This document shows, piece after piece, positions 1 to 64,000 of a stretch of DNA of 64,000 nucleotides. Position numbers and translations under genes: made by a program. Source of the DNA: an uncultured Actinomycetota bacterium (lineage in GTDB: Bacteria > Actinomycetota > Actinomycetes > S36-B12). Positions within the stretch are counted from its first letter, which is position 1; each line of letters begins with the position of its first letter. The notes below the pieces were generated by a model, which did not search any database, was not told where the DNA came from, and saw only the letters and a list, made by a program, of their open reading frames with translations. Location of the stretch: contig CAVVOF010000003.1 in NCBI GenBank assembly GCA_963749905.1, positions 980,235 through 1,044,234 on the forward strand. The letters run 5' to 3'.

Positions 1-14
1 CGCCGGCCCTGTCG

Positions 15-881
15 CTACGTCCGTCCGGCCAGCCGGCCGAGGTACTCGCCGTACCCGCTCTTCATCAGCGGGGCGGCCAGTGCTGCCAGATCCTCTGACG
101 TGATCCAGCCGTTGCGCCAGGCGATCTCCTCGACGCATCCGACCTTGGTCCCCGTCCGGTCCTCCATCACGCGGACGAACTCGCCGGCATCCTGCAGGGA
201 TCGGAACGTTCCCGTGTCGAGCCACGCGGTACCGCGCTCGAGGACCGTGACCGTCAGGGTGCCAGCCCGCAGGTAGTGGTCGTTGACCGACGTGATCTCG
301 AGCTCTCCCCTGGCGCTCGGCTTGATCGACTTGGCGACGTCCACGACCGTTTCGTCGTAGAAGTACAGACCGGGGATCGCGAAGTTGCTCCGGGGATCGG
401 CGGGCTTCTCCTCGACCGACAGGACCATCCCGCTCTCGTCGAACTCGACGACGCCGTACTCGCGCGGATTGGCGACCTCGTAGGCGAACACGTGGGCGCC
501 CACCTGGTTCGTCAGCTCGCCCAGGTGGCGCCCGAGACGAGGCCCGTAGAACAGGTTGTCGCCGAGGATGAGTGCCGCCTGGTCGCCGGCGAGGAAGTCC
601 TCCGCGATGAGGAACGCCTGAGCGAGACCCTCGGGCTTCGGCTGCACGGCGTAGCGGATCGACATTCCCCAGGGGGAACCATCGCCGAGCAGGCGGGAGA
701 AGGACTCCGAGTCCTCGGGAGTGGTGATGATCAGGACGTCACGAAGCCCGGCGGCCATGAGGGTGGCCAGCGGGTAGTGGATCATCGGCTTGTCGTAGAC
801 GGGCAGCAGTTGCTTGCTCACGCCCTTGGTTATCGGCCACAGCCGACTGCCGGTGCCGCCGGCCAGGATGATCCCCTTCAT
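15..881 (-). CDS. rfbA: Glucose-1-phosphate thymidylyltransferase (RmlA/RfbA)
   Basis: Motifs MKGIILAGGTGSRLWPITKGVSKQLLPVYDKPMIHYPL, QPKPEGLAQAF, SARGELEIT and WLDTGT; intact. ATG at 881 with TAGCGT -10 box 7 nt upstream. Confidence 0.97.
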   Translation of the reverse strand: MKGIILAGGTGSRLWPITKGVSKQLLPVYDKPMIHYPLATLMAAGLRDVLIITTPEDSESFSRLLGDGSPWGMSIRYAVQPKPEGLAQAFLIAEDFLAGDQAALILGDNLFYGPRLGRHLGELTNQVGAHVFAYEVANPREYGVVEFDESGMVLSVEEKPADPRSNFAIPGLYFYDETVVDVAKSIKPSARGELEITSVNDHYLRAGTLTVTVLERGTAWLDTGTFRSLQDAGEFVRVMEDRTGTKVGCVEEIAWRNGWITSEDLAALAAPLMKSGYGEYLGRLAGRT

Positions 882-891
882 TCGGGGAACG

Positions 892-1756
892 CTACCGGGT
901 GCGATGGGGAAGGACGCCCCGGATGCTCGCCTTCGCCTTCGCCCAGCGGTCGTCTTCAACCGTGACCGCCAGGCCGGTCTGCACAGCGACGCGGCGGAGC
1001 GTGCGCACTGCGTGGCTGGGGGACTGGGCGAACTCGCCTGGGAACAGTCGGAGCCGATTGCGGACGATCGTCGTGCGCCGCTCGGGGGAGTGCCCGCTGG
1101 CCAGGACGTCCCGCCCGAGCAGCCGCACCTGTCGCCCTGCTCCGATGCGGTGGCCGACGGCGATGTCAGGCGCCACGACAATGCGCAGTCCGGCGGAGCG
1201 CAGGGCGAGGCAGGCGGCGGCGTCGACGGCGTCGATGCCCAGGCTCTCGTCGAAGCCGCCAAGCGCGAGGAGCGGGTCGACGGCCCAGAGCGTGCCGGTC
1301 TGGATGACCTCCTCGGTCACTGGAAAGCCGTTGATCTCGTGGAGCGGATACCCGAGCTGCACCGCTGGCGTCGTCGATACGACCGGCCGCCACCGCGCCC
1401 ACGACGCGATCTCCGAGGACGGCCGTGGCCGATGCAGCGGCGGACGTGATCATGTCGACGTACTCGCGGGGAAGCGCAGAGTCCTGGTCGACCGTCAGCA
1501 GCCAGTGCGCACCGACGTCGGCGGCGAAGCGGAGACCGTCATTGAGGCTGCGTGCGATGCCGGCGTTGCGGTGATGGCGCACCACGGGAACGCCGAGAGC
1601 CCTGACGTCGCAGAGCAGCCGGTCGCTCGTGCACGGGCTGGCATCGTCGGCCACCAGAGTCGGAATGCTGAGGCCGTGCAGAAGGTCGACGAGGGTGAGC
1701 AGTTCGGGCGCTGACGGGCGGTACACCGGCACGACCGCCGCCACGGTTGGGCTCAC
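892..1756 (-). CDS. GT2 glycosyltransferase, rhamnosyltransferase-like (one frameshift near 1350)
   Basis: VVPVY...VADDAS...RNAGIARSLNDG...LLTVDQDS, then VIQTGTLW...GGFDESLGIDAVD...HRIG in another frame. Confidence 0.85.
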
Positions 1757-1809
1757 GGCCGCAGTCTAGGCAGGCGGTAGGCTTGCCCGAGTTATCCACA
1801 GGAGGAACG

Positions 1810-2815
1810 TTGACTGAGGCGAAGCGTGCCCTGATCACCGGTGTGACGGGCCAGGACGGCTCGTACATGGCCCAGCAACTGCTGGACAAGGGCTACGAGG
1901 TGCACGGGGTGGTGCGTCGCTCGTCGACGTTCAACCGGTCCCGGATCGACCACCTGCACCACGACGAGCACATCCCTGGGAAGAACCTGCATCTGCACTA
2001 CGGGGACGTCACCGACGCCGCCCGCATGCACCAGCTGGTCTACGACATCCGGCCGCACGAGGTCTACAACCTCGCGGCGCAGTCGCATGTGCGGGTCTCC
2101 TTCGATGAGCCGCTGTACACGGCCGAGGCCACCGGCATCAGCACGCTCAACATGCTCGAGGCCATCCGCAGCATCGACACCTCCATCCGCTTCTATCAAG
2201 CGTCGACCTCGCGAGATGTTCGGCGCGGCACCGCCGCCGCAGAACGAGGAGACCGAGTTCTACCCACGCAGCCCCTACGGCGCAGCGAAGGTCTACTCGT
2301 ACTGGATCACGAAGAACTACCGCGAGGCCTATGACATGTTCGCGGTCAACGGGCAGCTCTTCAATCACGAGTCCCCGCGCCGCGGCGAGACGTTCGTGAC
2401 CCGCAAGATCACGCTCGCCGTCGCGAACATCGCCAAGGGCAACCAGTCCGAACTGTGGATGGGCAACCTCGACTCGATCCGTGACTGGGGCTACGCCCCC
2501 GAGTACACCGATGGCATGTGGCGGATGCTGCAAGCGGACGTCCCCGAGGACTTCGTGCTCGCCACGGGCACCGCCTACACGATTCGTGACTTCCTCGGCT
2601 TCGCCTTCGAGCGCGCCGGCCTGAAGTGGGAGGACTACGTCAAGTTCGACCCCAAGTTCCTGCGTCCCACCGAGGTCGACGAGCTGATCGGCGATGCCGG
2701 AAAGGCCAAGGCCAAGCTGGGGTGGGAGGCCAAGGTGCTGCCGCCGGAGCTGGCGCAGATCATGGTCGACGCCGACATCGCCCGCCTCGAAGGTGCGCCC
2801 GAGGGACGGTTCTAG
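1810..2815 (+). CDS. gmd: GDP-mannose 4,6-dehydratase (frameshift near 2210)
   Basis: ALITGVTGQDGSY, VYNLAAQSHVRVSF, FYQASTS(E)MFG, PRSPYGAAK, NHESPRRGETFVTRKIT, RDWGYA. GGAGG RBS before TTG at 1810. Confidence 0.95.
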
Positions 2816-2824
2816 GTTCCGTCC

Positions 2825-3798
2825 GTGCGCGCCCTCGTCACCGGAGCAGCCGGCCAGGACGGCACGATCCTGTACCACCATGCTGTCCCGTGGGGGTGCA
2901 GCGGTCGTCGGGGTCGTCAAGCCCGGGACGGACACGACGCAGCTGCTGCGTTACGCGCCCAGCGCGGAGGTCGTCGAGTGCGACCTCTCTGACGTTGACG
3001 GACTGCGTGAGGTCGTGCGCCAGGCGGACCCGGACGAGGTCTACAACCTCGGTGGGTTCACGGCTCCCGGCGACTCCTGGGACCATCAGGACGAGGTCCG
3101 CCGCATCAACGTGGACGCGGTCGCCGGCCTCCTCGACGCTGCTGCCCACCTGAGCGGCGCCCGGCTCTTCCAGGCATCGTCCGCCTCGATCTTCGAGGGA
3201 GTCGATCGCTCGCCCCAGACGGAGCGGAGCGAACGGGCGCCGCGCACCCCCTACGCCGTCTCGAAGTCCGACGCGATGGATCTGGTGAACTCGGCGCGCG
3301 ATCGTGGCCAGTTCGCGGTCGCAGGAATCCTGTACAACCACGAGTCCCCGCTCCGGGGCGAGAACTTCGTCACCCGCCGCATCACGGTCGCGGTTGCCCG
3401 AATCGCTGCGGGCCTGCAGGACGTCGTGGAGCTGGGTGACCTCGACACGGCACGCGACTGGGGATGGGCTCCGGACTACGTCCGGGCCATGCAGCTGATG
3501 GTGCGTGCTGAGGTGCCGCACGACTACGTGCTGGCCACCGGCATCTCGCACCGACTGTCCTTCTTCCTTGGGAAAGCCTTTGCCGCCGCCGGGATCGCAG
3601 GACTGGCGCCCGCACGTGATCAGCACGAGCGATCGATCACGGCCCGTCGACACGAACATCCTCGTCGGCGACAGTCGGGCGGCCTACCTGGAGCTGGGCT
3701 GGAGGCACACCGTCGACTTCGACTCGATGGCCGGGATCATGGTCCGGCACGACATGGATCTGCTCGCCGATCCGGATGCGCTCTGGGAGATCCCGTGA
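2825..3798 (+). CDS. Gmd-like SDR paralog, possible GDP-4-keto-6-deoxymannose reductase (frameshifts near 2875 and 3600)
   Basis: MRALVTGAAGQDG, VYNLGG, QASSASIF, PRTPYAVSK, LYNHESPLRGENFVTRRIT, GDLDTARDWGWAPDYV. Confidence 0.85.
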
Positions 3799-6700
3799 CG
3801 GGAAGGAAGGTGTCCTACGCGCAGAACGCGGAGGACGTCCGTGTCTGGCGGGCCTTCCGGCATCTCGATCAGACGAAGTCTCACCTACGTGGACGTGGGT
3901 GCGAACGAGCCGCGGCACCTGTCGATAACCGCGAGCCTGTATGACCTGGGTTGGCGCGGACTGCTGGTCGAGGCCGACCCCGATCTCGCCGAGCAGCTGC
4001 GCATCCACCGCCCAGGCGACACGGTCGTCCAGATGGCGGCGGCATCCGGTCCGGGCGAGCTCGTCTTCCACCGAGTCCCAGGGACCGGCCTCGGCACCCT
4101 CGACGCGGCCGAGGCCGAGGCGGCCGGCGCACGCGGGTTCGACGTCGAGCAGGTGGTGGTGCCCACCGACTCCATCGACGCGATCATGGCACGCAACGGC
4201 GTGCGCGATGTTCACTTCATGTCGGTGGACGTCGAGGGCGCGGAATCCGTTGTGCTGCAAGGACTCTCACTCGAGTCACTCAGGCCGTGGGTGCTCTGCG
4301 TCGAGGCGGTCCTCCCGGGCACGACCACGCCGAGCCACGAGGAGTGGGAGCCACGTCTGCTCGATCGCGGGTACCGCTTCGTCGCCTTCGACGGTGTGAA
4401 CCGCTGGTATGTGGCAGAGGAGCACGCCGACCTCGCGGACGCGGTCGCGATCCCGTTCAACGCGGTGGATGCCGGAGCACACGGCTGGGTGGTGGCGGAT
4501 GAGGTGGTGGTCCGCGCCCGAGCCGATCGCGCCGCGGTGCGTCGGGCGTGGCAGCGGGAGCTGATCCTCAACGACATCCGTGGCGAGGTGCCGAAGGAGG
4601 AGTACGAGAAGCAGATCCACGAGCTGAGGTCCGCGCTGATCCAGGTGGAGGGATCGCGCACGTGGCGGTATGCCCGCAAGGTCGGCCGCGTGGGCAGGGG
4701 TGTCATCCATCGCGGACGAATGGCGCTGCAGCATCTCCCCGGTCCTGCACAGCGTGCCTTGGTGCGACGTCGGCACCTGCGGCACGTGACGGTCAACATG
4801 GGGCACCTGACCCATCCGGACCTGATGGCGGCTCCGCCGGTCGACGCCCTCGACTGGATCACCCCCGAGGGACTCCCCGCGGCGCCGGCTGCCGGTCTCG
4901 ACCTCCGCAGCTTCTCGGAGGAGGACGCTGCCGCAGTCCGAGCCTGGCTCGAGGATCCCCACGACAGCGATTCGATGCTCGAACGGCGCATCGACAACCA
5001 CGGCGACGAACTCGGCCGCGCCCGGGCCGCACTGCGGTTGCGACTGGCGCTCGCCGATCTGGCCGACAACGCGCCGTGGGCCGGGGGGAGCCTCGTGCTG
5101 GTCGATGCACGCGCGTTGCAGAGCGCCGCTTTCGGCACTCGGGGCATCGGCAGGTTCGCGCGGTCCGCGCTCCTTGCGGTCCGCGAGGCGGTGGGGGATG
5201 ACCGGGTCGTGCTGCTCGTCGACCGCGGCCTGGAGCAGCTGCCGGAGGACCTGGCCGGCAGCTGTCGTCAGGTCACCCGTGTCGACGGAGCGGGAGCTGC
5301 CCGCATACGGGGTTCTCGTCGAGCCCTCCCCGATGACAGCCAGCGCCCGACCACTGGTGCCGCTGCTGCACAGCACTGCCCACAAGATCGCGATCGTGTT
5401 CGACTTCATCCCCCTGCACCATCCGACCGTCTACCTCGGCAACGTCGCGGCGCGGGCTGAGTACGCGGCTGCCCTCGATGCCCTCAAGCTCTACGACGAG
5501 TTCGTGTGCATCTCCGACCTGGCCCGCAGCCGAGACGATCCGACTGCTGGGGCGCCCCGCGGACGGACCCGACGCCGTGAACACGACAGTCGCGTGGCCA
5601 CGAGACGTGCTGCCCGCCGCACCGTCAACTCCGGCGGGCCGCGCGGACGGCCCGATCGTGGTGATGACCGGCGACGACGCCCGCAAGAACACGTTCGGAG
5701 GCCTCGCCGGCGTGGCCGCCGCCACCGCTGGCGACGATGCCCGCGACGTCGTCGTCATCGGCATGGCCGGCACGGGTGACCGCGTGCACCACCTGTCCAT
5801 CGCCGCAGCGATGCGACCCGGAGAGGCGCGCACCGCTGAGCGACTCTCGGACGACGAGATGACCTCGCTTCTCGCGTCGGCGAGCGTCGTGGTCGTGCCG
5901 TCCTTCGACGAGGGGCTCTCCCTGCCGGTCATCGAGGCGTTGCGTGCGGGTGCTCCGGTCGTCGCGTCGGACATCCCGGCGCATCGCGAACTCATCGGTA
6001 CGGGATCCTTCCTGGCGGATCCACGAAGCCCTGCTTCTATCGCGAAGGCCGTGCGCGCCACCCGGGGTCGCTCCTCCGCGCGGGAGCGGCAGTTGGCCCG
6101 TCTGCGCCACCATCGGCACGAGGTACTCGAGGACGTACTCGCGGGCAGCGTTGCCGCGAGCCTGAAGGCCACCCGGGTCGACGTGCCGGCGCCGGTGGCC
6201 TTCTCGGGAGCCCGACCGCTGAGCGTGGGAGTGGGCGCTCCCTGGCCGCCGCAGCGCACAGGCATCGCCGACTTCACGGCGGCGACGATCACCGAACTGG
6301 CTCGGCTGTGCGACGTCACCGTCTACACGACGGCAGATGCGGACGTCGTCGGCAGCCAGTCCGACGGCGTGACCATCGGCCAGGGGCGTATCGACGACGT
6401 GATCGCGGGGGGACACGAGCACGACGTCTTCGTGTCGGTGATCGGCAACAGCCACTTCCACCTGCCGTTCATCGAGGTGCTGGAGTCCATCGACTCGGTC
6501 GCGCTTGCCCACGACACCCGCCTCGTCGAGCTGTACCTGGCCCTACGGGATCGCGGAGGCCTCGAGCAGGTCATGCTGCGTGGCAAGGGAAAGCGGACCC
6601 TCGATCCTCCGCTCGACGAGCAGATCGACGACATGCGGCTGCTGGAGAGCACCGCCCTGTGGGAGGTCGCACGGCGCGCCCAAGCGCTCGTCGGCCACAC

Positions 6701-7363
6701 GCCGACGGCCCGGGACTTCATCGCGAGGGACACCGGCGTCGACATGCGACTGCTCCCGTTCGCCAACTACCGGCATCCGGATGCGGACACGATCACCGCA
6801 CAGCTGCGTGCAGAGGCGCGCGACCGGCTGGGCTTCTCCAGCGATCGTGTCCACCTCGCCACCTTCGGCTTCATCGACACCCGGACGAAGCTCTCGGACG
6901 TGGTCGTCGAGGCCGCGGCGTGGCTGACCCAGTGGGGGCATCCGGTGAGCCTGCACCTGGTCGGCTCCGCGCCGGAGTCGCTCGCCGACGAGCTGCGCGA
7001 TCGGGCCGCGGAGGCCGGGATCGCCGAGTTCGAGATCACCGGGTTCGTCGGACGACGACCGGTTCAGGGACTACGTCCTCGGCATCGACCTCGGCGTCCA
7101 GCTGCGGGTCAGCCCGCTGCTCGGGGTGAGTGGCCCGCTGAGCGACATGGCCGCGTACGGCACGCCCGCCGGTCGCCAACCGCGGCATCTGCGCGGACGT
7201 CGACACCCCCGAGTTCATCGACCGGCTGCCGGACGATGTCAGCCCGGTGCTGGTGGCGGAGGCGATCGAGCGCCGGCTGGCGAACCCGTGGCCGGCTGAC
7301 GAGATCGAGGTGATGCGGCGCGACTACCTGGACCGCAAGTCCCCCGCCCGCTACGCGCGCTGA
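3795..7363 (+). CDS. Multidomain FkbM-family methyltransferase, helical linker and two GT4 glycosyltransferase modules (~1190 aa, several frameshifts)
   Basis: SYAQNAED...YVDVGANEP...VDVEGAE...FDGVNRWYV (FkbM) runs without a stop into VLVDARALQ...RGIGRF. Then VFDFIPL, PSFDEGLSLPVIEA, a second module PWPPQRTGIADF, HFHLPF, and GIDLGVQLR. Confidence 0.8.
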
Positions 7364-7421
7364 GCTGCACGCCCTCCTGTGGACATCGCCACGGGGGTGA
7401 GGGCGCAGTGACCCGCCACCC

Positions 7422-7491
7422 CTTCGTTGAGTGCGGAGTTGTTGACGTCGCAGCACCGTCCAAGGCCGCAACAACCCCGCACTCAACGAAG
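7422..7491. repeat. Intergenic inverted repeat with 23-bp arms and a 24-nt spacer (REP-like hairpin)
   Basis: CTTCGTTGAGTGCGGAGTTGTTG (7422-7444) and CAACAACCCCGCACTCAACGAAG (7469-7491) are complementary at 22 of 23 positions; no U-tract follows. Confidence 0.85.
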
Positions 7492-7513
7492 TGGGACGGG
7501 GGGTGACGGCCTG

Positions 7514-8657
7514 ATGCATGTCGGCATCGACATCGAGCAGTTCGTCCGCGACCCCTATGGCTCGGGCATCCAACGGGTGCTCCAGTACCTGGCCCTCGAG
7601 TGGCCGGCCGGCGACGTGCAGGCGGACTTCGTCGTACCCCTCGGCGGCGGCCACGGACTGCTCACGCCGGCTCAGGCCGGTGAGCTGCTGACCCTGCCCT
7701 TCCTGCCCCGCGCCCCAGACACCGACCTGCGCCAGCTCGTCGATGCCTGGCTCGCCGAGACTGCCCCCATCCGGGTGAAGGACGGCGACCTGCTGTCCAT
7801 CTACGACGCCTGGCTGCTCCCGGAGGTGTCCTACCTGCCAAGCGTGCTGCGCAGGTTCGAGCTGTTCGCGAGGTGCGTTCCCACGACGATGGTCGGCTAC
7901 GACACCCTGCCGATGATCGAGCCGGCCAACTACCGGTTCCGGCCGGGGGCCAGTGCCTGGGTCAGCGAGTACTTCCGGCAGCTGGCCACCGCCGACGCGG
8001 TCGTGTGCATCAGCGCCTACGCCCGCGACAGCATCCTCGGCCGCCTGCGGCGCGACCCGGCTATGGCCGATCACCGTCGCGCATCCCGGGGGCGACCACC
8101 TGCCGGTGCTGGCCCCGGACCCGCCGGACCGGCCCGTCTTCGCCCGTCTGGGCACCCTGGAGGCCCGAAAGCGCCCGGTCGAGATCGCCGAGGCCTTCCG
8201 CGAGGCCGTGGACGCTACGGGCCTGCAGGCGGAACTGGTGTTCATCGGGGGTGCGTCCGCGTCCGATGAGGGGATCAACCGGGCAATACGGACACAAGTG
8301 GACCTCGGCGGCGTGCGCTGGGTGCAGGGAGCGTCCGACACCGAGGTGCGCGACCTCATCCACGGATCGAGTGCCTTCCTGTCCATCGGGGTGGAGGGCT
8401 ACGGGATCCCGGTTCTCGAGGCCATCCGGCTGGGCACGCCGGTCCTCTTCGACGGAGTGCAGCCGGCCGGGGAGCTGATGGCGGGCCGCGGCGCGCGCCG
8501 TATCCGCGCGATGACGCACGACGAGTTGGTGGCGGAGTTCGGGGCCTGGAGCCAGCCGGACTTGCTCGCCACCCTGCGGGAGGAGCTCGACCCGGCGGCG
8601 GTGCCCACCTGGGCGGACTTCGCCGCGGGGGTGGCGGAGGCGGTCGCGTCCGCATGA
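7514..8657 (+). CDS. GT4 glycosyltransferase (frameshift near 8070)
   Basis: MHVGIDIEQFVRDPYGSGIQRV, VGYDTLP, LGTLEARK, EGYGIPVLEA. Confidence 0.85.
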
Positions 8658-8881
8658 GCCCGGGCGTCAGCCAGCTGCCGACCCTCGTCTGCTGGGCCAA
8701 TCCGCAGCACTCCGCCTCGGGATCCGACGTAGGCCTGTTGGACATCCGGGTCTCGCCCGCATGGATCGGCGAGACGGGGATGCCGTTGCCGCTCACTACA
8801 CTGATCGTGGCCATCGCCACCGCCGCCGTCGTCCTGGGAGTCCTCGTGCAGAACCGCCGCACCCGCCGGGCGCTGGCGTGA
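8654..8881 (+). CDS. Small 75-aa hypothetical protein with one C-terminal TM helix
   Basis: ATGA overlap with the upstream gene and GTGA overlap with the downstream gene. Hydrophobic LTTLIVAIATAAVVLGVLV followed by basic RRTRR. Confidence 0.5.
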   Translation: MSPGVSQLPTLVCWANPQHSASGSDVGLLDIRVSPAWIGETGMPLPLTTLIVAIATAAVVLGVLVQNRRTRRALA

Positions 8882-9597
8882 ACCGGGCTCTCGTCGCGAT
8901 CCCCGCATGGAACGAGCAGGGCTCGATCGCGGACGTCATCGCCAAGGTCAGGGAGCATCGTCCGGACGCGGACGTCCTCGTCGTCGACGACGGCTCCTCT
9001 GACGAGACTGCGGCCCGGGCCGAGGCGGCCGGGGCGACGGTGGTGTCGCTGCCGTTCAACGTCGGCGTCGGCGGAGCGATGCGGACGGCGTTCCTGTACG
9101 CCAAGCGGCACGGATACCAGGCGCTCGTCCAGGTGGATGCCGACGGACAGCACGACCCGGCTGACCTCGACCGACTGCTCGACGGGCTGGCCGATGCCGA
9201 CGTCGTGGTGGGCACCCGCTTCCATCCGGACTCGATGTACTTCGTCGGCGGCCCCCGCCGCTGGGCGATGGTGCTGCTGTCGAAGTCGCTCAGTCGCATG
9301 AACGGCAAGCCGATCTCGGACCCGACGTCCGGCTTCCGATCCGCGGGCCCGCGGGCCATCGACCTGTTCGCCGTCGACTACCCCGCCGACTACCTCGGCG
9401 ACACGGTCGGCTCGCTGTCCATCGCCATCCGTCACGGGCTGGTGATCCACGAGACACCGGTGACGATGTACTTCCGGCAGACGGGCCGGCCCAGCAAGAA
9501 CGCTCTGTGGTCGGCGCTCTACCTCGGGCGCGCGACGCTGGCGATCATCGCGACCAGCCTGCAACGCGGCACTCATGTGCGAGGTGACGACTCATGA
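8878..9597 (+). CDS. DPM1-like GT2 polyprenyl-phosphate glycosyltransferase
   Basis: IPAWNEQGSI, VVDDGSSD, NVGVGGA, VQVDADGQHDP, SDPTSGFR. Confidence 0.9.
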   Translation: MNRALVAIPAWNEQGSIADVIAKVREHRPDADVLVVDDGSSDETAARAEAAGATVVSLPFNVGVGGAMRTAFLYAKRHGYQALVQVDADGQHDPADLDRLLDGLADADVVVGTRFHPDSMYFVGGPRRWAMVLLSKSLSRMNGKPISDPTSGFRSAGPRAIDLFAVDYPADYLGDTVGSLSIAIRHGLVIHETPVTMYFRQTGRPSKNALWSALYLGRATLAIIATSLQRGTHVRGDDS

Positions 9598-9950
9598 TCG
9601 CCAACGTCCTCGGCGCCATCGCGTCGATCATCGTCTTCGTCTTCGTGTTCTGGCTCATGCGTCGGGGCGTGCTCCGCGAGAAGTACGCCGTGCTCTGGCT
9701 GCTGTTCAGCGGCTTCGCGCTGTTCTTCTCGGTCGTCCCGGGCGCCCTGCAGTGGGTCAGCGACGCCCTCGGCGTCGAGACGCCGTCGAACCTGCTCTTC
9801 TTCGTCACCATCGTCCTGCTGATCCTGGTGTCGATCCAGGTCAGCTACGAGCTCAGCCGGCACGAGGCTCGCATCCGCAGGCTGGCGGAGGAGATCGCGC
9901 TGCTGGACCGACAGGTGAAGGACCTGAAGGAGCAGCGTGACGGTGAGTGA
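9594..9950 (+). CDS. DUF2304 family small membrane protein
   Basis: LREKYAVLWL, three TM segments, and a C-terminal coiled coil (EARIRRLAEEIALL); coupled to the upstream GT2. Confidence 0.85.
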   Translation: MIANVLGAIASIIVFVFVFWLMRRGVLREKYAVLWLLFSGFALFFSVVPGALQWVSDALGVETPSNLLFFVTIVLLILVSIQVSYELSRHEARIRRLAEEIALLDRQVKDLKEQRDGE

Positions 9951-10864
9951 GCCGGTGCTGGTGATGGCCTTCAACCGGCCGGACCACCTGGCCGTGCTCC
10001 TCCGGCGCCTGCGCGAGGTGCAGCCGGAGCGGCTCTACGTGGCGATCGACGGGGCTCGTACTGGTCGCGAGGGCGAACAGGAGCGGGTGCAGCAATGCCG
10101 CGACCTGGTGGCAACCGTCGACTGGCCCTGCGACGTGCACACGCTGTTCCAGGACTCGAATCTCGGTTGCGGCCTCGGGGTGAGCACCGCCATCTCCTGG
10201 TTCTTCGCCAACGAGGAGCGGGGCATCATCCTCGAGGACGACATCATCCCCGACCCTTCCTTCTTCCCCTACTGCGCGGAGTTGCTCGAGCGCTACGAGG
10301 ACGAATGAGCGGGTGTTCGCCATCACCGGCTGCAACTTCGTGCCCCCCGAGCACCAGTCGCGGCCCGGCGCTGCCGTACCGGTTCAGCCAGGTGCCGCAC
10401 ATCTGGGGCTGGGCGACGTGGCGGCGATCGTGGCGCCAGCACCAGCTCGACATCGCCGACTGGCGCGGGCACGCTCCCTCTGCACCGGCTCTGGAGCCGC
10501 GTCGGGCTACTCCGTCGCCGAGCACCGTCTACTGGACCAGCACCTTCGAGCTGCTCGCGCGCAAGGAAGTCGATACGTGGGACGGCCAGCTGGTGCTCGC
10601 AGCCATGGCTCGGGACCGCTGACGGCGACCAGCAACGTCAACCTCATCGAGAACATCGGCTTCGGCGACGTCGGCCACGCACACCGTCGAGGATCGAGAC
10701 GACCTGCAGCCGATCGGCGCAATGCGGTTCCCCCTCGCGGACGTCCCGGTCGAGCACGACGTGAAGGCGGACGCGTGGACGCGTCAGCACCACTTCCGGG
10801 CCACCTGGCGAGGCATGCTCGGGCAGGCCGATAGATTCCTGAGGCAGCGACGAGGGAGAGCATC

Positions 10865-10868
<4 letters not shown>
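9937..10868 (+). CDS. Nucleotide-diphospho-sugar transferase (GT-A fold, HlpA-like; frameshifts)
   Basis: [65 protein letters not shown]. Confidence 0.8.
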
Positions 10869-11815
<947 letters not shown>

Positions 11816-11824
11816 TCGCGCTCC

Positions 11825-13614
11825 ATGCTCATCGTGACGGGCACGGTGCTGGTGCTCCTGACGTGGGCGGTGATGCTCGGGGCGGCGATGGGGACCGGGC
11901 TGTTGACCGCGATGGCGATCCACCGGCGGGCGCTGGCAACCGGGGGTTCCGAGGTTCGCCCTGTGGTGGGGACTTGCGCTGCTCGCGGTCCTGATCACCA
12001 GTGTCAGCCTCGTCCTGCCCCTGCGAGATGCGGGCGCTGCCGGCGCTGTCATCGGGCATCTGCGTCGTGATGGGGGGCTTCGGCTTGTGGGCCGCCTGGC
12101 GGGCCAGCGGCTCCCAGCCTCGGTCAGGTCGGTCATCTGCGCACGGGTCCCGTCGCGCGTGGCGATGGTTGCTGGCGGGTCGGCGTCGCGGCCGCCGTGG
12201 CCTACCTCGCTCTCGCGGCCCTCGGCCCGGTGACGAACTACGACTCGGGTCTCTACCACCTCGGGGCGATCGCCTACGCCGGCGACTACCGGGCGATCCC
12301 CGGCCTCGCCAACCTGTACTTCCCGTTCGGCTACGCGAACGCTGAGTTCCCGGTGGCGGCCTTCCTCGGCAACGGACCCTGGGACGGCGTCGGGTACCGG
12401 CTGCTCAACGGGCACTGGTCACCGCCATGGCCCTCGACCTCTCGCTCCGAGCTCGCTCGCCGACGTCTGGGTCCCGGATTCTTCGTCCTTGCGGTGGGCG
12501 CGGCGGCCGTCGCTCGTCCCGATGGTGGCCCTGTCGGACTACTGGGTCACCAGCCCGACCTCCGATTCCGCGGTACTCGTCTTGAGCGTCGTCTCGGCCG
12601 CGTACCTGGCGGACGCCGCCGCCTCGGCCCGCGCGGCCGCTCCCAGCGGATCGGTCGCGATCGTCACGGCGATGATGACGGTCCTGCTGAGACCGACGAT
12701 GGTGGTGTACGCCGTCGTGGTGGTGATTGTCGTGGTGGTGCTCGTGGTCCGGGCGCGCAGAGCGGGTCGGGGTGCTGGATCGACCGCTGCTCTGCTGCTG
12801 TCAGGGGGCCTGGCCGCGGCGGCTGCGATCGTGATGACGGCCCGGGACATCGTCCTCAGCGGCTGGCTTCAGTACCCGCTGTCGCTCGTCTCCTTCGATG
12901 CTCCCGTGGCGTGCCGCGGATCCGACTCAGTACCGCGTCCCGACGCTCGGTGCTGCACGCGATCCCGAGGACCTGTGGGCGGCCGCAGAGGGCTGGGGAT
13001 GGGTGGCGGGGTGGCTGCGCAGACTCCCCACGCAGTGGGAGACCTACGAATTCGCCGCCCTGGCTGTGGCCGCCCTGGCGTTGATCATTCTCGTCGCACG
13101 TTCAGGGGCGACAATGCGGGTGCGCTCGCTCATGGTGGTGATGGCACCAAGCGTGCTGGCGGTCGTGGTGTGGTGGGTTGCCACCCCACCGTCGTTCCGG
13201 TTCATCTGGGGGCCGTTGTTCTGCGTGGCGGCCGTTCCGGCAGGGTGGTCGCTGTGGCGACTCTCGCTGGGCGGCCCAGCTCATGGCAAGGGGACGTGCT
13301 TGGATTCCGTGGCTCACTGCGGTGGCTGTGGCCTTGCCGGTCACGGCTGTGGTCTTGGTCAGCGGGGTCGCCAGGTTCGATCCGGCGGCCCTCACAGAGG
13401 ACCGGACGTGGGACCTCGGAGTCCGCATCCCGTACTCGGTTGCCCCCGTGGTCGACGTGCCTGTTGTGGAGCAGCACCCTGTCCAGCGGCCTGACGGTGC
13501 TGTTGCCGACGCAAGTCGGATCAGTGCTGGCTCAACTACCCGTTGTGCACAGCACAGGTGGCCGACTCCGTTTCTCTGCGCGGCGATGGCATTCAGGACG
13601 GGTTCCTCCCCTGA
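11825..13614 (+). CDS. Polytopic membrane protein, LIC_10190-like / GT-C-like (many frameshifts)
   Basis: Many hydrophobic segments across frames; [14 protein letters not shown]...[13 protein letters not shown]; SPTSD; LSGWLQYP. Confidence 0.6.
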
Positions 13615-14578
13615 GCGAGGCGCCGTCGTGGGTAGGTCATCAGCGCTCGACCGAGGGCGGCGGCCCGACGGGTGCGCTGGAGCCCGTCGGATGCAGAGAG
13701 AGGTGTGGAGACTTCGACCACGTCAGCCGCGACGGCCGCCTCCTCACCGAAGGAGGATGCACGGGAGTAGACGATGCCCCGGGACCGAGAGAGAACGCGC
13801 CAGTCGACCATCGCGTCCACTCCTGCGCCGGCGGTCGAGCGGTCGAGGTTGGGCTCAGGCGCCGACCAGCCGGACAGTCCTAGGAGTTCGAGCTCCGCTA
13901 GCCACTGGACTCTGCCCTCTGGTGTGTCCGCTGCCACGAACACGGAGCTGATCCCGGTGCGCGTCGGCCAGTTGGCGGATGGCGTCGCGGATCGCGCGAG
14001 GCCGTGGGGCGGACACCGACCGGTCCGTCTGCCGCACGTGCAGGCCGATGAAGTCCTGACGATCGCCAACCGCGATGTCCGTGCTGAACGTGACCGGCGT
14101 CGCTCCAGGGAAGTCGCCGGTAGAAGTGCCGACGCTGCGCCGCGAACCCGTTGTCTGGATGAGAGGTGGAATCGTCCGCCCGCGATGATCAGCAGTGTCG
14201 TGGGACGACACGGGTGATCGAGAGCTTGGGTGAAGCTCGGACATGAACGCCTGCTCACCACGATCGTGCCCGGCGAGCACCACGAGGCGACGTGACTCGT
14301 CGACGGACAGATAGCGCGGCAATTCGTCGTGCATGCAGCCGAGCACATCACGCAGGGCCGAGTCGTCGATCAGCGAAGCACCGGGGCGCCCTGGGATGAA
14401 GAGGTCTGCAAAGGCCGCCGGAGCGACGTCCTCGGGCTCCCAATACACCGTCAGAGGGACGTCCAGCTCAGCGGCCAGGATGGCGCTCGACGCCCAGGCC
14501 TGGAGTCGGTTCACGTATCCGTTGCGCGGGACGACGATCACGCGCTCCGGCGAGTGGGTGCCACGGTTCGTCAGCCAT
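13593..14578 (-). CDS. O-fucosyltransferase-like (GT-B, GT11/23/68-type) glycosyltransferase (frameshifts)
   Basis: PRNGYVNRLQAWAS, IGLHVRQTD, VFVAAD, VDWRVLSRSRGIVYSRASSFGEEAA. ATG at 14578 has TAGGAT 7 nt upstream. Confidence 0.6.
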
Positions 14579-14630
14579 CGCGGCGATCCTATGGCTGAGG
14601 CGCTGCCCCGTGCGCCCCTAGAATCACCGG

Positions 14631-15719
14631 GTGCGGGTGGCCATAGACGAGCAGATCTTCGCCATCCAGCGCTATGGCGGGATCTCTCGAATGTTCGCAG
14701 AGCTCGCTCGGCAGTTCGTGCTGAACGAAGTCGCGGACGTGGATGTCCTGCCGTTCAATGCTCCGGTAGTCAACCGGTACCTGCTCGACCACCCTGAGAT
14801 CGGCGGACCGCTGGGCGCCCGCGCGGCGCGCAACGAGTGGACGGCGCTGGCCCGGTACCTGACCCGCCCTGGCACCCACCCATCGTGCGACATCGTGCAC
14901 AACTCGTTCTACCTGCCGCACGGGCTAGCGCCTGCACGAGGGGCGAAACGAGTCGTGACGGTTCACGACATGATCCCGGAACGACTCCCCCATACGCGTC
15001 GACGACTGGATTGGCTCACTCTCAAGCGTCGCTATGTGGACCACGCAGATCACATCATCTGCGTGTCTGAGTCAACGCAACGTGATCTGGAGGACGTCTA
15101 CGGACCGGTGAGCGCCCCCGTGACGGTGGTCAGCCACGGCGTGGATGAGCGATTCCATCCGGGCGCTCCTGTCCTCGACTTCCTGCCTGCACGGTATGTG
15201 CTGTTCGTGGGGAACCGCGGCGACTACAAGGACGCTCAGGTGCTGTTCGAGGCCTTCGCTCTGTTGGCGAAGGATCACGACGACCTGCACCTGCTGTGTG
15301 TGGGCGGCGCCGGGCTCGATCCACAGGAGATCGAGTGGCTCAAGGCGCGCGGCATCCGGGAACGGGTGTCGCAGCGGTACCTGTCGGACGCCGATATGGC
15401 CTCTGCGTACGCCCATGCCGAGGTCTTCGTCTTTCCGTCACGTTTCGAGGGCTTCGGGTTGCCGGCACTGGAGGCGATGGCCAGCGGGACTCCCGTGATC
15501 CTGGCGGATGCGACCTCCCTGCCCGAGGTGGGGGGAGACGCCGCCTTGTACTTCCCGCCGGGTGACGTCCGGCAGCTTCGCGTGGAAATCGACCGCCTAC
15601 TGGCGGATGCCGATCTTCGGCGGCGCCTGGTAGGTCTGGGGTTGGCACGAGCGGCGACGTTCACGTGGAGGACCGCAGCCGAGCGGACTGCGGCGGTGTA
15701 CCGGGAGACCCTCCAGTAG
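14631..15719 (+). CDS. GT4 glycosyltransferase
   Basis: IDEQIFAIQRYGGISR, VVTVHDMIPE, YVLFVGNRGDYK, FVFPSRFEGFGLPALEAMASG; intact. Confidence 0.92.
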   Translation: MRVAIDEQIFAIQRYGGISRMFAELARQFVLNEVADVDVLPFNAPVVNRYLLDHPEIGGPLGARAARNEWTALARYLTRPGTHPSCDIVHNSFYLPHGLAPARGAKRVVTVHDMIPERLPHTRRRLDWLTLKRRYVDHADHIICVSESTQRDLEDVYGPVSAPVTVVSHGVDERFHPGAPVLDFLPARYVLFVGNRGDYKDAQVLFEAFALLAKDHDDLHLLCVGGAGLDPQEIEWLKARGIRERVSQRYLSDADMASAYAHAEVFVFPSRFEGFGLPALEAMASGTPVILADATSLPEVGGDAALYFPPGDVRQLRVEIDRLLADADLRRRLVGLGLARAATFTWRTAAERTAAVYRETLQ

Positions 15720-15720
15720 C

Positions 15721-17268
15721 GTGGAACCCGCCATGGAGTCCTCCACAAACCCGCATGACGAGCGAGTCGAACGCTCCTCGTTGGCCGACTACCTGAGGAC
15801 GAGCCTCGGTCCACTCGAGAGTGCCCACGTGCTGCTCACGGGCTTCAATCACTGGGCCTTCGCGATGGCAGCGGTGGCGGAGACCGCGCTCTGCCTGAAG
15901 GAGATGGGCTCCGCGGTCAGCCTGGCGCTGTGGTCGGACCGCACGCCGATGCGGGACGAGGGTTGGGAGGCCGGCCGCCGCGTGAGCCGGGTCCTCGCCG
16001 ACTCGCTCCCCGGACGCGAACCTCGAACTTGGTCTGATCAAGTCGGGGATATCCCCGGCCGCGTTCGCGGACCCGCCCATCCGTGGGTGGCGGCCGGTCG
16101 AGCCGATCGTGATTCCCCGGCGCTTGAACCGAAGCGAGATCCGGGCGCTCACCTATCGGGGCACTCCGATGGGCAAGGCCATCCTCCAAGTGCATCCAGA
16201 CCGGAATACGCCCATCACCGATGACCACTACTGGCCTCGTCGCTGGATCACCAACGCCGCACGCTCGTATGCGTTCGTGCTCGACCAGACGCTCGCCCTG
16301 GTCAAGCAGAGGGGCATCACCGCGGCACTGGCCTTCAACGGGAGGTTCCTGCATGACCGGGCGGTAGCCGAGGCCGCAGCCCTCGCCGGGATCCCGCTGC
16401 TGTCGACGGACCTTGGCGGCACCGACGCCGACTTCGAGTTGACTGTCGAGCCGACTCACGATTGGGCCGCATTCCAGCGCCGCATCCTCGAGCTTGTACG
16501 CGGCTTGGGATCCGAGCGATCGGGATGCCGTTGGCAGCGGTTGGTTCCTCGACCGGGTGGAGCACCGCGATCCCCAGAACTCGCTGTTCGTCGAGGCGCA
16601 GCGCCGAGGTGAGATGCCCGAGATCCCTCAGGATCGGAAGGTCGTGGTCGTTCTTCAGCTCGTCCGGCGACGAGATGGCCGAACTGGACTTCGACTGGAA
16701 GCAGTACTTCGGTGGTCAGGGCGCTGCCCTGAAGGCTCTTGCGGAGGCCTGCCGCGAGCGCCCAGACACGTTCTTGGTGGTCCGATCACACCCGCACAAG
16801 CGCATCAAGCCCGCGCGCGACGTCGAGGACTGGATGGCGGACGTCGCGGCGGCTGCCCCGGACATGCACCTCGACCCGTTCTCCCCGATCGACTCCTACA
16901 CACTCATGCGCAGGGCGGATGTCGTCGTCACCTACGGGTCAACGACGGGCATCGAGGCTGCCTTCGCTCGCAAGCCGGTGATCGTCATGGGGCCGTCGGC
17001 GTACGGCGAACTGGGCTGCGTGACGGTCGTGCAATCCGAGGAGCAGCTGAAGGCGGCCTTGGATGATCCGGAACCGGGGGACTGGTCTGGAGCGGTGGCT
17101 TTCGGATTGATGATGCGCAAGCGCGGGTTCCGGGTGCGGCACATCGAGAGGCTCGAGGGCGGTGGCTACCGCGTCGGAGGCGTCACCCTAGGCGAGGTCC
17201 GTCCCGCGGCCCGCCATGCCAGTCACCTGCTGGACAGGACGCGGCGGGCCTATCTGAGGAGGAAATGA
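15721..17268 (+). CDS. KpsS/KpsC-like capsule-synthesis family protein, candidate ulosonic-acid transferase (frameshifts)
   Basis: FNGRF, FFSSSGDE, LVVRSHPH, IDSYTLMRRADVVVTYGSTTGIEAA..KPVIV. Confidence 0.7.
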
Positions 17269-17940
17269 GCACGATGGTGGACGTCCGGACGACAGCGCGT
17301 CGAGTTCCCTTCAGCACCGAGATATACGAGTACGTGACGACACGTTCCAGGATGCGCCGGTCCAGGAGCGTGGCCCGAAGAATCCTCGAGTCAGGTCGGG
17401 AGATCAAACTCGACCTCGGTGGAGGGTATGCACCGGGACGCAACGGCTGGGTCAACGTCGACGTGTCGAACGAGGCGGACTTGTTCTGGGACCTTCGCTA
17501 CGGAATCCCCTTCCCGGACGGCACCGTCGACCGGCTGTACTCGAGCCACCTGTTCGAGCACCTGACGTACGAGCAGGGCCGGGCCCTGCTCGATGAGTGC
17601 ATGCGGGTCCTGAAGCCCGGCGGGTCGGTCTCGATCGTCGTGCCGAACGCCCGGATGTTCATCGAGGCCTACCTGTCCGGACGGCCGCTGCCTGCCGAGT
17701 ACCTCGGATGGGAGCCGGCGAACAATCACACGACCGCCATTGACGCGGTCAACTATGTCGCCTACATGGCTGGCGAGCACAAGTACATGTTCGACCAGGA
17801 GAACCTCCTGCACGTCCTCACTGCACGAGGCTTCGAACGGGTCGAGCGGCGGGACTTCGATCCCGGAGACGGATCTGCAGGAGCGGGACTTCGAGAGCAT
17901 CTACGCGATCGGCTACAAGCCGGACCGCGTCAGCCGATGA
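17265..17940 (+). CDS. Class I SAM-dependent methyltransferase (frameshift near the end)
   Basis: KLDLGGGY, WVNVD, DLRYGIPFPDGTVD, SHLFEHL, RVLKPGG, HKYMFD. Confidence 0.85.
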
Positions 17941-19023
17941 GGAGTTGCCAGGTCGTGACGGCCTGGTCCACGACGTTGGCATAGACGACGTCGGATCCCC
18001 ATAGGGTCACCACCGGTGCGAGCCAGACGAGGGTTTCGACAAGTCGAAGCTCGTTCGTCTGCGCGTCCCTCCGGTGCAAGTAGGCCACCGTCAGCAGGAG
18101 CAGGGCAGGTGCCATCACCAGAACGAACACGCGGGGGCGGTCACCGCTGAGCACCGTGGCGGCGACGCCGACCACGAAGGCGCCCGCGAGAACCAGTCGG
18201 GCACGGGGCAGTGGCTGAGAAAGCCAGAAGGCGACGACGATCGCCCACGACCCGGCGAACAGTGACCACAGCAGCATCGGCCCGGTGTTGATGGCCACCT
18301 TCGTCCAGTCGGCGACATAGGGGCCGAGCCAGGCAGTTCGACCGGACGTCGCCGAGCCCGCCGTGATCAGGATGAGCAGCAGCAGCACCTTGCCGGCGAG
18401 GATGCCGATCACACCCCAGCCGGGGTTGGTGTCGCGCAGCCGCCCGGGGAGTTCTGGACGCACGCCGATCCAGACCAGGACGAGGGCCGCCATCCCGAGC
18501 AGGCCGTGCTCGAGGTGCTGAAAGCCGAGGAGTGCCCCGGAGACGGCGAGCAACGCCCTGGACCCGGACAGCCACGAGAACAGGACGACCGCCCAGGCCA
18601 GCATCGTCCAGGGGTCATAGAAGCCGAGCCAGGTGGCCAGCACGCCGATCACCGGGGACAGGACAGCCAGGCGGGCAGCCCGCCAGCGCTGCGTTCTCGG
18701 TGCATTGAGCCACGCCCACGCTCCCCAGCAGCCGGCAACGGCTGCCGATTGCGGCCACGCTCAGCCAGAGGTATGCAGATGGGGATCCGGCGCCGACGAG
18801 CCTGGCGAGCAGTAGCCCGAGTGGGCTGTCGGTGTAGAAGGCCTCGAACTCTCCTGGCAACCGCTGGGGCCAGGCCTGTGCGGCCGCGAGGAGTGCGTCC
18901 AGTGAGGGCGTGACGGTCGGGCCGGCACGCAGGATCGACCAGCCGAGGGCGAGCAACGACGCTGAGGACAGCGATCAGCGAGACCGAGCGGCGGGCACTC
19001 CTAGGCTCGGTCGGGAGGCTCAC
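17930..19023 (-). CDS. Polytopic membrane protein of unknown function (frameshifts)
   Basis: More than 8 hydrophobic segments, including YTDSPLG, FYDPWT, FQHLEHG and GDRPRVF. GTG at 19023 has TAAAGT 7 nt upstream. Confidence 0.55.
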
Positions 19024-19103
19024 GTAGAGCACTTTAGGGCGACCGCCTCCTGACGGGGTCCCTTACACTCGTCACGCCCAGAACTCGTCGGGGAAGAGGA
19101 TGC

Positions 19104-20800
19104 ATGCCTGAACGGCGGTGGTCCGAGACGGCCCTCGCGTGCGGCTCGATCGGTGCATCTCCCCGCAGCACTTGCCGCCGGTGTCGGACTGCTGACAATC
19201 GCGCTGACCTACGGGGTCTTCGCCGGGTGGGCGACGCTAGGGGAGGGATCGGACCTCGCGACCTACCTGCTTCCTGTGCGAGGGCTCCTTGATGGCGGGC
19301 CGGTCCTCTACGTCGACCTCTTCGACATCAAGCCACCGTTGACGTATGCCTTGCTGGTCCCCGTGGTCGCGCTCACGGGCGGTGCGGCTCGTGCTGGCTC
19401 TGGGCTGCCTACGCCCTGCTCTTGGCGGGCATGCTGGCGGGGACGTGGCTGCTGCTGCGAAGCGTGTTGCCACCGTGGCCCAGCCTGGTGCCGTTCGTGT
19501 CAGCCTGCATGATCGGCGTCTACTTCAGCCTGTTCAACGAGTTGTTCTTCGCCACCGAGGTGCTCGGCATCGTGCTCGTCCTGCGGCGCTCTCGTACTGG
19601 TCATCCGACGTGGACCCGGCACAGTTTCGCTCCTGCGTCGCGGGCGCCCTGACGGGGTCGGCGGGACAGGTGAAGGAGGTCTTCATCTTCTCCGTTCTCG
19701 CCGCTCGTGCCCTTGGCCGTTCGCCATCGCCGGGGTCCGTGGATTGGTCTGGCATGGCTTGTCGGCGGTGCCTTCACGGCGCCTCGTGGCCAGCGTGGTC
19801 GTCCTCCTCATGTGGGGTGCCAGGTGCTCTGCCGGGATACCTCGAGGTGCTCGGGTTCAAGCGGGGGCGGTTCCCTGCCCCGACGCCCGGTGAGGTGGTG
19901 ACTCGACTCCTGTCATATGGGTGGGAGCTCATGCCATTGGCTGCCCCTTGCCGGGGCCCTGCTCGCCGTGTTGGGAACGGTGGCGGCGACGTCGTCGATG
20001 GCTCGGAGGCGTATCACCTCGATCAGCCCGACGTCCGCCGAGGTGGCCCTTGGGTCCTGCCGTTCGTGGTTTCGCGGCGGGTTTCGCCATGGCAGGGATT
20101 CGCCCTTCACGCGTCACTACGCCCTGGCATAGCTGTCGATCCCCCCTCTGGGCTTCCGCAGCTCGGTGCGGGACTGGGCTGCCATGGAGTCTGGCGCGTG
20201 GCGTGCACGCTGTCCCCGATTGTCGGCCCGGTCCTCTCGGCGCTCGTGCCTGATCGGCCTCCTGCTGGCGGTCAGCTCGGTGCTCTGGTTCGGCCAGGTG
20301 CGTCACGGGCTTCTCTCCCGGCGGGCTCGTCGCGCGCGTCGGGGACACTGGAGTCGGCGGGTCGCTGGCGCGCTTCCGTACCTCGTGGTCGGACGTTGAC
20401 CGCCGCCGGTGACTGCATCCAGGTCGCCTACGGATGGTCCGCCAGTGCGTACTACTGGTACGCCGGACCGCGACCCTGTGCTCGCGCTTCTACGTTCCGC
20501 CGCTCGACCTGAGCCCGGATCTGCGGCCGGGAGTACCAGCGGCGCATTATGGATCCGGCGGCCCGGACCGCGCTCATCGTCTACGACCCGGCTCTCGCGG
20601 TCTCGACCACCGTCCCGGCGGAGGAGGGCACTCCGGACGAGGTCATCTTCCCCTTCGCCGCGGTCGTGGCCGCCTGCTATCGAGCCGGTGGTCGGGAACC
20701 GTGCTGTTCTTCCCGTCCGGGGGCGGATGCGGACGGCGACCTCCGCCATGCATCGCCGAGCAGGTGTCCCGGGAGATCCGCAGCCGGCCGCCAGTCCTGA
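19104..20800 (+). CDS. GT-C-like (ArnT/GT39-type) membrane glycosyltransferase (many frameshifts)
   Basis: LYVDLFDIKPP motif after the first TM; QVKEVF; several TMs; C-terminal extracellular domain (QVAYGWSASAYYWY). Confidence 0.6.
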
Positions 20801-20827
20801 CAGGATGGGGTCGAAGGAGGCAGCGAG

Positions 20828-22152
20828 ATGGGTGGAAGAGGACGGTGCGCCCCGTCGAGGGCGGCTTCATGCACGACCTGGCGCGGGACTGTTCCCCATC
20901 ACGCGCAGCATCACCGGCGACGGCGTGCGCGCCAGACGCTGGCGATCCTGGGCGGGACCTGCCCGGCCTCATGATCCACGAGGTGCCCAGCGGCACGCCG
21001 GCCCTCGACTGGACCGTCCCCGACGAGTGGAACATCCGCGCGCGCCTACCTCGAGGGCCCGGCCGGCCGTCGCATCTCGACCTCGCCGACAGCAACCTGC
21101 ACGTGGTCGGCTACTCCGTGCCGGTCGACGCGGGCACTGACCCTCGGAGGAGCTGCAGCCCCACCTGCACTGCGATCGCCGAGCTACCCGACGCGATCCC
21201 GTACGTCACGAGCTACTACAACCCGCACGTGGGGCTTCTGCCTGACCGAGCAGCGTGCGGCAGTCGCTGGAGCCGGGCGAGTACCGCGCCGTCATCGACA
21301 GCACGCTGGAACCCGGCAGCCTGACCTACGCCGACCTGGTCATCCCCGGCGACACCGACCGAGGAGGTGTTCGTCACCACCTACGTCTGCCACCCGTCGC
21401 TGGCGCAACAACGAGCTGTCGGGTCCGGTGGTGGCCACCGCCCTGGCCCGGTGGGTGCTGTCGCTGCCCCGGCGGCGTTACACCTACCGATTCGTGTTCG
21501 CGCCCGAGACCATCGGCGCGCTCACCTACACCAGCCGGCACCTGTGAGCACCTGCGCGAGCACGTGATCGCCGGCTTCAACCTGACGTGCATCGGCGACG
21601 ACGGGCGACTACTCGTACCTGGCTTCCCGGCGGGCGACCTCGAGTTGGATCGCATCGGCACGTCGTGCTGTCGAACTCGGACGCCCGCAGTCGAGTACTC
21701 CTACCTCGACCGCGGAAGCGACGAGCGGCAGTACGGCGCCCCCGGGATCGATCTGCCGATGATCTCGCTCATGCGCACCAAGTACGGGGAGTATCCCGAG
21801 TACCACACGTCGCTCGACGACCTGACGTTCGTCACCCCGACGGGCCTGCAGGGTGGGCTCGACCTCGTCCGCGATTGCATCGAGGCGGTGGAGGTTGAAC
21901 GAGTACTACGAGGCGACGGTGCTGGGCGAGCCACAGTTCGGCCGTCGCGGGCTGTACCACCTCGTGCGCCCGCGGGTGGTGGAGGACGTGGTGTACCTGC
22001 GCAGGAACGTCCTGGCATACGCCGACGGTGAGCACTCGGTGGTCGACATGGCGGTGTTGTTCGGGCTGCCCATCGGGGATGTCGCGGCTGTGGTGGACGA
22101 GTTGACGTCACACGGACTGCTGAGACGAGTCGATAGGGACAGGACGGTGTGA
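20828..22152 (+). CDS. DUF4910 domain protein (M28 peptidase-like with C-terminal HTH; frameshifts)
   Basis: [104 protein letters not shown] before ATG at 20828. Confidence 0.88.
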
Positions 22153-22859
22153 TGGCGGCCGACGCCCTTGCCATCATCCCTGCGCGCGGCGGGTCGCGGC
22201 GGTTTCCCGGAAGAACCTCAGGGAGATGTCCGGCCGGCCGTTGATCGCTTGGGCCATCGAGACGGCCCTTGCTTCGGGGGAGTTCGGGCTGGTCGTGGTG
22301 TCGACAGACGACGATGAGATCGCTGAGGTGGCGCGTGCATCGGGGGCCGACGTACCGTTCGTCCGCCCGAAGGCACTGTCGGGCGATCATGCGACGACGG
22401 GTGCTGTCATGGCGCACGCGGTCGCGTACCTCCAGCGGACGGGCTTCGCGGGCACCGACGTCTGCTGCGTCTACCCGGGGGCGATCTTCGTGGTGCCTGA
22501 CGATCTCGTGGCCAGCCGCAGGATGCTCGACGTCCACCCGCCCGAGGACTATGTGATGGCGGTCGTCGGGTATCCGCATCCGGTGCAGCGTGCGCTTAGG
22601 GTCGACTCCACTGGAGTGGCGCTGCCGGTCAACCCGGAGTTCGTTCGCACGCGCACTCAGGATCTCGAGCCACGTGGCATGACGCGGGGCAGTTCTATTG
22701 GGGTACCGCAGAGCGTGGTCGCAGGATCTGCCGGTGCATGGGAACGCCCGTGCGTATGTCCTCGACGGCCGGCAGGTCGTCGACATCGACTCTGAGGATG
22801 ACTGGAGGCATGCCGAGTGGCTGCATGATCGGATGCTCCGCGAGCCTCCTAAGCCGTGA
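22152..22859 (+). CDS. pseF: Pseudaminic acid cytidylyltransferase (CMP-Pse synthetase; frameshifts)
   Basis: AIIPARGGS, GRPLIAWAI, VVVSTDDDEIA, VPFVRP, CCVYP, RTRTQDLE, DIDSEDDW. TGATG overlap with DUF4910. Confidence 0.85.
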
Positions 22860-23535
22860 GCAGGCGCCTGGTGTCGGGGCCGACGTTGAGCAGGGCATCG
22901 ACTGCGGACAGGTACGGCACGAAAGGGCCGTGGAGCTGCGGGTACTCGGGGTGCGGATAGGAGTGATACTCCACGGTGATCCCGTGGGCGGCGAAGCCAG
23001 TCTCCTGCGAGGTGTACGGACGCGACCCGCCGCGCGCGAGGTAGTGGGAGGCGCCCAGTTCGCGGCATTGGGCAACGGTCAACTCTGTGCGGCGCCCCGT
23101 CGCGCTCAGATCGCTTCCGAGGATGATCCGGGTCGTGATGCCCATCTGTGCAGCCAGCCAGCGGATCGGTACACGCGTTGAACGAGCCGAGCAAGGGCAT
23201 GCCGCTCTTAACGAGATCGGTGAGCCCGGGAAGGTACTGAGCCGCGAACGGCGACTTGCGCGTACGGCGGTCTGCAGTGACTTGGCGTGGGTAGCGCCGA
23301 ACCGGGTCTCGAGGTTGATCTCGGGTGGCGGCGATGGGCCGCTCGCACCGGTCCCTTGCGGATCGGGATCGTCAGCATCAGCTCCCCCTGGGAGGTCTTG
23401 ATCCGGTTCCGCTGCTGCCAGCTGGACTTCTCGTACTGCACGTTGTCGAGCAGCACGAAGACATCGACCCGCGCCATCATGTCGAAGTAGCCCAGCCACG
23501 GAAGATACGGTCGGCTGCATGATTGCCACCTTCAC
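22849..23535 (-). CDS. WbqC family protein (putative glycyl/aminoacyl transferase; frameshifts)
   Basis: VAIMQP..PWLGYFDMMARVDVFVLLDNVQYEKSSWQQRNRIKT, YPHPEYPQLHGPFVPYLSAVDALLNVG. Confidence 0.9.
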   Translation of the reverse strand: MKVAIMQPTVSSVAGLLRHDGAGRCLRAARQRAVREVQLAAAEPDQDLPGGADADDPDPQGTGASGPSPPPEINLETRFGATHAKSLQTAVRASRRSRLSTFPGSPISLRAACPCSARSTRVPIRWLAAQMGITTRIILGSDLSATGRRTELTVAQCRELGASHYLARGGSRPYTSQETGFAAHGITVEYHSYPHPEYPQLHGPFVPYLSAVDALLNVGPDTRRLLTA

Positions 23536-24614
23536 GGCGAACCTCCGTCGCTGGTCTCGAGGCGGGACCCACGGTAGCGCGAGCATCGGCCCAGGCCTGC
23601 TCCCGACCATCCACGAGGCGCGCAGCCGCAGCCCCCATCGAGGTGAGGGCATCGGGGCTGCGGGACAGCGTCGTGAGGGCCTCGTTCCACTCGGAGGCGG
23701 ATATGTCCTGCAGGGCCCCGAGGTGCCGCGTGGCTCCCGCAGCCTGGAAGGAGGCGCAGTCAGGCGCCTGGTTGGGGTGTGTGAGGACGGTGAGGGTGGG
23801 CAGCCCGGCCGCGCACCGCTCCCACTGGGCCCCGCCGGGCGCACCGATGGCCAGGTCCGCAGTCTCGAGCAGGGGAACCATCGTCTCCACGTGGTCGAGG
23901 ACGGTGACCGAGCGAAGCGCCGCGGCCCGCTCGTGGACGGCGGCGCGGTCGGGAAATGCAAGGCCGAGGACGATCGTCGTGTGGCCGATGGGGAGCGCTG
24001 GATCGGCGAGAGCATCGAGGAGCGGCTGCAGGTCGGCGCCTTGCGTGGCTCCGCCGAGGAAACGAGCAGATCGTGCACGCGACCATCGCGAGGCTTCGGG
24101 TGTAGCCACGTCGTCGAACGGATCGAGCGGGCGAACCGAGGGCCGTAGCAGATACAGGGGTGCAGGAGCCACGGCCTGGTCGTCGACAGAGCCGGGATAC
24201 CGATCGGGGATCAGCGTCGATGGTGGGATCGATGAGTACGTCGCATCGTGTGAGCCGGTCAGCGAGGTCGTCGATGACGATACGCATGCTCGTGCAGGCC
24301 GAGACCATCCCTCTCCCACGTGGCGGCACAAGCTCGTAGTGGTCGACCACTGCGAGCGCTATGGGCATCAGGTCCGTGACGGCGGCCAGCGGCCAGCGCG
24401 GGCGTCCGAGGCCTTGGTCCGGCTGGTGGTCGATGACGCGCACGGACCACCCGGAGGTCCTCGACCCGGCGACGAGTGCCTTCGGGCACGGACGTGCACA
24501 CCAGGGCGACCTGGCCACTGGTGGGCTGGAGGCGCAGCTGAGAAGTGCCGAGCACCGGACCACGTGCCCGGTCCCGATCGTCTCGTCCGCGTCCGCGCGA
24601 ACGAGCACGCTCAT
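23532..24614 (-). CDS. pseG: UDP-2,4-diacylamido-2,4,6-trideoxy-beta-L-altropyranose hydrolase (frameshifts)
   Basis: VRADADETIGTGHVVRC, VVDHY, VIDDLADR, AIGAPGGAQWERCAAGLP, NQA, VDG; ATGA-coupled to pseI. Confidence 0.85.
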
Positions 24615-25660
24615 GCGAGCAGGTCCCACGCCAAGGGGGTGCCGCGCTCGACGTCGCGCGCCAGAGTTCGGCCGATGACGTCGCCCAGGTGCTTGTGGGG
24701 GCAGGCCATAGCCGGGACGGATGGCCCGGACATCGTCGGCCCCGAGCAGGTTCACCAGCTCGCTTGTCGCGGACTATGTATAGGGATCGTCGGTAGATGA
24801 GGGAGGGAACCTCCTCGGGCGCCGGTCCGAAGGACACGATGCCTCGTGCCCGCCAGGCCCGGCCCGCCTCCTCGACCATGGCGCGCAGTTCGTCGGGCTC
24901 GAGTGAGAACGCGCTGTCGACCGCACCATCGGCTCGACGCAGCGTGACGTGCTTCTCGATGACAGTCGCGCCCAGTGCCACGCTGGCCACCGGCACCCCG
25001 ATGCCGAGGGTGTGATCGGAGAGGCCGACCTCGCAGCCGAACGCCTCGGCCAGCACGGGGATGGCCGCCAGGTTGCTCGCCTCGGGCGGAGCGGGGTAGG
25101 TACTGGTGCACTTGAGGAGGACGAGCTCGGTGCAGCCAGCGGCGCGTGCTGTCGACACGGCCTCGTCGATCTCGGCGAGGGTGGCCATGCCGGTGGAGAT
25201 GATGACCGGCTTCCCGGTGCGTGCGACTTTCTCGATCAGCGGGAGGTCGGTGTTCTCGAACGAGGCGACCTTGTAGGCCGGGACGTTCAGGGACTCGAGG
25301 AAGTCCACGGCGGACGCGTCGAAGGGGGTGCTGAACGCCGTCAGACCGCGGGCACGCGCCCTGTCGAATATCGCACCGTGCCACTCCCAAGGCGTGTGCG
25401 CCTGTTCGTAGAGGGCATAGAGGTGGGACCCGAACCAGGGGCTCTCAGGCTCGCGGATCACGAATCCGGGCACCGTCGCAGTCCAGAGTCATCGTGTCTG
25501 CCGTGTACGTCTGCAGTTTGATGGCGTCGGCTCCTGCATCCGCCGCAGCGTCGACGATGGCTAGAGCCGTGTCGAGCGAGCCGCCATGGTTGCCCGATAG
25601 CTCAGCGATGACATAGGGGGCGTGCTCCGGGCCGATGTCGCGTCCGTTGATGGTGATCAT
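24611..25660 (-). CDS. pseI: Pseudaminic acid synthase (frameshifts near 25470 and 24760)
   Basis: [84 protein letters not shown]. Confidence 0.93.
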
Positions 25661-25669
25661 GGCACCCGG

Positions 25670-26321
25670 CTAGAGCCGGCCCCAGACAATGACGTCGCGG
25701 TTGTCGATGCGCAGGTCGTGCTGGATGTTCTCGTGCGATTCGAAGAGCACTTGGCACTCGTTCAGGGTGCCGAGTCGGTCCTCGATGAGCTCGCAGCTCG
25801 TCGGGGTCGTAGAAGGTCATGGTTGCCCCCTCCTCCGCGGTCTGCCAGATGTTGATCCGGAACGTGTCCCTCTCGATCGGGTCGCCCTTGCCGTAGCGCC
25901 AGTCGTCACGGGTGCGGAACTTGAAGTAGACGTGTGCGCCGGGTGCGAGCGTCTCCCGCGCCTGGGACAGCAGCTCCTCAAGGTAGTGGCGTTCGAAGTA
26001 GAACAGGGAGCCGTTGCCCACTAGGGCGTCGAACGGTCCGTCCAGCGGTGGCAGGCCTTCGCGCAGGTCTCGCTCGACGAAGGCCGATGTGCCGGGCGGC
26101 TCGAGGTCCCAGTTGGCGCGTGCGTTCTCGAGGGCGGCGGCGTCGATGTCCACGCCGGTGACCCGCCAGCCGTACTCGGCGAACAGGCGGGCATTGTTGC
26201 CGTTTCCGCAGCCCAACTCGAGCAGGGAGCCGGGGGTCTGGTCGAGGCCGAACTTGAAGAAGAACTTGGTCACGTAGACATCGGGGAACAGCATCCCGCG
26301 CCACTCGGGGGCACGCTTCAC
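25670..26321 (-). CDS. Class I SAM-dependent methyltransferase, tandem copy B (frameshift near 25815)
   Basis: LLELGCGNGNNARLF, VTGVD; TAGCAT -10 box 7 nt before GTG at 26321. Confidence 0.85.
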
Positions 26322-26351
26322 GCCCGCGATGCTACCCCCGGCCGACATCAT

Positions 26352-27029
26352 CTAGCGGTCAGCGGCATACCTGCCCCACACCACCACGTCCCTGTTCTCG
26401 ACGTGCACGCCGTGCTGGACGTTGTCATGCCGTTCAAGCAACCGCTGGGTGTCGACGAGTGGCTCGAGGTGCTGCTCCACCAGCTGCTGGATTCCCTCGG
26501 GTGTGTAGAAGGTCATCACGGTTCCGGGCAGCTCTCGCCGGTCTCCACGACGGTGAGTCGGTAGGTGTCCTGCTCGAGCAACTCGCCTTGCCCGTAGCGC
26601 CAGTCGTCGCGTGGTGCGCAGCTTGATATGGATGGGAGCTCCCGGTGCGAGCAGGCGGGCGGACCTGCGTCGAGCAAGCCTCTCGAGGTAGCGACCGTTC
26701 GAAGTACAGCAGCGAACCGTCGGCGACGAAGGCATCGAAGGGGCCGTCCAGCGGTGGCAGGCCGTTCGCGCAGGTCTGCGCTCGACGAACGCCGAGGTGC
26801 CGGGCGGCTCGAGGTCCCAGTTGGCGCGTGCGTTCTCGAGGGCGGCGGCGTCCATGTCCACGCCCGTGACCCGCCAGCCGTACTCGGCGAACAGACGCGC
26901 ATTGTTTCCGTTGCCGCATCCGAGCTCCAGCAGAGCGCCGGGAGTCTTGTCGAGGCCGAACTTGAAGAAGAACTTGGTCACATAGATGTCGGGGAACAGC
27001 ATCCCGCGCCATTCGGGGGCTCGCTTCAC
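26352..27029 (-). CDS. Class I SAM-dependent methyltransferase, tandem copy A (local frameshifts)
   Basis: 80 of the first 84 aa are identical to copy B; TAGCAT -10 box 6 nt before GTG at 27029. Confidence 0.85.
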   Translation of the reverse strand: MKRAPEWRGMLFPDIYVTKFFFKFGLDKTPGALLELGCGNGNNARLFAEYGWRVTGVDMDAAALENARANWDLEPPGTSAFVERRPARTACHRWTAPSMPSSPTVRCCTSNGRYLERLARRRSARLLAPGAPIHIKLRTTRRLALRARRVARAGHLPTHRRGDRRELPGTVMTFYTPEGIQQLVEQHLEPLVDTQRLLERHDNVQHGVHVENRDVVVWGRYAADR

Positions 27030-27083
27030 GCCCCGATGCTACCGGGGCGGCGTCGACCCTAGACTCGGCGGAGCGCCGGCAAC

Positions 27084-27103
27084 GAGCGAGGAGCGAGGAG
27101 CGA
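27084..27103 (+). repeat. Short tandem repeat (GAGCGAG) x ~3 containing the RBS
   Basis: GAGCGAG GAGCGAG GAGCGA immediately before ATG at 27104. Confidence 0.6.
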
Positions 27104-27820
27104 ATGACCCTCAGGGACTCCCTCCTCAGGCTGGCACAGGGTGCCGTGTCGCGGACGAACTACCGGCTCGTGACCGGCCGTCTCGCAGACGCCGATCTCG
27201 TGGCGGAGGCCATCACCGGCTGGTCTACCGGGATCCTGCACGTCGGCGGGCACCATGGTCAGGAGTCCGGCTGGTACGCGGACATGGGCAAGGACGTGCT
27301 GTGGGTGGAGGCGATGCCCGTGGCCGCCGCTGCGCTCGCTGCGCGAATCGCTCCATACCCGAACCAGGCGGTCATCGAGGCCTGCCTGAGCGACGTGGAC
27401 GGCGAGCAGGTGACATTCCACGTCTCCAGCAACGACCGTGGCGCATCCTCATCGCTGTTCCCCTTCGGTGAAGCGGCAACGGGGTCGCGGTCGATGTGGC
27501 CCGACCTGGACCTGCGGATGGTCGACGAACTCACGCTCACCACCTCACGGCTCGACACGATCCTTGACCGGGATGTGGAACGCCCGGAGCGCTTCGATCA
27601 TTGGGTGATCGACGTCCAGGGGGCCGAACTTCTCGTTCTTGCTGGAGCAGAGGAGAGCCTGCAGCACTGCCGGTCGCTAGTTGTGGAGGCGAGCTCCATC
27701 GACGTCTACAGCGGCGGGGCGCGGTGGCCCGACTTGCGCTCGTTCCTGGAATCGCGAGGATTCGTTCCGCTCTGGGAATGCCTGGGACACATGGATGTCC
27801 TGTTCGTGCGCAGGCGCTGA
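27104..27820 (+). CDS. FkbM family methyltransferase
   Basis: ILHVGGHHGQE, WVEAMP, FHVSSNDRGASSSL, IDVQGAELLVL, YSGG. Confidence 0.88.
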   Translation: MTLRDSLLRLAQGAVSRTNYRLVTGRLADADLVAEAITGWSTGILHVGGHHGQESGWYADMGKDVLWVEAMPVAAAALAARIAPYPNQAVIEACLSDVDGEQVTFHVSSNDRGASSSLFPFGEAATGSRSMWPDLDLRMVDELTLTTSRLDTILDRDVERPERFDHWVIDVQGAELLVLAGAEESLQHCRSLVVEASSIDVYSGGARWPDLRSFLESRGFVPLWECLGHMDVLFVRRR

Positions 27821-27843
27821 CCGCGGAAGGATCCGACGGCGAC

Positions 27844-30068
27844 TCACGGACAACTCGCCAACCTCAGAATTGATACATCGGGAGCTGACCAGATCGACGT
27901 CGCGTACGGTTCCCAGCTGCGCGTGGCGGTCCGGGCGGGGTCCACCCAGACCCATCGGACACCCGCCGAGCACAGGGCCTGCGCCTCGACTCCGTCGGCG
28001 AGTCGATGAACTCCCAGGCCTGCTGCTCGCGATCGACCAGGGTGGGCAGCTGGCCGGGCCGTCCGTAGGGAGCCTGGTACTGAGTGCCGGAGACCCACGT
28101 GCGCAGGCCGGACAGTGCGGGAACGAGGGGGCTGAAGGTGATGTTGGTCAGGACGATGTCATCCCTCGCCGCCGATGTCCCGTGGCAGCCAGCGCCCGCA
28201 GCCGCCTCCTCGGAAGACCACGCCGGTCTCGCGCACGGTGTCGATTCCGTCGACGAACGGCTCCCGCGGGGTGAACGACGCGTCGCTGAGGCCCGTCGCG
28301 GACTGGACTCCGAACGAGGTGGCTGCCACATCCCAGGAGACGCCCGGGTGCAGCCGCGACGACGAGCACGAGGACCGTACATCGCCAGCCATCGAGCGCG
28401 GTAGGAGCCGCGCAGGGAGCGATGGCGGCTGATCAGGCGACCGACGACGCCGCCGAGAAGTACCCCGCAAGGGCAACTGGTGGTCCCAGCCACCGCAGCG
28501 AGGACACCCATACATTGCCCCCCGACCCCCCGGTCAGCCAAAACGCCGGCAACGACACCGGATAGAGCCAGGCCTGCAACCACCGTCCAGGCGAGCGGTC
28601 GGGTGATCCAGGCCGACCTGCTGGCAGCTCCAACCGCCGCAGCAGCTCTTCCGGCACCTGCGGCACTGATGACGCTGAGGGGAGCTGAAGCAGCCAGGGC
28701 GAACCAAGTGTCGTTCAGCCCGCCGCTGACAAGGAGGACGGTGGCGATTCCGGCGACGGCAAGTCCCGTGCCGAGAAGTGACACCGGCGACCAGCGGGAT
28801 CGGGGACTCGCCGCCAGCCATGCAAGTCCCGACCACCGGACTGCGATGGCGATGGCGAGGATCGCTGTGCCCAGCGCGATCCCGAGCGACGAGTTGAGGG
28901 GGTTGAGACCTTGCACGCTCGATGCGCGGTCGACCAACTGCCCGAGGGCGAGTCCGCCCGGGTCGGCCGAGCCGGAGACGATGAGGAGGTAAGCCGTGAC
29001 CAGTCCAGCGCCAGCCGCAGCAGTGCCGGCAAAGGCACGACCTTGCCACTCGGCGCGGCGGAACGCGCCCGTCAGCCACACGAGACCCATGGCTGCAACT
29101 CCCACGGCACCCGAGCTGATCTTGCCGCCAGCGGTCGCGAACCCCAGGAGGGCGAGGACTGCCGACAGGGGCGCCGTCCGATCGGGACGGCGCAGCAGCC
29201 TCAGGAAGACGACACACATCGCGAGAAGCCACGCGGTGCTGACGGCCTGCGAAGGGGAGTCGAAGTTGAGGATGGTTCCGTACGTTGCTCCGACGTAGCC
29301 ACCGAGCAGCACGAGCGCCACGGCCAACGTCGGTACCCACGGCACCCGGCTCAGTCGTCCCGCCCACGACACCGCGATGAGCACGACCATCGTCGTCGCC
29401 GTGAACGGCAGCACCCGAGTGAGGACGGCGAACGGGTCTGCCGCCGAGGCCTCCGCAACCTGACCTGACCATGCGTAGACCAGCCAGTGGTAGCGCACCT
29501 GGCCGCCGCTCAGGAAGACGCTGTCCAAGGGGCCGTAGCGAGCCATCGAGGTGCTCAGTGCTTCGAAGAAGAGCATGTCGGGGTGGTAGCGCTCCCACAC
29601 GCCCGTCCATGTGAGTGGGTAGTTGGCGAGGTTCACTGCCAGCGACAGCAGCCCGAGCGCGGCGCCGGCGAGCAGCCCGAGAGCGGAGCCGGTGCTGAGT
29701 CGGGCCAACGGTCTCATCGTCGTCTGCCGACCTCGTCCGACTACTCGGCCCAGCACGAGCGCGGCCAGTGCGGCGGCGGCAGGCAGCGCCCATCCCCACG
29801 ATCCGAGGCCGAGGGTGCGCACGAGAAGCCCGGAGATGACCGCGGCCGCGGTCCCGATCGCCAGCCCCAGCCCGGCCAGTTCCAGGACATCCGCTCGACG
29901 ACGGGTCAGCCGACTCCAGGCGTATGCCCCGGCCCAGCCTTGGAGCCCGATCACGGCGATCGCGATGAGGCCCGAGGCCGGAGAGACGCCGGTTGCCAGG
30001 AGAAAGCCGAAGGCGACGATGGAGATCAGCCCCGGGAGGACCCACGGGCGTGTCAGCAGGGTGGTCAT
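27844..30068 (-). CDS. Large polytopic membrane protein, GT-C-like (3' frameshifts)
   Basis: More than 12 TM segments; YHPDMLFFEALS, YHWLVYAWSG, FDSPSQ, GGKISSG; C-terminal extracellular domain. Confidence 0.6.
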
Positions 30069-30841
30069 CGACCCCTCCTGAGCAGGTCCCGGACGATCCA
30101 CAGCCGCCCGAACTGCATGGTCGTCTCGTAGCGCTCACGCCACGCCGACGGACCGGTCGGCGTGAGGATCGCTCGACGAGCCTGGTGGAACTCGGCGACG
30201 GAGGCCTTCCACCGACGGGTGGAGAGCCCGCCCTCGACGAACGTCGCGACGACGGTCTGAAGGAGCAAAGGGTCAGCGAGGAGACTCATGCGCAGGAACG
30301 CTGCGTAGTCGGCCACGATCGGGTAGGCGGGATCGAATCCGCCGACCTGACGCAATAGGTCCGTGCCGGCGAACGTCCCCTGATGGGCGGGGAAGTGGCC
30401 TCGGCTGAAGGCGAGGGACCGCTCCCGGTGGTAGTCCCATGGCGGCGTGACGGTCCTCGTTCCGTCGCGGGAGACGATCTCCACCGGACCGAAAGCCCAA
30501 GGGGCGCCTTGGATCGCCAGCTCCCTCCGGACTTCGCTGAGGACGGCGCGGACCGTGCAGCATGTCACCGGCATTGAGGAAGAGGTGTACGTCCCGGATG
30601 CCTCGGCAAGGCCCGCGTTCATCGCAGGGTAGATGCCTTCCGGGGCGGTCCAGTGGTAGTCCGTAGCCACACCGGCCCGATCCAGCACGTCGGGGATGGC
30701 GGTCCGATCTGCGGACGAGTCGATGATCAGGTACTCGACGCCGTCACGATCCTGTGCCGCGACTGACGCCACCGTCCTCTCCAGGCCGGGACGGTCGTCA
30801 CGGACGACCGTGACGACCGTGAGCCACGGAGGCGAAGGCAT
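30065..30841 (-). CDS. GT2 glycosyltransferase (WcaE-like)
   Basis: LTVVTVVRDD, EYLIIDS, EGIYPAMNAGL, HQGTF, GGFDPAYPIVADY, FVEGGLS. Confidence 0.85.
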   Translation of the reverse strand: MPSPPWLTVVTVVRDDRPGLERTVASVAAQDRDGVEYLIIDSSADRTAIPDVLDRAGVATDYHWTAPEGIYPAMNAGLAEASGTYTSSSMPVTCCTVRAVLSEVRRELAIQGAPWAFGPVEIVSRDGTRTVTPPWDYHRERSLAFSRGHFPAHQGTFAGTDLLRQVGGFDPAYPIVADYAAFLRMSLLADPLLLQTVVATFVEGGLSTRRWKASVAEFHQARRAILTPTGPSAWRERYETTMQFGRLWIVRDLLRRGR

Positions 30842-30846
30842 GGTCG

Positions 30847-31618
30847 TCAGCGGGTCTTGATGAACAGTCGACCCGAGTAGTCGATCGGGTGCATGAAGGG
30901 TCGCTGGCCGCGGGCGGCGAAGTACTCGTCGACAGCCTTGCGGGCACCCTGCCAGTGCCCGTAGTCGTCCAGGATGCACACGCCCACCGACCGCCAGTCG
31001 TGGGTACAGGACCTCAAGCCCGACCCGCGTGGACTCGTACCAGTCGGTGTCGAGACGCAGGACCGAGATGGTCTCCGGGACGTGATGGCGCAGGGTCTCG
31101 GCGACGTCACCCTCGACGAAAGTGAACTGATCCATGGGGTAGCCGGTCGACCGGACGTTCGCCTCGACATCGGCCCGGCCGGCAACGCACCAGACGTTGT
31201 TGCCGTCACCGACGTCTGTGTGCGACAGCATGTCGGCGGCCGTCGTGCCGGTGCCGGCTTCGACGTCCTCTTCGGTCGGAGCCGTCATCCCGGCGAAGGT
31301 GTCGTACAGCCAGATGCGGCGATCGGTGACGCCCAGGGACTGCAGCTGGAGAGCCATCGCCATCACGCTGCCGCCACGCCACACTCCGCATTCGGCGAAG
31401 TCTCCCGGGATCCCCTCTTCGACGACATACCGGACGGCATTGAGGAGGGACCAGAGCCGTTCGGCCGAGGTCATGGTGTACGGACGCAGCGACGCGATCA
31501 GTGCGGCTTGCTCATCGGTCGCCTCAACGGGAAGTCGGCTCTGCTCCGACCCCACTCGTGAGACCACGAGCCCGAACCGTCGCGCGGTTCGGTCGATGAC
31601 TCGCTCGTAGCCCTTCAT
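30847..31618 (-). CDS. TylF/MycF/NovP family sugar O-methyltransferase (frameshift near 30985)
   Basis: YTMTSAERLWSL, GDFAECGVWRGGS, LYDTFAGM, LRLDTDWYEST, ILDDYGHWQGARKAVDEYF. Confidence 0.92.
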
Positions 31619-32637
31619 GCGATCACAGAGTCACGGTAGCGCTGGAGGACCCATGGCATGCGCAGGTAGCGGTCCTTGGTCAACTCGGTCGGTTCGAATG
31701 ACGGGCGTTCGTAGTCCATGCCGAAGAGTGACGTGGCGAACTCACTCTCCAAGGCCAGGCGGTCCCCGGCCGTCGGAGTCTTGCCCTTGTGCAGGCCGAT
31801 GGTGTCGACCGCCATGAGCGTTCCTGCCGGACCGGTGAGTTCAACGATGTCGCCTGAGAGGCCGGCCGACCTCACGGCATCGTCGGTGATGCGCCTATCG
31901 TGACGCAGGGACCAGGGGATACGGCGATGCGAGCCCCGCACGTACACATGGGGTCCGGTGTCCGTCGTGACGTCGGTCAAGTAGACGAAGAACTTCAGGA
32001 AGGACAGTCGATCACGGTCCTGATGGAAGAGCTGCGCGTTCAGGCTCGCATCCTCGGCACGTGCGGTCGTCGTCCACCAGAACGCGACCTCATCCATGAG
32101 GACCGCCTGGCCGAGGTAACGCTGGGCGATGAGTGCGAGGGCAGGGTCCGTGACGAACTCCTGCACCTCGGGGCAAGCGAGCGAGACCGCCTCGTCAAAG
32201 TCATACCGTCCGACGGATGGAGCGTGTCGCGGAAAAGGGGCTGCACGGGTCCCCTCGCCCCGGCCCCGGCAGGGGGCCCGCTCAGCGAACGCACGAATGG
32301 CATCGGTGAGCCGGCGGTCCAAGGTCTGCTGGAAGACGTAGTAGCCGTCGCGTCGAACGCCGGCGACGGCTTGGTCCACCTCGTCGGCGGCCACCAGTCG
32401 ACTCGTCGAGACGTCGGCGAGTTGCCATGCGATCGGCGGACGACGTCGAACGACGAGACGGGATGCGGCCTTGCCCACGCGGGGGTCGAGGTCCATCGCG
32501 GCGCGCATCGCGTACTGGCTGTCGCCGTCGGTCTTGATGGGGGCTTGGGGCTTGCCTTCGAAACGCCGAGCGGCGCGAAGGGTGTGAACCAGTCGGGGAA
32601 CTTGGAGGGCTGAGTCGGCAATGTGTCGAAAATCCAC
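31615..32637 (-). CDS. Phytanoyl-CoA dioxygenase (PhyH) family 2OG-Fe(II) oxygenase
   Basis: FHQDRD (HxD), LKFFVYLTDV..DTGPHVYVRGSH, GPAGT..VDTIGLHKG..R; intact. Confidence 0.85.
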   Translation of the reverse strand: MDFRHIADSALQVPRLVHTLRAARRFEGKPQAPIKTDGDSQYAMRAAMDLDPRVGKAASRLVVRRRPPIAWQLADVSTSRLVAADEVDQAVAGVRRDGYYVFQQTLDRRLTDAIRAFAERAPCRGRGEGTRAAPFPRHAPSVGRYDFDEAVSLACPEVQEFVTDPALALIAQRYLGQAVLMDEVAFWWTTTARAEDASLNAQLFHQDRDRLSFLKFFVYLTDVTTDTGPHVYVRGSHRRIPWSLRHDRRITDDAVRSAGLSGDIVELTGPAGTLMAVDTIGLHKGKTPTAGDRLALESEFATSLFGMDYERPSFEPTELTKDRYLRMPWVLQRYRDSVIA

Positions 32638-32650
32638 CGGCTCAGGGTAC

Positions 32651-33537
32651 CTAGTGCTGAGTCCTGCCCGGAGTCATGGAGCGCTGGTCAATGGGGCCAG
32701 GGGATACGAACCAGCAGTCCCCTGCTCCTATGGCGCCAGTCGCTGTCATTCTCAGCAGGGCCAAGTTCAGTTTCCAGTCAATTGGGAGCACGGGTTCAAG
32801 GGGGATTGACTCGAACTGCTTCAGGAGTCTCGCCACGAACTCCGCTCGGTACAGAATTGCGCAGACGGTGTTCGTGACGGGACGTTCGGCAAATTCCACG
32901 GTTCGCTCGACGCTCCCGGCCCAGACCACCGTCCTATGACGATGAAGGACTCGACCCACGCCGAGCCTCGCCCGAGTGAAGGATTCCGACACATTGACAA
33001 ACGAGGGACGCGGGCCATGTTCCACCATGAGGCCTGCCAGCCTCTCTGCGCAGTCAGATAGGTCCTCGGTCTCGGCATCGTCCTCCAGCACGAGCACCCA
33101 CGCAGCCTGGCTGCGCAAGCCACGCTCCAGAAGGTCTATGTGGGCAAGCTCGATGTTGACTAGTCGGGTAATGGTTGAGACCGAAGGGGGCCGCGTACGA
33201 CGGACTTGACGCCTTCCCCACCTGAGGGCCTGATCCAGGGATGCCCGCAAGCCTGGATGGCCGCCTGCCACATAGGTGTCCCACTGCTGGGCGAGGTTCA
33301 GCTGGCGGAGAGCGAGGCCTGCACCGTGGTCTCGTCGAGGTGGATCAGTGAGGGGTCGAGGAGGTCGGAGGTCTCGATATGGACGACGCTTGACACGCCG
33401 ATCGACTCGAGTGCATTGGACAGGCGTGCTGCCAGGCCCGTGGGACCCTGGCTGGCAGGGAAGCGCGTGCGCTCGTGGCTTACCACGCCGATGAACAGGT
33501 CCGGCGACGCCGCTCCTTCGGCCAGTGATCGCGACAA
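32651..33537 (-). CDS. GT25-like glycosyltransferase (frameshift near 33290)
   Basis: LFIGVVSH, HIDLL, WVLVLEDDA, NTVCAILY, PIDWKLN, QRSM. Confidence 0.6.
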
Positions 33538-33572
33538 GGCGGATGAACCGCCCGGGTAAGTAGGCTAGCGCT

Positions 33573-35494
33573 GTGAGCGACGAGGAGTTGTCTACCCGGG
33601 AGCCGGACAACCCTCACCGGGGGCTCAACGTCGCCGATTTTCCTACTCCGTCGGTCTGGTGGTCGGTCCGGAAGGCGATCAGCCTCCTGCCAGCGGAGAA
33701 GCGCCGACTTCTCTTCCTGGCCACTGCCGTCCAGGTCTCTCTGGGCCTGCTTGACCTGCTCGGTATCGCCCTGGTGGGGCTGGTCGCGGCCGTTGCGGTC
33801 TCGGGTATTGGGGTCACGTCGATTCCCTCATGGGCTGAGTCCCTCTTGGCGACCCTGGGGATGGATTCACTGACGATCTCACAACTGTCCGTGATCATCG
33901 CCCTCGCGGCGGTCACGATCCTCGTTCTCAAGACCGGACTGTCGGCGCTCATGTCTCGGCGGATCATGCGGTTTCTCGCCAATCGGCAGGCGGACGTGTC
34001 CGTGCGACTCGCCAGGGCGTTCTTGAGCCGACCGCTGGTAGACGTCCAGCGATGGACGACGCCCGAGGCCATGTACGCACTCGGAAACGGAGTCGGGGCG
34101 GCGACGGTGATGTTGCTGGGGAGCAGCATCACCATCGTGTCGGAGTTGTTCCTGTTCACGATCGTGGGTGGTGCCCTGTTGCTGTACGACCCCGTGCTCA
34201 CGATCATCAGCGCGCTGTTCTTCGTCGGCATCGTCCTGTTCCTCCATCGTGTCCTAGGTCGCTGGTCGGCGCGCAACGCAGAAATGATGCGCAACGCCTC
34301 GATCGACACGCTCACGGCCGTCTCGGAGGCCCTGTCCACGTATCGCGAGTCGACGGTTCTCAACCGGCGCGACCTATACGTCGCGCGGTACGAGGGCCTG
34401 GTCGGCCGGTACGCGAAGGCCACCGCGACAGTTCATTTATCCTCGAGATCCCCAAGTACGTGCTCGAAGCTGCCCTCTATCTGGGGGTCCTACTGCTCGG
34501 CGTCGTCCAGTTCCTGACGAAGGACTGGACGGCTGCCGCGTCCACCGTGGCCGTCTTCCTGGCTGCGGGTTCCCGTGTCATCCCATCGCTGCTTCGGCTG
34601 CAGGGGGCTGGCATCACCATCCGAAACGCGAGCGTGCAGGCGCAGCCCACATTCTTCATGTCCGACTACCTGCAACGGCAGCCGCACGAGAGCAGACAGG
34701 CCCGACTGCCCGGGTCACGGCCGCGGAGATCCATCGCCACGTCGTGACGGGCTATCCCGACTTCGATGCGGCGGTCAGGTGGTGGACGTGACGCTCACCT
34801 ATCGGATGCCGCGCTGCCGGCTCTCATCGAGGCATCGTTCACCGCGACACCGGCACGTCGGTCGCCCTTGTCGGCTCGACGGGCGCAGGCAAGTCGACAC
34901 TCGCTGACGTCGTGCTCGGCGTACTCGCGCCTCAGCCGGGCACTGTCCTCATCGGCGGTGTGCCTCCGCGCGAGGCCATCGACCGCTGGCCGGGAGCGAT
35001 CTCCTACGTTCCGCAGGCCGTCGCTCTGGTCGCGGGTTCCGTGCGGGAGAACGTCGCCCTGGGCCTGCCCAGCGAGGCGATCGATGACGAACTGGTGTGG
35101 GACGCACTTCGACGGGCCCATCTCGACGACTTCCTGATCGAGAGCCGTGAGGGTCTCGACACCATGATCGGCGAGCGTGGGTTCCGGCTCAGCGGGGGAC
35201 AGCGCCAGCGCCTGGGCATCGCCCGTGCGCTGTACACCGGCCCTCGCCTGCTCGTGCTGGACGAGGCCACGAGCGCCCTCGACGCCGAGACCGAGCAGGC
35301 GATCATCCGGACTCTCACCGAGCTGGAGGGCAAGGTCACTACGATCACGGTTGCGCACCGGCTCGCGACCGTCCGGTTCGCCGATCAGGTGATCTATTTG
35401 GAGCAGGGGAGGGTGCGGAGCCAGGGGCACCTTTGAGGACGTCCGCTCGAAGGTAGATGACTTCGATCGTGCCGCTGCGCTGCTTGGGCTGTAG
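33573..35494 (+). CDS. ABC exporter, fused TMD-NBD (MsbA/PglK-like; frameshifts)
   Basis: TM domain; Walker A (GSTGAGKSTLAD); YVPQ; GERGFRLSGGQRQRLGIARAL; LDEATSALD; VAHRL. Confidence 0.9.
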
Positions 35495-35497
35495 GAG

Positions 35498-37239
35498 TCA
35501 GTCACGGCTGCGTGAGCTCATGCGGTACAGATCGTACTGAGTGAAATCGCTGATGATGACGTCCCGCGCCTCATCCACGATCGTCAGCGTGGATGAGGGC
35601 ACCGCCGTATCATCGATCGGTTGCCCAAGGTCCGTGCAGACCAAGGCGATCGAGGGGTCTCGGTCTTGCCGGGCTCGTTCCATTCCGAATGACCAGTCGA
35701 CCCAGGAGGCGCTGTCGGAGAGATAGCGGCCGGTCCACACGGCGAAGAGCCCGTCTGGGCAGACGAACCTCGTCGATGCCGGCCGGAGGTCGCCGAGCAG
35801 TCGATCGACCGCGGAAACGGAGCCGGCAAGTTCCCGCTGGATCATCATGCCTGTCAGTACTCCGGAGTCGATGGTGACGCGAGGCTTGCTGAAGTAGGTC
35901 AGGCCGGTCCCGACGCCGACGATCAGGTAAGGCACCGTGAACAGCGCGATTAGCCAGGTCTGCGCCTCGCGCGGCTGCCAGAGGCGCATGGCCATGGCCA
36001 GCAGTGCGAGGGGTACGGGAGCGGCCCACCATAGGTGATTGGGATCGGCGATAGGGAAGAGTTGCACGAGCGATGCGGAGCCCAACAGGATGAGGACGAC
36101 GAAGGCCTCCGCTGGGTCTGACCGTTGCGACTCGAGTCCAGTCGCTCCGAAGTAGCGTCCCGACGCCCGACGGATCACGAAGGCAGCGGTGAGGGCAATG
36201 GTGAGGACCGCCGTCAGGAACAACGGCTGCTGGGCCTGCACGTCTAGGGCCGGCGCCCAGGTGAGTCGCTCGAGGATGACACTGCGCAGCGGGGACCTCT
36301 CTAGCGACGTAGATGCCCACAGGGTGAGCCCCGCTAGCGCGAGGACTCCCGCGACCCGCATGAGGACTTTCGCTGAGGGTCGAAGGCGGCCAAGCAGCCA
36401 CACCGCGCCCAGGCTGGCGAGGAGCGGCAGGATCCCCCACAGGTAGGCGCTCTTGAGGTACACCCATGGCGAGATGTTCTGGCTCGCGTCACCAGAGAGT
36501 GGCGACAGGATGGCTTGGTCCAAGTACGGGAGCAGGGCAGACTGGGCGGCGAGACGAGGACCATGATCGCCCAGACCGCACCCATGGCAAGGACCCCGAA
36601 GAACGCTTCCCGGCGGCTGATGGCGATGCGATGGCGGAGGATGAGCAGGGCCACCAGCAAGGCGACCAGCAGTGGAATCCCGTAGTTGGTGCGTGTGACC
36701 ACGGCGAGAGCCAGTTGGGCTCCCACGGCGATAGCGAGGATTGGCCTGGGCGCTCCGGCACGTATGCGGAAGAGGAGCAGCAGGACCATGACGAGCTGGA
36801 GCACGAGGAACGTAACGGACGGCCACGGCTGAAGCGGCGTTCCCCAGATGACGGCCTGTCCTGGCCACATGACGACCCACGAGAGTGAAATCGCCGCCGA
36901 TCCAACGGTGGGAACGCTGACGAGCCTCAGGATGACATAGAGCAGCAGGGTGGCAAGGACCAGGAGCGCGGCCATCTCGATTCGGACAACGAGGAGCGTC
37001 GACCCGAAGACATCGACCGCCATCGCGTGCAGCCACGTCGTGATCGGCCCGTACTGGTTGAAGACGTCCCGGTGGATCACGAGTCCTTCGGCGACCGCGA
37101 TCGCGGGTGCCATCTGCGCCCCGTCGTGGTATGGGTCTGGATCCATCCGCGCAGCGCTGAGGAACACGGCGGCCGAGACAGCCGTAACACCTACGACTGC
37201 CGCCAGGTCCCCGCGGCGCCGCCGCCAGGACACGGGCAT
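35498..37239 (-). CDS. Polytopic membrane protein, GT-C-like (frameshift near 36540)
   Basis: DPDPYHDG..GLVIHRDVFNQYGP after TM1, many TMs, FPIADPNHLWW, C-terminal soluble domain. Confidence 0.6.
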
Positions 37240-38170
37240 CACCGGTCGCCCCTTCTCGGAGCGTGTCGGCGCCAGGTGGCACGCAGCTTGGCTCGCGACA
37301 CTCCGACGGCTCACCGTAGGACAGGTAGGGCGCCAACGATTCGGGCTTGGAGGCGTGCGGATCCACCAGGCCGATGTCCCGAGAGAAGTTCGAGTTGATG
37401 AGCACAGCCAGGTATCCGCGGGCGATGTCCTCCACCTGCACGCCCCGCATCAGGTACTCGAGGTGCTGGCTCTCGTTGTGGAACACCTTGACCAGGGGCT
37501 CACGCTGGTGGATCGGGATGACCGCGGTCTTCTGCAGCCACAGGTTGTACCAGCTGAACTCGTATGGCGAGACGGACAAGGCGTCCCGGTAGTCCCAGCC
37601 CCGCGGTGCAAGGAAGTCGTTGACAAGCGAGCGAAGGACCACCGCGGAGAACACCTGGTGCCCGTGACACGTCCGGAGAACGGGGTCGGTGAAGTCGATC
37701 TCATCCGCGATTCGCCGGATCATCCGCTCGCGCTCGACCCAGTGCTCCCGGAAGTATCGAGGCTCCACCTTCAGCTCGTTGTCCTCGACGAGCACCGTGT
37801 AGGGAAACCCGTCAGGGGCGACGAAATCCGAGCGAGTGAAGTCCCGGATGAAGACCGCCTCCGAGTCGACGCAGAAGTAGTCCTCCGCTGCACCGAGCTC
37901 CCAGAAGGACAACTTGACGATCTCCTGGTTGATGTAGCCGGCCCGGTATCCGTTCAGTGGTTCCGAGACCAGGTGATCGCCGAGTTCGTTCTCGCTGAGG
38001 ACCGTGACGGACGATGACGCCAGCGGCGAGAAGGCGTCGACATCATCGGGGGGCACGATGCAGAAGAGGGCGATGTCCTCTGCGTTGTGCTCATGGAAGC
38101 TGCGGATCAGCCTCCGCGCGTACTCCAGGTCCGGCCCGAAGGACTTGAGGAGCATCGCGAAGGGCGCCAC
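37239..38170 (-). CDS. DUF6492-like putative glycosyltransferase
   Basis: LKSFGPDLEYARRLIRSF, GYINQEIVKLSFW, YFCVDSE..FIRDF (DXD-like), YEFSWYN; 3' end is frameshifted. Confidence 0.6.
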
Positions 38171-38172
38171 CC

Positions 38173-39057
38173 CTACTCCGCGTCTCGAACGGCCTCGATG
38201 ACGCCTGCCGAGCACAGGAACATGCCGCGCCAGGTGCCTTCATGCTCCATCTCGAAGGCGGCTCGCCGGTACGCCTCGGTGCCGATCGTGGCCTCCAGCA
38301 TCGGCGGTGCCGGATGGTAGTGGTACCAGTGGAACTGCACGTCGTGGTACCCGCACGCACGCACGGTGTCCGCGAGTTCGAAGGGGTTGTGGAAGCGGGA
38401 CAGGATCTCGTCGTAGCCGGGCTTGCCATCGGTGCCGACGCGCCGCGGCGGCTTGTCCACGGCCAACCGGCGGTCGAGCTCAGCCTCCACGACGGCTCGG
38501 ACCTCAGCCGGCACTCCCGCTAGGAGCTCGTCGAGGAAGAACTCCTTCGTCGGGCGGTTGAGGGTGTACAGGGAGAACATGGAGTTGCGAAACTCCAGGA
38601 AGATGCGGCCGCCGGGCTTGGTGAACATGGACATCGAGTCAATGAAGCGGACATCGTCGGGGACGTGGGGGATGACGCCCAGGGCCATGACCGCGTCGAA
38701 CTGCCCGAACCGGTCGAGGTGCCCCTGGAGCGACGAAGGATCATCGCCGTCGGCCAGGCTGATCAGATCGGGATCGAGGCCTGCGGCCGAGAAGTTCGAC
38801 CGGGCCGCCTCCACCATCGCGGGGGCGACGTCGCACCCGGCAACTGTCAGGCCAGCCCTGGAGGCCGCGATCAGTGGTGAACCCTCCCCTGCGCCGATGT
38901 CGTAGATCGACGTACAGCCGGTCTCCTGCAGACGCCGGATGACCATCTCTAGACGGAAGAAGTTGGCCGGGTAGGTGGGGTGAGACATCAGCCGCTCGCG
39001 CTGATACTGCTCGGAGTAGCCCGCGGCGATGTCGTCGTAGTACGAGGCGATGGACAT
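38173..39057 (-). CDS. Class I SAM-dependent methyltransferase
   Basis: YYDDIA, IYDIGAGEG, GCDVAPAMV, FDAVMALGVIPH, KPGG; intact. Confidence 0.88.
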   Translation of the reverse strand: MSIASYYDDIAAGYSEQYQRERLMSHPTYPANFFRLEMVIRRLQETGCTSIYDIGAGEGSPLIAASRAGLTVAGCDVAPAMVEAARSNFSAAGLDPDLISLADGDDPSSLQGHLDRFGQFDAVMALGVIPHVPDDVRFIDSMSMFTKPGGRIFLEFRNSMFSLYTLNRPTKEFFLDELLAGVPAEVRAVVEAELDRRLAVDKPPRRVGTDGKPGYDEILSRFHNPFELADTVRACGYHDVQFHWYHYHPAPPMLEATIGTEAYRRAAFEMEHEGTWRGMFLCSAGVIEAVRDAE

Positions 39058-39075
39058 GTCCCTACGATAGCCAGC
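39058..39075. promoter_or_regulatory. Bidirectional leaderless promoter with overlapping -10 boxes
   Basis: TACGAT on + (39063-39068) lies 7 nt before GTG at 39076. TATCGT on - (39069-39064) lies 6 nt before ATG at 39057. Confidence 0.7.
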
Positions 39076-39876
39076 GTGGTGGATCCGAGCAGTGCGCGGC
39101 GGGTGCTGCTCGTCGTCGCCACCCTGGGGCAGCGCACCGCATTCCTGCGCGAGACCCTCGACTCGATCCGGACGCAGGCGGTGCCGGCGGACATCGTCGT
39201 CGTGGCCCCGGAGTCGTCTGAGCCCACTCGGGCACTTGCCGACGAGTTCGGCTGTCTGTTCGTGCCTGATCCGGGCAGCCTCACGTCGGCCATCAACCTG
39301 GGGGTCAGAGCCGGCCTCCGCGGTCACGAGTTCGTCAACTGGCTGAATGACGATGACGTGCTCGAGGCGGGTTCGCTCGCGGCGACGTCAGGGCTGCTGG
39401 ATTCCGATCCGGCAGCAGTGGTCGCATACGGCGCCTGCCGGTACATCGACCCCGAGGGTCGTGAGCTGTGGGTCAGCCGTGCTGGTCCGTGGGCGAACCG
39501 GATCCTCGGGTGGGGACCGGACCTGATACCTCAGCCCGGCATGCTGGTCAGGGCCTCGGCCTGGGTGGACGTTGGCGGGGTGGACGAGTCCTTCCGGTTC
39601 GCGTTCGACCTCGATCTGCTCCTGCGGCTCAGGCGCCTGGGTGCGCTGCGGGACACCGGCGCGGTCGTCTCTGCCTTCCGCTGGCATGAGGACTCGCTGA
39701 CCGTCGGGGACCGCAGCCAGTCCCTCGCCGAGTCTGAGCGAGCGAAGCGCGCCGCTCTCGGCCCGACGGCGCGCCGGCTGGCATGGGTGTGGGAAGGCCC
39801 GGTGCGCGTCGCCACCCGGATGGCCGCCCGGGAAGTCAGTCGCCGCGCCCGACGCGTTGCCCAGGGCCACGGCTAG
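39076..39876 (+). CDS. GT2 glycosyltransferase
   Basis: LVVATLGQR, AINLG, WLNDDDVL, IPQPG, GGVDESFRFAFDLDL; intact. Confidence 0.88.
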   Translation: MVDPSSARRVLLVVATLGQRTAFLRETLDSIRTQAVPADIVVVAPESSEPTRALADEFGCLFVPDPGSLTSAINLGVRAGLRGHEFVNWLNDDDVLEAGSLAATSGLLDSDPAAVVAYGACRYIDPEGRELWVSRAGPWANRILGWGPDLIPQPGMLVRASAWVDVGGVDESFRFAFDLDLLLRLRRLGALRDTGAVVSAFRWHEDSLTVGDRSQSLAESERAKRAALGPTARRLAWVWEGPVRVATRMAAREVSRRARRVAQGHG

Positions 39877-39910
39877 ACTCGGGCGGTCTGTCGGCGGGAA
39901 GGGCGTTCGC

Positions 39911-40894
39911 GTGTCGGAGTTCGATGGCTCGTCCATCCTCATCACCGGTGGCACCGGTTCGTTCGGCAAGGCGTTCCTCGCCGGGATCCTGGCGGCCCAC
40001 GACCCGCATCGGGTGATCGTCTACTCGCGCGATGAACTCAAGCAGTACGAGATGCGCGCCACCTTCGGCGACGATCTTCGCGTGCGATTCTTCATCGGGG
40101 ACATCCGGGACCGGGATCGACTGCGAATGGCCCTCCACGGCGTCGACTACGTCGTGCATGCTGCGGCGCTGAAGCAGGTGGACACCGCGGAGTACAACCC
40201 GATGGAGTTCGTCAAGACGAACATCCTCGGGTCGGAGAACGTCATCATGGCCGCACTCGATGCCGGGGTGAAGAAGGTCGTCGCGCTCTCCACAGACAAG
40301 GCGTCGTCGCCTATCAACCTCTACGGAGCCACGAAGCTGACCGCCGACAAGCTGTTCGTGTCGGCCAACCACTACGGCTCGAGCTACGGGACGACCTTCT
40401 CCGTGGTCCGCTATGGCAACGTCATGGGCAGTCGTGGGTCGGTCATCCCGTACTTCCGCTCCCTGGCGCAGAAGGGGGAGCCCCTGACGATCACGGACGC
40501 CCGAATGACGCGGTTCTGGATCACGCTCCCGCAAGCCGTCGACTTCGTGATGCGCAGCTTCGAGGTGATGGTCGGCGGGGAGCTCTACGTTCCCCGTATC
40601 CCCAGCACGCGGATCATCGACCTTGCGGAGGCCATCGCGCCGGGGTCACCCACGATCGAAACGGGCATTCGCCCCGGGGAGAAACTGCACGAGGAGATGA
40701 TCTCGGTCGAGGATGCCCGTAGGACCATCCGCCAGGACGACCGGTACATCGTTCTGCCGACGTTGGCGGAGTGGAACTTCACGCCGCCAACCGGCGAGGC
40801 AGTTCCGGAGGGCTTCGCGTACGCCTCCGACACCAACGAGCAGTGGCTCGACGTCAGGGAGATCAGGGCGCTGCTGGACCAGCTGGGGCTCTGA
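39911..40894 (+). CDS. pseB: UDP-N-acetylglucosamine 4,6-dehydratase (inverting)
   Basis: ILITGGTGSFG, YSRDELKQY, HAAALKQVDTAEYNP, LSTDKASSPINLYGATKL, VRYGNVMGSRGSV, MTRFWITL, GIRPGEKLHE. Confidence 0.95.
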   Translation: MSEFDGSSILITGGTGSFGKAFLAGILAAHDPHRVIVYSRDELKQYEMRATFGDDLRVRFFIGDIRDRDRLRMALHGVDYVVHAAALKQVDTAEYNPMEFVKTNILGSENVIMAALDAGVKKVVALSTDKASSPINLYGATKLTADKLFVSANHYGSSYGTTFSVVRYGNVMGSRGSVIPYFRSLAQKGEPLTITDARMTRFWITLPQAVDFVMRSFEVMVGGELYVPRIPSTRIIDLAEAIAPGSPTIETGIRPGEKLHEEMISVEDARRTIRQDDRYIVLPTLAEWNFTPPTGEAVPEGFAYASDTNEQWLDVREIRALLDQLGL

Positions 40895-40899
40895 CGCGG

Positions 40900-42054
40900 T
40901 CAGTTGAGCGCACTGAGCACCGCGTCGATCACCTGGTCGACCTCCGTGTCCGACAGCCTCGTATGCATCGGCAGGGAGATCTCGCGACGGTAGTACTCCT
41001 CTGCGCGCGGGCAGAGCCCTCGCGGATATCGCGAGGAGTCGAACGCCGGATGCCAGTAGGCCGGAATGTAGTTCACCTGGACGCCGATACCAGCATCGCG
41101 AAGGCTGACGAACGCTTCCGTCCGACGATCCTCAGGGACCCGGAGCGGGTAGAGGTGCCACATTGGGTCCACATCGGCCTCGGCGAAGGGGACGCGCACT
41201 CCCGGAAGAGTCACGAAGGCCTCGTCATAGCGTGACTTGATCTCCCCGCGCCTCGCCTTGAAGGAGGCGAGACGGCGCAGCTGGCTGGTGCCGAGGGCAG
41301 CGAGCAGGTCGGGGAGGCGGTAGTTCAGCCCGAACTCGTGTACCTCCTGGTGCCACGGCCCCTCGGTGGTGATGCGGAACTCGGACGGGTCGCGCACGAG
41401 TCCCTGTCGAGCGAATCGACGGGCCCGGTCGAGTAGCGCGGGGTCGCGGGCGAGCACGGCGCCGCCCTCGCCGGTGGTGACATTCTTCGTGGGGAAGAAC
41501 GACAGGGTGGTCAGGTCGGCAAGTGTTCCGACGGGCCGGCCACGGAAGACCGTGCCGATGCTGTGGGCCGCGTCCTCGATGAGCAGCAGCCCGCGCTCGT
41601 CGCACAGCGCCCTGAGCGCGTCCATGTCGGCAGGATGACCGGCGTAGTCGACGGCCGTGATCGCCCGAGTGCGGGGGGTCACCGCGGCGGCGGCGGCGCC
41701 GACATCGAGACACCCCGTGTCCGAGCTGACGTCGGCGAAGACGATGTCCGCCCCCAGGAGCGCGGCGGTGGCCTGGGTTGCCACGAAGGTCAGTGGTGGT
41801 GTGATGACCTCGTCGCCGGGGCCGATGCCCGCAGCCGCGTAGGCCACATGCAGGGCGGCGGTGCCCGACGACACGGCTACGGCCGGGGCGCCGCAGATGG
41901 CGCTGATGGCAGCCTCGAATTCGGCCACGGCAGGTCCGGTGGTGAGCCAGTCGCCCTTCAGGACGGCCTCCACGGCCTCGACGTCTGCGGCGTCGATGTC
42001 ATGACGGCCGTATGGGATCACCGACGTCGCCTCTCGTCGTGGGGATGGGCTCAT
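40900..42054 (-). CDS. pseC: UDP-4-amino-4,6-dideoxy-N-acetyl-beta-L-altrosamine transaminase (DegT/DnrJ family)
   Basis: IPYGRHDID, DWLTTGP, SSGTAALH, IEDAAHS, SFFPTKNVTTGEGG, GLNYRL, QVNYIP, ISLPMH. Start may instead be GTG at 42021. Confidence 0.9.
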   Translation of the reverse strand: MSPSPRREATSVIPYGRHDIDAADVEAVEAVLKGDWLTTGPAVAEFEAAISAICGAPAVAVSSGTAALHVAYAAAGIGPGDEVITPPLTFVATQATAALLGADIVFADVSSDTGCLDVGAAAAAVTPRTRAITAVDYAGHPADMDALRALCDERGLLLIEDAAHSIGTVFRGRPVGTLADLTTLSFFPTKNVTTGEGGAVLARDPALLDRARRFARQGLVRDPSEFRITTEGPWHQEVHEFGLNYRLPDLLAALGTSQLRRLASFKARRGEIKSRYDEAFVTLPGVRVPFAEADVDPMWHLYPLRVPEDRRTEAFVSLRDAGIGVQVNYIPAYWHPAFDSSRYPRGLCPRAEEYYRREISLPMHTRLSDTEVDQVIDAVLSALN

Positions 42055-42130
42055 GCTAGGCCTTCCTCGCCATGCAGCGTCAGCATGCTGTTCGTTGTGG
42101 TCGCGGGTCACGGTCACCTAGCATGCGGTG

Positions 42131-43750
42131 ATGCAGAGCGACGGTGGTGGCGCACGTCGCGTGTTGTCTGTCCTTGCTGTCGCTTTGGGCCTGCTCTTCA
42201 TGGGGGTCGCGTGGGCCTTTGCCTCACCCGTCGGCTCGAGCGCAGACGAGGGCTTTCACCTGGCATCCACGTGGTGTGCGTGGGGCGACCATGAGGACTG
42301 CGTGCGGGACGCGGACGACGGCAGCGTGCAAGTGCCCCAACAGGTAGCCGAAGCAGACTGTTTCGCGCTGAAGGACGAGTTGAACGCCCGCTGCACGTGG
42401 CTCCTGACAGACGCCCTCGTGCGCACTGAGGAGGTGAATCCGCCAGCCGGGGTCTATCCGCCGGTGTTCTACTCCACGATGCGCATGTTCGTCGGCCCGG
42501 ACGTGGCGCGGTCCGTGCTCATGATGCGGATGGGCAACGTCGCACTGGCCGCGGTGCTTCTGGCTGTCGCCCTGTGGATCGCCCCTACAGTGGTGCGGCG
42601 AGCGCTGGCGGTCGTCTGGGCTGTCTCACTCATCCCGGTCGGCATCTTCTTCATCGCGTCCGTGAATCCGAGTAGTTGGGCCATCACGGGAGTCGGGATG
42701 TTCTGGGCGTTCGCCTGGACATTGGCACGGAGCCGCTCGTTGCGGTCCCCACGCTCGGTCCTGGCGGTGATCGGAGCGTTGGGCACGGCTGTCATGGCGG
42801 TCGGTTCACGCTCCGACATGGTGCTCCCCATCGGGCTGTCGGTGGCCGCGGTAACGGTCATGGAATGGCGACGCATCCGATCGCGGGTGGCGACGCGCTG
42901 GCTGGCAGTAGGTCTGGCGGTGACCGGTGCGATCCTTGTCGCGGTCGCGTGGGTCTTCCACGTGGGTGGCTACCTCAGTCGGTTCACTCTGTCCTTCCCG
43001 CCCGGCGACGCAGGAACGGATCAGCCGAACCCACTGCTGAAGACCCTGCTGGAGGTGCCGGCGTTCGTGGCGGGCGTCTTCGGCGGTCAGCAACCGTGGA
43101 CGCAACGGGAGAGCATCAACGACTGGGGCCAGCAGGGCTACTCCTGGCACGGTTTCACCTACGGCGTTGGCGCCGTCGACGTGACGAATCCGTCAATCGC
43201 TGCCGTCCTGGCGGGCGCCTGCGCTGCCGGGGTCCTCTTCTTGGGTCTGGGAAGGGCCAGCCGCCGGAAGCTCGTCGTGGTGGCATCTCTGTCTGCCGTG
43301 TTCCTCGGACAGATCGTCCTCATGCGTGCTCTCGTGGGCTTCGGAGCATGGTGGAGCGGCGGCATCCAGTGGTCCCTTCAGCCCCGCTACTTCCTTCCGC
43401 TCGCCATGGTCATCGCCGCTTTCACAGTCGCCGTGTTCCCGCGCGTCGTGCCGTTCCTCACGCGAGCGCAGGCCGGAGTCCTCGCGGTGCTCCTGTCAAT
43501 CGCCTCGGTAACCTCGCTGGCCGGCACCATGGGTCGGTTCGTTCACGGTCAGGACCACTCCTGGGTGCAGCTGGATCCGGATTCCGGCTGGTGGTGGTCG
43601 TGGGGTCTGTCACCCACGGGCTTCGTGATGCTGGGTGGCCTCGCGGGGGTGGCCTACATGGCCGCCTTGATGGTCATCGCCCGTGAGCCAGGGTCCCGAC
43701 CGAGCGCTCGTAGCGACGTCCGGCCGCACGACGCCGTCCCCGCCGAGTGA
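42131..43750 (+). CDS. DUF2142 family membrane protein (putative GT-C glycosyltransferase)
   Basis: PVGSSADEGFH, YPPVFY, SVNPSSW, QPRYFLP; many TMs; TAGCAT 6 nt before ATG. Confidence 0.8.
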   Translation: MQSDGGGARRVLSVLAVALGLLFMGVAWAFASPVGSSADEGFHLASTWCAWGDHEDCVRDADDGSVQVPQQVAEADCFALKDELNARCTWLLTDALVRTEEVNPPAGVYPPVFYSTMRMFVGPDVARSVLMMRMGNVALAAVLLAVALWIAPTVVRRALAVVWAVSLIPVGIFFIASVNPSSWAITGVGMFWAFAWTLARSRSLRSPRSVLAVIGALGTAVMAVGSRSDMVLPIGLSVAAVTVMEWRRIRSRVATRWLAVGLAVTGAILVAVAWVFHVGGYLSRFTLSFPPGDAGTDQPNPLLKTLLEVPAFVAGVFGGQQPWTQRESINDWGQQGYSWHGFTYGVGAVDVTNPSIAAVLAGACAAGVLFLGLGRASRRKLVVVASLSAVFLGQIVLMRALVGFGAWWSGGIQWSLQPRYFLPLAMVIAAFTVAVFPRVVPFLTRAQAGVLAVLLSIASVTSLAGTMGRFVHGQDHSWVQLDPDSGWWWSWGLSPTGFVMLGGLAGVAYMAALMVIAREPGSRPSARSDVRPHDAVPAE

Positions 43751-43789
43751 GTCGGTCGGCAGGAGCAGTGCGCATCGTCGTGCGCCCCA

Positions 43790-44728
43790 TCAGGATGAGC
43801 TGACTGCAGCAATGCCGACTGCGAGAAGCGTCGTGACGCCGAGGATGCCCTGAAGCGCGAGGACTGACACCGGGACGGAGCGGCCCTGCTCCTGCAGGAC
43901 GTGGGCGAGGTGGTCGCGGCCCGCGGTGAAGGGATGGATCCCTGCCCGAAGCCGCTTGACCACCACATAGGTCGTGTCGAGGAGCGGGAGCGCGACGAGG
44001 AGGAGAGCGATCACCACTCCGGTCGCAGGGGTGACGGTCTCCGGACGGAGTCGAATCACGAGGGATGCGAGGAGGAACCCAAGGAAGTAGGCGCCCGAGT
44101 CGCCCATGTAGACGCGTGCGGGATGCCAGTTGTGCCACAGGTACCCGACACAGACTCCCACGAGGGCGAATCCCAGCAGTGAGACCAGTTCCTGCCCGAA
44201 CATGACGGCGATCAGGCTCGCTCCGAGGGCGGACAGAAGCACCGTTGCGCCAGCGAGTCCGTCCGAGTTGTCCAGGAGATTGATGCCGTTCACCACGACC
44301 ATGAACCACAGGATGGTGAGTGGCAGATCCACGGCCACGATTCCGGTGAGTTCGATCCGGGTCCCGAGCAGCCAGGCCAGGGCGCCAAGCGCCGCCTGCA
44401 GCGCTAGCCGAAGGGTCGGACGGAGGTGGCGCAGGTCGTCCACGTAGCCGACACACGCAGCCCCCAGAGATGGTACGAGTACGCCGACGGCCAGTCCTGC
44501 GGCCTCTGGTCGCCCGGCCAGTAGCAGGACAGTCAGTGCGCTCGCACTGAACGCCAGCGCGACAGCGAGGCCGCCCAACTTGGGAATGGGCCGGTGCTGG
44601 ACCTTCCGGACTCCGTCGGGGTGGTCGTGGAAGCCGAGCCGATGGGAGACCCTGATGCTGGCTGCGACCGTCAGGCCCGCAAGCACCGCCGTCCCGGCCA
44701 CGACGGCCAGGTAGGCAAGAGCGCTCAC
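43790..44728 (-). CDS. Polyprenyl-phosphate GlcNAc-1-phosphate transferase (WecA/TagO/Rfe, MraY superfamily)
   Basis: RKVQHRPIPKLGG, GYVDD, NGINLLDNSDGLA, YMGDSG, PLLDT, GRDHLAH. Confidence 0.9.
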   Translation of the reverse strand: MSALAYLAVVAGTAVLAGLTVAASIRVSHRLGFHDHPDGVRKVQHRPIPKLGGLAVALAFSASALTVLLLAGRPEAAGLAVGVLVPSLGAACVGYVDDLRHLRPTLRLALQAALGALAWLLGTRIELTGIVAVDLPLTILWFMVVVNGINLLDNSDGLAGATVLLSALGASLIAVMFGQELVSLLGFALVGVCVGYLWHNWHPARVYMGDSGAYFLGFLLASLVIRLRPETVTPATGVVIALLLVALPLLDTTYVVVKRLRAGIHPFTAGRDHLAHVLQEQGRSVPVSVLALQGILGVTTLLAVGIAAVSSS

Positions 44729-45699
44729 GGCCCGTTGCGTGTCTTCAGATCGGACGCGACGTCCAGCACGATGTCATCGAGGGTCTGGGTGGGCTGCCAG
44801 TCGAGGAGGGCACGGATGCGCCCGGTATCGGGCCGCCGACGCTGCATGTCCTCGAAGCCGGCCTCGTAGGCCTCGTCGTAGGGGACGAGCACGATCTCGC
44901 TGTCTGAGGCGGTGAGGTGGCGCACCCGCTCGGCCAGCTCGCGGATGCTGACCTCGTCCTGTGAGCCGACGTTGAAGACCTGCCCCTCCGCGTCTGGTGC
45001 TTCGACAACGCCGATCAGGGCGGTGACGACGTCGCTGACGTGGCAGAAGCAACGCGTCTGCTCCCCGGTGCCGTAGACCGTCATCGGGGCACCTCTCAGT
45101 GCCTGATCGACCAGTCGAGGGACCACCATTCCGTAGTGCCCCACCTGACGGGCGCCCACGGTGTTGAACAGGCGGACGATCACGGTGGGCAGCCCCTTCT
45201 GTCGCCAGTAGGCGTGGGCCAGCACCTCCTCGATGGCCTTGGCCTCGCTGTAGGACCAGCGCGTCTTCAGTGGCGAGCCAAGGATGCGGTCATCCGATTC
45301 GTGCAGGGCGTCCGATGTGTTCTTGCCGTAGATCTCGCTCGTCGACGTGACGAGCACCTTGCGCCCGTACTTGTGGCACTTCTCCAGCACGATCTCGGAG
45401 CCACGGATGTTGGTGGCCAGGCTCTCCAGCGGTCGCTCGACGATCAGATTGACGCCGACGGCGGCGGCCAGGTGCAGGACGACGTCCGCTCGTCGGACGG
45501 CATCGTCGACCACCGCCTCGTTGAGGATCGACCCCATGATGAACTCGACGGCAGGATCACCGACATGATCGCGGAGGTTGTCGTGTCGACCGGTCGACAG
45601 ATCGTCCAGGACGGTGACAGCGTGACCGCGCGCGACGAGAGCGTCGACCAGATGCGAACCGATGAAGCCGGCTCCGCCGGTCACCAGGTACCTGGACAC
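44725..45699 (-). CDS. NAD-dependent nucleotide-sugar epimerase/dehydratase (extended SDR)
   Basis: [48 protein letters not shown]; GGAGG RBS. Confidence 0.9.
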   Translation of the reverse strand: MSRYLVTGGAGFIGSHLVDALVARGHAVTVLDDLSTGRHDNLRDHVGDPAVEFIMGSILNEAVVDDAVRRADVVLHLAAAVGVNLIVERPLESLATNIRGSEIVLEKCHKYGRKVLVTSTSEIYGKNTSDALHESDDRILGSPLKTRWSYSEAKAIEEVLAHAYWRQKGLPTVIVRLFNTVGARQVGHYGMVVPRLVDQALRGAPMTVYGTGEQTRCFCHVSDVVTALIGVVEAPDAEGQVFNVGSQDEVSIRELAERVRHLTASDSEIVLVPYDEAYEAGFEDMQRRRPDTGRIRALLDWQPTQTLDDIVLDVASDLKTRNGP

Positions 45700-45762
45700 G
45701 GGTCTCCCTCCTTGCGTCGCCGACATCGTTCCACACTCGGGTCTGGTGACAGACTGCCCCAC

Positions 45763-46920
45763 ATGGGGGAGTCACCGCGCCGGCCGATCAGGGTGATGCA
45801 CGTCATCGCCCGCATGAATGTGGGCGGGCCTGCGGTGGAGATCACCGAACTCATGCGCGGCCTCGACCCCGGTCGTATCAGCCAGCGTCTGGTGACGGGC
45901 CATTGCGGAGTCGACGAGGCCGACTTCCTGCAGACGCAGGCGGTTGACGTGTCCGCTACGAGGATCGAGGGCCTCGGGCGAAGCATCCGACCCGCAGACG
46001 ACGCACGCGCCCTGGCGCGGTTGGTGCAGATGATCCGAGCCTCGCGCCCGGACATAGTGCACACGCACACCGCGAAGGCCGGAGTCCTCGGACGCGTGGC
46101 TGCCGTGATTGCGGGTACCGGCTCGGGAATCGTTCACACCCACCACGGCCATCTGCTGCACGGCTACTTCGGCCCCGCGAAGACGGCGGCAGTGGTCCGG
46201 GTGGAGCGGCAGCTGGCCTTGGTCACCGAGCGGATGGTGGCCGTCGGAGTGCAGGTGCGTGACGACCTCCTTGAGGCCGGCATCGGTCGACCGCATCAGT
46301 ACTCCGTCATCCACTCGGGCGTGCGTCCAGGGCCGCTTCCCGGGCGGTCAGAAGCTCGGCGCGAGCTTGGGCTGCCGCAGGGATCCGCGATCGTGAGCAT
46401 GATCGGAAGGCTCACGCACATCAAGAGGCCCGATCGGCTCGCCGACGTGGCTGCCCTCCTCCACGCGCAGGGCCTTGACGCCCACTTCGTCGTTGCGGGG
46501 GGAGGTGACGAGCAGCGCACCCTGTCTCAGCGGATCGAGAAGGAGGGGCTCCCGATCACGATGCTGGGTTGGCGCAGCGACCTGTGGCGCGTCCTCGCCG
46601 CAACTGACGTCGTGCTGCTGACGAGTGACAACGAGGGCACACCGCTCAGTCTCGTCCAAGCGGGTCTGGCAGGCGTGCCTGCGGTAGCGACCGACGTCGG
46701 CTCCGTTTCGGAGGTGGTGGAATCAGGGGTCACCGGGCTGCTCTGCAGCACCTCGGCAAGGGAGTTGGCCGACGCCTTGACCGTCCTCATCGGCGATCCA
46801 GAGCTGCGCTCGGCCATGGGCACGGCAGCCCGGGAGAAGGCACTGCTCGAATTCGGCGTGCAGGCCTTCCTGGATCAGCATGCTGCGCTTTACGAGGCGG
46901 TGGCGCGACGCCGGGCGTAG
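45763..46920 (+). CDS. GT4 glycosyltransferase
   Basis: HVIARMNVGGPA, VHTHTAKAG, GRLTHIKRP, LTSDNEGTPLSLVQA, ATDVG. Confidence 0.92.
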   Translation: MGESPRRPIRVMHVIARMNVGGPAVEITELMRGLDPGRISQRLVTGHCGVDEADFLQTQAVDVSATRIEGLGRSIRPADDARALARLVQMIRASRPDIVHTHTAKAGVLGRVAAVIAGTGSGIVHTHHGHLLHGYFGPAKTAAVVRVERQLALVTERMVAVGVQVRDDLLEAGIGRPHQYSVIHSGVRPGPLPGRSEARRELGLPQGSAIVSMIGRLTHIKRPDRLADVAALLHAQGLDAHFVVAGGGDEQRTLSQRIEKEGLPITMLGWRSDLWRVLAATDVVLLTSDNEGTPLSLVQAGLAGVPAVATDVGSVSEVVESGVTGLLCSTSARELADALTVLIGDPELRSAMGTAAREKALLEFGVQAFLDQHAALYEAVARRRA

Positions 46921-46929
46921 GAGACTGCG

Positions 46930-48036
46930 CTACTGCGCGGCGCTCAGGATGCGCTCCGCAACCTGAGCGGCCGGCTCCTCGGGACCGGCCCACACCATCT
47001 GGTATGTCTGCTGGCGCATGGCCGCCAGCCGCCAGAAGTGGTCACTGGCGTTCGCGGGAGTGGCGATCTCCACCACTCGCGCAGAGCTCGGGCTGAAGGC
47101 CACGTTGGACAGGCCGGCGCCGTGCGTTCCCATCACGACGGCCGCCTCTGCGAACAGCGACACCTGCTCGGTCAGGGAAAGCGTGTGGCCCTCGACGACC
47201 TCGAGCTGCGGGAACATCCGCCGCAGGTTCGCGATCACGCCCTGCTCCTGCGGCATCGACCTTCGGAAGCCGACCCGTGACACGTACAGCCACCGGTGGC
47301 CCGGGGTGTCTGCGAGTCCGAAATGAGCGCGCAGCGTTGCAAGGCTCGACGGATGTACGTGCGAACTGAGGAACCCGCTAGCCGCCAGCCGCTGGACCGT
47401 GACCTTGGTGGCCGGTGTCGCGTGCACCTCGTTGGGGAGGGTGGATAGCGCGTCGGAAACGTAGCGGTGCCGGTTCGCGGGAGCGAGAACGCCTGCCTCG
47501 ACACCAAGGTGGTCCCGGGAGTAGGCGAGGGATGACAGCAGCGCCGGGAGGTCCTCGACAAGGAAGTGGTAGTAAGTGTGACTCGGCAGGACGGCCCAGG
47601 TCCCCCTGATTCGCTCGCGTGCCGAGCGTCGCGCGAGCCCCCGGACATCCTGTGATCGGGAGTAGCGGCTGTCGCCGCCCATGACCTCCACAACGGGGGC
47701 GCCCTCCGATCCCCAGACGGCCCCCGATTCGGGCGCCACGGAAGCCTCGGCAAGGCAGTAGCTCCAGGACGAGGGGATCGCCTGGTCCCTCGGGAGCCAC
47801 TCCGGAAGATCTCGCCGTGCGGGGAACCGAAGCACCTCTGCTGGGTGGCGTAGCCGCATGGCCTCCACCGTTGCCGTGAGGCGATCGGGCGGGCGGGTGG
47901 CGAGCGGACGAGACGCGGTCGACGTGCCTACTCGACCCGCGATGATGCGCTCGCAGGCGCGCAGCAGGGCCGTTCCGCGCCGGGCGTTCCAGTAGCGCAG
48001 GCGGTACTCCCAAGATTCCCGTCGGTCGGAGGTCAT
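46930..48036 (-). CDS. GT61 / DUF563 family glycosyltransferase
   Basis: TYYHFLVEDLP, LYVSR, R...QE, LSLTEQVSLFAEAAVVMGTHGAGLSN. Confidence 0.85.
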   Translation of the reverse strand: MTSDRRESWEYRLRYWNARRGTALLRACERIIAGRVGTSTASRPLATRPPDRLTATVEAMRLRHPAEVLRFPARRDLPEWLPRDQAIPSSWSYCLAEASVAPESGAVWGSEGAPVVEVMGGDSRYSRSQDVRGLARRSARERIRGTWAVLPSHTYYHFLVEDLPALLSSLAYSRDHLGVEAGVLAPANRHRYVSDALSTLPNEVHATPATKVTVQRLAASGFLSSHVHPSSLATLRAHFGLADTPGHRWLYVSRVGFRRSMPQEQGVIANLRRMFPQLEVVEGHTLSLTEQVSLFAEAAVVMGTHGAGLSNVAFSPSSARVVEIATPANASDHFWRLAAMRQQTYQMVWAGPEEPAAQVAERILSAAQ

Positions 48037-49100
48037 CGATGCAGATGCTCCCAGCCGAGCCCGGTGAATGACGGGCCGATGATCGCCTCGCTGTACGCGA
48101 CCCCGATGTGCCCCGCGTTCCACTCAAGGAGCCGGACGTCCTCCTTGGCGTCCACCGTCAGGTCCCACCCGATCAGGCCGAAATGGGGGAACCGCTCGTG
48201 CAGGCCGCGGGCGAGTTCGACGGCCTCGCGATAGCGAGGCAGTCGCCCGCCCGGCACGGTTCTGCCCGTTTCCGGATGCACCGGGCTGGGGAGCCAATCG
48301 TCGCCGTGACCGATCTCGGCCAGACGGCCGTCATCGGAGACGACGGCGACCATGAACTTGCTTCCCCCCCGCACGGCGTCCTGGCCGACGCGTCCGAACT
48401 TCACATTGCCGCAACGCACGGTGACCTCGCCGTCCAGCTCGCGAACGGTGACGATCCGATAGGTGGCGACGGGTCCACTGACTACTGCCTCGAGAGATGC
48501 GTGCGGTCGTATCCGCTCCTGGATCACAGCGTCCCCCAGCGTGTTCGCCTCCGCGCCGCGCAGTTCATCGAGTGACATGCTCCGAACCTGGTAGCCGCGG
48601 TACCCACCGTCTCGCTTGACGATGACAGTGTCGTGGACAGCCGCTATCGCCTCAAGCAGCCTCGTTCGTCCGATCTCCAGGAGATCCCGGTCATACCACC
48701 TGCCCCGGAGGACGTATCCGAGATCGGGGAGCGGAGCGCCCGGCAGCAGTCTGCGCGTCAGCGTCTTCGTGCTCGCCAGGCTCCCCAGGTGACCCGACAT
48801 CGCCGGCCCCACCCACCGGCCCATGTAGGTGGCCGGGATCCAGCCCTCCAGGAACTCCCCTCGCATGGCGGTGTAGACGTAGAGCCAAGGAGCGTGCCAT
48901 CGCGAACCGAGTACGTCCGTCGCGTACTGATCGCACGAGCGGCGCTGCGCGGAGTCCAGGTGGGCGCCCGCGTTGCGGACCGCGTTGTCCAGGGACTCCA
49001 GGGCGTCGATCCGCTGCGCCCGGTATGCCCGTGCGTGCTCGACGGAGGCGGCCAGGCTCTCCCAGCGCGTCGCAGCCCTGCGGGCTAGGTTGCTGACCAC
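48033..49100 (-). CDS. Sugar-transfer-associated ATP-grasp protein
   Basis: VIVKRDGGYRG, VIQERI..H, ATYRIVT, HPETG, IGWDL, LLEWN. Confidence 0.8.
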   Translation of the reverse strand: MVSNLARRAATRWESLAASVEHARAYRAQRIDALESLDNAVRNAGAHLDSAQRRSCDQYATDVLGSRWHAPWLYVYTAMRGEFLEGWIPATYMGRWVGPAMSGHLGSLASTKTLTRRLLPGAPLPDLGYVLRGRWYDRDLLEIGRTRLLEAIAAVHDTVIVKRDGGYRGYQVRSMSLDELRGAEANTLGDAVIQERIRPHASLEAVVSGPVATYRIVTVRELDGEVTVRCGNVKFGRVGQDAVRGGSKFMVAVVSDDGRLAEIGHGDDWLPSPVHPETGRTVPGGRLPRYREAVELARGLHERFPHFGLIGWDLTVDAKEDVRLLEWNAGHIGVAYSEAIIGPSFTGLGWEHLHR

Positions 49101-49203
49101 GTTCCGTACCTCTCGTCGACTACATCCTGCCGTGTCGTCCCGGCGGCCGCTCGCGGTTGGAGGCTCGGGGCGGGTGCCACCGCCCCGATTAGGCTGGCGA
49201 CCC

Positions 49204-49977
49204 ATGGCGACCGTCGACGTGCTGATGCCAGTGCGGGAGCCCGCGCCGTGGCTGCGCCACTCGCTGGATGGCCTGATGGAGGAGTCGGACGTCGACTGGA
49301 GACTTGTGCTCGTCGTGCACGGACCCGATGAGGCCACGTCGCGCACGGCAGACCGCTATCCAGTCCCACTCACCCTGTGCCATGCGGACGCGTCGTGTTC
49401 GCTCTCCGAGGTGCTCAACGTGGGGCTGGCCAACTGCACCGCTCCCTTCGTCGCCCGTGTGGATTCGGATGACGTCCCCCTGCGTGGACGTCTCGCGGAG
49501 ACGTCTCGACGCCTGGCCGAGGATCCAGATCTGACGGCCGTGGCTTCGTGGTCGGAGCTCGTCGACGCGGACGGTCGCGTCGCGGGCCGGGGTCCGCGTC
49601 CGTCGGATGAGGCGAACCTGCTGCGGGCGCTGCGATGGCGGAACGCCGTGGTGCATTCGAGTGTGACCTTCCGCCGGACCACCATCATCGACCTCGGGGG
49701 CTACACGGCAGGGCTGTCACAAGTCGAGGACTACGAACTCTGGCTCAGAGTGCTCGCCCACGGGCGATTCGGCCTGGTGCCCGAGGTGCTCGTACAGCAT
49801 CGGGTGCACCCCGACCAGGTGAGCCGGATCCGAGCAGTGCCGGCGGCCTCGGCACGGGCGGTTGGAGCTTCGCGGCTCGCGCTGGCCGACGGGCGCGGTG
49901 AGTCGGGCGCGGCGGCGCGGCTGCGTCACGCTGCCTGGTCGGGTCTGCAGACAACGCGTCGGTGGCACCGTGGCTAG
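49204..49977 (+). CDS. GT2 glycosyltransferase
   Basis: VDVLMPV, LNVGL, VARVDSDD, HSSVTFR, GGY...VEDYELWLR. Confidence 0.9.
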   Translation: MATVDVLMPVREPAPWLRHSLDGLMEESDVDWRLVLVVHGPDEATSRTADRYPVPLTLCHADASCSLSEVLNVGLANCTAPFVARVDSDDVPLRGRLAETSRRLAEDPDLTAVASWSELVDADGRVAGRGPRPSDEANLLRALRWRNAVVHSSVTFRRTTIIDLGGYTAGLSQVEDYELWLRVLAHGRFGLVPEVLVQHRVHPDQVSRIRAVPAASARAVGASRLALADGRGESGAAARLRHAAWSGLQTTRRWHRG

Positions 49978-51247
49978 GACGAGCCGGATTGCAGTCGAGC
50001 AGGTCCAGAACGTGGATGGCACCGTCAATCGCATGATCATGCAGGGCCGTGGCTCGATCGTGCTGCCAAGGACGATCCGCGTCGAGTATCTCCATGTCGA
50101 TGAATCGAGTCCGAGGTCGGTCGACGTGCTCGACGGATATCTGATGGGGGCTCTCCACTGGGCGATGGCAATCGGCGATCCGCTGGTGGTAGGTGGGCCG
50201 GTCACCCGAGCGGCTCTGCGGAATGCCGATGCGCTGATGGAGATCTGGGAGAGCTGGGTTCCGGACCGTTACCGGCGGATCGACATCCGTCCGGACACGG
50301 TGGTGGATGCCCCAGCGGGTGCCCTCTGGGAAGGCGACGGGGAGCGCGCGATTGCCGCCTTCTCGGGTGGTGTGGACTCGACCTTCACCCTGCTGAGGCA
50401 CGTCACTGGTTCCCCCGTTGCTTGGCCGTACGAGGTCCGGGACTCCGTCATGGTGCATGGCTTCGACGTTCCGCTTCACGACCGCTCGGCATTCGAGGGT
50501 CTCGTCAGGCGCACTGATCCGCTTCTCGAGGCGCTCGGCGTGCAGCGCCACGTCGTCAGGACCAACGTGCGCGAGTGGCCAGAACTCGACTGGGAGCAGA
50601 CCTATGGCGCACAGCTCGCCTGCGTGCTCCACCAGTTCTCGGGCGAATTCACCCACGGACTGATAGCGGGAGGGCCGCACTACCTGTCTCGGTGGACCGG
50701 TTGGGGAAGCACCGCACTCACGGACCCGCTGCTGTCGGGAGCTCGCATGGCGATCGTCCACGATGGTGCGGCCTTCACCCGGATCCCGAAGGTCTCGGTC
50801 ATCGCAGGTCACGACGTCGCGAAGGCTTCCGTCAAGGTGTGCTGGCAGGGGCCGTCACCCGAGCGGAACTGCGGCACATGCGAGAAGTGCCTTCGCACCA
50901 GGCTTTCCTTCTTGGCGGTCGGAGAGACCGAACCAGGATGCTTCGACGGTTCCCTTGACCTGGGTGCCATCCGAAGGATCTCCGTGCACAACCATCACGG
51001 CCTTCGGGACCTGCATCGCATCGTGGACTACTGCGACGCTCACGGGGTGGAGGGACACTGGCTCGACGCGCTGCGCTCGCGGTTGGACGAGCTGGACGCG
51101 AGTCACGTCGCAGGCGGTCCCGGCGGTCGGCGTCGGGTGCGGGCAGCCGGGGCACGTCGAACTCTCAGGCGGCTTCGAATGCGAGCCCGGGTTGCGGCGA
51201 GGGGTGCTACTCGGTTGAGCCGCTCAGCGGATCGACCTGAGTCGTGA
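49970..51247 (+). CDS. PP-loop (adenine nucleotide alpha-hydrolase) protein with QueC-like Cys motif
   Basis: AAFSGGVDSTFTL PP-loop, VHGFD, and C-terminal VCW-x7-NCGTCEKC. Confidence 0.65.
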   Translation: MARTSRIAVEQVQNVDGTVNRMIMQGRGSIVLPRTIRVEYLHVDESSPRSVDVLDGYLMGALHWAMAIGDPLVVGGPVTRAALRNADALMEIWESWVPDRYRRIDIRPDTVVDAPAGALWEGDGERAIAAFSGGVDSTFTLLRHVTGSPVAWPYEVRDSVMVHGFDVPLHDRSAFEGLVRRTDPLLEALGVQRHVVRTNVREWPELDWEQTYGAQLACVLHQFSGEFTHGLIAGGPHYLSRWTGWGSTALTDPLLSGARMAIVHDGAAFTRIPKVSVIAGHDVAKASVKVCWQGPSPERNCGTCEKCLRTRLSFLAVGETEPGCFDGSLDLGAIRRISVHNHHGLRDLHRIVDYCDAHGVEGHWLDALRSRLDELDASHVAGGPGGRRRVRAAGARRTLRRLRMRARVAARGATRLSRSADRPES

Positions 51248-52323
51248 CGGCCCACCCGAGTTTCGGGCTGCTGGTCGCCCCGACGATGAACCTTGGTGAC
51301 GATATCCAGGCCCTGGCCGCGCTCCGGTATCTGCCCGGCGCCAGCTACCTCATCGACCGGGATGACCTCGGCGCCGCGGCCGCTCCTGCCGGAACCCCGC
51401 TGGTGGCGAACGGTTGGTGGGTCAACTATCCCGAGCGACTCAGCATGTCCACGTGCCGGCTGGATCCGCTGCTCACGTCGATCCACATCGCTCGTTCGGG
51501 GGTCCTCAGCGCGAACGGCACCTCGGTCATCGACGTGCTCGACAGGCCGGAGGTCCTGGAGTACCTACGCGAGCGCGGACCCGTGGGCTGCCGGGATCTC
51601 GCCTCTCGTGACCTGCTGGTCGAGCGCGGCGTCGACGCGTTCTTCTCTGGTTGCCTGACGTTGACCCTGCCGTTGACGGCCAAGGGCGTCGCACAGCCTT
51701 CCGCAACTCGAATCCTGGCGGTGGATATGCCGCGTCGTCTCATGGCACTTGTACGCAGATGGAGTGGTCTGCCGGTCGCGACGTTGACGAACTGGATCTC
51801 GCCGCGGGCCGCGGGCCGGGAGCGCCTCCTGGCTGCTCGTCATCGACTGCTGCAGATCGAGCGGGCGCACGCGGTCATCACCACCCGCCTCCACGTGGCC
51901 CTTCCCTGCATCTCGCTTGGTGTCCCCGTGCTGTGGGTGGTGCCCCGCGGACCGGATAGTCGAGTCGACTCCTACCGATCGTGGGTTCCCACGAGCACTG
52001 TCGAGGGCTTGGCCGAGGAGCTGGGTCGGCGGGCGGATGGTTGGCCCGCCAACCCGCGAGCACATGAGGACACGGCCGCCGCACTCGCCGAGTCCGTGCG
52101 ATCCTGGGTATCCGGACGGCGCGCCACTCCTCCCGGAGATAGACACCCACCCGGCGCGGCCCCTCTGGTCACATACGACGGCCTGACCGCCGAGGCGACC
52201 AGACGCTGGGCAGATCTCGACCGCGACGCGAGCTTGCGGGTGCGGCATGCTCGCTGGGCGATGACGGATCGCATTCGACACCGCCGCCGCATTGTCGATG
52301 AGGTGACGAGATCGGGCCTCTAG
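51244..52323 (+). CDS. Polysaccharide pyruvyltransferase family protein
   Basis: NLGDDIQALA, GCRD, FSGCLTLTL, VITTRLHVALPCISLGVP. Confidence 0.85.
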   Translation: MTAHPSFGLLVAPTMNLGDDIQALAALRYLPGASYLIDRDDLGAAAAPAGTPLVANGWWVNYPERLSMSTCRLDPLLTSIHIARSGVLSANGTSVIDVLDRPEVLEYLRERGPVGCRDLASRDLLVERGVDAFFSGCLTLTLPLTAKGVAQPSATRILAVDMPRRLMALVRRWSGLPVATLTNWISPRAAGRERLLAARHRLLQIERAHAVITTRLHVALPCISLGVPVLWVVPRGPDSRVDSYRSWVPTSTVEGLAEELGRRADGWPANPRAHEDTAAALAESVRSWVSGRRATPPGDRHPPGAAPLVTYDGLTAEATRRWADLDRDASLRVRHARWAMTDRIRHRRRIVDEVTRSGL

Positions 52324-52329
52324 GATCGA

Positions 52330-53208
52330 GTGGTGCCTGTTGACGTCATCGTGACTGCCAGCCACGGCTGCCGCCACGCAGCTACGGTGCTGAGTGTCAT
52401 TCGGCAACAGTGCAAGGCCGGCGATCGGCTCCTCGTCCTCGAGTCTGAACCGTGCGACTTCACGCCGGGGGTGGCAGGTGCGGAAGATCATGTGACCGGC
52501 TCGGTTGACGACTTCGAGAGCCGAGTCGAGGGTCTGCGGCGGTCGACGGGCGACACCGTGCTCATCCTCGAGGACCACGGAGTCCCCGAGCCTGAGTTCC
52601 TCGAGGCCCTTCGCACGTACTTCGGCGAACACAAGGACCAGACCGCAGTCACCTTCTGGATGCGGAACGGCTCCCTGGACGGGGCGGCTTCGCGAGCGCT
52701 CTTCGCCTTCGTCGCTGGTGCGGCAGTGTCGACGCGAACGGCTGGCCGTCCGGCGATTGTCGCCTCGTCCTTTGCCCTCACCGGTCAGGAACTCGAGGAC
52801 TGCCGTCAGGCGGCCCGTGACGGTGTGTTGGCCCCCGGAAACCTTGAGTACCAGGTCATTCCGCGGCTCCTTTCGGGGGCGAAGAGCTCGGTTCCCACCG
52901 AGCTGACGCTCATCCACCATCAGCGCAACACCGTGCGTGAGGCCCTCAGCGCCACCTACTGGAACGCACGCCAAACTGGCTGGGTGGAACGTGATGCGAG
53001 ACTGTCGGGGGGCGCTGTCCGCCACACCGTCAAGCGGTATCCGGGACGAGCCGTCCGGCTGCTGCGACGAGGTCGAGGAGATCTGCCCGAGCGCTGCATC
53101 CTTGTCGCCATGGGCTCTGTGGGGCTGGCCGGTTGGTGGGCCGGCAGGCTTCATGGTCCCGGACGGTCCGCTACCAGGCTGCGCGATGCGCACCCAGTCC
53201 CCGCCTGA
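52330..53208 (+). CDS. GT-A fold (GT2-like) protein
   Basis: VDVIVTA, VLILEDH (DXD-like), hydrophobic C-terminus. Confidence 0.5.
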   Translation: MVPVDVIVTASHGCRHAATVLSVIRQQCKAGDRLLVLESEPCDFTPGVAGAEDHVTGSVDDFESRVEGLRRSTGDTVLILEDHGVPEPEFLEALRTYFGEHKDQTAVTFWMRNGSLDGAASRALFAFVAGAAVSTRTAGRPAIVASSFALTGQELEDCRQAARDGVLAPGNLEYQVIPRLLSGAKSSVPTELTLIHHQRNTVREALSATYWNARQTGWVERDARLSGGAVRHTVKRYPGRAVRLLRRGRGDLPERCILVAMGSVGLAGWWAGRLHGPGRSATRLRDAHPVPA

Positions 53209-53213
53209 GTCCG

Positions 53214-54800
53214 ATGCGACGCCGGCGAACGACCTACGAGGACGCGGTTCGCGACCGACTCGACCTGATCGAAGAGCAGCTGGGTCTGCCGCGCGGGCGG
53301 GCCGCCTTGGGTTCAGATGATCGGATCAGGGAACTCCTTCTCGATGGCAGGCGTCCGGCGGAGTTGAGGGCCGCGGTCGTGATCCTGGCGGCGACAGGGA
53401 GCTACGCCTCGCAGGACCGGCAGCGTGAGCTTGCCGCCTGGATCTCAACTGGCAGCCTGCCTGACTGCACCGCCCTGCTCGCGCGCTGGATTCGCGCGGC
53501 ACCTGCGCGGGCGCGGCAACGTCGTCTTGAGGTCCCGCCAGCGGTCGTGGTCGACCTGACCCGAACCAGTCGGGCGGTGGAGACGACGGGGATTCCTCGG
53601 GTGGCCCGCGCCCTCGCCGCTGAGGCGGTCGCGCGTGGATACGTGCCGATCGTTTGGGAGGGCGGGGCGCCCGGCCCCGTCGAGCTGGGGAACGAGGGGT
53701 CCGACGTGGTCTTCCCTGACTCGGCTTGGGGCGCCGCGGGAGTTAGGCGGCGCGGCGCTGCGGCTCTGAAGCGAAGCTACTGGCACGCCATGAGATGGCT
53801 CTCGATGGTTCGTGGGGGAGCCCAAGTCGTTCGGCTGCTGCGCGCCGTCGCCGCACCGCTCGGTGACGCGATCAACGATCGTTCCGGGCCAACGCACGCA
53901 TACTTGTTGGCCAACTGCCACTACGTGAGCCCGGAGGTGAACCGTCCGGACACGGTCACCAGGATCCTGGCGTGGCGAGAGGCGTGCGACAGTGTCCGCC
54001 TGACGGTCACCCTGCATGATCTGCTCCCGCTGGTTGAGCCACGGTTCTTCGCGCCGGACCAACGGGTCGAACACATCGACTTCATGAATCTGGTGGCACA
54101 CGCCGACTGCGTCGTGGTCGCGTCAGACCATCTGGTGGAGCAGGTCGAGGGGTCCTGCCAGCTGCTGGGCGCTCAGTCGACGCCGGCGGTCGAGGTGGTT
54201 CCCTACGGGAGTGATGCCGCGTCGTGGATCCCTAAGGGCGCGCCCGAGGAGCGTCGTCCGGCGTTCCTGATGGTCGGCAGCATGGAACTGCGGAAGAACC
54301 ACGCGCTGGCCCTGCGAGCGTTGGGGTTGCTCTCGGAGAGTGGGACCCCTACGACACTGCACGTCGTAGGCAGCGCGCGGCCCGTTCACCCAGACACCGT
54401 TGCAGCGCTCGACTACGCCCGACGCAGTGGCGTCGAGGTGATCGAGCACCGCGGAGCAACCGACAGTCACCTCGCGGGGATCATGGATTCCTGCATCGCG
54501 TCCCTCTACCTGTCATGGGCGGAGGGATTCGGCCTGCCTGTCGTCGAGTCGCTTGCCCGCGGGCTTCCCGTCATCGCGACGGACACCCCACCGCATCGAG
54601 CGCACCAGCGATACGGAGGCGTAGTGCTGACCGCGGTAGACCGGCCGACCGAACTGGCAGATCTTCTGCGGAAGTACATCGAGAATGCCAGCCTGCGAGA
54701 CGATCTCCGCCGTTCCATCACCCGTGACTCACTCCCGCGCGGCTACGTGGAGTGGGCTGAGCGGGTGTTTCACGGTGGGTTGCCGCGCCGGGTCAGCTGA
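53214..54800 (+). CDS. GT4 glycosyltransferase with N-terminal extension
   Basis: VVDLTRT...TGIPRV, LHDLLP, FLMVGSMELRKNH, SWAEGFGLPVVESLARG. Confidence 0.85.
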   Translation: MRRRRTTYEDAVRDRLDLIEEQLGLPRGRAALGSDDRIRELLLDGRRPAELRAAVVILAATGSYASQDRQRELAAWISTGSLPDCTALLARWIRAAPARARQRRLEVPPAVVVDLTRTSRAVETTGIPRVARALAAEAVARGYVPIVWEGGAPGPVELGNEGSDVVFPDSAWGAAGVRRRGAAALKRSYWHAMRWLSMVRGGAQVVRLLRAVAAPLGDAINDRSGPTHAYLLANCHYVSPEVNRPDTVTRILAWREACDSVRLTVTLHDLLPLVEPRFFAPDQRVEHIDFMNLVAHADCVVVASDHLVEQVEGSCQLLGAQSTPAVEVVPYGSDAASWIPKGAPEERRPAFLMVGSMELRKNHALALRALGLLSESGTPTTLHVVGSARPVHPDTVAALDYARRSGVEVIEHRGATDSHLAGIMDSCIASLYLSWAEGFGLPVVESLARGLPVIATDTPPHRAHQRYGGVVLTAVDRPTELADLLRKYIENASLRDDLRRSITRDSLPRGYVEWAERVFHGGLPRRVS

Positions 54801-56640
54801 GGCCCAGCAGACCGGCCTGTGTGTTGAACGCCGGCACCGCGGCTCGTACCTCGGCGAAAGTTCCGAGCGCGACGAGTCTGCCCTCGTCCAGGTACGCAAC
54901 CTGGTCGGCGTCGCGCACGGTGGCCAGCCGGTGGGCCACCGTGACGAGGGTGACCTGACCCGAGAGGTCGCGCAGCGCATCGGTGATGGCCTGTTCGGTC
55001 TGGGCGTCCAATGCGCTCGTGGCCTCGTCCAGCACGACCAACTGCGGGTCCGAGTACAGCGCTCGGGCGAGCCCGAGGCGTTGCCGCTGCCCCCCGCTGA
55101 GGCGCGTACCGCGTTCGCCAACCCTGGCGGCGAGTCCGCCCTCCCGGTCGCGGACGAAGTCGGCGAGTCGAGCGCGTTCGAGGGCGTGCCACACTCGCTC
55201 GTCATCGATGAGGTCCTCAGGGATCCCGAGGGCGACGTTCTGCCGGACCGACCCGTCCATCAGTCCCACTGCCTGGGGAACGTACGCGATCCCGCCCGGC
55301 CAGCGATGGACGGCGTCCTGCGGGGCCAGGCCGCCGACGCGAACGGTGCCACCCTGCGGCTCGATGACTCCCAGCAGGACATCGGCAAGGGTCGACTTCC
55401 CCGCTCCGGTGCTGCCCACGACCGCGAGGGACTGACCTGGCGGAACCTTCAGACAGACGCCGAGAAGCGCGGGTTCGGGAGCATCGGGATAGGTGAAGGC
55501 CACGTTGTCGAGGGAGACCGAGGCGGAGAAGTCCGCGAAGCCCTGCGCGATGCGCGCTGCGAGGACCGCACCCGAGTGCTCGCCCGGCGAAGGACTGGCG
55601 GACTCGACCTTGGGCAGCGCGTCGTCGAGTTCGAACACGATCGCCGCCTCACCCGAGGCGGACCGGATGGCGATGAGTCCTCCCTGCATGCGCAGGATCG
55701 ACGGCATGATTCGCAAGGCAGCCGTGATGAACACGGCCAGCGTCGCGACGGCGCCCTCGACGCTGCCGCTGAGCAGTTGCGTGCTCGCGAGCAGCAGCGC
55801 ACCGATGACCAAGGCGGCCTCGAGGACGTACTTCGGTACCTGCTGGATGAACAGTCCGTCCGCGCGGGCGACGGCACCGTCCCAGAGTCCCGCGCGAACC
55901 CGGTCCCGGTACACACCGCGTCGACCAGCCGTCGCCAGTTCGCGGAACGAGGCGATCCCCTCCTGGATCGCCACGGTGCTCGAGACCCCGATCCGGGCGG
56001 CACGTGACCCGACGCGTCCGGCCCACCGACCCATAAACCTCTGCAGCACCAGACCGATGACCGCAAAGTAGACGATCGTCGCCACCGTGAGCACGGGGTT
56101 GACGACCAGGAGCAGTGCGACGATCAGAGTCATCAGGGAGAGTTCGCTGATGGCGATCGAGGCCGCGCCGAGCAGTCCGACGGTCGCTGCGCTGGCACCG
56201 GATGTCAGGGCGTAGGCGGTCTCCTGGGACGACCGAGACTGCACGGTGGTCAGCGACTGGGCGAAGAGGCGTCCGGTGAGGTCCGAGGCGAGCAGGCCCT
56301 GTCGGTTCGCGAGGAAGCGGAGTGTCCGACGCGTGAGTATCAGCCCGATCACCGACTTGCCCACCAGCAGGCAGGCCGCGAGGCCGGCCGCGACGAGGGT
56401 GAGCTGAGCGGTGCTCCAGTCCTGGAGTCCGATTGCGCTGATGACTCCGTCGACTTGGTCGGGGAGAGGGGCGCCCGCCACCGTGTTCAGCGCCAGGTAG
56501 GCGACGAGGCCGATGAGGATGATCCCGACGAAGTCGAGGAAGGACGTCGTCGCCTGGAGTCCGACGGCCAGCCAGTACCTGCGTCGATCCCGCGGCCACA
56601 ACAAGCGCAGGGCGCGCCGGACCGAGGCGATCGCCGTCAC
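54793..56640 (-). CDS. Second ABC exporter, fused TMD-NBD (MsbA/PglK-like)
   Basis: TM domain; GSTGAGKST; YVPQ; LSGGQRQRLGLARAL; LDEATSALD; VAHRL; intact from GTG at 56640. Confidence 0.92.
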   Translation of the reverse strand: MTAIASVRRALRLLWPRDRRRYWLAVGLQATTSFLDFVGIILIGLVAYLALNTVAGAPLPDQVDGVISAIGLQDWSTAQLTLVAAGLAACLLVGKSVIGLILTRRTLRFLANRQGLLASDLTGRLFAQSLTTVQSRSSQETAYALTSGASAATVGLLGAASIAISELSLMTLIVALLLVVNPVLTVATIVYFAVIGLVLQRFMGRWAGRVGSRAARIGVSSTVAIQEGIASFRELATAGRRGVYRDRVRAGLWDGAVARADGLFIQQVPKYVLEAALVIGALLLASTQLLSGSVEGAVATLAVFITAALRIMPSILRMQGGLIAIRSASGEAAIVFELDDALPKVESASPSPGEHSGAVLAARIAQGFADFSASVSLDNVAFTYPDAPEPALLGVCLKVPPGQSLAVVGSTGAGKSTLADVLLGVIEPQGGTVRVGGLAPQDAVHRWPGGIAYVPQAVGLMDGSVRQNVALGIPEDLIDDERVWHALERARLADFVRDREGGLAARVGERGTRLSGGQRQRLGLARALYSDPQLVVLDEATSALDAQTEQAITDALRDLSGQVTLVTVAHRLATVRDADQVAYLDEGRLVALGTFAEVRAAVPAFNTQAGLLGLS

Positions 56641-57565
56641 GGCTCCACGGTTCCGCGCACGCGCCACTCCTCTGCCGGGAGCCCAGTCCGCCGGAGGAGG
56701 GCGTTCGCGTATGTCGCCGACGCCGCCGGTGATGCCCGCCAGCCTCGTCCACTCCGCGGGGTGGCGGCGCACGTACTGGGCGAGCCAGGCGGCCAGGTGC
56801 GCGTCCTCCTTGCGCGCCGCCCTGCCGTAGCTCGCCCGGTCGGAGTTGGACCGGCCGTAGATGATGCTCACCGGCTCCGGGAACTCCTCGACGTGCGTGG
56901 TGGGCGGTGCCGCGGCGATCGCCATCTCGATGCGCATCGGTCCGGTCTTGCGGGGCCGGCTCGTCGCGCAGGGCGAGGAAGCTCTCGAACGGGCAGACCG
57001 ATCCGCTCATCTGCATGTAGGTCGGCTGCACCAGCTGCTGCCTGATCCACTCGAGTACGGGCAGCCGAGTGGGACCCGCGACCCGGGAAGCTCGTCCAGC
57101 TCTCCAGTGGCTCGTCCCAGGGTCCGTCGAACGGAACCGGTCCGCCTGCTCGTGGCGCATGGCCCAGGGGCCGAAGTACGCGGTGCCGGGCCGCAGCGGC
57201 CAGCGCGCCGTGCGCATCGACGATCGCGTCGATGCCGCGCGACCTGACTTCGTCGTCGTAGGCCAGCCAGTAGATCCAGTCGCTCGGGTCGGACGCCGTT
57301 CCGTTCGAGGTGGATCGACCCAGAACGCCTGATGTGCCATGGTCGGCAGTTCGCGCCCGGTGCAGATCACCTCCACGCCCGGGTGCTGCTCAGCGAAGTC
57401 GCCTTGCCTGCGCATGTCCGTCGGAATCAGGCGACGAGGTGACGCTCAGCAGCACGCGCTGGAAGTGGTGGCAGGCTCGCCGCGATCGACGTCCAGGCAT
57501 CGTTCGAACCGCGCACCTCCCCGCCAGACCATGACGACGAGGATGGCTGTGGACTGCCCGGTCAT
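56637..57565 (-). CDS. GT-A fold glycosyltransferase (frameshifts)
   Basis: ILVVMVWRGG, WIYWLAYDDE (DXD-like), QMSGSV; ATGA and GTGA overlaps with both neighbours. Confidence 0.55.
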
Positions 57566-58768
57566 CGCGTCGCCTGCGCGTAGACGTCGAGGTACTGGCG
57601 CACGACGACGGGACCCGACCAGGTGGCAACCGCTCGCTCGCGTGCGGCCCGGCCCCAGACGTCGTCGCCTCGGGCGTCGGAGATCGCCTCGACCAGTCCG
57701 ACGGCGAGTGCGTCGGCGTCGCCCGCCGGCGCGAGATAGCCGGTGCCGTGGTGCTGCGACGATGTCCGGCAGTCCGCCGATCTCGAACGCGACCACGGCG
57801 CGTCCGCAGTCTGCGCCTCCATGGCGGTCAGCGGCATGTTGTCCTCGCGACTGGGAACGGCGAGCACGTCGGCCGCGCAGTAGAGCGTGCGCAGGGCCTC
57901 GTCTCCGCTCAGCGGTCCCAGCCCAGGTGACCGGGATGCCACTGGCGATGTGGAGCGATCCGCCTCGGCGGGCCCGCAATGAGCGAGGCTGGAGGTCCGG
58001 GTGGGCGTCGCGTACGGCCGGCAGGGCCAGCTCGAGCAGGTCGAAGCCCTTCCGGTGGTCGTGGATGCCGGCCGAGGCGAGGAACACGATGGTCGGCACG
58101 TCCGAGCGGAACGCCGAGGACCGCGTCGTGCCTCAACGCGGTCCATCGGGGCGAACACGTCCGCGTCGACGACGTGCGGGATGCGGACGATCGGCCAGTC
58201 GCGCATGAGTGCGCTCTCCTGTGCGGCCTCGCGTCAGCCACGTGCTGGCCGGGACGACTGTGCGTGGGCGCCAGCAGCCGTCGCTTCCGCTCCCACGCAT
58301 CCCGGTCGAGGTCCCAGCCCGGACTCGGTCGCCGGGCGGTTGTCCTTGGTGTATCCGGCCCGCCAGCGGGCGTCGGGGGCGTCCACCCCGTAGTGCTCGG
58401 TGCCGCAGAAGGTCCACATGTCGTAGAGCGTCCAGATGACGGGCTTCTCGATGCGGCCGATCTGCTCGATGGTCAGGAAGCCGTCCGTGACCCAGTGCAG
58501 GTCGACGATGTCGGCGTCGGTGGCGTTGATCTCGCGGCGCGCGGAGGCTGCCGAACCGGGCCGGTGAGCGCCACGTCGAGACGGGTGAGCGCTGCAGTCG
58601 CCAGAGCCGTCGATCGAGTTCGCTGGCGATCCGGAATCGGGCGCCGTGCGCGGTCGTCAGAGACGAGCGGATGCCCTCCTTGACCATCGCCTGGTGGAGC
58701 GCAGTCGCCGCTCGCGCCGCGCCGCCGTTGGTGGCGTAGGTGCTTAGATGGAGCACGGTGGGCGGCAC
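57562..58768 (-). CDS. GT4 glycosyltransferase, WcaC-like (frameshifts)
   Basis: HLSTYATNGGAARAA, LHWV, KPVIWTLYDMWTFCG, PSTWL, HRKGFDLL, VPSREDN.PLTAMEA. Confidence 0.88.
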
Positions 58769-58786
58769 GGGCCCACGGTAACGGGT

Positions 58787-60825
58787 GTGCCCGCGCCCCG
58801 GGACGGACGCGGAGGTGCACCGGGGTGGACGCCCTGTTCCTCGTCGCCTACCTCGTGCTCCCGTCGCTCACGCTGTGGCGGTCTCGCAGCATCGCGTGGA
58901 CCGTCATCGATCGTGGGCGCCTCAGTGTCCATCGTCGGCGCGCTCGTCAGCTTCGTGGTCGACCACGTGCTCGCTCTGGACCTGGACCCAGCTGCAGTGG
59001 GTGCTGCTGCTGGCGCTTGCCGTACCCGCCGTCCTGTTCGTTCACGCGCCGGCCCGACGGTGATTCGCGCCTCGGCGGTACCAGTTCGCTGACCATCCTG
59101 GTTCCGGTGCTCGGACTCGCGGCCTTTCTGACGGTCGTGACCACTTGGTGGACCGAGACGCCTGCATTCCTCACGCCGGTCAGCTTCCTGATGGGTCACG
59201 CCGTGGCGGAGGACAACGCCAAGTGGCTGGACTTCGCCGCCTAGCTCGCCGCCGGCGTGCCCGATCGACCAGTACGTGCCGATGGGCGGGCCGCTGCAGC
59301 TGTTCCTGGTGTTCGTCGCCACGCTGATGGGCTGTCCTGTCGCAGGTCGACCCTCGGTGGCTTCAACGAGGTCATGGTCGCCGCCAACACGGTCATCTAC
59401 GGGCAGTTCGTGCTGGTGGCGCTCGCGCCGCTCGCTCTGGCACCGCTGGCAGAAGCACGGATTCGCCGACCCGTTCCGGAGGTCGGCGGGCCGCGTGCGA
59501 CTGCCGTGGCCGCTGGTGTGGATCGGGGTCGTCCTGCTCGTCACGACCGTGCTGCTCCTGACGGCCTACGGGCACCTGACTCTGCAGTGGACCGTCATCG
59601 TCGCCGCCCTGTGGGCGTCCGCGTATCTGGTGAGGTCGCCGGTACCGCGGGCACAGCTGCTCACCTCGCTCATCGTCGCTGCCGGCATGACGGTGTGGCT
59701 GCCGATGAACGCGATCGCGGCGGTGCTCGTCGTCGGTTGGCTGGTCGTGCTGGTTGCCCGCGTCATCCGCGAGGGACGCGCCGGCGCTGACTGGGTGGGA
59801 TTGGACATCGTCGTGGTCGTGTCGGCGGTCATCGGCGAGCCGTTGCGGTCCAGTGTCGCGTTCGTGCTCGCCTCTGCACCGACCGCTGGAGGGGCGCTGG
59901 AGACCGTCGGGGAGGCCTTGGCGGCGGCGTCCGGGCGGCTGTGGGCTCTCGCGCCGGCACTCTCTCCGGTGTGGGCGGGTCTGACGGAGTCGACCCTGTT
60001 CGAGGCGGGCGGCGGGACAGAGCAGGACCACCGCGATCCTCGTGGCTCTGGCTGCCGCAAGCGACTGTGGCAGCAGCGCTGGTGGTCTCGAGGCAGCGGG
60101 CCCGTCGCGGCTACGTGAGGCTCCTCCCCGTCGTCCTGCTGGCCGGGTTTGCGGTCGCTCTGAACGGGCTCGACCAGTGGGCCACAGGCAGCGCACCGCA
60201 CTACGGCTCGTTGAAGTTCACGTTCATGGCCATGATCGTGATCGCGGCTGTCACTCTGCCCGTGGGCATGCTCCTGCTGGACCCGCGGGCGAGCGGAATG
60301 ACCCCGGCTCGGTGGACTGCGGTGGGGGCGGTCACCCTCATCCTCGTGGTCGACGGACTGCTCGTACGCTCGGTCGCCGCGGCTCGACCGGACCAGTGGT
60401 CCCCGCCGGTTCCCTTCGACAACGCGCGCAGCTACTGGTGGCCCGCGGACGTCAACGGCACCTCGAACCAGCCGATCGCCGGCAATCCGGTTGCGTGCGT
60501 CTACCTGCCGCAGGGGGCCAAGGCTCCGTCCGGCATTCTCGAGTCGCAACTGTCCGACCCGCAGCGCGTGTACTCGTGCACGAGGCTGCTGGCCGGTCTG
60601 GCGGGCGAGGACGCAGGCGCTCAGCCGCTGGTGGACTGGTTGCGCCGGGAGTGGCTGACCAACACTCGGGCCTGGACGGACGTGCACGGCTATCTGTCGG
60701 CCATGCCCGACTCCGTCCTCGATCGCCCGGTGATCCTCCTGGACGATGGCAGCAATGTCATCGGGCTGGAGAGCGTCAGGACTCTGCTGTCGAAGTATCC
60801 TGCGGAGGCCGGGCAGCAGTGGTGA
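58787..60825 (+). CDS. Large polytopic membrane protein (frameshifts; start uncertain)
   Basis: Many TM segments; HAVAEDNAKWL, HYGSLK; C-terminal extracellular domain with two Cys (ACVY, YSCTR). Confidence 0.5.
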
Positions 60826-60843
60826 GAGAGCGGTCCGGTCGCC

Positions 60844-62233
60844 TCAGGAACTGGACGAGCACGGACAGCGAGGCGCCGCAGACCAATCGACGCGGCGAGA
60901 ATCCCGGCGAGGCTGGTGAGGAGAATGCTGTACCCAACAATGAGGGGGATGGACACCAGCAGCATCGTCACCAGCGAGGTGTAGAGCAGGAAGTGCTGTC
61001 GTGGCCGACGCGGCAGGGACATGAGCGGCAACAGCAGAAGCAGGAACGCCGCCTTGTAGGCAAAGCCGAATCCCGCTACCAGCACGCTGGCGAGGAATAC
61101 CGTCGAGCCTGCGCTGCCGAGCATGGCTGGCTGCACAGGGTTGCCGGGCAGGTTTCGCGCGAACGCGACCCCCCAAGCGACTCCGGCAAGAGCCAAAGCC
61201 GCCACCAGTAGGTTGCCCAGTATCGGCTGTGCCTCGAGCGAGAACTCCGTCACCATGCGGGAGACGATCGGCAGTCGTCCCATCGCCGGAAAGTCGTACA
61301 GGATCAACGCACGGCTGTTGTCCGCTGAGCTGGAGGTGAACTCCGTCCAATTCAGCGCCAAGAAGGCCGCCACGGCCACGGCGAAGCCAATCAGGACCGT
61401 CCACCCTCGTCGAAGTCGGAGCGCCGGCAGCAAGAGCAGCCCCAGTGGCGAAGGGGTAGTACTTCCACGTTCCCATGACCCAGATGAGCGACGCAATCGC
61501 CGCCCAGACCCACAGTGACTGGCGGCGTCGGAGGACGAAGACCGCCACGATCGGCAGGGCAAGGACGAGCGCATCGAGGTTGCCCCGGTCCAAGAGCAAC
61601 AGCCAGCCGCCGCCCACCGCTGCGATCGCGTAGACGGGGAGGGCGAGTGGTGCGCTGTTACGGGCGAGCCAGACGAGGCAGAGACTCAGGCCGATGGCCA
61701 GCAACGTGCCGAGGATGGGCGTCCACGACTCGCTGACCAGGTCGAGGGTGGCCGGTCCGAGCCACAGCACGCCGTCTGCGTAGCCGGGGTCTTGTTCAGC
61801 ACACCCATCGCACTCGACCCAGCGCAGGACCCAGGCCAGATCTGAGTAGTGCTCGCGGGCCCGGAGCAACTGCAGGCCCGCATATAGGGCCCACGCCTCT
61901 GCATCGCGTCCGATCTCGATGAGCAAGCCGAGCAGCAGCGTGATCCCGGCTGAGACTCCGCCGATGGCCCACGGCAGCCACCGGGGCCCGCTGAGTCGCA
62001 CCGATCGGACCAGAAGTGGCAGGCCCACAGCCAGTCCGAGCACGAGGAGGGCAGTGCGGCCGCCGGTATCGGTGTCGACGGTTCCCTCACTCAGCGCGGA
62101 GGACGTCACGACCACCTTGGTCAGGATGGCAAGGAGTGCGATCCAGGCGGCAGCGACGGTGCCCCACGCGCGCCCAGTAGCTCGTGCGGCGGTCGGATGG
62201 GTGGCGCGCGTCGCTCCTGAGGGCCTCCTTCAC
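60844..62233 (-). CDS. GT87-like membrane glycosyltransferase (frameshifts)
   Basis: YSDL, LDRGNLD, WKYYP, YKAAFL; many TMs; TAGCAT 7 nt before GTG at 62233. Confidence 0.6.
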
Positions 62234-62243
62234 AGGCGGGATG

Positions 62244-63158
62244 CTACGCAGTCAGAGCGCGACGCTGGACGCGGGCGAGCACGTCGAGGTACACGGCCTT
62301 CATCCCTGCCGGCAGGGTGGTGGGACTGCGAAGAGGGACGGTGGGCACCAGCCGCAGGTCGGGGGATTGGTGGACGGCGCTCGGATGGCTCCCGAGTGCG
62401 ACGGGAACGCGACGCTTCGCCACCAGATTCATGGTCCGTACCAACTGCCCCACGGTCGCGGGCTGACCCGACGCGATGACCGTGGTCAACGCTCCCGGCT
62501 GGGCGGCTGACCTCGCGAGATCAACCGAGTCCAAGACGGCGCGTGCCGCATCATCGACGTAGATGTAGTCCCTGATCGTGTCGAGGGGCACGAAGATGTT
62601 GATCGGCTGCCGGGTGACGGCGGACAGTGCGAGCCGCGATACCAAGCCCTGCAGCTTGGTGAGGTCCTGGCCCGGGCCGTACAGGTTGCTGATCCGTCCG
62701 ACGACGACGGGACACACGGCTCCGAGGATTCCTGCGGCGAGCCTCTCCTGGGCGAGCTTCAACTCGCCATACGGGCTGAGGGGCGATGGGTCGGTGTCGC
62801 AGGTGAAGGGGGGGTTGTGCGACCCCGCGAACACTCCCCCGGCCGAGGAGGCCACGAACACGGACCCCGGTCCTCGTGGCAGGGCTGAGCGGATCCCCTC
62901 GAGGAGACCCTGCAGGGGCTCCAACTCACGCTGAGCCGTGGCGCTCGGGGTGGACGTCGTGGCGGCCCCGGCGGCCCAGATCACGGCCCATGAATCGCTG
63001 GCGGCTTCGATACTGAAGCGCCGCGCCTCGGATCGCAGCACGGCTGCGGCGGACGACGGATCGGTCCAGGGGACCCGTTCGCCGTCGAAGGAGTGCTGAC
63101 TGTGGCGGACGATCGCGCTGCCGAGCAGCCCGCCGGCCCCGATCGTCCAGATGATCAT
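62244..63158 (-). CDS. NAD-dependent epimerase/dehydratase family protein
   Basis: IGAGGLLG, ASSAGGVFAG, SPYGELK (YxxxK), RISNLYGPGQ, RDYIYVDD. Confidence 0.88.
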   Translation of the reverse strand: MIIWTIGAGGLLGSAIVRHSQHSFDGERVPWTDPSSAAAVLRSEARRFSIEAASDSWAVIWAAGAATTSTPSATAQRELEPLQGLLEGIRSALPRGPGSVFVASSAGGVFAGSHNPPFTCDTDPSPLSPYGELKLAQERLAAGILGAVCPVVVGRISNLYGPGQDLTKLQGLVSRLALSAVTRQPINIFVPLDTIRDYIYVDDAARAVLDSVDLARSAAQPGALTTVIASGQPATVGQLVRTMNLVAKRRVPVALGSHPSAVHQSPDLRLVPTVPLRSPTTLPAGMKAVYLDVLARVQRRALTA

Positions 63159-64000
63159 TTCGCCCGTGGGTCGAAGGTTCGCGCGGGGTCCTGCACCACC
63201 ACGTAGAGGGGCTTGCCAAGACTCATGTTCGTCGCCGCACCGATGTACTGGGCGATGATGCCCAGAGACAGCATCACCGCCCCGCCGACCACCATGAGGG
63301 CAATGAACATCGAGGCCCAACCGCTCACCGGGAGGTCGCCCACGATCCGCTCATAGGCCACCCACAAAGCGGCCAGACCTCCGACGATGACGAAGGCGAC
63401 CCCGATGAAGGAGACGAAGAACAGGGGCTTCGTTCCGGAGGAGACGACCAGTCGGCCGAAGTGAGAGAACAGGCGGGAGTAGCTGTAGTTGCCTGCTGCC
63501 CGACCTTCCTGGCGAAGGGTCACCGGGCACGTCGTCACATCTGCCACGACCCACGACAGGGCCACGTCGAGGTAGACCCCGGTGCCGGTGTAGGCGGCGA
63601 CCGACCGACCGACCTCGCCGAGTACGAGGCGGTAGGAGTTGAACTCCTCGAACTCTTGGTCGGCGAGGAACCGCACGAAGAGGCCCTTGGCCACTCTCGA
63701 TCCAAGGTTGCGGAGTGCACTGTGCGGAGGCGGATTCGTGGGGCTGCCGTACACGAGTTGCGCACCCTCGGCGTAGGCGGCGTCGATCATTGAGCCGATG
63801 TATGCGGGATCCTGCTGGCCGTCCTCGTCCATGGTGACGATCCAGTCGCCGCCCGAGGACGTCATGCCCGCCAGCGTCGCCGCATGCTGGCCGAAGTTGC
63901 GACTCAGCCAGACCGGTTGCACCCACGGGTGCTGGGCGTGCAGCTCGCGGATCACCTCGTCACTGCGGCCAGGACCGCGATCCCACACGAGGAGCACCTC
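63155..64000 (-). CDS. GtrB/ArnC-like polyprenyl-phosphate glycosyltransferase (5'-truncated by window edge)
   Basis: LSRNFGQHAATLAG, IVTMDEDGQQDP, FNSYRL, two C-terminal TMs, IAQYIG...KPLYVV. Confidence 0.9.
   Translation of the reverse strand, partial: EVLLVWDRGPGRSDEVIRELHAQHPWVQPVWLSRNFGQHAATLAGMTSSGGDWIVTMDEDGQQDPAYIGSMIDAAYAEGAQLVYGSPTNPPPHSALRNLGSRVAKGLFVRFLADQEFEEFNSYRLVLGEVGRSVAAYTGTGVYLDVALSWVVADVTTCPVTLRQEGRAAGNYSYSRLFSHFGRLVVSSGTKPLFFVSFIGVAFVIVGGLAALWVAYERIVGDLPVSGWASMFIALMVVGGAVMLSLGIIAQYIGAATNMSLGKPLYVVVQDPARTFDPRAK

Follow-up and report, generated by a model that had tools for sequence, protein, structure and literature searches.

The stretch of DNA analysed here (64,000 nucleotides from an uncultured Actinomycetota bacterium; hereafter the window) carries, near its start, an FkbM-type methyltransferase, a helical segment and two glycosyltransferase (GT) modules spread over all three forward reading frames. 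Is this a single gene, is it intact in the organism, and could its product both polymerise a sugar chain and terminate it? An earlier note, made from the sequence alone, had proposed a fused polymerase, ruler and terminator of ~1190 aa at 3795-7363. We conclude that a single gene occupies window 3795-7400 and encodes a cytoplasmic enzyme of 1199 residues, whose probable role is to build a cell-surface sugar chain and cap it by methylation. The full reading, in which the gene is intact in the organism, its breaks are consensus errors and its product polymerises and methyl-caps an exported chain, is the one that we favour with some confidence.

One gene across six frameshifts

A tblastn search with an intact 1199-aa ortholog from the same genus covered 3804-7357 in six collinear pieces (69-93% identity per piece), none of which contains an in-frame stop. 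The FkbM domain, the linker helices and the start of GT module 1 share the stop-free ORF 3841-5460 (window frame 1), as described earlier; this ORF contains the Pfam Methyltransf_21/FkbM match, the string EEYEKQIHELRSALIQVEGSRTWRYA and the module 1 start LVLVDARALQSAAFGTRGIGRFAR. The frame between the methyltransferase and the GT parts is thus uninterrupted in the window itself. The string PWPPQRTGIADF of the second GT module lies in the frame-3 ORF 5478-7313. The N-terminus, VTGRKVSYAQNAEDVRVWRAFRHLDQ, lies upstream in frame 3 (3795-3872, + strand; 91% identity to the intact ortholog by tblastn) and is followed by an extra base at ~3873-3875. The start codon, GTG at 3795, shares bases with the stop codon of the Rmd-like gene (GTGA), an overlap also found in orthologs.

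At the other end, frame 3 reads AELHALLWTSPRG followed by a stop, which matches ortholog C-termini such as AAELHDLLQRVARGDA. This match and the 1199-aa read-through place the true stop codon at 7398-7400 (+, frame 3). The proposed start therefore stands and the proposed end does not, the stop at 7361-7363 being an artefact of the sixth frameshift. Read through with the six bases skipped, the gene yields 1199 aa, identical to homolog P0004 at 943 of 1197 positions (78.8%).

Each of the six frameshifts is one extra base, giving the frame path f3>f1>f2>f3>f1>f2>f3. Protein alignment to intact orthologs places them on the + strand at ~3873, 5284, 5528-5531, 7050, 7171 and 7358. The extra bases were compared against contigs of near-identical relatives, the best public run matching 14% of sampled words. 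Short-read contigs from runs X2 and X4, themselves 97-98% identical to the window, possess one base fewer at 7049 and at 7169/7171, and the X2 contig has one base fewer at 3875. Between 5515 and 5649, an interval spanning the 5528 site, a relative's contig has 132 letters vs 133 in the window. Site 5284 is placed by protein alignment alone. Contigs from runs X1-X3 are likewise one base shorter at sites 2208/2210, 2873 and 3598 in the neighbouring Gmd and Rmd-like genes.

Codon-usage Viterbi decoding of window 0-28 kb gave 23 '+1' vs 6 '-1' frame switches, compared with 13 '+1' vs 21 '-1' in 76 kb of flanks. The '+1' switches of the genome cluster in few hot zones, of which window 0-28 kb is one, and rpoB is unbroken (1176 aa); a genome-wide assembly error was ruled out on these two grounds. 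The 28-kb zone has sharp borders against error-free genes of the same cluster, the upstream Wzm, Wzt, double GT2 and GT4 each being matched by tblastn in a single frame. Programmed frameshifting was also ruled out, since none of the six sites is conserved and the frame is open throughout in every relative.

Could the frameshifts be real, the gene and much of the 28-kb glycan island having been genuinely pseudogenised as a surface-glycan cluster is lost? Six frameshifts within 3.6 kb would invite this explanation, as would the frameshifts in Gmd, the Rmd-like gene, a GT2, a GT4 and others; loci for surface glycans frequently vary or are lost. Furthermore, as public runs match at most 14% of sampled words, assembly error is something that we infer. 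Natural gene decay, however, produces mixed deletions and insertions together with relaxed substitution. Here all six events are of one type, a single inserted base, and 23 of the 29 switches in the zone are '+1'; the gene has no deletions, nonsense codons or rearrangements. Ortholog identity is undiminished in every piece, the 43 residues that separate two of the shifts reaching 93%, and the zone ends sharply beside the error-free genes. We consider pseudogenisation very unlikely. The six frameshifts are most likely local consensus errors, assembly artefacts rather than biology, and the 28-kb glycan island is probably poorly polished and strain-variable.

Domains of the read-through product

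All of the parts described earlier, in the order methyltransferase, helices, GT4 and second GT module, were located by Pfam, tblastn and an AlphaFold2 model of homolog P0004 (pLDDT 88, pTM 0.72). The N-terminal domain (3883-4440, +, frame 1) is by sequence a member of the FkbM family of SAM methyltransferases. It scores 74.1 bits against PF05050 (cut-off 22.7) in the window's frame-1 ORF, and the ortholog scores 63.3 against TIGR01444 (cut-off 37.7). The DVGAN and DVEGxE motifs are intact, as YVDVGANEP and SVDVEGAE, and residues G35, A36, N37, D145, V146, E147, G148 and E150 are invariant across 66 homologs.

The methyltransferase is followed by a helical linker of ~105 residues (4495-4809, +), modelled as four helices of 29, 19, 24 and 23 aa (residues 234-262, 267-285, 288-311 and 316-338). 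Confidence is low here, with pLDDT 52-66 over residues 240-310. Helix 2 corresponds to the charged segment noted earlier, and a strongly basic character marks helices 3 and 4 (RTWRYARKVGRVGRGVIHRGRMAL...). Segment 215-300, comprising helices 1 and 2 and the start of helix 3, is exactly 85 aa in 66/66 homologs examined. Nothing here points to an extended coiled coil of adjustable length, and the linker appears too short and broken to resemble the coiled coils of WbdD and WbbB. A linker this short, interrupted and constant in length does not support the idea of a ruler; the helices more likely act as a tether, mediate oligomerisation or bind the membrane through their basic residues. A small domain follows (residues 340-430; 4813-5085, +) that is modelled with pLDDT of ~90 or more and has no Pfam match. 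It is kept in methyltransferase-less homologs, variants of 925-933 aa that start at ~residue 292-306.

GT module 1 (5092-6167, +), interrupted by the extra bases at 5284 and 5528-5531, is a canonical GT4/GT-B module in Pfam, with 59.8 bits for PF00534 Glycos_transf_1 and 69.3 bits for PF13692 Glyco_trans_1_4. It possesses the R-K motif (5682-5687, +) and the EX7E motif (EGLSLPVIE, 5910-5936, +), which is invariant across the 66 homologs, E705 and E713 included. The top Foldseek matches of the whole model, for which the aligned module is unspecified, are the retaining GT4 enzymes MshA, BshA, WaaG, PimA and ManT (7qsg). The best PDB sequence match of module 1 is also 7qsg (E = 1.8e-8), the methylmannose-polysaccharide mannosyltransferase. 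Profile, EX7E motif and fold together identify module 1, at the level of sequence, as a retaining GT4 glycosyltransferase.

GT module 2 (6222-7391, +), which contains PWPPQRTGIADF... and is interrupted by the extra bases at ~7050, 7171 and 7358, is more divergent. The secondary structure of the two Rossmann halves of a GT-B fold is present at high pLDDT in the model. Its RTK motif lies at 6882-6890 (+), and where EX7E is expected there is LRVSPLLGVSGPLSD, the sequence at that place being SPLLGVSGPLSD. Its PF13692 Glyco_trans_1_4 score, 24.5 bits, falls below the cut-off of 27, and homology with module 1 was not significant by hhalign (E = 0.22), the motif regions lining up. Module 2 is thus predicted to adopt a GT-B fold, its GT4 membership being unrecognisable by sequence; a second module across the frameshifts had been correctly anticipated, its assignment to GT4 less so.

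Lacking EX7E and scoring below the Pfam threshold, module 2 could be non-catalytic. Module 1 would then be the sole catalyst and the degenerate module 2 a scaffolding, acceptor-binding or partner-recruiting part, with other linkages made by separate GT4s of the cluster, which has two further GT4 proteins and several GT2s. The hhalign result is in keeping with such degeneration. Against it, R1027 and K1029 are invariant across the 66 homologs at the place where GT4 enzymes have their diphosphate-binding R-K, as is D1114 in an invariant G-x-x-G...D1114 block. Moreover, module 2 is as conserved as module 1 across these homologs and is kept in the methyltransferase-less variants. A purely structural module 2 is thus distinctly unlikely, and we proceed with two working GT modules as the preferred reading.

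Homologs, gene cluster and exporter

Most homologs are single ORFs of ~1200 aa, not split genes. Open frames of ~1200-1370 aa are found in 12 same-genus genomes, and full-length loci in ~32 GTDB species genomes. At 90% identity there are at least 120 protein clusters, all of those listed being 1163-1257 aa and all but one having PF05050 and GT1-family domains. They come from uncultured Actinomycetes, many labelled Candidatus Nanopelagicales. In a minority of relatives the methyltransferase is a separate gene in a syntenic cluster, and the clusters with methyltransferase-less variants carry stand-alone FkbM and Methyltransf_24 genes. The split and fused forms constitute a Rosetta-stone link of methyltransferase to polymerase. 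In the 23.6-kb cluster of one relative (L025), the sole methyltransferase is the FkbM domain of the fused gene.

The Wzm/Wzt pair typical of such systems had been noted as absent from the window. It does lie outside the window but is not missing from the system, being found 5.8-7.8 kb upstream: Wzm at C3:972392-973189 (ABC2_membrane, 92 bits) and Wzt at C3:973189-974412 (ABC_tran), the latter with a Wzt_C carbohydrate-binding module (CBM) scoring 49.7 bits (cut-off 30.4). This is the exporter expected of ABC-transporter-dependent polymerase-terminator systems, in which Wzm is paired in the same cluster with a Wzt that has a carbohydrate-binding module at its C-terminus. Upstream of the window there are, in addition, genes for a double GT2, for a GT4 and for a membrane protein of GT-C-like type, and relatives share the synteny of Wzm and Wzt with Wzt_C. 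On its downstream side the fused gene has a further GT4 gene and one for a polyprenyl-phosphate sugar synthase.

Inside the window, the fused gene is preceded by RmlA, a GT2, Gmd and an Rmd-like reductase. Gmd (1810-2812, +) and the Rmd-like gene, a Gmd paralog (~2871-3798, +), are both frameshifted, matching intact orthologs by tblastn in two or three frames (90-92% and 80% identity, respectively). Against TIGR01472 Gmd scores 474 bits (cut-off 415) and its paralog 213 bits. These two are putative GDP-6-deoxyhexose supply genes, and their position directly upstream, with the Rmd-like gene translationally coupled to the fused gene, bears out the suggested link to a GDP-sugar. A nucleotidyltransferase at window 27-881 was considered as ManC and rejected, being an RmlA equivalog at 450 bits. 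Because the cluster contains RmlA, dTDP-sugars are also used, and a GDP donor for the GT modules remains a candidate.

Proposed termination by capping, and known systems

In the mechanism that we propose, the two GT modules would extend a polyprenol-linked chain at the cytoplasmic face of the membrane. The donor would likely be a GDP-6-deoxyhexose such as GDP-D-rhamnose, with GDP-mannose possible. The tethered FkbM domain would O-methylate the non-reducing end and so stop elongation, and the Wzt_C module of the ABC transporter would recognise the capped end for export. The same logic of polymerase and terminator is followed in E. coli O8/O9a, in K. pneumoniae O12/O7 and by Geobacillus WsaE. 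In characterised systems the C-terminal module of Wzt reads the terminal cap (PMC11231755). A Wzt with a cap-reading Wzt_C in the same cluster thus lends support to the role of polymerase and methyl-terminator, and to the earlier idea of a capping enzyme.

In the mycobacterial methylmannose polysaccharide, a GT4 mannosyltransferase alternates with methyltransferases. By analogy, an active, intact protein might methylate internal residues during synthesis, giving an O-methylated polymer with no capping or termination. A short tether of fixed length could set the methyltransferase beside the GT sites, module 1 finds 7qsg as its best PDB match (the entry also being in the Foldseek list), and the methyltransferase-less variant clusters have two separate methyltransferases. 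The export context of Wzm and Wzt is, however, unlike that of the cytoplasmic methylmannose polysaccharide. Furthermore, the cluster's Wzt has the Wzt_C module, whose characterised counterparts read a terminal cap (PMC11231755), and WsaE, with the same domain order, caps its chain (PMC2943079). Internal methylation therefore seems unlikely, and terminal capping is retained as the preferred reading.

The methyltransferase and GT domains of WsaE belong to families other than FkbM and GT4. Compared here by description, WsaE is alike in that one chain carries an O-methyltransferase at the N-terminus together with two glycosyltransferase domains, in that its host is Gram-positive and its cluster a Wzm/Wzt one, and in making a rhamnan whose O-methyl cap is proposed to end elongation (PMC2943079). 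In Geobacillus stearothermophilus NRS 2004/3a, where it serves the S-layer glycan, it is reported to use dTDP-L-rhamnose (PMC2943079). K. pneumoniae O7 ORF6 and O12 WbbB share an N-terminal terminator, a helical spacer, two C-terminal polymerising GT modules and Wzm/Wzt export with a CBM reading the terminal cap (PMC11231755). In these enzymes the terminator is either a methyltransferase paired with a kinase, for a methyl-phosphate cap, or a GT99 Kdo transferase, whereas here there is an FkbM domain and no kinase; their GT modules are GT2 or GT102/GT103, here GT4-type; and their extended coiled coil is a shown or proposed ruler (Kelly et al. 2024, PMC11231755), while the linker here is short and broken. 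To call an all-in-one enzyme novel would be an overstatement: WbbB, O7 ORF6 and WsaE are characterised single-chain polymerase-terminators (PMC11231755, PMC2943079), so no new category is opened.

WbdA and WbdD of E. coli O8/O9a (K. pneumoniae O5/O3) and the P. syringae CPA TET operon offer a multi-GT4 polymerase using a GDP-sugar (GDP-mannose, or the D-rhamnose form in Pseudomonas), a methyltransferase terminator and a Wzt with a cap-binding C-terminal domain (PMC3482155, PMC7820976). Some P. syringae D-rhamnan loci have fused GT/O-methyltransferase genes (PMC7820976). WbdD differs: it stands apart as its own protein, in which a class-I methyltransferase (joined by a kinase in O9a) is combined with a long coiled-coil ruler and a membrane helix at the C-terminus. 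WbdA and WbdD occur in diderm hosts, where they make LPS O antigen, whereas the fused gene belongs to an actinobacterium. When the 1199-aa ortholog was searched with phmmer against every chain in the PDB (E <= 1), no WbdD or WbbB chain was returned; the matches were GT4-type, together with one marginal unrelated match (E 0.98). The resemblance to WbdD and WbbB would then be one of logic, not descent. We know of no earlier case of an FkbM methyltransferase acting as chain terminator.

The broken look of the gene is most likely a false lead, and pseudogene readings across the 28-kb zone are premature before re-polishing. At least 120 clusters now named only "FkbM family methyltransferase" gain a working annotation as candidate glycan polymerases and methyl-cap terminators, a family that accompanies a Wzt-CBM exporter in actinobacteria of freshwater and soil, organisms that are abundant but uncultured. 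More tentatively, and with some doubt, uncultured, monoderm Nanopelagicales-type Actinomycetes from freshwater and soil may make a 6-deoxyhexose wall glycan that is cap-terminated by a short-tethered FkbM domain and exported through Wzm/Wzt-CBM, or else a regularly O-methylated polymer. If so, a dedicated enzyme family would carry out polymerisation and termination in these organisms, and chain length would depend on a short, hard-wired distance or on kinetic competition, with no adjustable coiled-coil ruler. The naturally fused and split forms, together with the short fixed tether, offer a handle on whether chain-length control needs a long coiled-coil ruler.

Reading frame and extent of the fusion gene

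The region encoding the fusion protein is rich in G+C (0.66-0.72), and its + strand coding signal switches frame at intervals of a few hundred bases. A stop-free ORF at 3841-5460 (+) encodes an FkbM methyltransferase domain (PF05050, 74 bits), the helical string described in the earlier note and the beginning of a glycosyltransferase (its first strand and first helix); no stop therefore separates the FkbM and glycosyltransferase (GT) parts. A further ORF at 5478-7313 (+) contains a GT1-family C-terminal domain (PF00534, 59.8 bits; PF13692, 69.3 bits) with the string PWPPQRTGIADF.

The intact 1199-aa ortholog from a same-genus genome was aligned to the window by tblastn. Collinear pieces, each 69-93% identical, were recovered on the + strand at 3804-3869 (frame 3), 3874-5283 (frame 1), 5285-5527 (frame 2), 5565-7049 (frame 3), 7042-7170 (frame 1) and 7166-7357 (frame 2). 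Past approximately 7358 the C-terminus reads on in frame 3 (AELHALLWTSPRG, followed by the stop), in agreement with the ortholog C-termini. Thus, the gene is interrupted by six frameshifts and its true stop lies at 7398-7400. Dropping a single base per site, six in all, yields a protein of exactly 1199 aa, identical to the intact homolog P0004 at 943 of 1197 positions. The gene proposed in the earlier note at 3795-7363 is confirmed, with its end corrected to 7400, the stop at 7361-7363 having been created by the last shift.

The stop of the preceding Rmd-like gene overlaps the GTG start of the fusion. Approximately 110 nt of apparently non-coding sequence (7401-7513) lie between its corrected stop and the ATG of the next GT4 gene (7514); in relatives, these two genes share a one-base overlap. 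An indel may be concealed in this gap as well, in view of how frequent errors are locally.

Origin of the frameshifts

The frame path of the six shifts is uniform in direction (3 to 1 to 2 to 3 to 1 to 2 to 3), and each shift therefore represents one extra base in the window. Contigs from public short-read runs, 97-98% identical to the window, possess one base fewer at 3875, 7049 and 7169/7171, and likewise at 2208/2210 (Gmd), 2873 and 3598 (both in the Rmd-like gene). Across the 5528 site, the contig of another relative has 132 letters to the window's 133.

Frame switches were called across the whole genome by codon-usage Viterbi decoding and those on the same strand were counted. Within the first 28 kb of the window, 23 "+1" switches (one inserted base) were found against 6 "-1"; the adjoining 76 kb of flanks gave 13 and 21, respectively. 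In most contigs of the genome "-1" switches, the type produced by ATGA gene overlaps, outnumber "+1". The 28-kb zone (window 1-28000, C3:980235-1008234) is sharp-edged and nearly all of its glycan genes are split, among them GT2 (~1357), Gmd (~2210), the Rmd-like gene (~2873 and 3597) and GT4 (~8065), with further split genes at 9935, 11540, 12512, 15716-17858, 21545-21893 and 25475-25793. Other "+1" hot zones occur elsewhere in the genome, for example at 150-200 kb of contig C6 (46 "+1").

Clean frames were observed in rpoB (1176 aa) and in the Wzm, Wzt, double-GT2 and GT4 genes directly upstream of the window, each of which matches its ortholog in a single frame. Neither gene decay nor programmed frameshifting, as the source of the shifts, fits the relatives' contigs, the clustering of "+1" switches, the clean neighbouring genes or the intact protein conservation. 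The zone displays a single mutation type and sharp borders; nonsense codons and deletions are absent, and conservation of the protein is not reduced. From this evidence in assembled sequence we infer that the frameshifts are very probably local consensus errors. Errors of this kind are typical where an island in a metagenome assembled from long reads has poor coverage or mixed strains, and several of the sister genomes are themselves MAGs built from long reads.

Domain architecture and conservation

An AlphaFold2 model of P0004, built on a 66-sequence alignment (mean pLDDT 88.1, pTM 0.72), comprises a methyltransferase domain (residues 1-230), four helices (234-262, 267-285, 288-311 and 316-338; pLDDT only 52-66 over 240-310), a small, confidently predicted domain without a family match (340-430) and two GT-B modules (433-790 and 809-1195). 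Foldseek comparison with the PDB returned the retaining GT4 enzymes MshA, BshA, WaaG, PimA and the methylmannose-polysaccharide mannosyltransferase 7qsg. In module 1 the R-K pair and the EX7E motif are both invariant. Module 2 is divergent, scoring 24.5 bits (below the cut-off of 27) and aligning with module 1 at an E value of only 0.22; the motif regions nevertheless line up, with SPLLGVSGPLSD standing where EX7E would be. Residues R1027, K1029 and D1114 are invariant and conservation equals that of module 1; by sequence, module 2 is probably catalytic.

The "coil", which the earlier note had suggested as a possible chain-length ruler, is helix 2, of just 19 residues, and segment 215-300 has a length of exactly 85 residues in 66/66 homologs. 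A ruler role is not supported. Helices 3 and 4 are strongly basic and may bind membrane.

The fusion is conserved. Open frames of ~1200-1370 aa occupy the locus in 12 same-genus genomes, six of which yielded ORFs of 1199-1233 aa, and ~32 full-length loci were found among GTDB species genomes; most homologs are thus single ORFs. A large protein collection contains at least 120 clusters of 1163-1257 aa, and among those listed all but one possess PF05050 and GT1-family domains. Where given, cluster names read "FkbM family methyltransferase"; several of the listed clusters originate in Candidatus Nanopelagicales MAGs. Approximately 10 GTDB loci lack the first ~290-300 residues. In one such genome, the syntenic cluster encodes a 933-aa methyltransferase-less protein together with stand-alone FkbM and Methyltransf_24 genes. 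These split forms provide a Rosetta-stone argument that methyltransferase and polymerase act together.

The methyltransferase-less variants, at locus L098 (chromosome of genome G021; 10001-12802, 13928-14719 and 18017-18778) and locus L023 (genome G010), are proteins of 925-933 aa whose start corresponds to approximately residue 292-306 in the fusion. Their syntenic cluster also encodes a hexapeptide acyltransferase, Acyl_transf_3 and separate Methyltransf_24 and FkbM proteins, which suggests that the shared backbone machinery is combined here with another decoration or capping chemistry. Full-length homologs (~50% identity) also occur in two non-actinobacterial MAGs labelled Rubricoccaceae and Rubrivirga (L054, L066), through horizontal transfer or else through an error of binning. 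Several freshwater MAGs with homologs (L076, L078, L090) carry the label Bifidobacterium breve, apparently in error.

Gene cluster and proposed mechanism

One relative, with an ortholog ~79% identical, has its genes in the order Wzm, Wzt with Wzt_C, double GT2, GT4, unknown, RmlA, GT2, Gmd, Rmd-like and fusion, followed by GT4, DUF2142, unknown, a polyprenyl-phosphate sugar synthase-like GT2 and DUF2304. The same genes make up the cluster in the window's own genome. Wzm (C3:972392-973189) and Wzt with Wzt_C (C3:973189-974412; Wzt_C 49.7 bits, cut-off 30.4) are intact and lie 5.8-7.8 kb before the window start (C3:972392-974412, equivalent to 10393-12413 of locus L027). Downstream of them, still outside the window, are intact double-GT2 (653-aa) and GT4 (665-aa) ORFs of the same cluster.

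Upstream of the fusion are Gmd, a true equivalog (474 bits), and a Gmd paralog (213 bits) that is consistent with a GDP-4-keto-6-deoxymannose reductase. An RmlA equivalog (window 27-881, - strand; ortholog TIGR01207, 450 bits; window copy 93% identical) lies beside the cluster, which therefore draws on dTDP- as well as GDP-activated sugars. Of the earlier interpretation, the following were upheld: the domain architecture, the fusion, the link to GDP-sugars and, with Wzm, Wzt and Wzt_C in the same cluster, the context of capping and export.

In pathways that have been characterised, Wzt possesses a CBM that reads the terminal cap, and only terminated chains are admitted to export (PMC11231755). 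Given this precedent, the presence of Wzt_C and the FkbM domain being the sole methyltransferase of the relative's 23.6-kb cluster, we propose that the GT modules would extend a chain carried by polyprenol, that its non-reducing end would receive a methyl cap from the FkbM domain, and that Wzt_C would recognise the cap, the chain then being exported.

Polymerase and coiled-coil terminator are separate proteins in WbdA/WbdD of E. coli O8/O9a, and single chains are formed by WbbB of K. pneumoniae O12 (terminator, coiled coil and two GT modules) and ORF6 of K. pneumoniae O7 (methyltransferase-kinase, coiled coil and two GT2 modules) (PMC11231755). In G. stearothermophilus WsaE, an N-terminal O-methyltransferase precedes two rhamnosyltransferase domains; it operates with Wzm/Wzt and yields a 2-O-methyl cap (PMC2943079). 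The GT4-GT4 polymerase and O-methyltransferase genes of P. syringae D-rhamnan loci are fused in some isolates (PMC7820976). A search of the PDB found no WbdD or WbbB chain that matched the fusion in sequence; the fusion resembles these systems in its proposed working logic and, judged by sequence, lies outside their protein families. The novelty first attached to a single-chain polymerase-terminator falls away, since WbbB, ORF6 and WsaE already establish that logic. What the family adds is a putative terminator of the FkbM methyltransferase family that has no kinase, one canonical GT4 module paired with one divergent GT-B module, a short linker of fixed length and, as host, an uncultured actinobacterium.

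Follow-up and report, generated by a model that had tools for sequence, protein, structure and literature searches.

A pseudaminic acid module coupled to WbqC, DUF4910 and methyltransferase genes in an uncultured actinobacterium

The 64-kb stretch of DNA analysed here (the window) carries a pseudaminic acid (Pse) module, which is best explained as part of a cell-wall glycopolymer locus of about 45 kb in an uncultured actinobacterium. Pseudaminic acid is a sialic-acid-like surface sugar found on flagella, capsules and wall polymers, and its N-substituents determine recognition by phages and the immune system. On balance, we slightly favour the view that the module is functional in the biosynthesis and tailoring of CMP-pseudaminic acid, and that WbqC serves as an add-on and not as a general replacement for PseH. 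The best reading is that of a recurrent, uncharacterised tailoring set appended to a working CMP-Pse module, comprising a putative metallohydrolase-like DUF4910 protein (coupled to pseF), WbqC (coupled to pseG) and a SAM-dependent methyltransferase (MT) ahead of pseI, which is duplicated here. Together, these proteins would alter the N-acyl and/or methyl decoration of Pse. WbqC, as a conserved add-on enzyme, may act next to PseG and PseI at the stage of the 4-amino- or 4-acetamido-6-deoxyhexose, and DUF4910 most likely participates in the exchange of an N-acyl group, by analogy with the genetics of Cj1295. Since the accessory genes would change the decoration, plain Pse5Ac7Ac is probably not the product, and a non-canonical Pse derivative, as had been proposed earlier from the nucleotide sequence alone (the sequence-only reading), is likely on this basis.

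The positions of the genes are listed in Table 1. DUF4910-pseF on one strand converge on MT-MT-pseI-pseG-wbqC on the other, and the module genes are translationally coupled. As read from the sequence, pseI and pseG overlap in ATGA, pseG and wbqC in GTGA, and DUF4910 and pseF in TGATG, whereas the ATG of pseI begins 9 nt past the MT2 stop codon. The Pse genes occupy two blocks, 13 kb apart, and both pseB and pseC are intact open reading frames. In all of these respects, i.e., the convergent order, the start/stop overlaps and the distant pseB and pseC, the sequence-only reading was accurate. Its actinobacterial host is likewise supported, as EF-Tu is 94-97% identical to that of MAGs labelled Ca. 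Nanopelagicales/Actinomycetota. A KpsS-like 510-aa protein appears to belong to the module as well: it is 80% identical to a 510-aa protein of the orthologous contig L026, which has a Pfam Capsule_synth domain, and it shows weak matches to the BFO_1060 glycosyltransferase and surf_polysacc models. This protein would probably transfer the Pse sugar into the wall polymer.

Table 1. Genes of the Pse module and associated features in the window
Feature	Coordinates	Strand	Description	Remarks
DUF4910	20828-22152	+	DUF2172/DUF4910/HTH_47 aminopeptidase-like protein (putative CA_C2195/Cj1295 family)	16 assembly frameshifts
pseF	22152-22859	+	CMP-pseudaminic acid synthetase	3 frameshifts
wbqC	22849-23535	-	WbqC (PF08889)	7 frameshifts
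pseG	23532-24614	-	UDP-sugar hydrolase	9 frameshifts
pseI	24611-25660	-	pseudaminic acid synthase	3 frameshifts
MT2	25670-26294	-	class I SAM methyltransferase	1 frameshift
MT1	26352-27002	-	lineage-specific tandem paralogue of MT2	6 frameshifts
pseB	39857-40894	+	UDP-GlcNAc 4,6-dehydratase (inverting)	intact; TIGR03589
pseC	40900-42117	-	aminotransferase	intact; TIGR03588
KpsS-like	15733-17268	+	KpsS/Capsule_synth-like 510-aa protein, candidate pseudaminyl transferase	3 frameshifts
ORF	49823-51247			zero NCBIfam matches

As in the canonical CMP-Pse5Ac7Ac pathway of Campylobacter jejuni and Helicobacter pylori (PseB-PseC-PseH-PseG-PseI-PseF), which has been reconstituted (PMC7910423), PseB, PseC, PseG, PseI and PseF are all present, at or near the NCBIfam equivalog level in the window or in intact orthologues. 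Unlike in the canonical pathway, the genes lie in two separate blocks, there is no PseH, and WbqC, DUF4910 and a SAM methyltransferase (two in this case) are coupled to the core genes. PseB scores 486.7 bits against TIGR03589 (cut-off 407.75). PseC covers the whole of TIGR03588 with a score slightly below the cut-off (396.8 versus 423.5 bits), and it is by far the best match and the only PseC-like gene of the genome. By homology, PseB and PseC are shown to be the enzymes that would yield UDP-4-amino-4,6-dideoxy-beta-L-AltNAc, and PseG, PseI and PseF those that would take this sugar on to the CMP-activated nonulosonate. A pseG fragment of the window matches TIGR03590, and the largest pseI fragment scores 339-340 bits against TIGR03586. 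Once corrected for the frameshifts discussed below, the window proteins are 58% (PseG), 92% (PseI) and 75% (PseF) identical to those of L026 by frameshift-aware alignment (for pseF also by tblastn). The L026 proteins themselves score 194, 482 and 257 bits, respectively (PseF on TIGR03584), all above the NCBIfam cut-offs. Intact orthologous modules occur on four metagenome contigs: L024, L026 and L028 carry MT-PseI-PseG-WbqC converging on PseF-DUF4910, and L029, which ends at wbqC, retains the intact MT-PseI-PseG-WbqC half.

One step of the pathway is a gap, since no enzyme for acylation of the C4 amine could be identified in the window, the genome or the orthologous contigs. TIGR03585 has no match in the window and none at E<=1e-5 across the 3.28-Mb genome, where only four weak generic GNAT matches (E about 0.003-0.008) were obtained; the GNATs of this genome are generic only. 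This model is insensitive, because the in-locus GNATs of control genomes escape it. Custom HMMs for PseI-adjacent GNATs of relatives, PseH-like GNATs and PglD-like LbH proteins gave no match among all six-frame pieces of the window either, and the four orthologous contigs contain no PseH-like GNAT or LbH. The lack of such an acetyltransferase (GNAT or hexapeptide) in the 64 kb, observed in the sequence-only reading, is thus borne out, and no pseH is recognisable in the genome, with the insensitivity of TIGR03585 noted above. The conserved neighbour u348 was rejected as an acyltransferase, as it is lineage-restricted, tryptophan-rich and integral-membrane-like, and is present also in a syntenic Pse locus of the same genus (G011). 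Most likely, the C4 amine is capped in this lineage by an unlinked or unrecognised acyltransferase.

The window protein belongs to the WbqC family: its two PF08889 pieces score 87.7 and 80.3 bits (cut-off 21.3), and once stitched together they share 83% identity with a 223-aa protein, the nearest homologue that is intact, and 80% with that of L024 (221 aa). The corrected sequence retains all 27 columns that are invariant in an alignment of 45 sequences. The family is large: one search at E<=1e-10 gave 2115 protein clusters, and a scan of 185,579 species, each represented by one genome, gave 528 relatives confirmed by tblastn. AlphaFold modelled the protein with confidence (pLDDT 92.6); a Foldseek search of the PDB with this model gave nothing below E 0.001, and a profile search of PDB sequences gave no match. 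A ligase resembling BshC or a class I tRNA synthetase was considered and discarded, as the best matches, tyrosyl-tRNA synthetases, are too weak (E 0.29, TM 0.23-0.28).

In the sequence-only reading, WbqC was taken to replace PseH by adding a glycyl (or other aminoacyl) group. Its premise, a glycyl transferase role proposed for WbqC proteins, could not be traced in the searchable literature, in which we encountered no functional study of WbqC and nothing usable on glycyl transfer in O121, and where a 2017 paper describes the domain as functionally uncharacterised (PMC5532660). Nothing points to glycine, and no glycine-activating gene is linked to the locus. In broader form, the proposal states that the WbqC of this clade takes the place of PseH and attaches glycine, or some other aminoacyl or acyl group, to the C4 amine, and that the MTs and/or DUF4910 then modify the attached group to give a new N7-substituted pseudaminic acid; this we regard as unlikely. 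The lack of a PseH-like GNAT or LbH described above is consistent with it, as is the origin of the family. PF08889 originates from the WbqC of the E. coli O121/Shigella dysenteriae 7 O-antigen cluster, which, like the window locus, handles a 4-amino-4,6-dideoxyhexose and, unlike it, lacks a nonulosonate; E. coli O121, from which the family takes its name, bears an N-acetylglycyl amide (PMC7685785). Moreover, WbqC accompanies 4,6-dehydratase and DegT genes in loci without a NulO synthase (once beside an ATP-grasp ligase), which fits a 4-amino-6-deoxy sugar substrate. Against the proposal, the 221-aa protein displays no recognisable nucleotide-binding or acyl-CoA-binding signature and no structural neighbour.

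The distribution of acetyltransferases among WbqC loci also argues against such a replacement. A NeuB-type synthase lies at most 8 kb away in 71 of 84 WbqC loci, and PseG is present in 65 of these 71. In 47 of the 71, WbqC is accompanied by an LbH or GNAT acetyltransferase (36 PglD-like LbH and 11 GNAT). Ten of the 11 GNAT loci are Acidobacteriota operons in which wbqC directly follows a PseH-like GNAT, present either as a separate gene or as a fusion with PseG. Among the 49 loci readable for at least 8 kb on both sides, 36 contain an acetyltransferase, and 13, from seven phyla, contain none that is recognisable, which counts against the add-on reading. The acetyltransferase-less state is scattered over the WbqC tree (13 changes), interleaved with the other states and flipping among near-identical WbqC sequences, such that these loci do not form a subfamily of their own. 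Given the 47 loci with an acetyltransferase and the flips among close relatives, WbqC is not supported as a general PseH stand-in. Since an acetyltransferase is usually nearby, WbqC is likelier to perform an extra tailoring step than to serve as a replacement. We also screened 74 unannotated ORFs from 19 of 21 acetyltransferase-less loci (the remaining two gave no eligible ORF) for hidden acyltransferases: these ORFs matched 84 families, and the 25 most frequent of them included two Acetyltransf_6 matches as the sole acyltransferases, with no hexapeptide or formyl transferase.

Within the lineage of the window, the picture differs. The syntenic G011 locus contains PseG-PseC/PseI/PseH plus DUF4910, and neither WbqC nor MT; GNATs occur in 10 of 11 other actinobacterial Pse loci but are missing from all five WbqC-type loci of the clade to which the window belongs. 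The PseH GNAT and WbqC+MT look like alternatives in this lineage, and this alternation fits the replacement of PseH better than the add-on reading, although the clade pattern amounts to one evolutionary event. The exchange suggested by the sequence-only reading therefore survives at the level of this lineage, together with its actinobacterial host, missing pseH and likely derivative, whereas WbqC as a general rule and the glycyl group do not. Should PseH indeed have been replaced in this clade, to which we assign a low probability, WbqC (220 residues) would be a new kind of enzyme, acylating or otherwise capping the C4 amine of a UDP-sugar and, jointly with the paired MTs and the Cj1295-like protein, equipping Pse with an N-substituent that is methylated and not an acetyl group. 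In that case, the presence of either PseH or WbqC+MT in syntenic loci of one genus would be the footprint of that replacement. WbqC is closely associated with PseG and PseI and lacks any known relative in fold. For DUF4910, a crystal structure and a knock-out phenotype are already on record. As the lineage contains the same glycan locus in two syntenic forms, one PseH-type and the other WbqC+MT-type, as well as intact, expressible orthologues, the role of WbqC is directly testable.

To return to the preferred reading of a tailored CMP-Pse module, the link of DUF4910 to N-acyl exchange on Pse, drawn by analogy with Cj1295, appears better documented than the WbqC-glycine idea. The window gene shows Pfam DUF4910 and DUF2172 in two frames, and its corrected product shares 85% identity with the L026 orthologue, which is intact and 436 aa long; the DUF2172/DUF4910/HTH_47 domains are found on the orthologues, with Pfam pieces on the window fragments. 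The L026 protein matches PDB 3K9T, i.e., CA_C2195 of Clostridium acetobutylicum, the founding member of this three-domain layout, with an E value of 6.4e-102 over 397 residues. Both His residues of the CA_C2195 zinc site (His189-Asp195-His324) are kept, whereas Asp195 aligns with Asn, followed by Glu, in the window's clade. In 2014 the family was tied to NeuB, nucleotidyltransferase and methylase genes, as in the window, and to Campylobacter homologues (PMC4000134); the CA_C2195 locus, unlike that of the window, also adjoins N-acetyltransferases, ACP and an ATP-grasp ligase. Cj1295 is a 435-aa member of an aminopeptidase-like family that includes C. acetobutylicum, and is genetically required for Pse5(2,3-di-O-methylglyceroyl)7Ac in C. 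jejuni NCTC 11168 (PMC3068675). A C. coli gene is annotated as DUF4910 (PMC10832277). From these published descriptions (PMC3068675, PMC4000134, PMC10832277), we infer that the window protein belongs to the Cj1295 family. In both systems an aminopeptidase-like protein of about 435 aa, of the same named family, resides inside a Pse locus, and the Cj1295-dependent product is methylated, while the window locus has linked methyltransferases. Unlike the window, C. jejuni keeps PseH, and no ACP or FkbH-like glyceroyl-loading genes are seen in the window. To our knowledge, C. jejuni lacks WbqC.

MT2 (Pfam Methyltransf_25/23/12/11) is 87% identical to the L026 protein MT208 and is the orthologue of the single MT ahead of pseI in related loci; MT1 and MT2 share 69% protein and 78% DNA identity. 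The twin methyltransferases of the sequence-only reading are borne out by two independent short-read contigs that run across the MT2/MT1 junction (0 mismatches and 0 gaps in one of them); given these contigs and a DNA identity of only 78% between the copies, an assembly duplication was rejected. TylM1/DesVI-type enzymes are sugar N,N-dimethyltransferases, and on this model the MTs might cap the C4 amine by N-methylation, giving a C7 methylamino or dimethylamino product with no need for an acyltransferase. A small class I SAM methyltransferase directly ahead of pseI throughout the clade (doubled here), the presence of PseH without MT in G011 and the recurrence of paired adjacent MTs in other WbqC loci (e.g., L036, L088 and L102) would agree with such capping, which we nevertheless consider very improbable. 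Among the 71 loci, the lack of an acetyltransferase shows no association with an MT (odds ratio 1.1, p = 1), and a trade-off between the two was rejected accordingly. MT1, MT2 and the L026 MT match generic class I methyltransferase models only, not the Pse-associated methylase TIGR03587, and show no specific match to models of characterised sugar N-methyltransferases. Furthermore, both PseG and PseI reach ordinary equivalog scores, pointing to the usual diacetamido compound as their substrate.

Frameshift-aware alignment to the L026 orthologues revealed +/-1 frameshifts in all seven module genes, 45 in 6.2 kb; they had gone unmentioned in the sequence-only reading. These frameshifts are consensus errors of the assembly and not decay: the module looks broken because single-base errors fill this stretch, and the window sequence as it stands is too error-laden for use. 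Most consist of one surplus base, and the genes flanking the module are also affected. After correction, the module genes contain zero in-frame stops and are 58-92% identical to their L026 orthologues (65-92% for six of the seven). An 803-nt short-read contig, 99.4% identical to the window, differs from it only by indels at 25471 and 25788, precisely the two frameshift sites predicted in the interval covered. Two other short-read runs lack 5 nt at 26528-26533, and seven of the 12 listed short-read indels are located at most 5 nt from predicted frameshift sites. A decaying pseudogene cluster without a product, as the 45 frameshifts might imply, is hence hardly credible and was ruled out by the short-read contigs, which lack the indels at exactly the predicted sites, and by the absence of stops in the corrected genes. 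In wbqC, the short-read indel at 23508 restores the reading frame.

The gene content and order that the sequence-only reading had described for the pseudaminic acid (Pse) module, together with its start/stop overlaps and the placing of pseB and pseC, were borne out by direct reading of the sequence. The two SAM methyltransferases, MT1 and MT2, are 69% identical as proteins and 78% as DNA, and the junction between them is crossed by short-read contigs, one of them without any difference. MT2 is the orthologue of the lone methyltransferase in related loci (87% identity to that of L026, an orthologous metagenome contig), and MT1 is an additional paralogue.

Features of the Pse module and of the surrounding glycan locus
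Feature	Position	Strand	Remarks
DUF4910	20828-22152	+	
pseF	22152-22859	+	TGATG overlap with DUF4910
wbqC	23535-22849	-	
pseG	24614-23532	-	GTGA common to pseG and wbqC
pseI	25660-24611	-	ATGA common to pseI and pseG
MT2	26294-25670	-	stop 9 nt ahead of pseI start
MT1	27002-26352	-	
pseB	39.9-42.1 kb region		intact; TIGR03589, 486.7 bits
pseC	39.9-42.1 kb region		intact; TIGR03588, 396.8 bits
Capsule_synth/KpsS-like protein, 510 aa	15733-17268	+	weak similarity to BFO_1060 glycosyltransferase model
Tryptophan-rich protein, ~350-376 aa	17933-18978	-	counterpart in L026 at 14508-15554
Sugar-associated ATP-grasp protein, PF14397	48033-49355	-	adjoins GT61, same glycan locus
GT61	wider window		
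PhyH dioxygenase	wider window		
ABC exporter	wider window		
WecA-like initiating transferase	wider window		
Pyruvyl transferase	wider window		

Scans of the long ORFs of the module against Pfam and NCBIfam returned only fragments: DUF2172 and DUF4910 were matched in two separate frames, WbqC by its C-terminal half alone, NeuB/PseI from model position 53, PseG over the initial 133 model positions, and the methyltransferases as one complete and one truncated protein. In a six-frame reading, every fragmented module gene resumes in another frame, and genome searches recovered both PseI and WbqC in two pieces. Alignment of the intact L026 proteins to the window, with frameshifts permitted, gave 16 frameshifts in DUF4910, 3 in pseF, 7 in wbqC, 9 in pseG, 3 in pseI, 1 in MT2 and 6 in MT1, alongside 22 in the upstream membrane protein and 0-6 in flanking genes; almost always the change is a single surplus base. 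After correction, no in-frame stop occurs in any module gene, and the proteins are 58-92% identical to those of L026. The errors are densest at 19195-24614 (7-14 frameshifts per kb, as opposed to 0-3 per kb in neighbouring genes) and extend to genes at 27.8-35.4 kb; pseB, pseC, the GT4 gene and the FkbM gene are frameshift-free.

Public short-read assemblies of near-identical strains provided an external comparison. An 803-nt contig, 99.4% identical, has one base fewer at 25471 and an extra GG after 25788 and is otherwise the same; these are both of the frameshift sites predicted for its interval. Two other short-read runs lack 5 nt at 26528-26533, where two more frameshifts are predicted. First-pass indels at 21077, 21172, 21226, 23325, 23345, 23508 and 26692, common to up to four runs, are each no more than 5 nt away from a predicted site, and the 23508 indel brings the WbqC motif MQPTYLPW back into frame. 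Because these assemblies differ from the window exactly at the predicted sites, the frameshifts are settled as consensus errors of a poorly polished, long-read-type stretch. Gene decay is ruled out by the same contigs, which are free of the indels at the predicted sites, and by the lack of stops once the frames are corrected. That the sequence is riddled with such errors goes beyond what had been observed earlier, and gene calling in this metagenome-assembled genome (MAG) requires frameshift-aware treatment throughout.

Intact orthologous modules occur on four short-read metagenome contigs, which carry MT (208 aa), PseI (348 aa), PseG (350-357 aa) and WbqC (221-234 aa) in that order. In three of the four, this run converges on PseF (235-239 aa) and DUF4910/DUF2172/HTH_47 (423-437 aa); the fourth ends at wbqC. 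The L026 proteins score 482 (PseI), 194 (PseG) and 257 bits (PseF), each above its curated cut-off. No acetyltransferase was found on the four contigs within the flanks read. One of the four, L024, has the orthologues closest to those of the window.

The MAG itself comprises 3.28 Mb in 7 contigs, with an estimated completeness of 92%. Its EF-Tu is 94-97% identical to MAG proteins labelled Candidatus Nanopelagicales or Actinomycetota, and the actinobacterial host claimed earlier therefore holds. Single copies of pseC, pseG and pseF are present in the genome. TIGR03585, the PseH model, had no match in the window, nor one in the genome at E<=1e-5; an HMM built on GNATs adjoining PseI or PseC in relatives retrieved only generic GNATs on other contigs, and HMMs of PglD-like hexapeptide acetyltransferases (LbH) and further GNATs had no match in the window. 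For a MAG this incomplete and rich in errors, the case for the absence of PseH is as strong as can be had, and it is reinforced by the orthologous contigs. At the extreme end of contig C4 (1076555-1078068) lies another NeuB-like synthase, which scores 203.7 bits on the PseI model; it is partial, frameshifted and cut off, with no pseC, pseG or pseF nearby.

Within the lineage, PseH and WbqC plus MT behave as alternatives in the same genus. A 44-kb contig of a relative labelled Ca. Nanopelagicales (G011:C156; loci L023, L120 and L121) is syntenic with the glycan locus of the window and carries PseG-PseC, PseI, a PseH-like GNAT, DUF4910 (70% identical), PseB and PseF, with neither WbqC nor MT along its whole length; it is the natural counterpart for comparing the swap. 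All seven relatives with PseI above the cut-off have a GNAT adjoining PseC or PseI and no WbqC. Another four actinobacterial Pse loci had readable flanks, and three of them contain a GNAT. The WbqC-type loci, five in number, group as a single clade on the WbqC tree (99% support), so the swap is a single event rather than a statistical pattern. An acetyltransferase is lacking in 13 of the 49 WbqC loci that are readable for at least 8 kb on both sides and in 1 of 11 other actinobacterial Pse loci, a difference that is not significant in this small sample.

The cross-phylum co-occurrence points in the opposite direction. The proposed replacement of PseH by WbqC was assessed in a scan that took one genome from each species, in which tblastn confirmed 528 WbqC relatives; the best 80 of the 528 loci were analysed and five metagenome or NCBI-assembly contigs added, four of which entered the table of 84 loci. 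Gene families were clustered and then named with Pfam. A NeuB-type synthase lies within 8 kb of WbqC in 71 of the 84 loci, 65 of them with PseG. Among these 71, 36 contain a PglD-like LbH, 11 a GNAT, and 24 no recognisable acetyltransferase; the corresponding numbers for loci readable for at least 8 kb on both sides are 28, 8 and 13. A 305-aa protein, faintly similar to GH32N/BNR, stands just upstream of wbqC in 35 of the 36 PglD-like loci and accompanies LbH in 35 of 37 cases, forming a three-gene cassette found in many phyla (35 loci within L033-L112; e.g., L058 7314-9705 and L030 7385-9702). In 10 Acidobacteriota operons wbqC is immediately preceded by a PseH-like GNAT, either as a separate protein or as a C-terminal fusion to PseG. 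Operons in which PseG is fused to or followed by a GNAT, with wbqC and neuB next, include L081, L100, L103, L108 and L111 (~8496-9986) and L064, L086, L090 and L092; in sister genomes (L069, L070, L078, L082 and L083) plain PseG is followed directly by wbqC. Near-identical WbqC proteins adjoin PseG-GNAT fusions in some genomes and plain PseG in others.

On the WbqC tree, loci without an acetyltransferase are intermingled with those of the LbH and GNAT states, and 13 changes are needed to explain their distribution. From 19 of 21 such loci (the other two gave no eligible ORF), 74 unannotated ORFs were scanned with Pfam; among the 25 commonest of the 84 families matched, two Acetyltransf_6 proteins were the only acyltransferases. 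A methyltransferase occurs in 43 of the 71 loci and bears no relation to acetyltransferase absence (odds ratio 1.1); DUF4910 occurs in seven, four of which also have an acetyltransferase. WbqC therefore accompanies PseG and PseI widely and usually coexists with an N-acetyltransferase, a pattern that fits poorly with its being a general substitute for PseH.

A non-canonical Pse derivative from this PseH-less locus is likely, and to that extent the earlier model stands; its other part, WbqC as a glycyl or acyl transferase in place of PseH, finds no support across phyla and is no more than a minority possibility for this clade. The module is a variation on a known pathway; its families all have an association with nonulosonate loci, and sequence does not allow a new mechanism to be claimed.

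For DUF4910 and the methyltransferases, this association is already published; for WbqC it recurs among the loci scanned. The L026 DUF4910 orthologue matches PDB 3K9T (CA_C2195) at E 6.4e-102 and keeps His189 and His324, with Asp195 replaced by Asn, followed by Glu. A 2014 structure paper (PMC4000134) noted that the family adjoins genes for NeuB, a sugar nucleotidyltransferase, an N-acetyltransferase and a SAM methylase, and suggested that the protein either transfers an acyl group to an amino sugar or removes one from it. Cj1295, an aminopeptidase-like protein of 435 aa whose family includes C. acetobutylicum, is needed for Pse5(2,3-di-O-methylglyceroyl)7Ac on C. jejuni flagellin and was proposed to strip the N5-acetyl group, allowing attachment of another acyl group (Hitchen et al., PMC3068675). 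By analogy, Cj1295 offers the best experimental lead on the accessory genes, one that bears on N-acyl exchange and not on WbqC. A 2026 Clostridium survey (PMC13317340) reported an uncharacterised methyltransferase conserved beside pseF; those of the window are generic class I enzymes that do not match the Pse-associated methylase TIGR03587.

At E<=1e-10 the stitched WbqC query retrieved 2115 proteins, of which the closest are 77-83% identical and 221-227 aa long; no functional study of WbqC was found in the searchable literature. WbqC looks like an enzyme, because 27 columns of a 45-sequence alignment are invariant, many of them Asp, His, Arg, Asn, Tyr or Gln, and the corrected protein of the window keeps all 27. 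Its AlphaFold model, based on that alignment, is confident (pLDDT 92.6, pTM 0.89). A Foldseek search of the PDB gave nothing below E 0.001, the top matches, tyrosyl-tRNA synthetases, being unusable as fold relatives (E 0.29, TM ~0.25), and a profile search of PDB sequences gave no match. In a Bacillota MAG (L031, 7505-10673) wbqC is flanked by an amidase and a PylC-like ATP-grasp ligase, with DegT and a PglF-like dehydratase present and a nonulosonate synthase absent; WbqC is thus not limited to Pse pathways.

The window holds a wall-glycopolymer locus, in which the KpsS-like protein is the obvious candidate pseudaminyl transferase for the wall polymer. Synteny with L026 extends from 13.6 to 31.6 kb and includes this protein, GT4, further methyltransferases, GT2 and a 736-aa protein. 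The PF14397 ATP-grasp protein, which could attach an amino acid to a sugar, lies 21 kb from the Pse module. The tryptophan-rich protein, which matched no Pfam family, is lineage-restricted and apparently integral to the membrane; it has just 45 homologues among 5.8 billion sequences and in every case lies in this glycan locus.

Follow-up and report, generated by a model that had tools for sequence, protein, structure and literature searches.

Introduction

Cj1295 of Campylobacter jejuni, classed in the literature with the DUF4910-type proteins (PMC3068675; PMC6321876), is needed for the Pse5(2,3-di-O-methylglyceroyl)7Ac glycoform of pseudaminic acid (Pse), a requirement established only in C. 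jejuni (PMC3068675). The genetic link between the Cj1295/DUF4910 family and modified Pse was found 16 years ago. The association of the family with nonulosonic-acid clusters in several phyla was set out by Hitchen et al. (2010; PMC3068675), who noted members in Frankia and Streptomyces and clusters with sialic-acid-synthase-like genes. It was taken up again by Das et al. (2014; PMC4000134) for actinobacteria, firmicutes, cyanobacteria, bacteroidetes and planctomycetes, in which genes of a nucleotidyltransferase, an N-acetyltransferase and a methylase were linked to it. The idea of a deacetylase or transacylase activity for the family comes from the same two papers. In the structure described by Das et al. 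(2014; PMC4000134), PDB 3K9T, the site is unlike that of a classical M28 two-zinc peptidase, the canonical site not being preserved, and the zinc originates from the crystallisation buffer.

Here we describe a DUF4910 gene coupled to pseF within a 64,000-nt stretch of DNA (the window) belonging to an uncultured high-GC actinobacterial MAG. The two genes form a real and conserved unit of a Pse island, translationally coupled through a TGATG junction. It is probable, in our judgement, that the frameshifts interrupting them are long-read consensus errors, and that the DUF4910 protein works as a mono-metal amidohydrolase or transacylase. The locus adds little to the C. jejuni work and the 2014 structure paper; it supplies an intact actinobacterial orthologue set (L012, see below) fit for expression, a swap of the acidic ligand between two adjacent positions, and a list of fusion partners.

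Identity of the DUF4910 gene and its junction with pseF

The fragments of the gene in the window matched the Pfam models DUF4910, DUF2172 and HTH_47, all in the right order (stops in broken genes were read as X in the family scan), and the intact orthologues in G009 and in L012, a syntenic metagenome contig with every gene intact, gave full-length matches to all three. The gene thus has the layout of the family, a DUF4910 core with DUF2172 inserted within it and HTH_47 at the C-terminus. Its ATG at 20828 lies 8 nt downstream of a GGAGG and agrees with the start of the L012 orthologue. Frameshift-aware alignment gave 77% amino acid identity to the G009 protein and 85% to that of L012, and a genus orthologue was ~47% identical to 3K9T (E 3e-99). 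The orthologue had no Peptidase_M28 Pfam match at E <= 0.01, weak matches to this model appearing only in two remote members of the family. Environmental bacteria hold very many such proteins, 4,827 representatives of 50%-identity clusters being matched at E <= 0.001.

The initial annotation took Cj1295 to be a DUF4910-type protein, tied to di-O-methylglyceroyl-modified Pse, in agreement with the literature cited above, and homology to Cj1295 was confirmed by direct comparison. In C. jejuni GB55, reached together with other genomes of the species by means of a genus-specific 16S primer sequence, the gene directly after pseB-pseC also encodes a DUF4910, DUF2172 and HTH_47 protein. Over ~430 aligned residues it shared 48% of positions with the L012 protein (E 3e-154) and 46% with the protein stitched together from the frames of the window (E 7e-140).

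Stop/start overlaps of 1 or 4 nt are frequent in operons and unremarkable per se. The overlap of one base between the DUF4910 gene and pseF, already reported in the initial annotation, held up: the stop TGA (22150-22152) and the ATG (22152-22154) share one base in ...GTG TGA TGG..., a junction of the same 1-nt type is present in L012 (GCCTGATGGCA), L013 and L014, all intact, and the junction is covered by an independent contig of 465 nt built from short reads (run X1). The operon is probably headed by the gene of a multi-pass membrane protein (Table 1). The 17.9-20.9 kb region of the window gave no Pfam match on either strand; the intact L012 proteins that match it are membrane proteins, one of them with a weak GT87 match.

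Table 1. Features of the Pse island, with positions in the window.
Feature	Position	Strand	Evidence
Membrane protein, multi-pass, 515 aa in L012, 22 frameshifts here	19195..20782	+	Weak GT87/GT-C-like match, GT87 E 9e-5
Cj1295/CA_C2195-family (DUF4910) gene, ~436 codons	20828..22152	+	Pfam matches, frameshift-aware alignments to orthologues, DNA alignment to two intact orthologues
TGATG stop/start overlap, DUF4910 gene / pseF	22150..22154	+	Direct sequence reading
pseF (CMP-pseudaminic acid synthetase), ~235 codons, 3 frameshifts	22152..22859	+	NCBIfam PseF, CTP_transf_3
WbqC-like gene, convergent with pseF, last in pseI-pseG-wbqC operon	22831..23535	-	Pfam WbqC; 7 frameshifts vs L012
pseG	23527..24614	-	Partial NCBIfam PseG match; 7 frameshifts
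pseI (pseudaminic acid synthase)	24616..25660	-	PseI 339 + 73.8 bits on pieces; 3 frameshifts
Methyltransferase 38182-39057 (-) and GT2 39091-39750 (+), divergent pair	38182..39750	.	tblastn with G009 proteins, 57% and 71% identity
pseB, intact, no stops	39920..40873	+	TIGR03589 486.6 bits, cut-off 407.75
pseC-like aminotransferase, intact	40909..42018	-	TIGR03588 396.8 bits, cut-off 423.5; Pfam DegT_DnrJ_EryC1 365.9

Frameshifts and the quality of the assembly

The initial annotation left the frameshifts of both genes unmentioned, an account that has to be corrected, as neither is open in the window. Relative to intact orthologues, the DUF4910 gene carries 17 single-base frameshifts and one more just after the ATG (at least 18), as well as at least two compensating pairs, and pseF carries three, near 22209, 22673 and 22711, its stop at 22857-22859 being correct. 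Plain tblastn of an orthologue crosses frames and cannot count frameshifts, and was therefore replaced by our own frameshift-aware alignment.

Taken as deposited, a sequence so interrupted could reflect a real decay into pseudogenes, in this strain, of the DUF4910 gene, of pseF and of most of the island, and the best run found in the search for the source reads of the assembly shares only 0.13 of words. We regard such decay as highly improbable. Across 5,983 codons of 16 genes, 90 frameshifts were counted against a single in-frame stop, and substitutions fell mostly at the third codon position, the same pattern as between intact orthologues. The frameshifts affect 15 of the 16 consecutive genes (13 of the 14 compared neighbours besides the DUF4910 gene and pseF) in a block reaching the end of the contig, in which frame-switch density is ~2-3 times the background; noise likewise rises over the contig's first 50 kb. 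The pseF frameshift near 22205-22209 is missing from two short-read contigs of 99% identity, of which one derives from RNA, and short-read contigs of other samples carry the corrected bases at predicted sites. The DUF4910 gene is intact in L013 and L014, as in L012, and the same genes are split in the few-contig relatives G004, G005 and G019.

The frameshifts thus extend over the whole region, stops are lacking and the codon pattern is kept. Real pseudogenisation and a programmed or biological origin were rejected on these grounds, and the interruptions of the two genes and of their neighbours are best read as consensus errors that poor polishing left in a long-read assembly. The evidence for this reading, although indirect, is very strong. 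This region of the window is not usable for gene calling before polishing.

The pseudaminic acid island

The genes pseF, pseG, pseI, pseB and pseC all lie within 20 kb of the DUF4910 gene. Since frameshifts split pseF, its score against PseF (TIGR03584, cut-off 205.7) is divided among pieces of 151.3 and 33.7 bits, and the intact L012 orthologue (75% identical) reaches 257 bits. In the same contig, the intact pseG orthologue scored 194.1 bits (cut-off 153.55) and pseI 481.8 bits (cut-off 340.25); the window pseI, 92% identical to the latter at the amino acid level, scored 205.7 bits with NeuB against the two PseI values of Table 1. The pathway is incomplete: PseB, a PseC-like protein, PseG and PseI were found but no PseH, its best score being 18.5 bits against a cut-off of 93.1. 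The step must therefore fall to a different N-acyltransferase, unless the 4-amino group is dealt with in some other way. A fold search with a confident model of the WbqC-like protein gave no significant PDB match. Six or more methyltransferases are encoded in the island. The members of the divergent methyltransferase and GT2 pair are orthologues of the two genes flanking DUF4910 in other species of the genus and are here adjacent, with no DUF4910 gene between them.

Beyond this locus, DUF4910 and NeuB-family synthases co-occur in the genus (13/1/5/6, Fisher p 0.02), and wherever contigs permit, a distance of 3-27 kb separates the two. In other species of the genus it is coupled to a methyltransferase instead of pseF and often adjoins NeuB-family genes scoring under the PseI cut-off, and these two features point to a link with nonulosonic acids generally, not with Pse or PseF specifically. 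The inference of the initial annotation that the link of DUF4910 spans phyla holds for nonulosonic-acid clusters; neither this nor the deacetylase/transacylase idea is new, both having been published (Hitchen et al., 2010; Das et al., 2014).

The putative metal site

An alignment of 152 sequences (150 diverse representatives, L012 and 3K9T) revealed that His189 and His324 (3K9T numbering) are invariant or nearly so. The acidic putative ligand is D195, within an N-D-N motif, in 58 of the 152 sequences and E196, within an N-N-E motif, in 91-94; the latter (~60%) is common to the window protein, L012 and the Cj1295 orthologue. Both histidines are kept in the window protein, with the acid moved by one residue and Glu as the putative ligand, and the resulting pattern H / N-N-E / H is identical to that of the Cj1295 orthologue. 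A near-invariant His/His/acid triad, in which D195/N196 is exchanged for N195/E196 in a compensated manner, suggests that a metal or catalytic site is conserved.

This conservation bears on whether the protein is a catalyst at all. It could instead be a non-catalytic scaffold or regulator, its winged helix and ligand pocket organising or controlling the Pse enzymes, as might be suggested by the HTH_47 domain, present at the C-terminus in every case, by its close coupling or fusion to a variety of enzymes of the pathway, and by the existence of M28-fold proteins without catalysis, such as the transferrin receptor (PMC4000134). Both the near-invariant triad with its compensated swap and the view of Das et al. 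(2014; PMC4000134) that the permuted winged helix serves oligomerisation and not DNA binding speak against a non-catalytic role of this kind, which we therefore hold to be very unlikely.

Fusion partners and the proposed function

Among the 150 representatives, 11 are fused to an AAC(3)-like N-acetyltransferase, accounting for 11 of the 20 extended proteins, and this domain is homologous to the product of the gene neighbouring Cj1295. Further fusions were to formyltransferases (2), methyltransferases (2), an AMP-binding enzyme (1) and an aminotransferase (1). A natural CTP_transf_3::DUF4910 fusion was also found, adjoining a NeuB/SAF gene and a formyltransferase gene; this single case is known from one 4.6-kb contig and could be an indel artefact in its turn. 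Partners such as AAC(3)-like acetyltransferase, formyltransferase, acyl-adenylating enzyme and cytidylyltransferase suggest that N-acyl groups of the sugar are exchanged.

We infer that the DUF4910 protein, with an M28-like metallohydrolase fold, a DUF2172 insert and a winged-helix tail, probably acts as a mono-metal amidohydrolase or transacylase that takes an N-acyl group off Pse or one of its precursors, or swaps it. The likeliest target would be the acetyl on N5, which stems from UDP-GlcNAc. Its removal could make room for a different acyl or methylated group before the PseF-activated sugar goes to a surface glycan, and the nearby methyltransferases may decorate the new acyl group or the sugar. 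No AAC(3)-like, ACP or FkbH-like gene for a replacement acyl group was found in the island, so the chemistry of C. jejuni may not carry over.

The missing separate acyltransferase would also fit a different activity, in which the DUF4910 protein itself transfers an acyl or aminoacyl group (a peptide, glutamine or other acyl) to the amino sugar without deacylation (Das et al., 2014), or acts on the finished glycan and not on a nucleotide sugar. The active site departs from that of typical hydrolytic M28 enzymes (PMC4000134), and fusions with an acyl-adenylating enzyme and a class-III aminotransferase are likewise in keeping with a transferase. The commonest fusion partner, however, is already an N-acyltransferase, which fits a division of labour between removal and addition, and the DUF4910 protein has neither a signal peptide nor a membrane anchor. 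Moreover, metabolomics of C. jejuni reportedly revealed di-O-methylglyceroyl-Pse in CMP-linked form (Logan, 2009, cited in PMC3068675), so that the modification precedes transfer. Action as a transferase or on the finished glycan is thus unlikely, although the least unlikely of the alternatives to N-acyl removal or exchange.

More speculatively, the DUF4910 enzyme might join PseF in acting on the sugar once activated or just before its activation, with the WbqC-like protein supplying or replacing N7 acylation without PseH and the methyltransferases adding to an undescribed Pse derivative. Cooperation with PseF is supported by the conserved 1-nt coupling and by the cytidylyltransferase fusion found elsewhere; the scheme as a whole is doubtful, a shade more so than the transferase activity just discussed.

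Comparison with known systems

The closest counterpart, Cj1295 of C. jejuni NCTC 11168 (PIRSF015244; PMC3068675), has the same three-domain architecture, with 46-48% identity for its GB55 orthologue, shares the CHPS-x-A-N-N-E-LSG and YHTS motifs, and is likewise set among pse genes with methyltransferase genes nearby. The C. jejuni gene follows pseB-pseC and is phase-variable via a poly-G tract, whereas the gene described here lies before pseF, overlapping it by 1 nt, and after the gene of a GT-C-like membrane protein. In C. jejuni it adjoins an AAC(3)-like gene, a methyltransferase gene and an HAD/FkbH-like gene, of which the AAC(3)-like and FkbH-like genes have no counterpart detected in this island, and the modified target is flagellin, in contrast to the cell-wall glycan of a monoderm that is the probable target here.

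CA_C2195 of Clostridium acetobutylicum (3K9T; PMC4000134) possesses the same domains and a neighbourhood of the same type, with a NeuB-like synthase, a nucleotidyltransferase, methyltransferases and glycosyltransferases. Its His189 and His324 are kept in the window protein, while Asp195 is replaced by Asn with Glu at the next position, placing the two in the N-D-N and N-N-E subtypes, respectively. With peptidase family M28 the protein shares the core alpha/beta fold, the insert sitting where M28 enzymes have the PA domain (PMC4000134); unlike the co-catalytic zinc aminopeptidases of that family, it retains three canonical ligands only, which leaves a single putative metal site, and its context is sugar biosynthesis, not proteolysis. 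Finally, the downstream gene fits the PseF equivalog (TIGR03584; Cj1311, HP0326) far better than KdsB models, with an intact orthologue above the curated cut-off and with pseB, pseC, pseG and pseI co-occurring; it differs from described PseF systems in its three frameshifts within this assembly and in belonging to a pathway without a recognisable PseH.

Structure of the DUF4910-pseF junction

The initial annotation placed a DUF4910 gene immediately upstream of, and overlapping, a pseF gene for CMP-pseudaminic acid (CMP-Pse) synthetase, and its coordinates and identities are borne out by the junction sequence, the family matches and the start of the intact orthologue. Positions 22148-22156 read GTG TGA TGG, one base being common to the TGA that ends DUF4910 (22150-22152) and the ATG that starts pseF (22152-22154). 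The ATG at 20828, preceded by GGAGG 8 nt upstream, corresponds to where the intact orthologue begins. Among Pfam families, fragments of the first gene match DUF4910, DUF2172 and HTH_47, and the downstream gene matches Pfam CTP_transf_3, with the NCBIfam PseF equivalog far outscoring the KdsB models. The TGATG overlap is kept in three metagenome contigs from three samples (L012, L013 and L014), encoding a DUF4910 protein of 436 aa and a PseF of 235 aa, and run X1 provides a 465-nt contig that crosses the junction; the coupling is real. Stop/start overlaps of this kind are ordinary operon features. In a marine-sediment short-read contig (window 21901-22364), identity to the window is about 92% at the 3' end of DUF4910 and 99% at the 5' end of pseF, a step that suggests a recombination break near the junction.

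Frameshifts in the window sequence

Neither gene is an open frame in the window, where three-frame translation shows the coding sense of DUF4910-pseF switching frame every 50-100 bases. Frameshift-aware alignment of DUF4910 with its intact orthologue in the same-genus genome G009 (433 aa) gave 16 shifts, 77% amino acid identity and no in-frame stops. DNA alignment with two intact orthologues revealed 17 single-base indel columns found in the window alone, 12 of them insertions and 5 deletions; about half lengthen a homopolymer. Between the orthologues themselves there are just two gap events: the first, at the start, is a multiple of three bases long, and the second lies at the alignment end. 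The pseF gene carries three shifts, near 22209, 22673 and 22711.

The protein closest to the DUF4910 product rebuilt across frames (P0095, 83% identity) is encoded on L012, a JGI metagenome contig of 123 kb on which all genes are intact. L012 is syntenic with window 10.7-30.8 kb, the nucleotide identity being about 77%. Alignment of 16 L012 proteins detected 90 one-base frameshifts in 5,983 codons, affecting 15 of 16 consecutive genes between 10865 and 30068 (22 in the membrane protein gene upstream of DUF4910, 17 in DUF4910, seven each in wbqC and pseG, three each in pseF and pseI), together with a single in-frame stop. The frameshifts are read as assembly errors. Neutral decay producing 90 indels would also have left many nonsense codons. 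Codon differences between the window and G009 DUF4910 are concentrated at third positions (142 vs 79 and 60), about half being synonymous, a substitution pattern much like that between two intact orthologues. In addition, short-read contigs from other samples show single-base differences exactly at predicted frameshift sites, and two contigs with 99% identity across the first part of pseF, of which one comes from an estuary metatranscriptome, carry a frame-restoring extra base at 22205. GC3 frame tracking counted, per 4 kb, 20-26 frame switches from 11.8 to 27.8 kb, mostly 12-22 from 27.8 kb to the contig end and mostly 6-10 upstream. From about 7.7 kb onward the switch density is some two to three times background, and it is likewise raised in the source contig's first 50 kb. 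The errors are patchy, as pseB and pseC lie 18 kb from the junction and are both intact.

Split DUF4910 genes also occur in three few-contig genomes of the genus (G004, G005 and G019), two of which have low completeness scores, while the gene is intact in all highly fragmented relatives, in G013 (20 contigs) and in single-contig G018; the split copies probably reflect the same long-read error problem. Among the sequencing runs searched for window words, none shared more than 0.13 of them. Gene calls between 10865 and 30068, and on to the contig end, need polishing before use.

Gene content of the island and rearrangement within the genus

Features of the pseudaminic acid island and related loci
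Feature	Window position	Strand	Other contig	Evidence
Capsule_synth (KpsS-like)	15733-17263	+		intact orthologue
Multi-pass membrane protein	17935-18978	-		faint or no family match; kept in L012
Multi-pass membrane protein	19195-20782	+		faint GT87-like match, E 9e-5; kept in L012
DUF4910	20828-22152	+
pseF	22152-22859	+		L012 orthologue 257 bits, exceeds cut-off
WbqC-like gene	22831-23535	-	L012 12003-12707	closes pseI-pseG operon
pseI				intact L012 orthologue 481.8 bits, exceeds cut-off
pseG				intact L012 orthologue 194.1 bits, exceeds cut-off
Multi-pass membrane protein	27849-30068	-		faint or no family match; kept in L012
GT2 and methyltransferase genes	38182-39750			back to back, adjoining pseB
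pseB	39920-40873			486.6 bits, cut-off 407.75
pseC-like aminotransferase	40909-42018			396.8 bits, cut-off 423.5
AAC(3)-like homologue, C. jejuni GB55			L138 3564-4307	stand-alone
CTP_transf_3::DUF4910/DUF2172/HTH_47 fusion			L139 231-2201	P0264

Beyond the pse genes, the island contains six or more methyltransferase genes of varied type, a PhyH-type dioxygenase, GT2, GT4 and GT61 genes, GT-C-like membrane proteins, a WecA-type transferase and an ABC transporter. This content suggests that the locus serves a surface glycan that contains Pse and is heavily methylated. A candidate for the Pse transferase is the product of the Capsule_synth gene, whose intact orthologue has weak NCBIfam matches to 'surface carbohydrate biosynthesis protein' and 'BFO_1060 family glycosyltransferase'. 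No PseH was found in the whole genome (best score 18.5 bits, cut-off 93.1), and the WbqC-like protein may supply the missing N-acylation step; its intact orthologue gave a confident AlphaFold model (pLDDT 94.6) with no significant match in the PDB (best Foldseek E 0.07, TM about 0.2).

In G013 and G009, DUF4910 is coupled not to pseF but to a SAM-dependent methyltransferase gene (by TGATG and ATGA, respectively), with a divergent GT2 gene upstream. As the orthologous GT2 and methyltransferase genes are adjacent in the window without DUF4910 between them, DUF4910 has changed partners inside the island, moving about 17 kb to precede pseF.

Across the genus, a NeuB-family synthase is present in 13 of 14 DUF4910-positive genomes vs 5 of the 11 that lack DUF4910 (Fisher p 0.02), at 3-27 kb from DUF4910 where contigs allow. 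Because many of these synthases do not reach the PseI cut-off, the association is with nonulosonic acids in general.

Relationship to Cj1295 and conservation of a putative metal site

The G009 orthologue matches the Clostridium acetobutylicum structure 3K9T (CA_C2195; E 3e-99). Three Campylobacter jejuni genomes, reached via a 16S primer sequence, each contain one DUF4910 gene, and C. coli has a split copy. In C. jejuni GB55 the order dcd, pseB, pseC, DUF4910 places the gene in the Cj1295 position, and its product carries all three domains. This GB55 protein shares 48% identity with its L012 counterpart (E 3e-154) and 46% with the rebuilt window protein (E 7e-140), which confirms the homology to Cj1295 supposed in the initial annotation.

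The Zn ligands of 3K9T are His189, Asp195 and His324 (PMC4000134). An alignment of 152 sequences (L012, 3K9T and 150 that represent 50%-identity clusters) shows no variation at His189 and almost none at His324. The acid position reads Asp195 then Asn in 58 sequences and Asn then Glu in 91-94; Asn-Asn-Glu occurs in the window, L012, the Cj1295 orthologue and each of the 119 close relatives whose motif could be read. This compensated carboxylate shift between adjacent positions argues for a conserved, putative metal or catalytic site.

With 4,827 representatives at E <= 0.001, the family is very large; extra domains occur in 20 of the best 150. In eleven of these 150 the added domain is N-terminal and of the AAC(3)-like Antibiotic_NAT type (P0122, P0123, P0129, P0132, P0140, P0154, P0155, P0161, P0198, P0205 and P0235), an arrangement that looks like a fused remove-and-re-acylate pair. 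Five of the eleven domains are 35-45% identical to the C. jejuni gene adjoining Cj1295; in GB55 this AAC(3)-like homologue is stand-alone and convergent, followed by a SAM methyltransferase and an HAD/FkbH-like gene. Other partners among the best 150 are formyltransferase (2), SAM methyltransferase (2), an AMP-binding enzyme, UDP-glucose dehydrogenase, a class-III aminotransferase and a CTP_transf_3 cytidylyltransferase, with one extension lacking assignment. The cytidylyltransferase fusion (P0264), flanked by a NeuB/SAF gene and a formyltransferase, may be an indel artefact, its sole source being one 4.6-kb metagenome contig.

Proposed function and comparison with described systems

The N5 acetyl group of Pse comes from UDP-GlcNAc, so any other N5 substituent needs a deacetylation step. 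The DUF4910 protein would act as a deacylase or transacylase on a Pse intermediate, no later than the CMP-sugar stage, a reading to which we give slightly more credence than doubt. It draws on the metallohydrolase fold with its conserved His/His/carboxylate site, the repeated fusion to N-acyltransferases and acyl-activating enzymes, and the genetic dependence of the C. jejuni N5-(di-O-methylglyceroyl) form on Cj1295 (PMC3068675). The main alternative is that the DUF4910 protein would itself transfer the new group.

The deacylase or transacylase reading and the linkage across phyla are already published. Hitchen et al. (2010; PMC3068675) reported the Cj1295 family in Frankia, Streptomyces and other phyla, in sugar clusters with sialic-acid-synthase-like genes, and suggested that the protein cleaves the C5 acetamido group. 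Das et al. (2014; PMC4000134) solved 3K9T, defined the three Pfam families, described linkage to nucleotidyltransferase, N-acetyltransferase and methylase genes in five phyla, and proposed transacylation or deacylation. The cross-phyla link of DUF4910 to nonulosonic-acid clusters holds; the interpretation put forward in the initial annotation restates these two studies, and the locus is a further member of the Cj1295/CA_C2195 family type that they described.

Follow-up and report, generated by a model that had tools for sequence, protein, structure and literature searches.

Here we describe a two-gene unit, an ATP-grasp ligase gene followed by a GT61 glycosyltransferase gene, that forms a complete operon within a large wall-glycopolymer locus of an uncultured actinobacterium. 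Because of the variants seen among related loci and the distribution of the two genes across genomes, we regard the pairing as real but not obligatory: the coupling of ligase and GT61 is inherited within a small clade, and neither protein needs the other in general. Our preferred interpretation, which is tentative and to which we give slightly less than an even chance, is that the pair serves as a module for glycan decoration in a variable locus for a cell-wall glycopolymer, in which the ligase would amidate a carboxylated residue and the GT61 would act in the same branch.

Gene pair and surrounding locus

The window (the whole stretch of 64,000 nucleotides that was analysed) has a G+C content of ~68%. 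Both open reading frames of the pair are intact, and their annotated start codons agree with the N termini of homologues in alignments (Table 1). A profile search of the source genome returned one member each of PF14397 and PF04577, the families to which the two proteins belong. The ATGA overlap that an earlier note on this DNA had described is present at the junction of the two genes, implying that ligase and GT61 are translationally coupled. Since overlaps of four bases are more common in prokaryotes than those of any other class, a single ATGA junction is weak as evidence, and its conservation in other loci is described below. A GAGAGG motif is found 8 nt 5′ of the ligase GTG. A consensus scan for promoters and terminators gave no match, with no sigma-70 site detected in the divergent spacer upstream of the ligase.

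Table 1 Coordinates of the gene pair and of neighbouring features in the window
Feature	Position	Strand	Remarks
ATP-grasp ligase gene	49100-48033	minus	355 aa; GTG start at 49100, TGA stop 48035-48033; PF14397
GT61 glycosyltransferase gene	48036-46930	minus	368 aa; ATG start 48036-48034, TAG stop 46932-46930; PF04577
ATGA stop/start overlap, ligase/GT61	48036-48033	minus	Tetranucleotide comprising ligase stop and GT61 start
Divergent intergenic region, ligase/GT2	49101-49203		103 bp; presumably contains both promoters
GT2 gene, divergent from ligase	49204-49977	plus	First gene of GT2/PP-loop ATPase/pyruvyl-transferase operon
GT4 gene, convergent with GT61	45763-46920	plus	Stops of GT4 and GT61 are 9 bp apart
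Pyruvyl-transferase-family gene	51244-52323	plus	Candidate in-locus source of a glycan carboxylate, from context only

The locus around the pair includes genes for a WecA-like transferase, a DUF2142 membrane protein, epimerases, a 4,6-dehydratase and a DegT aminotransferase, together with several GT2 and GT4 genes and ABC transporters. The only sources of carboxylate predicted within the window are pseudaminic acid and a pyruvate ketal. A uronate pathway is absent from the 64-kb window: the only match in the genome to a UDP-sugar dehydrogenase (ugd) is located on another contig (C4), and no aldehyde dehydrogenase was found in the window. A uronate had been put forward as a possible substrate; an origin within the locus is unsupported and was rejected for the window. 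The 64-kb window contains no match to LbH (PF00132) or GNAT (PF00583); acetyltransferases are abundant in the genome outside it.

Families, motifs and predicted folds

The ligase matches the Pfam family PF14397 (ATPgrasp_ST) with 68.7 bits, above the gathering cut-off of 31.4, and its homologues bear the same precomputed domain. This family, named ‘sugar-transfer associated ATP-grasp’, was defined by comparative genomics according to PMC13419641 (which cites Iyer et al. 2009). A search of a literature library for the family names PF14397 and ATPgrasp_ST found no paper. An exhaustive HMMER search with the ligase as query retrieved 2348 representative clusters at E ≤ 1e-3, 188 of them at E < 1e-30, and nearly all of these are stand-alone proteins of ~350 aa, with alignments that span almost the entire protein.

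In an alignment of 65 homologues, three residues of the ligase are invariant (K162, D313 and E326) and three others (N328, Q194 and R215) are at least 90% conserved, as is an N-terminal block comprising Y59, A60, G65, L73, Y76, F83, G86, W87 and P89. K162 is located within a K-x-D-G...G-R-G loop, and the metal site reads G-W-D313...L-E326-W-N328, so that the ATP- and Mg2+-binding motifs are intact. Among PDB sequences, a profile search reaches only TTL and TTLL6, at an E value of about 0.2; the pieces that align are the ATP-binding K-x-D-G...G-R-G loop and the G-W-D...L-E-W-N metal site. A single-protein search of the PDB with the ligase sequence gave chance matches only. Because its ATP-loop and metal-site motifs align with those of TTL and TTLL6, the ligase looks catalytically competent, as judged from its sequence. 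The earlier note is supported in this respect, as the catalytic Lys and the D...E-x-N metal ligands are retained.

The AlphaFold2 (AF2) model of the ligase (pLDDT 96, pTM 0.92) comprises an all-helical N-terminal domain (residues 1–120) and an ATP-grasp core (about residues 125–355). Foldseek returned at least 500 ATP-grasp matches at E ≤ 1e-3, all of a generic kind with TM scores of about 0.4. With VIA-align, which is independent of Foldseek, the highest-scoring structures are ArgX/LysX (Z 14.0 and 13.4) and RimK (Z 13.4), followed by DdlA (Z 13.3) and TTL/TTLL enzymes (Z 11–13). LysX/ArgX, RimK and TTL-like enzymes (PDB 3vpb, 5k2m, 4iwx, 9hq4 and 8u3z) are thus the nearest solved folds, with Z scores of 11–14, and the window’s ligase has their K...G-R-G and D...E-x-N motifs. 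It differs from them in three respects: sequence similarity is not significant (E about 0.2); the predicted N-terminal domain is all-helical, whereas the usual pre-ATP-grasp domain is alpha/beta; and the target, a protein for these enzymes, is likely to be a glycan here. On the combined grounds of sequence and model, the ligase is a member of the ATP-grasp superfamily.

Against TIGR02291 (RimK-related alpha-L-glutamate ligase-like), the ligase scores 17.5 bits, below the cut-off of 314.2. A TupA-like identity (TupA-like proteins are mentioned in the earlier note) was rejected: the ligase has no match to PF14305 at E ≤ 1, none was detected in the genome, and an hhalign comparison with a genuine TupA-like protein, encoded in the related locus L027, was not significant (probability 1.7%). 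A search for longer forms of the ligase found no homologue fused to a glycosyltransferase, a negative result of little weight: the longer homologues P0035 and P0154 have no second domain, and a 632-aa open frame in genome G372, a candidate fusion, was discarded since it consists of a 499-aa ligase with an N-terminal extension only.

The product of the second gene matches PF04577 (Glyco_transf_61) with 68.4 bits, above a cut-off of 27, and both family assignments made in the earlier note thus hold. A profile built from 13 homologues matches EOGT (3e-9) and POMGNT2 (1e-8). In a Foldseek search with its AF2 model (pLDDT 85.6), the top ten matches are all POMGNT2 (E 6e-10, TMq 0.43–0.48). The protein therefore resembles POMGNT2 and EOGT (PDB 7e9k, 6xi2 and 9wjk) by Pfam family, profile and model. 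Unlike them, it is a bacterial cytoplasmic protein without FnIII or luminal domains, and the resemblance is distant (~13% identity, TM about 0.48). Its membership of the GT61 family, judged by profile and predicted structure, is sound. In the AF2 models, ligase and GT61 both start with long helices.

Constancy of the pairing in related loci

The gene contexts, few in number, are those of 12 exact-protein look-ups and six genome regions; scanning metagenome contigs with P0001 or P0009 as single-protein queries yielded no confirmed relative. The ligase-then-GT61 order, with the ATGA junction retained, is found in two independent orthologous loci (L007 and L019), at a protein identity of only 66–68%. 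The L019 locus recurs in sister samples (as L020 and L021). Between the window and these loci, the core genes (epimerase, WecA-like transferase and DUF2142 protein) display 84–90% protein identity, against 60–70% for GT4, GT61, ligase, GT2, PP-loop ATPase and pyruvyl transferase. Such a contrast between core and glycosyltransferase/ligase genes is characteristic of a serotype-like region that evolves fast.

Two further loci depart from the paired arrangement. L033, the ligase of which is 66% identical to that of the window, displays the same frame of a divergent GT2 and a convergent GT4 around the ligase (GT2 <-> ligase <- GT4) with GT61 absent. In L006 (ligase 65% identical), which has this frame as well, a second, diverged ATPgrasp_ST gene occupies the GT61 slot, ahead of a cassette comprising methyltransferases, RgpF and an ABC transporter. 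The GT2 gene was located upstream of the ligase by tblastn in L019, L033 and L006, and the ligase is placed between the same GT2 and GT4 genes in four related loci. The ligase is accompanied most constantly by the GT2 and GT4 genes on its two sides, divergent and convergent respectively, and less so by GT61. Among the unannotated neighbours no conserved partner gene was found, all-against-all BLAST linking L019 and L006 only.

In a maximum-likelihood tree, the window’s ligase is part of a clade of eight rows (SH-aLRT 99), within which a subclade of four rows comprises the GT61-linked ligases and that of L033 (SH-aLRT 95). All members of the eight-row clade with informative context are located in wall-glycan loci, their neighbours being GT61, or GT8, IspD and Glyphos_transf, or RgpF and an ABC transporter. 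In L001 (ligase 49% identical), for instance, the ligase gene follows genes for GT8, IspD and a teichoic-type Glyphos_transf and is adjoined by an acetyltransferase gene. In L034 (52%), it follows an aldehyde dehydrogenase gene on a contig of 2.5 kb that otherwise holds only a gene of no assigned function.

Outside this clade, homologues at 34–40% identity are mostly solitary and in non-sugar contexts. The solitary cases include those of Nesterenkonia (L004/L005), L008, L023, L025 and L028/L029, and TctABC tricarboxylate-transporter genes are found near the ligase homologues of L026 and of L004/L005. More broadly, the window ligase’s subfamily, represented by the 188 clusters at E < 1e-30, is often solitary outside the actinobacterial clade. 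Members at a still greater distance recur within polysaccharide operons. [quoted passage not shown] L030 holds two tandem copies together with genes for an OCD/mu-crystallin enzyme, a third ATP-grasp protein and a Bac_transf. An alanine racemase gene adjoins the distant member in L031/L032.

The two genes are also distributed differently across genomes. At E ≤ 1e-20, the ligase subfamily was detected in none of the 172 genomes examined from the same taxonomic family, 32 of which belong to the same genus. GT61 is present in 35 of these 172 genomes, in copies only about 30% identical to that of the window. In L022, a GT61 orthologue (49% identity) is followed by WcbI and GSCFA genes and lacks a ligase partner, and in ten other actinobacterial genomes with PF14397 members GT61 is either absent or on another contig.

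Predicted function and alternatives

ATP-grasp enzymes convert a carboxylate into an acyl-phosphate, which is passed to a nucleophile. In LysX, RimK and TTL, it is the carboxylate of a macromolecule that is activated and a free amino acid that attacks. [quoted passage not shown] 2022). Its C-terminal TupA-like domain amidates the C6 carboxylate of GlcA, and its GT2 domain transfers GalfNAc to the amidated acceptor only (PMC11800379). We favour an amidoligase activity for the window’s ligase because of this precedent and because the nearest folds join an amino acid to a macromolecular carboxylate.

As in Cj1438, a glycosyltransferase and an ATP-grasp ligase form one expression unit in a surface-polysaccharide locus, and we propose the amidation-before-transfer order of Cj1438 as a working model for the pair. 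By contrast with the Cj1438 fusion, the window has separate open reading frames with an ATGA overlap. The ligase belongs to PF14397 and not to PF14305, and the transferase to GT61 and not to GT2. In addition, genes for a UDP-GlcA pathway or for an amine donor are not present near the pair, and the host is a monoderm actinobacterium.

According to this model, which we infer from the comparisons above, the ligase would, at the expense of ATP, convert a carboxyl group of the glycan, which may be nascent or lipid-linked, into an acyl-phosphate. A free amino acid or comparable amine would then capture this acyl-phosphate through its amino group, giving an amide-linked side group, and the coupled GT61 would add a sugar in the same pathway branch, most simply onto the intermediate so modified. 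The carboxylate might be that of pseudaminic acid or of the pyruvate ketal, for both of which the window provides, or of a uronate made elsewhere in the genome. That the ligase persists without GT61 in L033 and that a second ligase takes the slot in L006 hint that the downstream gene elaborates the product of the ligase, and not the reverse.

Several observations weigh against the amidation model. The GT61 orthologue of L022 occurs without a ligase, and the step order is thus weakly supported. The window has no uronate pathway; amidated pyruvate ketals are not mentioned in a review of pyruvylation (PMC6801904); and the pyruvate carboxylate has a rival candidate enzyme in the adjoining PP-loop ATPase. 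Family members at 34–40% identity are solitary in non-sugar contexts. Finally, DdlA scores nearly as high as LysX and RimK, and the fold therefore leaves the polarity of the reaction unfixed.

A speculative elaboration of the amidation model, which we hold to be improbable, takes in both the loci with GT61 and that with a second ligase. The ligase would carry out an undescribed glycan chemistry, for example the amidation of a pyruvate ketal or of the C1 carboxylate of pseudaminic acid with an amino acid, and the enzyme encoded in the downstream slot would extend the aminoacyl group. Here, an EOGT-like GT61 would glycosylate a side-chain hydroxyl, such that the amino acid would bridge two sugars; in L006, the second ATP-grasp would add a second residue.

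As its name implies, PF14397 was already predicted to be linked to sugar transferases, and the window’s ligase, which adjoins such genes, agrees with this; the pair thus does not amount to a novel type of system. GT61 is a lineage-specific partner, new as a combination and not as a principle. The interest lies in the family, which is large (2348 representative clusters for one subfamily query) and of which no characterised member was found in the literature searched. When amino acids are joined to surface glycans by amide bonds, charge, antigenicity and recognition by phages or toxins change. A compact two-gene unit with natural variants (with GT61, without GT61 and with a second ligase) could serve to assign a first activity to PF14397, and the variants could show whether, as in Campylobacter, the next glycosyl transfer depends on prior amidation.

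The polarity of the ligase might also be reversed, an alternative that we consider unlikely. The carboxylate activated would be that of a free amino acid or of a small organic acid, and an amino sugar would be N-acylated, the ligase taking the place of a missing N-acetyltransferase. Amino sugars would be at hand, since a DegT aminotransferase and a 4,6-dehydratase are encoded in the window and the pseudaminic acid module brings the aminotransferase routes to two. Moreover, no LbH or GNAT match lies inside the window, and the close structural neighbours of the ligase also include enzymes that activate small acids (Ddl-type enzymes and L-amino-acid ligases). However, the top structural neighbours, LysX/ArgX and RimK, activate a macromolecular carboxylate, and the ligase gene is about 20 kb from the pseudaminic acid module and 6 kb from the DegT gene. 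The acetyltransferase search covered LbH and GNAT, other parts of the genome are rich in acetyltransferases, and in L001 an acetyltransferase gene even adjoins that of the ligase.

Rather improbable, in our estimate, is a target other than a glycan. The ligase would modify a protein or peptide, or make a small metabolite, and its position in the locus would be a passenger effect. The homologues at 34–40% identity that stand alone among unrelated genes would fit such a role, as would the two homologue sites near TctABC genes (L026 and L004/L005), and the nearest structures are protein-modifying ligases. Against this, the well-supported eight-row clade is found in glycan loci wherever context is informative, translational coupling of the ligase to a glycosyltransferase recurs in three loci, and the ligase holds its place between the same GT2 and GT4 genes in four.

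As a sub-case of the amidation model, the ligase might be processive and polymerise a short chain of amino acids on the glycan, comparable to teichuronopeptide or to RimK-like poly-Glu. The nearest folds include those of RimK and of TTLL polyglutamylases, and the tandem paralogues in L006 and L030 would fit a stepwise building of a peptide. The sequence carries no sign bearing on processivity and the genome has one copy only, and we give this possibility little credence.

Lastly, the suggestion of the earlier note that the ligase builds an unusual donor for the GT61, here taken as a nucleotide-sugar used by the GT61 alone, draws on the ATGA coupling and gene order conserved in the window, L007 and L019 but is highly improbable, given the different distributions of the two genes among the 172 genomes of the same family (ligase in 0, GT61 in 35), the ten actinobacterial PF14397 genomes in which GT61 is absent or on another contig only, the second ATP-grasp gene in the GT61 position of L006, and the locus L033, the ligase of which belongs to the same four-row subclade and is encoded between GT2 and GT4 without GT61.

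Natural variants of the GT61 slot

Among the sister loci, which carry close homologues of the ATP-grasp (ATPgrasp_ST, PF14397) ligase encoded in the window, L033 is a natural variant without GT61: the ligase (66% identity) lies between the GT2 and GT4 genes and no GT61 gene intervenes. At L006, the GT2 and GT4 borders are unchanged and GT61 is replaced by a second, diverged ATPgrasp_ST gene, which overlaps the first by 20 nt, encodes a protein with 40% identity to P0001 (one of the queries of the single-protein metagenome scans) and is followed by a methyltransferase/RgpF/ABC-transporter cassette. The variable regions of L006 and a third sister locus, L019, share an unannotated gene of approximately 320 amino acids (57% identity between the two copies) that has no counterpart in the window.

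Coordinates of the loci and window features
Locus	Positions	Feature
L033	1-2014	GT2 <-> ligase <- GT4
L006	194-2345	tandem ATPgrasp_ST genes
L006	5701-6645	unannotated gene
L019	11094-12080	unannotated gene
L034	1-2136	aldehyde dehydrogenase, ligase
L001	1178-7080	aldehyde dehydrogenase fusion, ligase
L027	5194-13093	polysaccharide operon
L030	8974-14336	ATP-grasp gene row
L026	473-6469	Tct genes, solitary homologue
L004	6001-13074	Tct genes, solitary homologue
Window	1-64000 (C3:980235-1044234)	acetyltransferase search
Window	57562-58233	partial GT1/GT4 match
Window	58234-58656	upstream ORF
Window	58744-59565	upstream ORF

Gene neighbours of more distant homologues

Two members of the actinobacterial clade have an aldehyde dehydrogenase gene close to the ligase: immediately upstream at L034 and, at L001, three genes upstream and fused with an isochorismatase domain.

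In the low-GC actinobacterial genome G330 (L027), a single operon holds ugd, GT28_C, a TupA-like ATP-grasp, ATPgrasp_ST, GT4 and a DXD-type glycosyltransferase, along with one hexapeptide transferase and one pyruvyl transferase. Two ligase families thus adjoin two possible sources of carboxylate. In genome G128 (L030), a tandem pair of ATPgrasp_ST genes stands in a row with an ornithine-cyclodeaminase/mu-crystallin gene, a third ATP-grasp gene (ATP-grasp_4) and the gene for an initiating transferase (Bac_transf); this arrangement suggests an unusual decoration with an amino acid or peptide.

Genes for TctA/TctB/TctC tricarboxylate transporters lie close to two solitary homologues (38–40% identity), at L026 and L004; those at L026 appear to share a single operon with a methyltransferase gene and one unknown gene. 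Given this proximity, the homologues in these two lineages may act on a small carboxylate.

Amino-sugar genes and a possibly fragmented reading frame in the window

Genome searches with the LbH (PF00132) and GNAT (PF00583) acetyltransferase profiles gave no match within the 64-kb glycan locus, although this locus encodes a pseudaminic acid module as well as a DegT aminotransferase route. For one ORF in the window, the match to a GT1/GT4 domain is confined to the C-terminal half of that domain, and the two ORFs just upstream have no Pfam match. The region (57562-59565) may represent a glycosyltransferase broken up by assembly errors.

Follow-up and report, generated by a model that had tools for sequence, protein, structure and literature searches.

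Pyruvate ketals are a source of negative charge on bacterial surface polymers and act as recognition epitopes, for example in SLH-domain anchoring and for lectins and antibodies. Assays of pyruvyl transferases in vitro are available. The characterised pyruvyl transferases CsaB and Pvg1p (PF04230) have no described PP-loop partner or fusion (review PMC6801904). In other surface-glycan loci, nitrogen is introduced onto a sugar substituent by the PP-loop enzymes WbpG, LfnA and PseA (TIGR03573; cluster 5 of PF06508), in which the Cys motif and substrate triad occur in reverse order, according to a survey (PMC13329287). QueC combines an SGGxDS PP-loop near the start of its catalytic domain with a C-terminal C-x(8-9)-C-x2-C-x2-C motif. 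For GMP synthetase, NcsA, ArtA (a nitrile synthetase), Cap9 and QatC of the QatABCD anti-phage system, adenylation of a substrate ahead of nucleophilic attack is either established or proposed (PMC13376578, PMC13279940).

The window analysed here, a stretch of 64,000 nucleotides from a high-GC actinobacterium, contains a cell-wall glycan locus in which three genes, GT2, T and PT, form a translationally coupled trio. The features of this locus are as follows.

48033..49346, minus strand: sugar-transfer-associated ATP-grasp gene (PF14397, E 1e-18), divergent from the trio; its true start is probably downstream of 49346
49204..49977, plus strand: GT2 glycosyltransferase, first gene of the trio (PF00535, 28.3 bits; PF13641, 27.1 bits)
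49970..51247, plus strand: T, 425 aa, PP-loop ATP-pyrophosphatase-like, of a family that is partly DUF6395
49970..50329, plus strand: family-specific N-terminal domain of T, approximately residues 1-120, from AF2 secondary structure
50363..50380, plus strand: PP-loop SGGVDS, residues 132-137 of T
50840..50890, plus strand: Cys4 motif C291-x9-C301-x2-C304-x2-C307 of T, a predicted Zn site
51110..51244, plus strand: C-terminal tail of T, basic (the final 45 residues carry a net charge of +13) and predicted to be helical
51244..52323, plus strand: PT, polysaccharide pyruvyl transferase (PF04230), GTGA-coupled to T
52330-53208, plus strand: weak GT2-like gene, downstream and co-oriented (PF00535, 22.3 bits, sub-threshold)
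about 53133-54800, plus strand: GT4, downstream and co-oriented (PF00534, 63.2 bits)
54793..56937, minus strand: fused TMD-NBD ABC exporter of the glycan locus (PF00005, 98.2 bits)

The GT2 reading frame extends from ATG at 49204 to TAG at 49975-49977, and its product shows weak similarity to EpsE. Placing the start of T at GTG 49970, which fits the N-termini of its homologues, results in an 8-nt overlap between GT2 and T (GTGGCTAG), while the T stop codon (TGA, 51245-51247) overlaps the PT start codon (GTG, 51244) as GTGA. Both junctions had been proposed in a first-pass annotation and were borne out, as was the absence of que genes nearby, PF06508 being without a match at E≤0.01 in the 3.28-Mb genome. 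Furthermore, the window was shown to encode a pseudaminic acid pathway, represented by PseB (486.7 bits, above the cut-off), PseC, PseI and a PseG-like protein.

Residues 130-137 of T read AFSGGVDS (numbering from 49970), a PP-loop that aligns to those of GMP synthetase and QueC. Among 107 homologues, G134 and D136 were invariant and S132 and G133 were present in at least 90%, whereas in the wider T family the loop is loosened to [ST]xGxD[SACG]. The four cysteines of the second motif (C291-WQGPSPERN-C301-GT-C304-EK-C307) were likewise invariant among the 107 homologues, and the motif was observed in all 92 family ORFs from 72 species loci, with a first spacing that varies from approximately 6 to 14 residues. 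The first-pass annotation had identified both elements correctly, except for the spacing of the first pair of cysteines, which it gave as eight residues and which is nine in T. A fifth cysteine, C324, is nearly invariant besides these four. In QueC and QatC, Zn is held by the corresponding site (PMC13376578).

The AlphaFold2 (AF2) model of T (pLDDT 91.3, pTM 0.90) shows a Rossmann-like alpha/beta fold of the kind found in GMP synthetase, QueC and Ncs6, which, together with the SGGxDS loop, places T in the PP-loop ATP pyrophosphatase superfamily; T would be expected to display ATP-pyrophosphatase activity and to bind Zn. The N-terminal domain, for which no Pfam match was found, is modelled in the order beta-beta-beta-alpha-beta-alpha-beta (pLDDT 86-98) and includes the conserved residues D55, G56, G76, N85, W93, W96, P98 and Y101. 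The C-terminal tail, modelled with a pLDDT of 51-77, corresponds to the segment that links T to PT in fusion proteins, and carries a net positive charge in each of the 94 homologues with a tail (median +7 across 35 residues). T lacks a transmembrane segment, and its basic tail may associate with the membrane, a combination consistent with activity on lipid-linked intermediates at the inner face of the membrane.

The T family comprises 8,526 representative clusters at 50% identity, with more than 892 homologues found, and is distributed among bacteria and some archaea. It is a large, unannotated family without an assigned function, only partly covered by Pfam DUF6395 (PF19932). This was the sole Pfam match of T, which scored 23.1 bits over residues 314-358 of the 461-aa ORF and remained under the cut-off of 25; several homologues pass the cut-off and bear the DUF6395 name, among them P0239 and P0270 (score) and P0102 (name). 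The DUF6395 model spans the Cys4 region and the helices that follow it, yet represents approximately 45-100 of approximately 400 conserved residues and omits both the PP-loop and the N-terminal domain of T. No mention of DUF6395 was found in the literature searched, and T had no match to an NCBIfam family (E≤0.01), to PADLOC or to PDB sequences. Two relatives, P0039 and P0081, scored 17-19 bits against PF06508 (cut-off 22), confined to the Cys motif (model positions 162-205).

Comparison with QueC revealed a likeness in motifs and, by expectation, in chemistry, i.e. adenylation of a carboxylate followed by attack of nitrogen. However, T is twice as long, with additional N- and C-terminal parts, and had no PF06508 match at E≤0.01, while hhalign related the two proteins with a probability of 51% over the first 59 columns only, around the PP-loop. 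The CDG-binding motifs YxQxHxxE, VPxRN and YPDC (PMC13329287) were not found in T: the YGQ position of QueC reads VHGFDV, and the later CDG motifs have no aligned counterpart in hhalign. Since the genome lacks QueC and T lacks these motifs, CDG was discounted as the substrate. T also falls outside all ten clusters of the 2026 PF06508 survey (PMC13329287), and its neighbours are glycan genes, with no queD/queE or other 7-deazaguanine gene context. Assignment of T as a QueC was rejected on the missing PF06508 match, CDG motifs and QueC context. The earlier designation 'QueC-like' is thus accurate for fold and motif, but not for family.

Foldseek analysis returned QatC (9y02_B) as the best and only significant structural match of T (E 7.6e-5, probability 1.0, 411 aligned columns, TM-score 0.39, 15% identity), followed by the ATP-PPase domain of GMP synthetase, NcsA, ArtA and Cap9. 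This fold match, together with the motifs, upholds the first-pass description of a PP-loop enzyme that carries a Zn motif of the QueC type. Similar to T, QatC is a protein of approximately 425 aa with an N-terminal extension of approximately 130-150 residues, a Rossmann PP-loop core and a Cys4 Zn motif within a C-terminal helical region. The two differ in their N-terminal domains, that of QatC (Var1) consisting of a four-stranded parallel sheet and five helices (PMC13376578) as opposed to the beta3-alpha-beta-alpha-beta order of T, and in Cys spacing (x19 versus x9). There was no profile-level sequence match between T and QatC, and no qatA, qatB, qatD, CBASS or CD-NTase gene neighbours T, which is flanked by GT2, PS_pyruv_trans, ATP-grasp and GT4 genes. 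Membership of QatC/Cap9 was rejected, as the resemblance is one of fold, with no PADLOC match at E≤1. Membership of the WbpG/PseA family was similarly rejected, as T matched no NCBIfam or Pfam model of N-acetyl sugar amidotransferases (E≤0.01). Being PP-loop enzymes of glycan loci that add nitrogen, WbpG, LfnA and PseA nevertheless represent the nearest functional precedent. No pairing of WbpG-type genes with pyruvyl transferases is known.

PT, the only PF04230 gene in the genome, scored 46.2 bits against this model (E 7.4e-12, cut-off 25.3) and carries NLGDD, GCRD..S and TTRLH motifs, thereby sharing the RD and RLH motifs that match the defined PEP-binding residues of CsaB and Pvg1p (PMC10435577). 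Across the family, a PF04230 gene was located within 10 kb of a T-family gene in 33 of 72 species loci, and was adjacent (within about 250 nt) or fused to it in 23; ten less obvious neighbours were confirmed above the Pfam gathering score. The adjacent gene is mostly positioned just downstream of T on the same strand. Fusions of T and PT were observed in 8 of the 120 top close homologues and make up at least 12 of the 150 best-ranked family representatives, PT being the sole recurrent fusion partner. By fold, the C-terminal domain of one such protein matches Pvg1p (5ax7, E 1e-7); the fusion model (pTM 0.64) gives no confident inter-domain geometry and so lends no support to substrate channelling.

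Linked pairs occur in a scattered pattern in two of the three main clades and in many phyla, so that the association has been kept or rebuilt repeatedly. Among the closest relatives (53-65% identity), the cassette of ATPgrasp_ST beside GT2-T-PT is retained although the surrounding genes differ, with the ATP-grasp gene in the same position and orientation in three loci (L095, L096 and L097) and GT2 likewise positioned in two (L095 and L097). No Pse genes were present in the 21-kb stretches around GT2-T-PT of these relatives, the closest homologues of PT share contigs with the closest homologues of T, and in Azospirillum brasilense Sp7, a genetically tractable and non-pathogenic strain whose T homologue is AMK58_RS27450, the PT-T pair stands alone. 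A functional tie between T and PT is supported by the recurrence of the pairing across many phyla, often as one fused polypeptide.

The first-pass annotation had named a lack of enrichment in glycan loci as a reason to abandon its reading; homologues instead proved to be enriched there, the 72 T-family loci including GT2 in 22, an ABC exporter in 21, GT4 in 14 and an epimerase in 11, besides flippases and Wzc. ATPgrasp_ST is the immediate neighbour of T in four loci without PT, and 39 of the 72 loci have no PT within 10 kb. One clade of 32 rows, which takes in tandem arrays of 7 and of at least 5 copies, has hardly any PT and lies outside glycan loci, its arrayed members adjoining HlyD/MacB exporters and Asn-synthase-like genes. 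Furthermore, several close homologues (41-44% identity) are orphans, are located beside multicopper oxidase or copper-resistance genes, or reside in a mobile element. The T family is not purely glycan-linked.

We tentatively favour a role for T as a soluble, cytoplasmic ATP pyrophosphatase that adenylates a carboxylate, most plausibly that of a pyruvate ketal, for amidation within the GT2-T-PT cassette of an ABC-transporter-dependent glycan locus. GT2 would add a sugar to a lipid-linked intermediate, and the PF04230 enzyme would install a pyruvate ketal on this sugar from PEP; as the RD and RLH motifs for PEP binding are retained in the PT partners, a ketal, and hence an additional carboxylate, is to be expected at this step. 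At the expense of ATP, T would then adenylate a carboxyl group, the free carboxylate of the ketal being the most plausible one, and the acyl-AMP would be resolved by ammonia or another amine to a neutral amide, whose further conversion, as in QueC, is conceivable. Both the carboxylate and the nucleophile are those that we infer for T. The broader proposition, that T and PS_pyruv_trans constitute a widespread, often fused module in which a ketal is installed and its carboxylate adenylated to yield an amide formed with either ammonia or another amino compound, or beyond that a nitrile, is more doubtful. An amidated pyruvate ketal was not found as a glycan substituent in the pyruvylation review (PMC6801904) or in full-text searches.

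Counting against amidation of the ketal are this absence, the loci without PT, the T-family members outside glycan loci, and the presence in the window of a pseudaminic acid pathway and a neighbouring ATP-grasp ligase, which offer other candidate substrates.

T might instead tailor the glycan at a group other than the ketal, by amidating a pseudaminic or uronic carboxylate or by converting an N-acetyl to an acetamidino group like WbpG, LfnA and PseA, with adjacency to PT reflecting merely a shared side-branch cassette. The PseB, PseC, PseI and PseG-like proteins of the window are in line with this idea, as are the AsnB-like amidotransferases near T in seven loci (directly beside it in five loci without an adjacent PT), the ATPgrasp_ST or RimK-type ligases directly beside T in several others, the more than half of loci that lack PT, and the WbpG-type PP-loop precedent in O-antigen loci (PMC13329287). 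Such a role nonetheless appears unlikely, given that T matches neither N-acetyl sugar amidotransferase models nor any NCBIfam family, that PT, not a Pse or uronate gene, is the recurrent fusion partner, that GT2-T-PT persists in the closest relatives, whose examined 21-kb stretches contain no Pse genes, and that the Azospirillum brasilense Sp7 pair occurs by itself.

Distinctly less plausible is a conjugase of the QatC/Cap9 kind, which would join an adenylated small molecule to an amine of a protein or peptide, or to another non-glycan target, the glycan being one use among several. QatC is the only solid structural neighbour and is similar in layout, and a wider range of targets would be consistent with the orphan members in an ICE-like region, the tandem arrays with HlyD/MacB exporter and Asn-synthase-like genes alongside, and the members adjoining multicopper oxidase and copper genes. 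Against this, PADLOC gave no match at E≤1 and no qat or CBASS neighbours were found, identity to QatC (15%) and TM-score (0.39) are low and the N-terminal topology differs, the N-terminus of PT is not free in T-PT fusions, and T of the window is located in the middle of a glycan operon.

It is very unlikely that T acts upstream of PT, adenylating pyruvate or a relative or making an activated donor that the PS_pyruv_trans-fold enzyme transfers. T precedes PT here, as in most pairs, and forms the N-terminal part of the fusions, and consecutive pathway steps are often fused; however, the NxGD, R[DE]..S and [TD]R[LYM]H motifs with which CsaB and Pvg1p bind PEP are preserved in the PT partners, so that no new donor is needed, PF04230 enzymes work in vitro on PEP alone (PMC10435577), and orphan T genes without PT exist. 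The first-pass suggestion that the pyruvyltransferase-fold partner transfers the product of T has thereby lost ground.

A sulfur-inserting enzyme of the LarE/TtcA/NcsA type, whose cysteines would hold an Fe-S cluster and which would turn an adenylated carboxylate or carbonyl into a thio-derivative, is the least credible option and very improbable: NcsA (6scy, probability 0.75) is among the fold matches, C324 provides a fifth nearly invariant cysteine and the PP-loop enzyme LarE thiolates carboxylates (PMC13329287), but in spacing and position the cysteines agree with the structural Zn site found in QueC and QatC, unlike three-Cys Fe-S sites, and no cysteine desulfurase or sulfur-carrier gene recurs in T-family neighbourhoods.

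We also know of no thiolated glycan substituent, which further argues against sulfur insertion.

If T does adenylate the carboxylate of a pyruvate ketal for amidation, the product would be a glycan substituent new to structural chemistry, in which a negative charge is exchanged for a neutral or basic group. The QueC-type scaffold, so far associated with the synthesis of deazapurines and with protein conjugation in anti-phage defence, would then gain a third functional branch in the T family, and a role in ATP-dependent rewriting of carboxylates would account for a family of thousands that lacks annotation. Such rewriting would constitute a new means of tuning surface charge and antigenicity.

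The link between T, the 425-aa PP-loop gene at 49970-51247 (+), and PT, the pyruvyl transferase (PF04230) gene directly 3' of it (51244-52323, +), is the strongest result of this analysis. In the window, the preceding GT2 gene runs from an ATG at 49204 to a TAG at 49975-49977 and is overlapped over 8 nt by T, whose GTG start at 49970 was chosen because it fits both the N-termini of homologues and the first strand in the AF2 model. The TGA of T (51245-51247) in turn overlaps the GTG start of PT at 51244, and GT2, T and PT are thus translationally coupled. The T-coupled PT represents the single PF04230 gene in the window's genome. Furthermore, the nearest relatives of T (53-65% identity) share contigs with the nearest relatives of the window's PT, and they keep a minus-strand, sugar-transfer-associated ATP-grasp gene (ATPgrasp_ST) together with GT2, T and PT, in that order, also in loci that otherwise differ.

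T and PT were also found to be fused in nature: eight of the best 120 homologues of T are proteins of 620-706 aa with PF04230, and at least 12 of the best 150 representatives are T-PT fusions. The other fusion partner is one methyltransferase only (P0369, T-Methyltransf_24), and methyltransferases represent a second, rarer partner of T. A mini-cluster of PT, a TylF (Methyltransf_24) O-methyltransferase, T and a flippase was observed in Pelagibius (L100:3862-8709). PT neighbours were detected by iterative HMM searches, and ten less obvious matches were checked in Pfam, all ten of which scored above the gathering score. A PT gene was present within 10 kb of T in 33 of 72 species loci, and it directly adjoined or was fused to T in 23 of the 72, mostly immediately downstream and on the same strand; random placement among ~20 genes would put PT beside T in ~10% of cases.

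The PT partners of T retain the NxGD, R(D/E)..S and (T/D)R(L/Y/M)H motifs, among which are the PEP-binding residues identified in CsaB (R148 and H308) and Pvg1p (R337-L338-H339) (PMC10435577). When a natural T-PT fusion was folded, both domains were confident, but the pTM reached only 0.64, the linker was disordered and the mutual orientation of the domains was not confident; the C-terminal domain matched Pvg1p (E 1e-7) and the uncharacterised KP1_0663 (E 4e-11). The model of the fusion is evidence neither for nor against channelling.

A maximum-likelihood tree of 91 family members resolved three well-supported groups, i.e. clade A (18 members including that of the window, 8 PT-adjacent), clade B (32 members, 3 PT-adjacent), which holds tandem arrays, and clade C (41 members, 13 PT-adjacent). 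As PT adjacency is not confined to one clade, a single origin of a PT-specific subfamily was rejected. PT adjacency is unclustered on the tree (19 changes versus 21.3 in shuffles), indicating that the link has been retained or re-established on many occasions and does not go back to a single inheritance event. Among the 72 loci, the recurrent neighbours of T are typical glycan genes, namely GT2 (22), ABC exporters (21), GT4 (14), epimerases (11), DegT (8) and AsnB-like genes (7), as well as flippases, Wzc and nucleotidyl transferases.

The window (GC ~68%; actinobacterial genome of 3.28 Mb) holds a cell-wall glycan locus spanning ~38-57 kb, and the following genes were identified in the locus and further upstream:

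Genes of the glycan locus and the pseudaminic acid pathway
39857-42117 and ~23760-25473: pseudaminic acid pathway genes
Glycan locus: PseB (TIGR03589, 486.7 bits, above the equivalog cut-off)
Glycan locus: PseC (396.8 bits)
Further upstream: PseI (339.2 bits, just under the cut-off)
Further upstream: PseG-like gene (weak match)
42128-43750: DUF2142 membrane protein (121.6 bits), adjoining the WecA-like initiating transferase
Glycan locus: WecA/MraY-type initiating transferase
Glycan locus: epimerase/dehydratase
Glycan locus: GT4, GT61 and GT2 enzymes
46930-48123 (-): GT61
48033-49346 (-): ATPgrasp_ST (PF14397), divergent from GT2-T-PT, 3' end overlapping the GT61 gene
Glycan locus: fused ABC exporter

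A nonulosonic acid is probably part of the surface polymer or polymers produced by this locus, and the DUF2142 protein probably acts as a GT-C-like enzyme in the same glycan pathway. The pair of DUF2142 and WecA-like transferase genes was also observed in a relative (L095). ATPgrasp_ST occupies the same position in three relatives (L095, L096 and L097), and an HMM search recovered it in only two further species loci beyond the closest relatives; it was therefore considered part of the cassette of these relatives and rejected as a whole-family partner of T. Its retention beside the trio implies that the cassette holds two different putative carboxylate-activating enzymes.

The GC3 of the trio (0.76-0.79) corresponds to normal coding composition and differs from that of the neighbours (0.80-0.88) by too small a gap for horizontal transfer to be argued from composition. 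T was detected in one of 33 genomes of the window's genus, with weak, divergent matches in two others; it is accessory within the genus, for which its presence in 1/33 genomes is a better sign than composition. In one congener (G006), which has no close T orthologue, two to three adjacent matches that resemble T only very distantly (E 5e-13 to 4e-7) were observed at G006:C5:7064-9067 (L080, L082 and L083), and these may represent another tandem set of distant T paralogues.

T belongs to a large and well-conserved family. A word-indexed search returned more than 892 matches, nearly all of which are labelled 'hypothetical' (as in the RefSeq label 'hypothetical protein' of the Azospirillum homologue), and an exhaustive search with the family profile yielded 8,526 representative clusters at E<=1e-3, of which 3,260 remained at E<=1e-30. 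Species-level loci were distributed over Acidobacteriota, Pseudomonadota, Verrucomicrobiota, Planctomycetota, Actinomycetota, Chloroflexota, CPR bacteria, Bathyarchaeia and haloarchaea. T carries the PP-loop AFSGGVDS, which relaxes to [ST]xGxD[SACG] in distant members, and the motif C291-x9-C301-x2-C304-x2-C307, in which the first spacing, given as C-x8 in the first-pass annotation, is one residue longer. The Cys4 motif was present in 92 of 92 family members, and the invariant residues include G134, D136, G164-F165-D166, T198, W208, D252, K274, the four Cys residues and R309.

The AF2 model of T (pLDDT 91.3, pTM 0.90) predicts an N-terminal β3-α-β-α-β domain (residues 1-120), a Rossmann core, a helical region with the Cys4 site and a long basic C-terminal helix. 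T contains no hydrophobic segment; a net positive tail was found in all 94 of the 94 homologues that have a C-terminal tail, and this basic tail may help to hold T at the membrane.

Sequence comparison placed T outside the known PP-loop families QueC, WbpG/LfnA/PseA, QatC and Cap9. Pfam returned DUF6395 (PF19932) over the Cys motif at a sub-threshold score (23.1 bits versus a cut-off of 25) and no QueC (PF06508) match, and NCBIfam returned no match, on which basis membership of the QueC family and a WbpG/LfnA/PseA-type amidotransferase identity were rejected; membership of the QatC or Cap9 families was likewise rejected, as PADLOC was empty at E<=1. The single T protein matched nothing among PDB sequences at E<=10, while the family profile gave PP-loop-level matches to GMP synthetase only (E>=0.16) and no family assignment. 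Alignment of the T family with 11 actinobacterial QueC proteins by hhalign reached a probability of 51% over 59 columns around the PP-loop, which is too weak for the transfer of substrate residues, and the profile-profile alignment contained no counterpart in T of the motifs YxQxHxxE, VPxRN and YPDC, defined as CDG-binding in a 2026 QueC survey (PMC13329287). The T family is missing from this superfamily survey because PF06508 does not detect it. Of 41 genomes sampled from the phylum, only 11 contain QueC (PF06508), and the whole genome of the window's organism contained no PF06508 match at E<=0.01; CDG is therefore unlikely to be made de novo in this organism, which, judged from the absence of QueC alone, probably lacks de novo synthesis of 7-deazaguanines.

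A Foldseek search of the T model against the PDB returned QatC, of the QatABCD defence system, as the sole match below 1e-3 (E 7.6e-5, 411 columns, TM-score 0.39); GMP synthetase, NcsA, the nitrile synthetase ArtA and Cap9 ranked next. QatC has an extension at its N-terminus, a PP-loop at residues 156-161 and a Zn site of four cysteines, Cys332/352/355/358 (PMC13376578, PMC13279940), and its overall layout is similar to that of T, although the topology of its N-terminal region is unlike that of T.

The glycan reading is limited by family members that occur in other contexts, including several fairly close homologues (41-44% identity). Tandem arrays of seven copies in a Planctomycetaceae MAG (L043:1190-10912) and of at least five in an Acidobacteriota MAG (L062:8247-17099) lie outside glycan loci and contain no pyruvyl transferase; one adjoins PrpD, LOG-like, SDR and CPSase genes, and the other HlyD/MacB-type exporter genes and an Asn-synthase-like gene. 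On plasmid p3 of Azospirillum brasilense Sp7 (L104, NZ_CP012917.1 566948-571045), a multicopper oxidase gene is followed by PT and T, with no glycan gene besides this pair, the genes of which are AMK58_RS27455 and AMK58_RS27450, respectively. On a Dongiaceae contig, T is flanked by multicopper oxidase/DUF1638 on one side and by copper-ATPase/MerR genes on the other. A multicopper oxidase gene was seen to adjoin T or PT-T in three unrelated proteobacterial contexts (L104, L099:5184-9260 and L006:8056-11167), one of which also contains copper P-type ATPase, HMA and MerR genes; such adjacency occurred in only one of the 72 species loci. P0086 (L101:6001-7236) is an orphan homologue among small unannotated genes in an ICE- or plasmid-like region that also encodes a TrwC relaxase, ParB and a large helicase.

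The only new functional group that arises from the action of a PEP-dependent ketal-pyruvyl transferase is a carboxylate. As T is a predicted soluble, ATP-dependent enzyme that is translationally coupled or fused to PT, action on the carboxylate of the pyruvate ketal would be the simplest explanation. PP-loop enzymes transfer AMP to an oxygen of the first substrate, and a nucleophile then displaces it; QueC, Cap9 and ArtA combine a carboxylate with a nitrogen nucleophile, and the same has been proposed for QatC (PMC13279940, PMC13376578). We infer, as the favoured reading, that PT would install a pyruvate ketal from PEP and that T would amidate the resulting carboxylate with ammonia or an amine, on a cytoplasmic lipid-linked intermediate ahead of export by the ABC transporter.

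Two rival substrates compete with the pyruvate ketal: the carboxylate of pseudaminic acid or its N-acyl groups, which the pathway encoded in the window would supply, and the product of the ATP-grasp enzyme, whose gene neighbours T. The intact PEP motifs of the PT partners weaken the case for the reverse order, in which PT would transfer what T produces. Protein conjugation in the manner of QatC is likewise weakened, both by the glycan operon context and by the T-PT fusions, in which PT has no free N-terminus. Sulfur transfer is weakened by the predicted Zn geometry of QueC/QatC type and by the absence of sulfur-donor genes around T.

Amidation of a pyruvate ketal by T remains the favoured reading, and an amidated pyruvate ketal is not among the known glycan substituents (review PMC6801904 and the full-text literature searched). 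The full-text literature searched likewise contained no mention of DUF6395, of a PP-loop partner of pyruvyl transferases or of a pyruvyl transferase paired with a 7-cyano-7-deazaguanine synthase. Within the PP-loop superfamily, the T family is thus distinct and unannotated; its partner is new, and its glycan chemistry is probably new as well.
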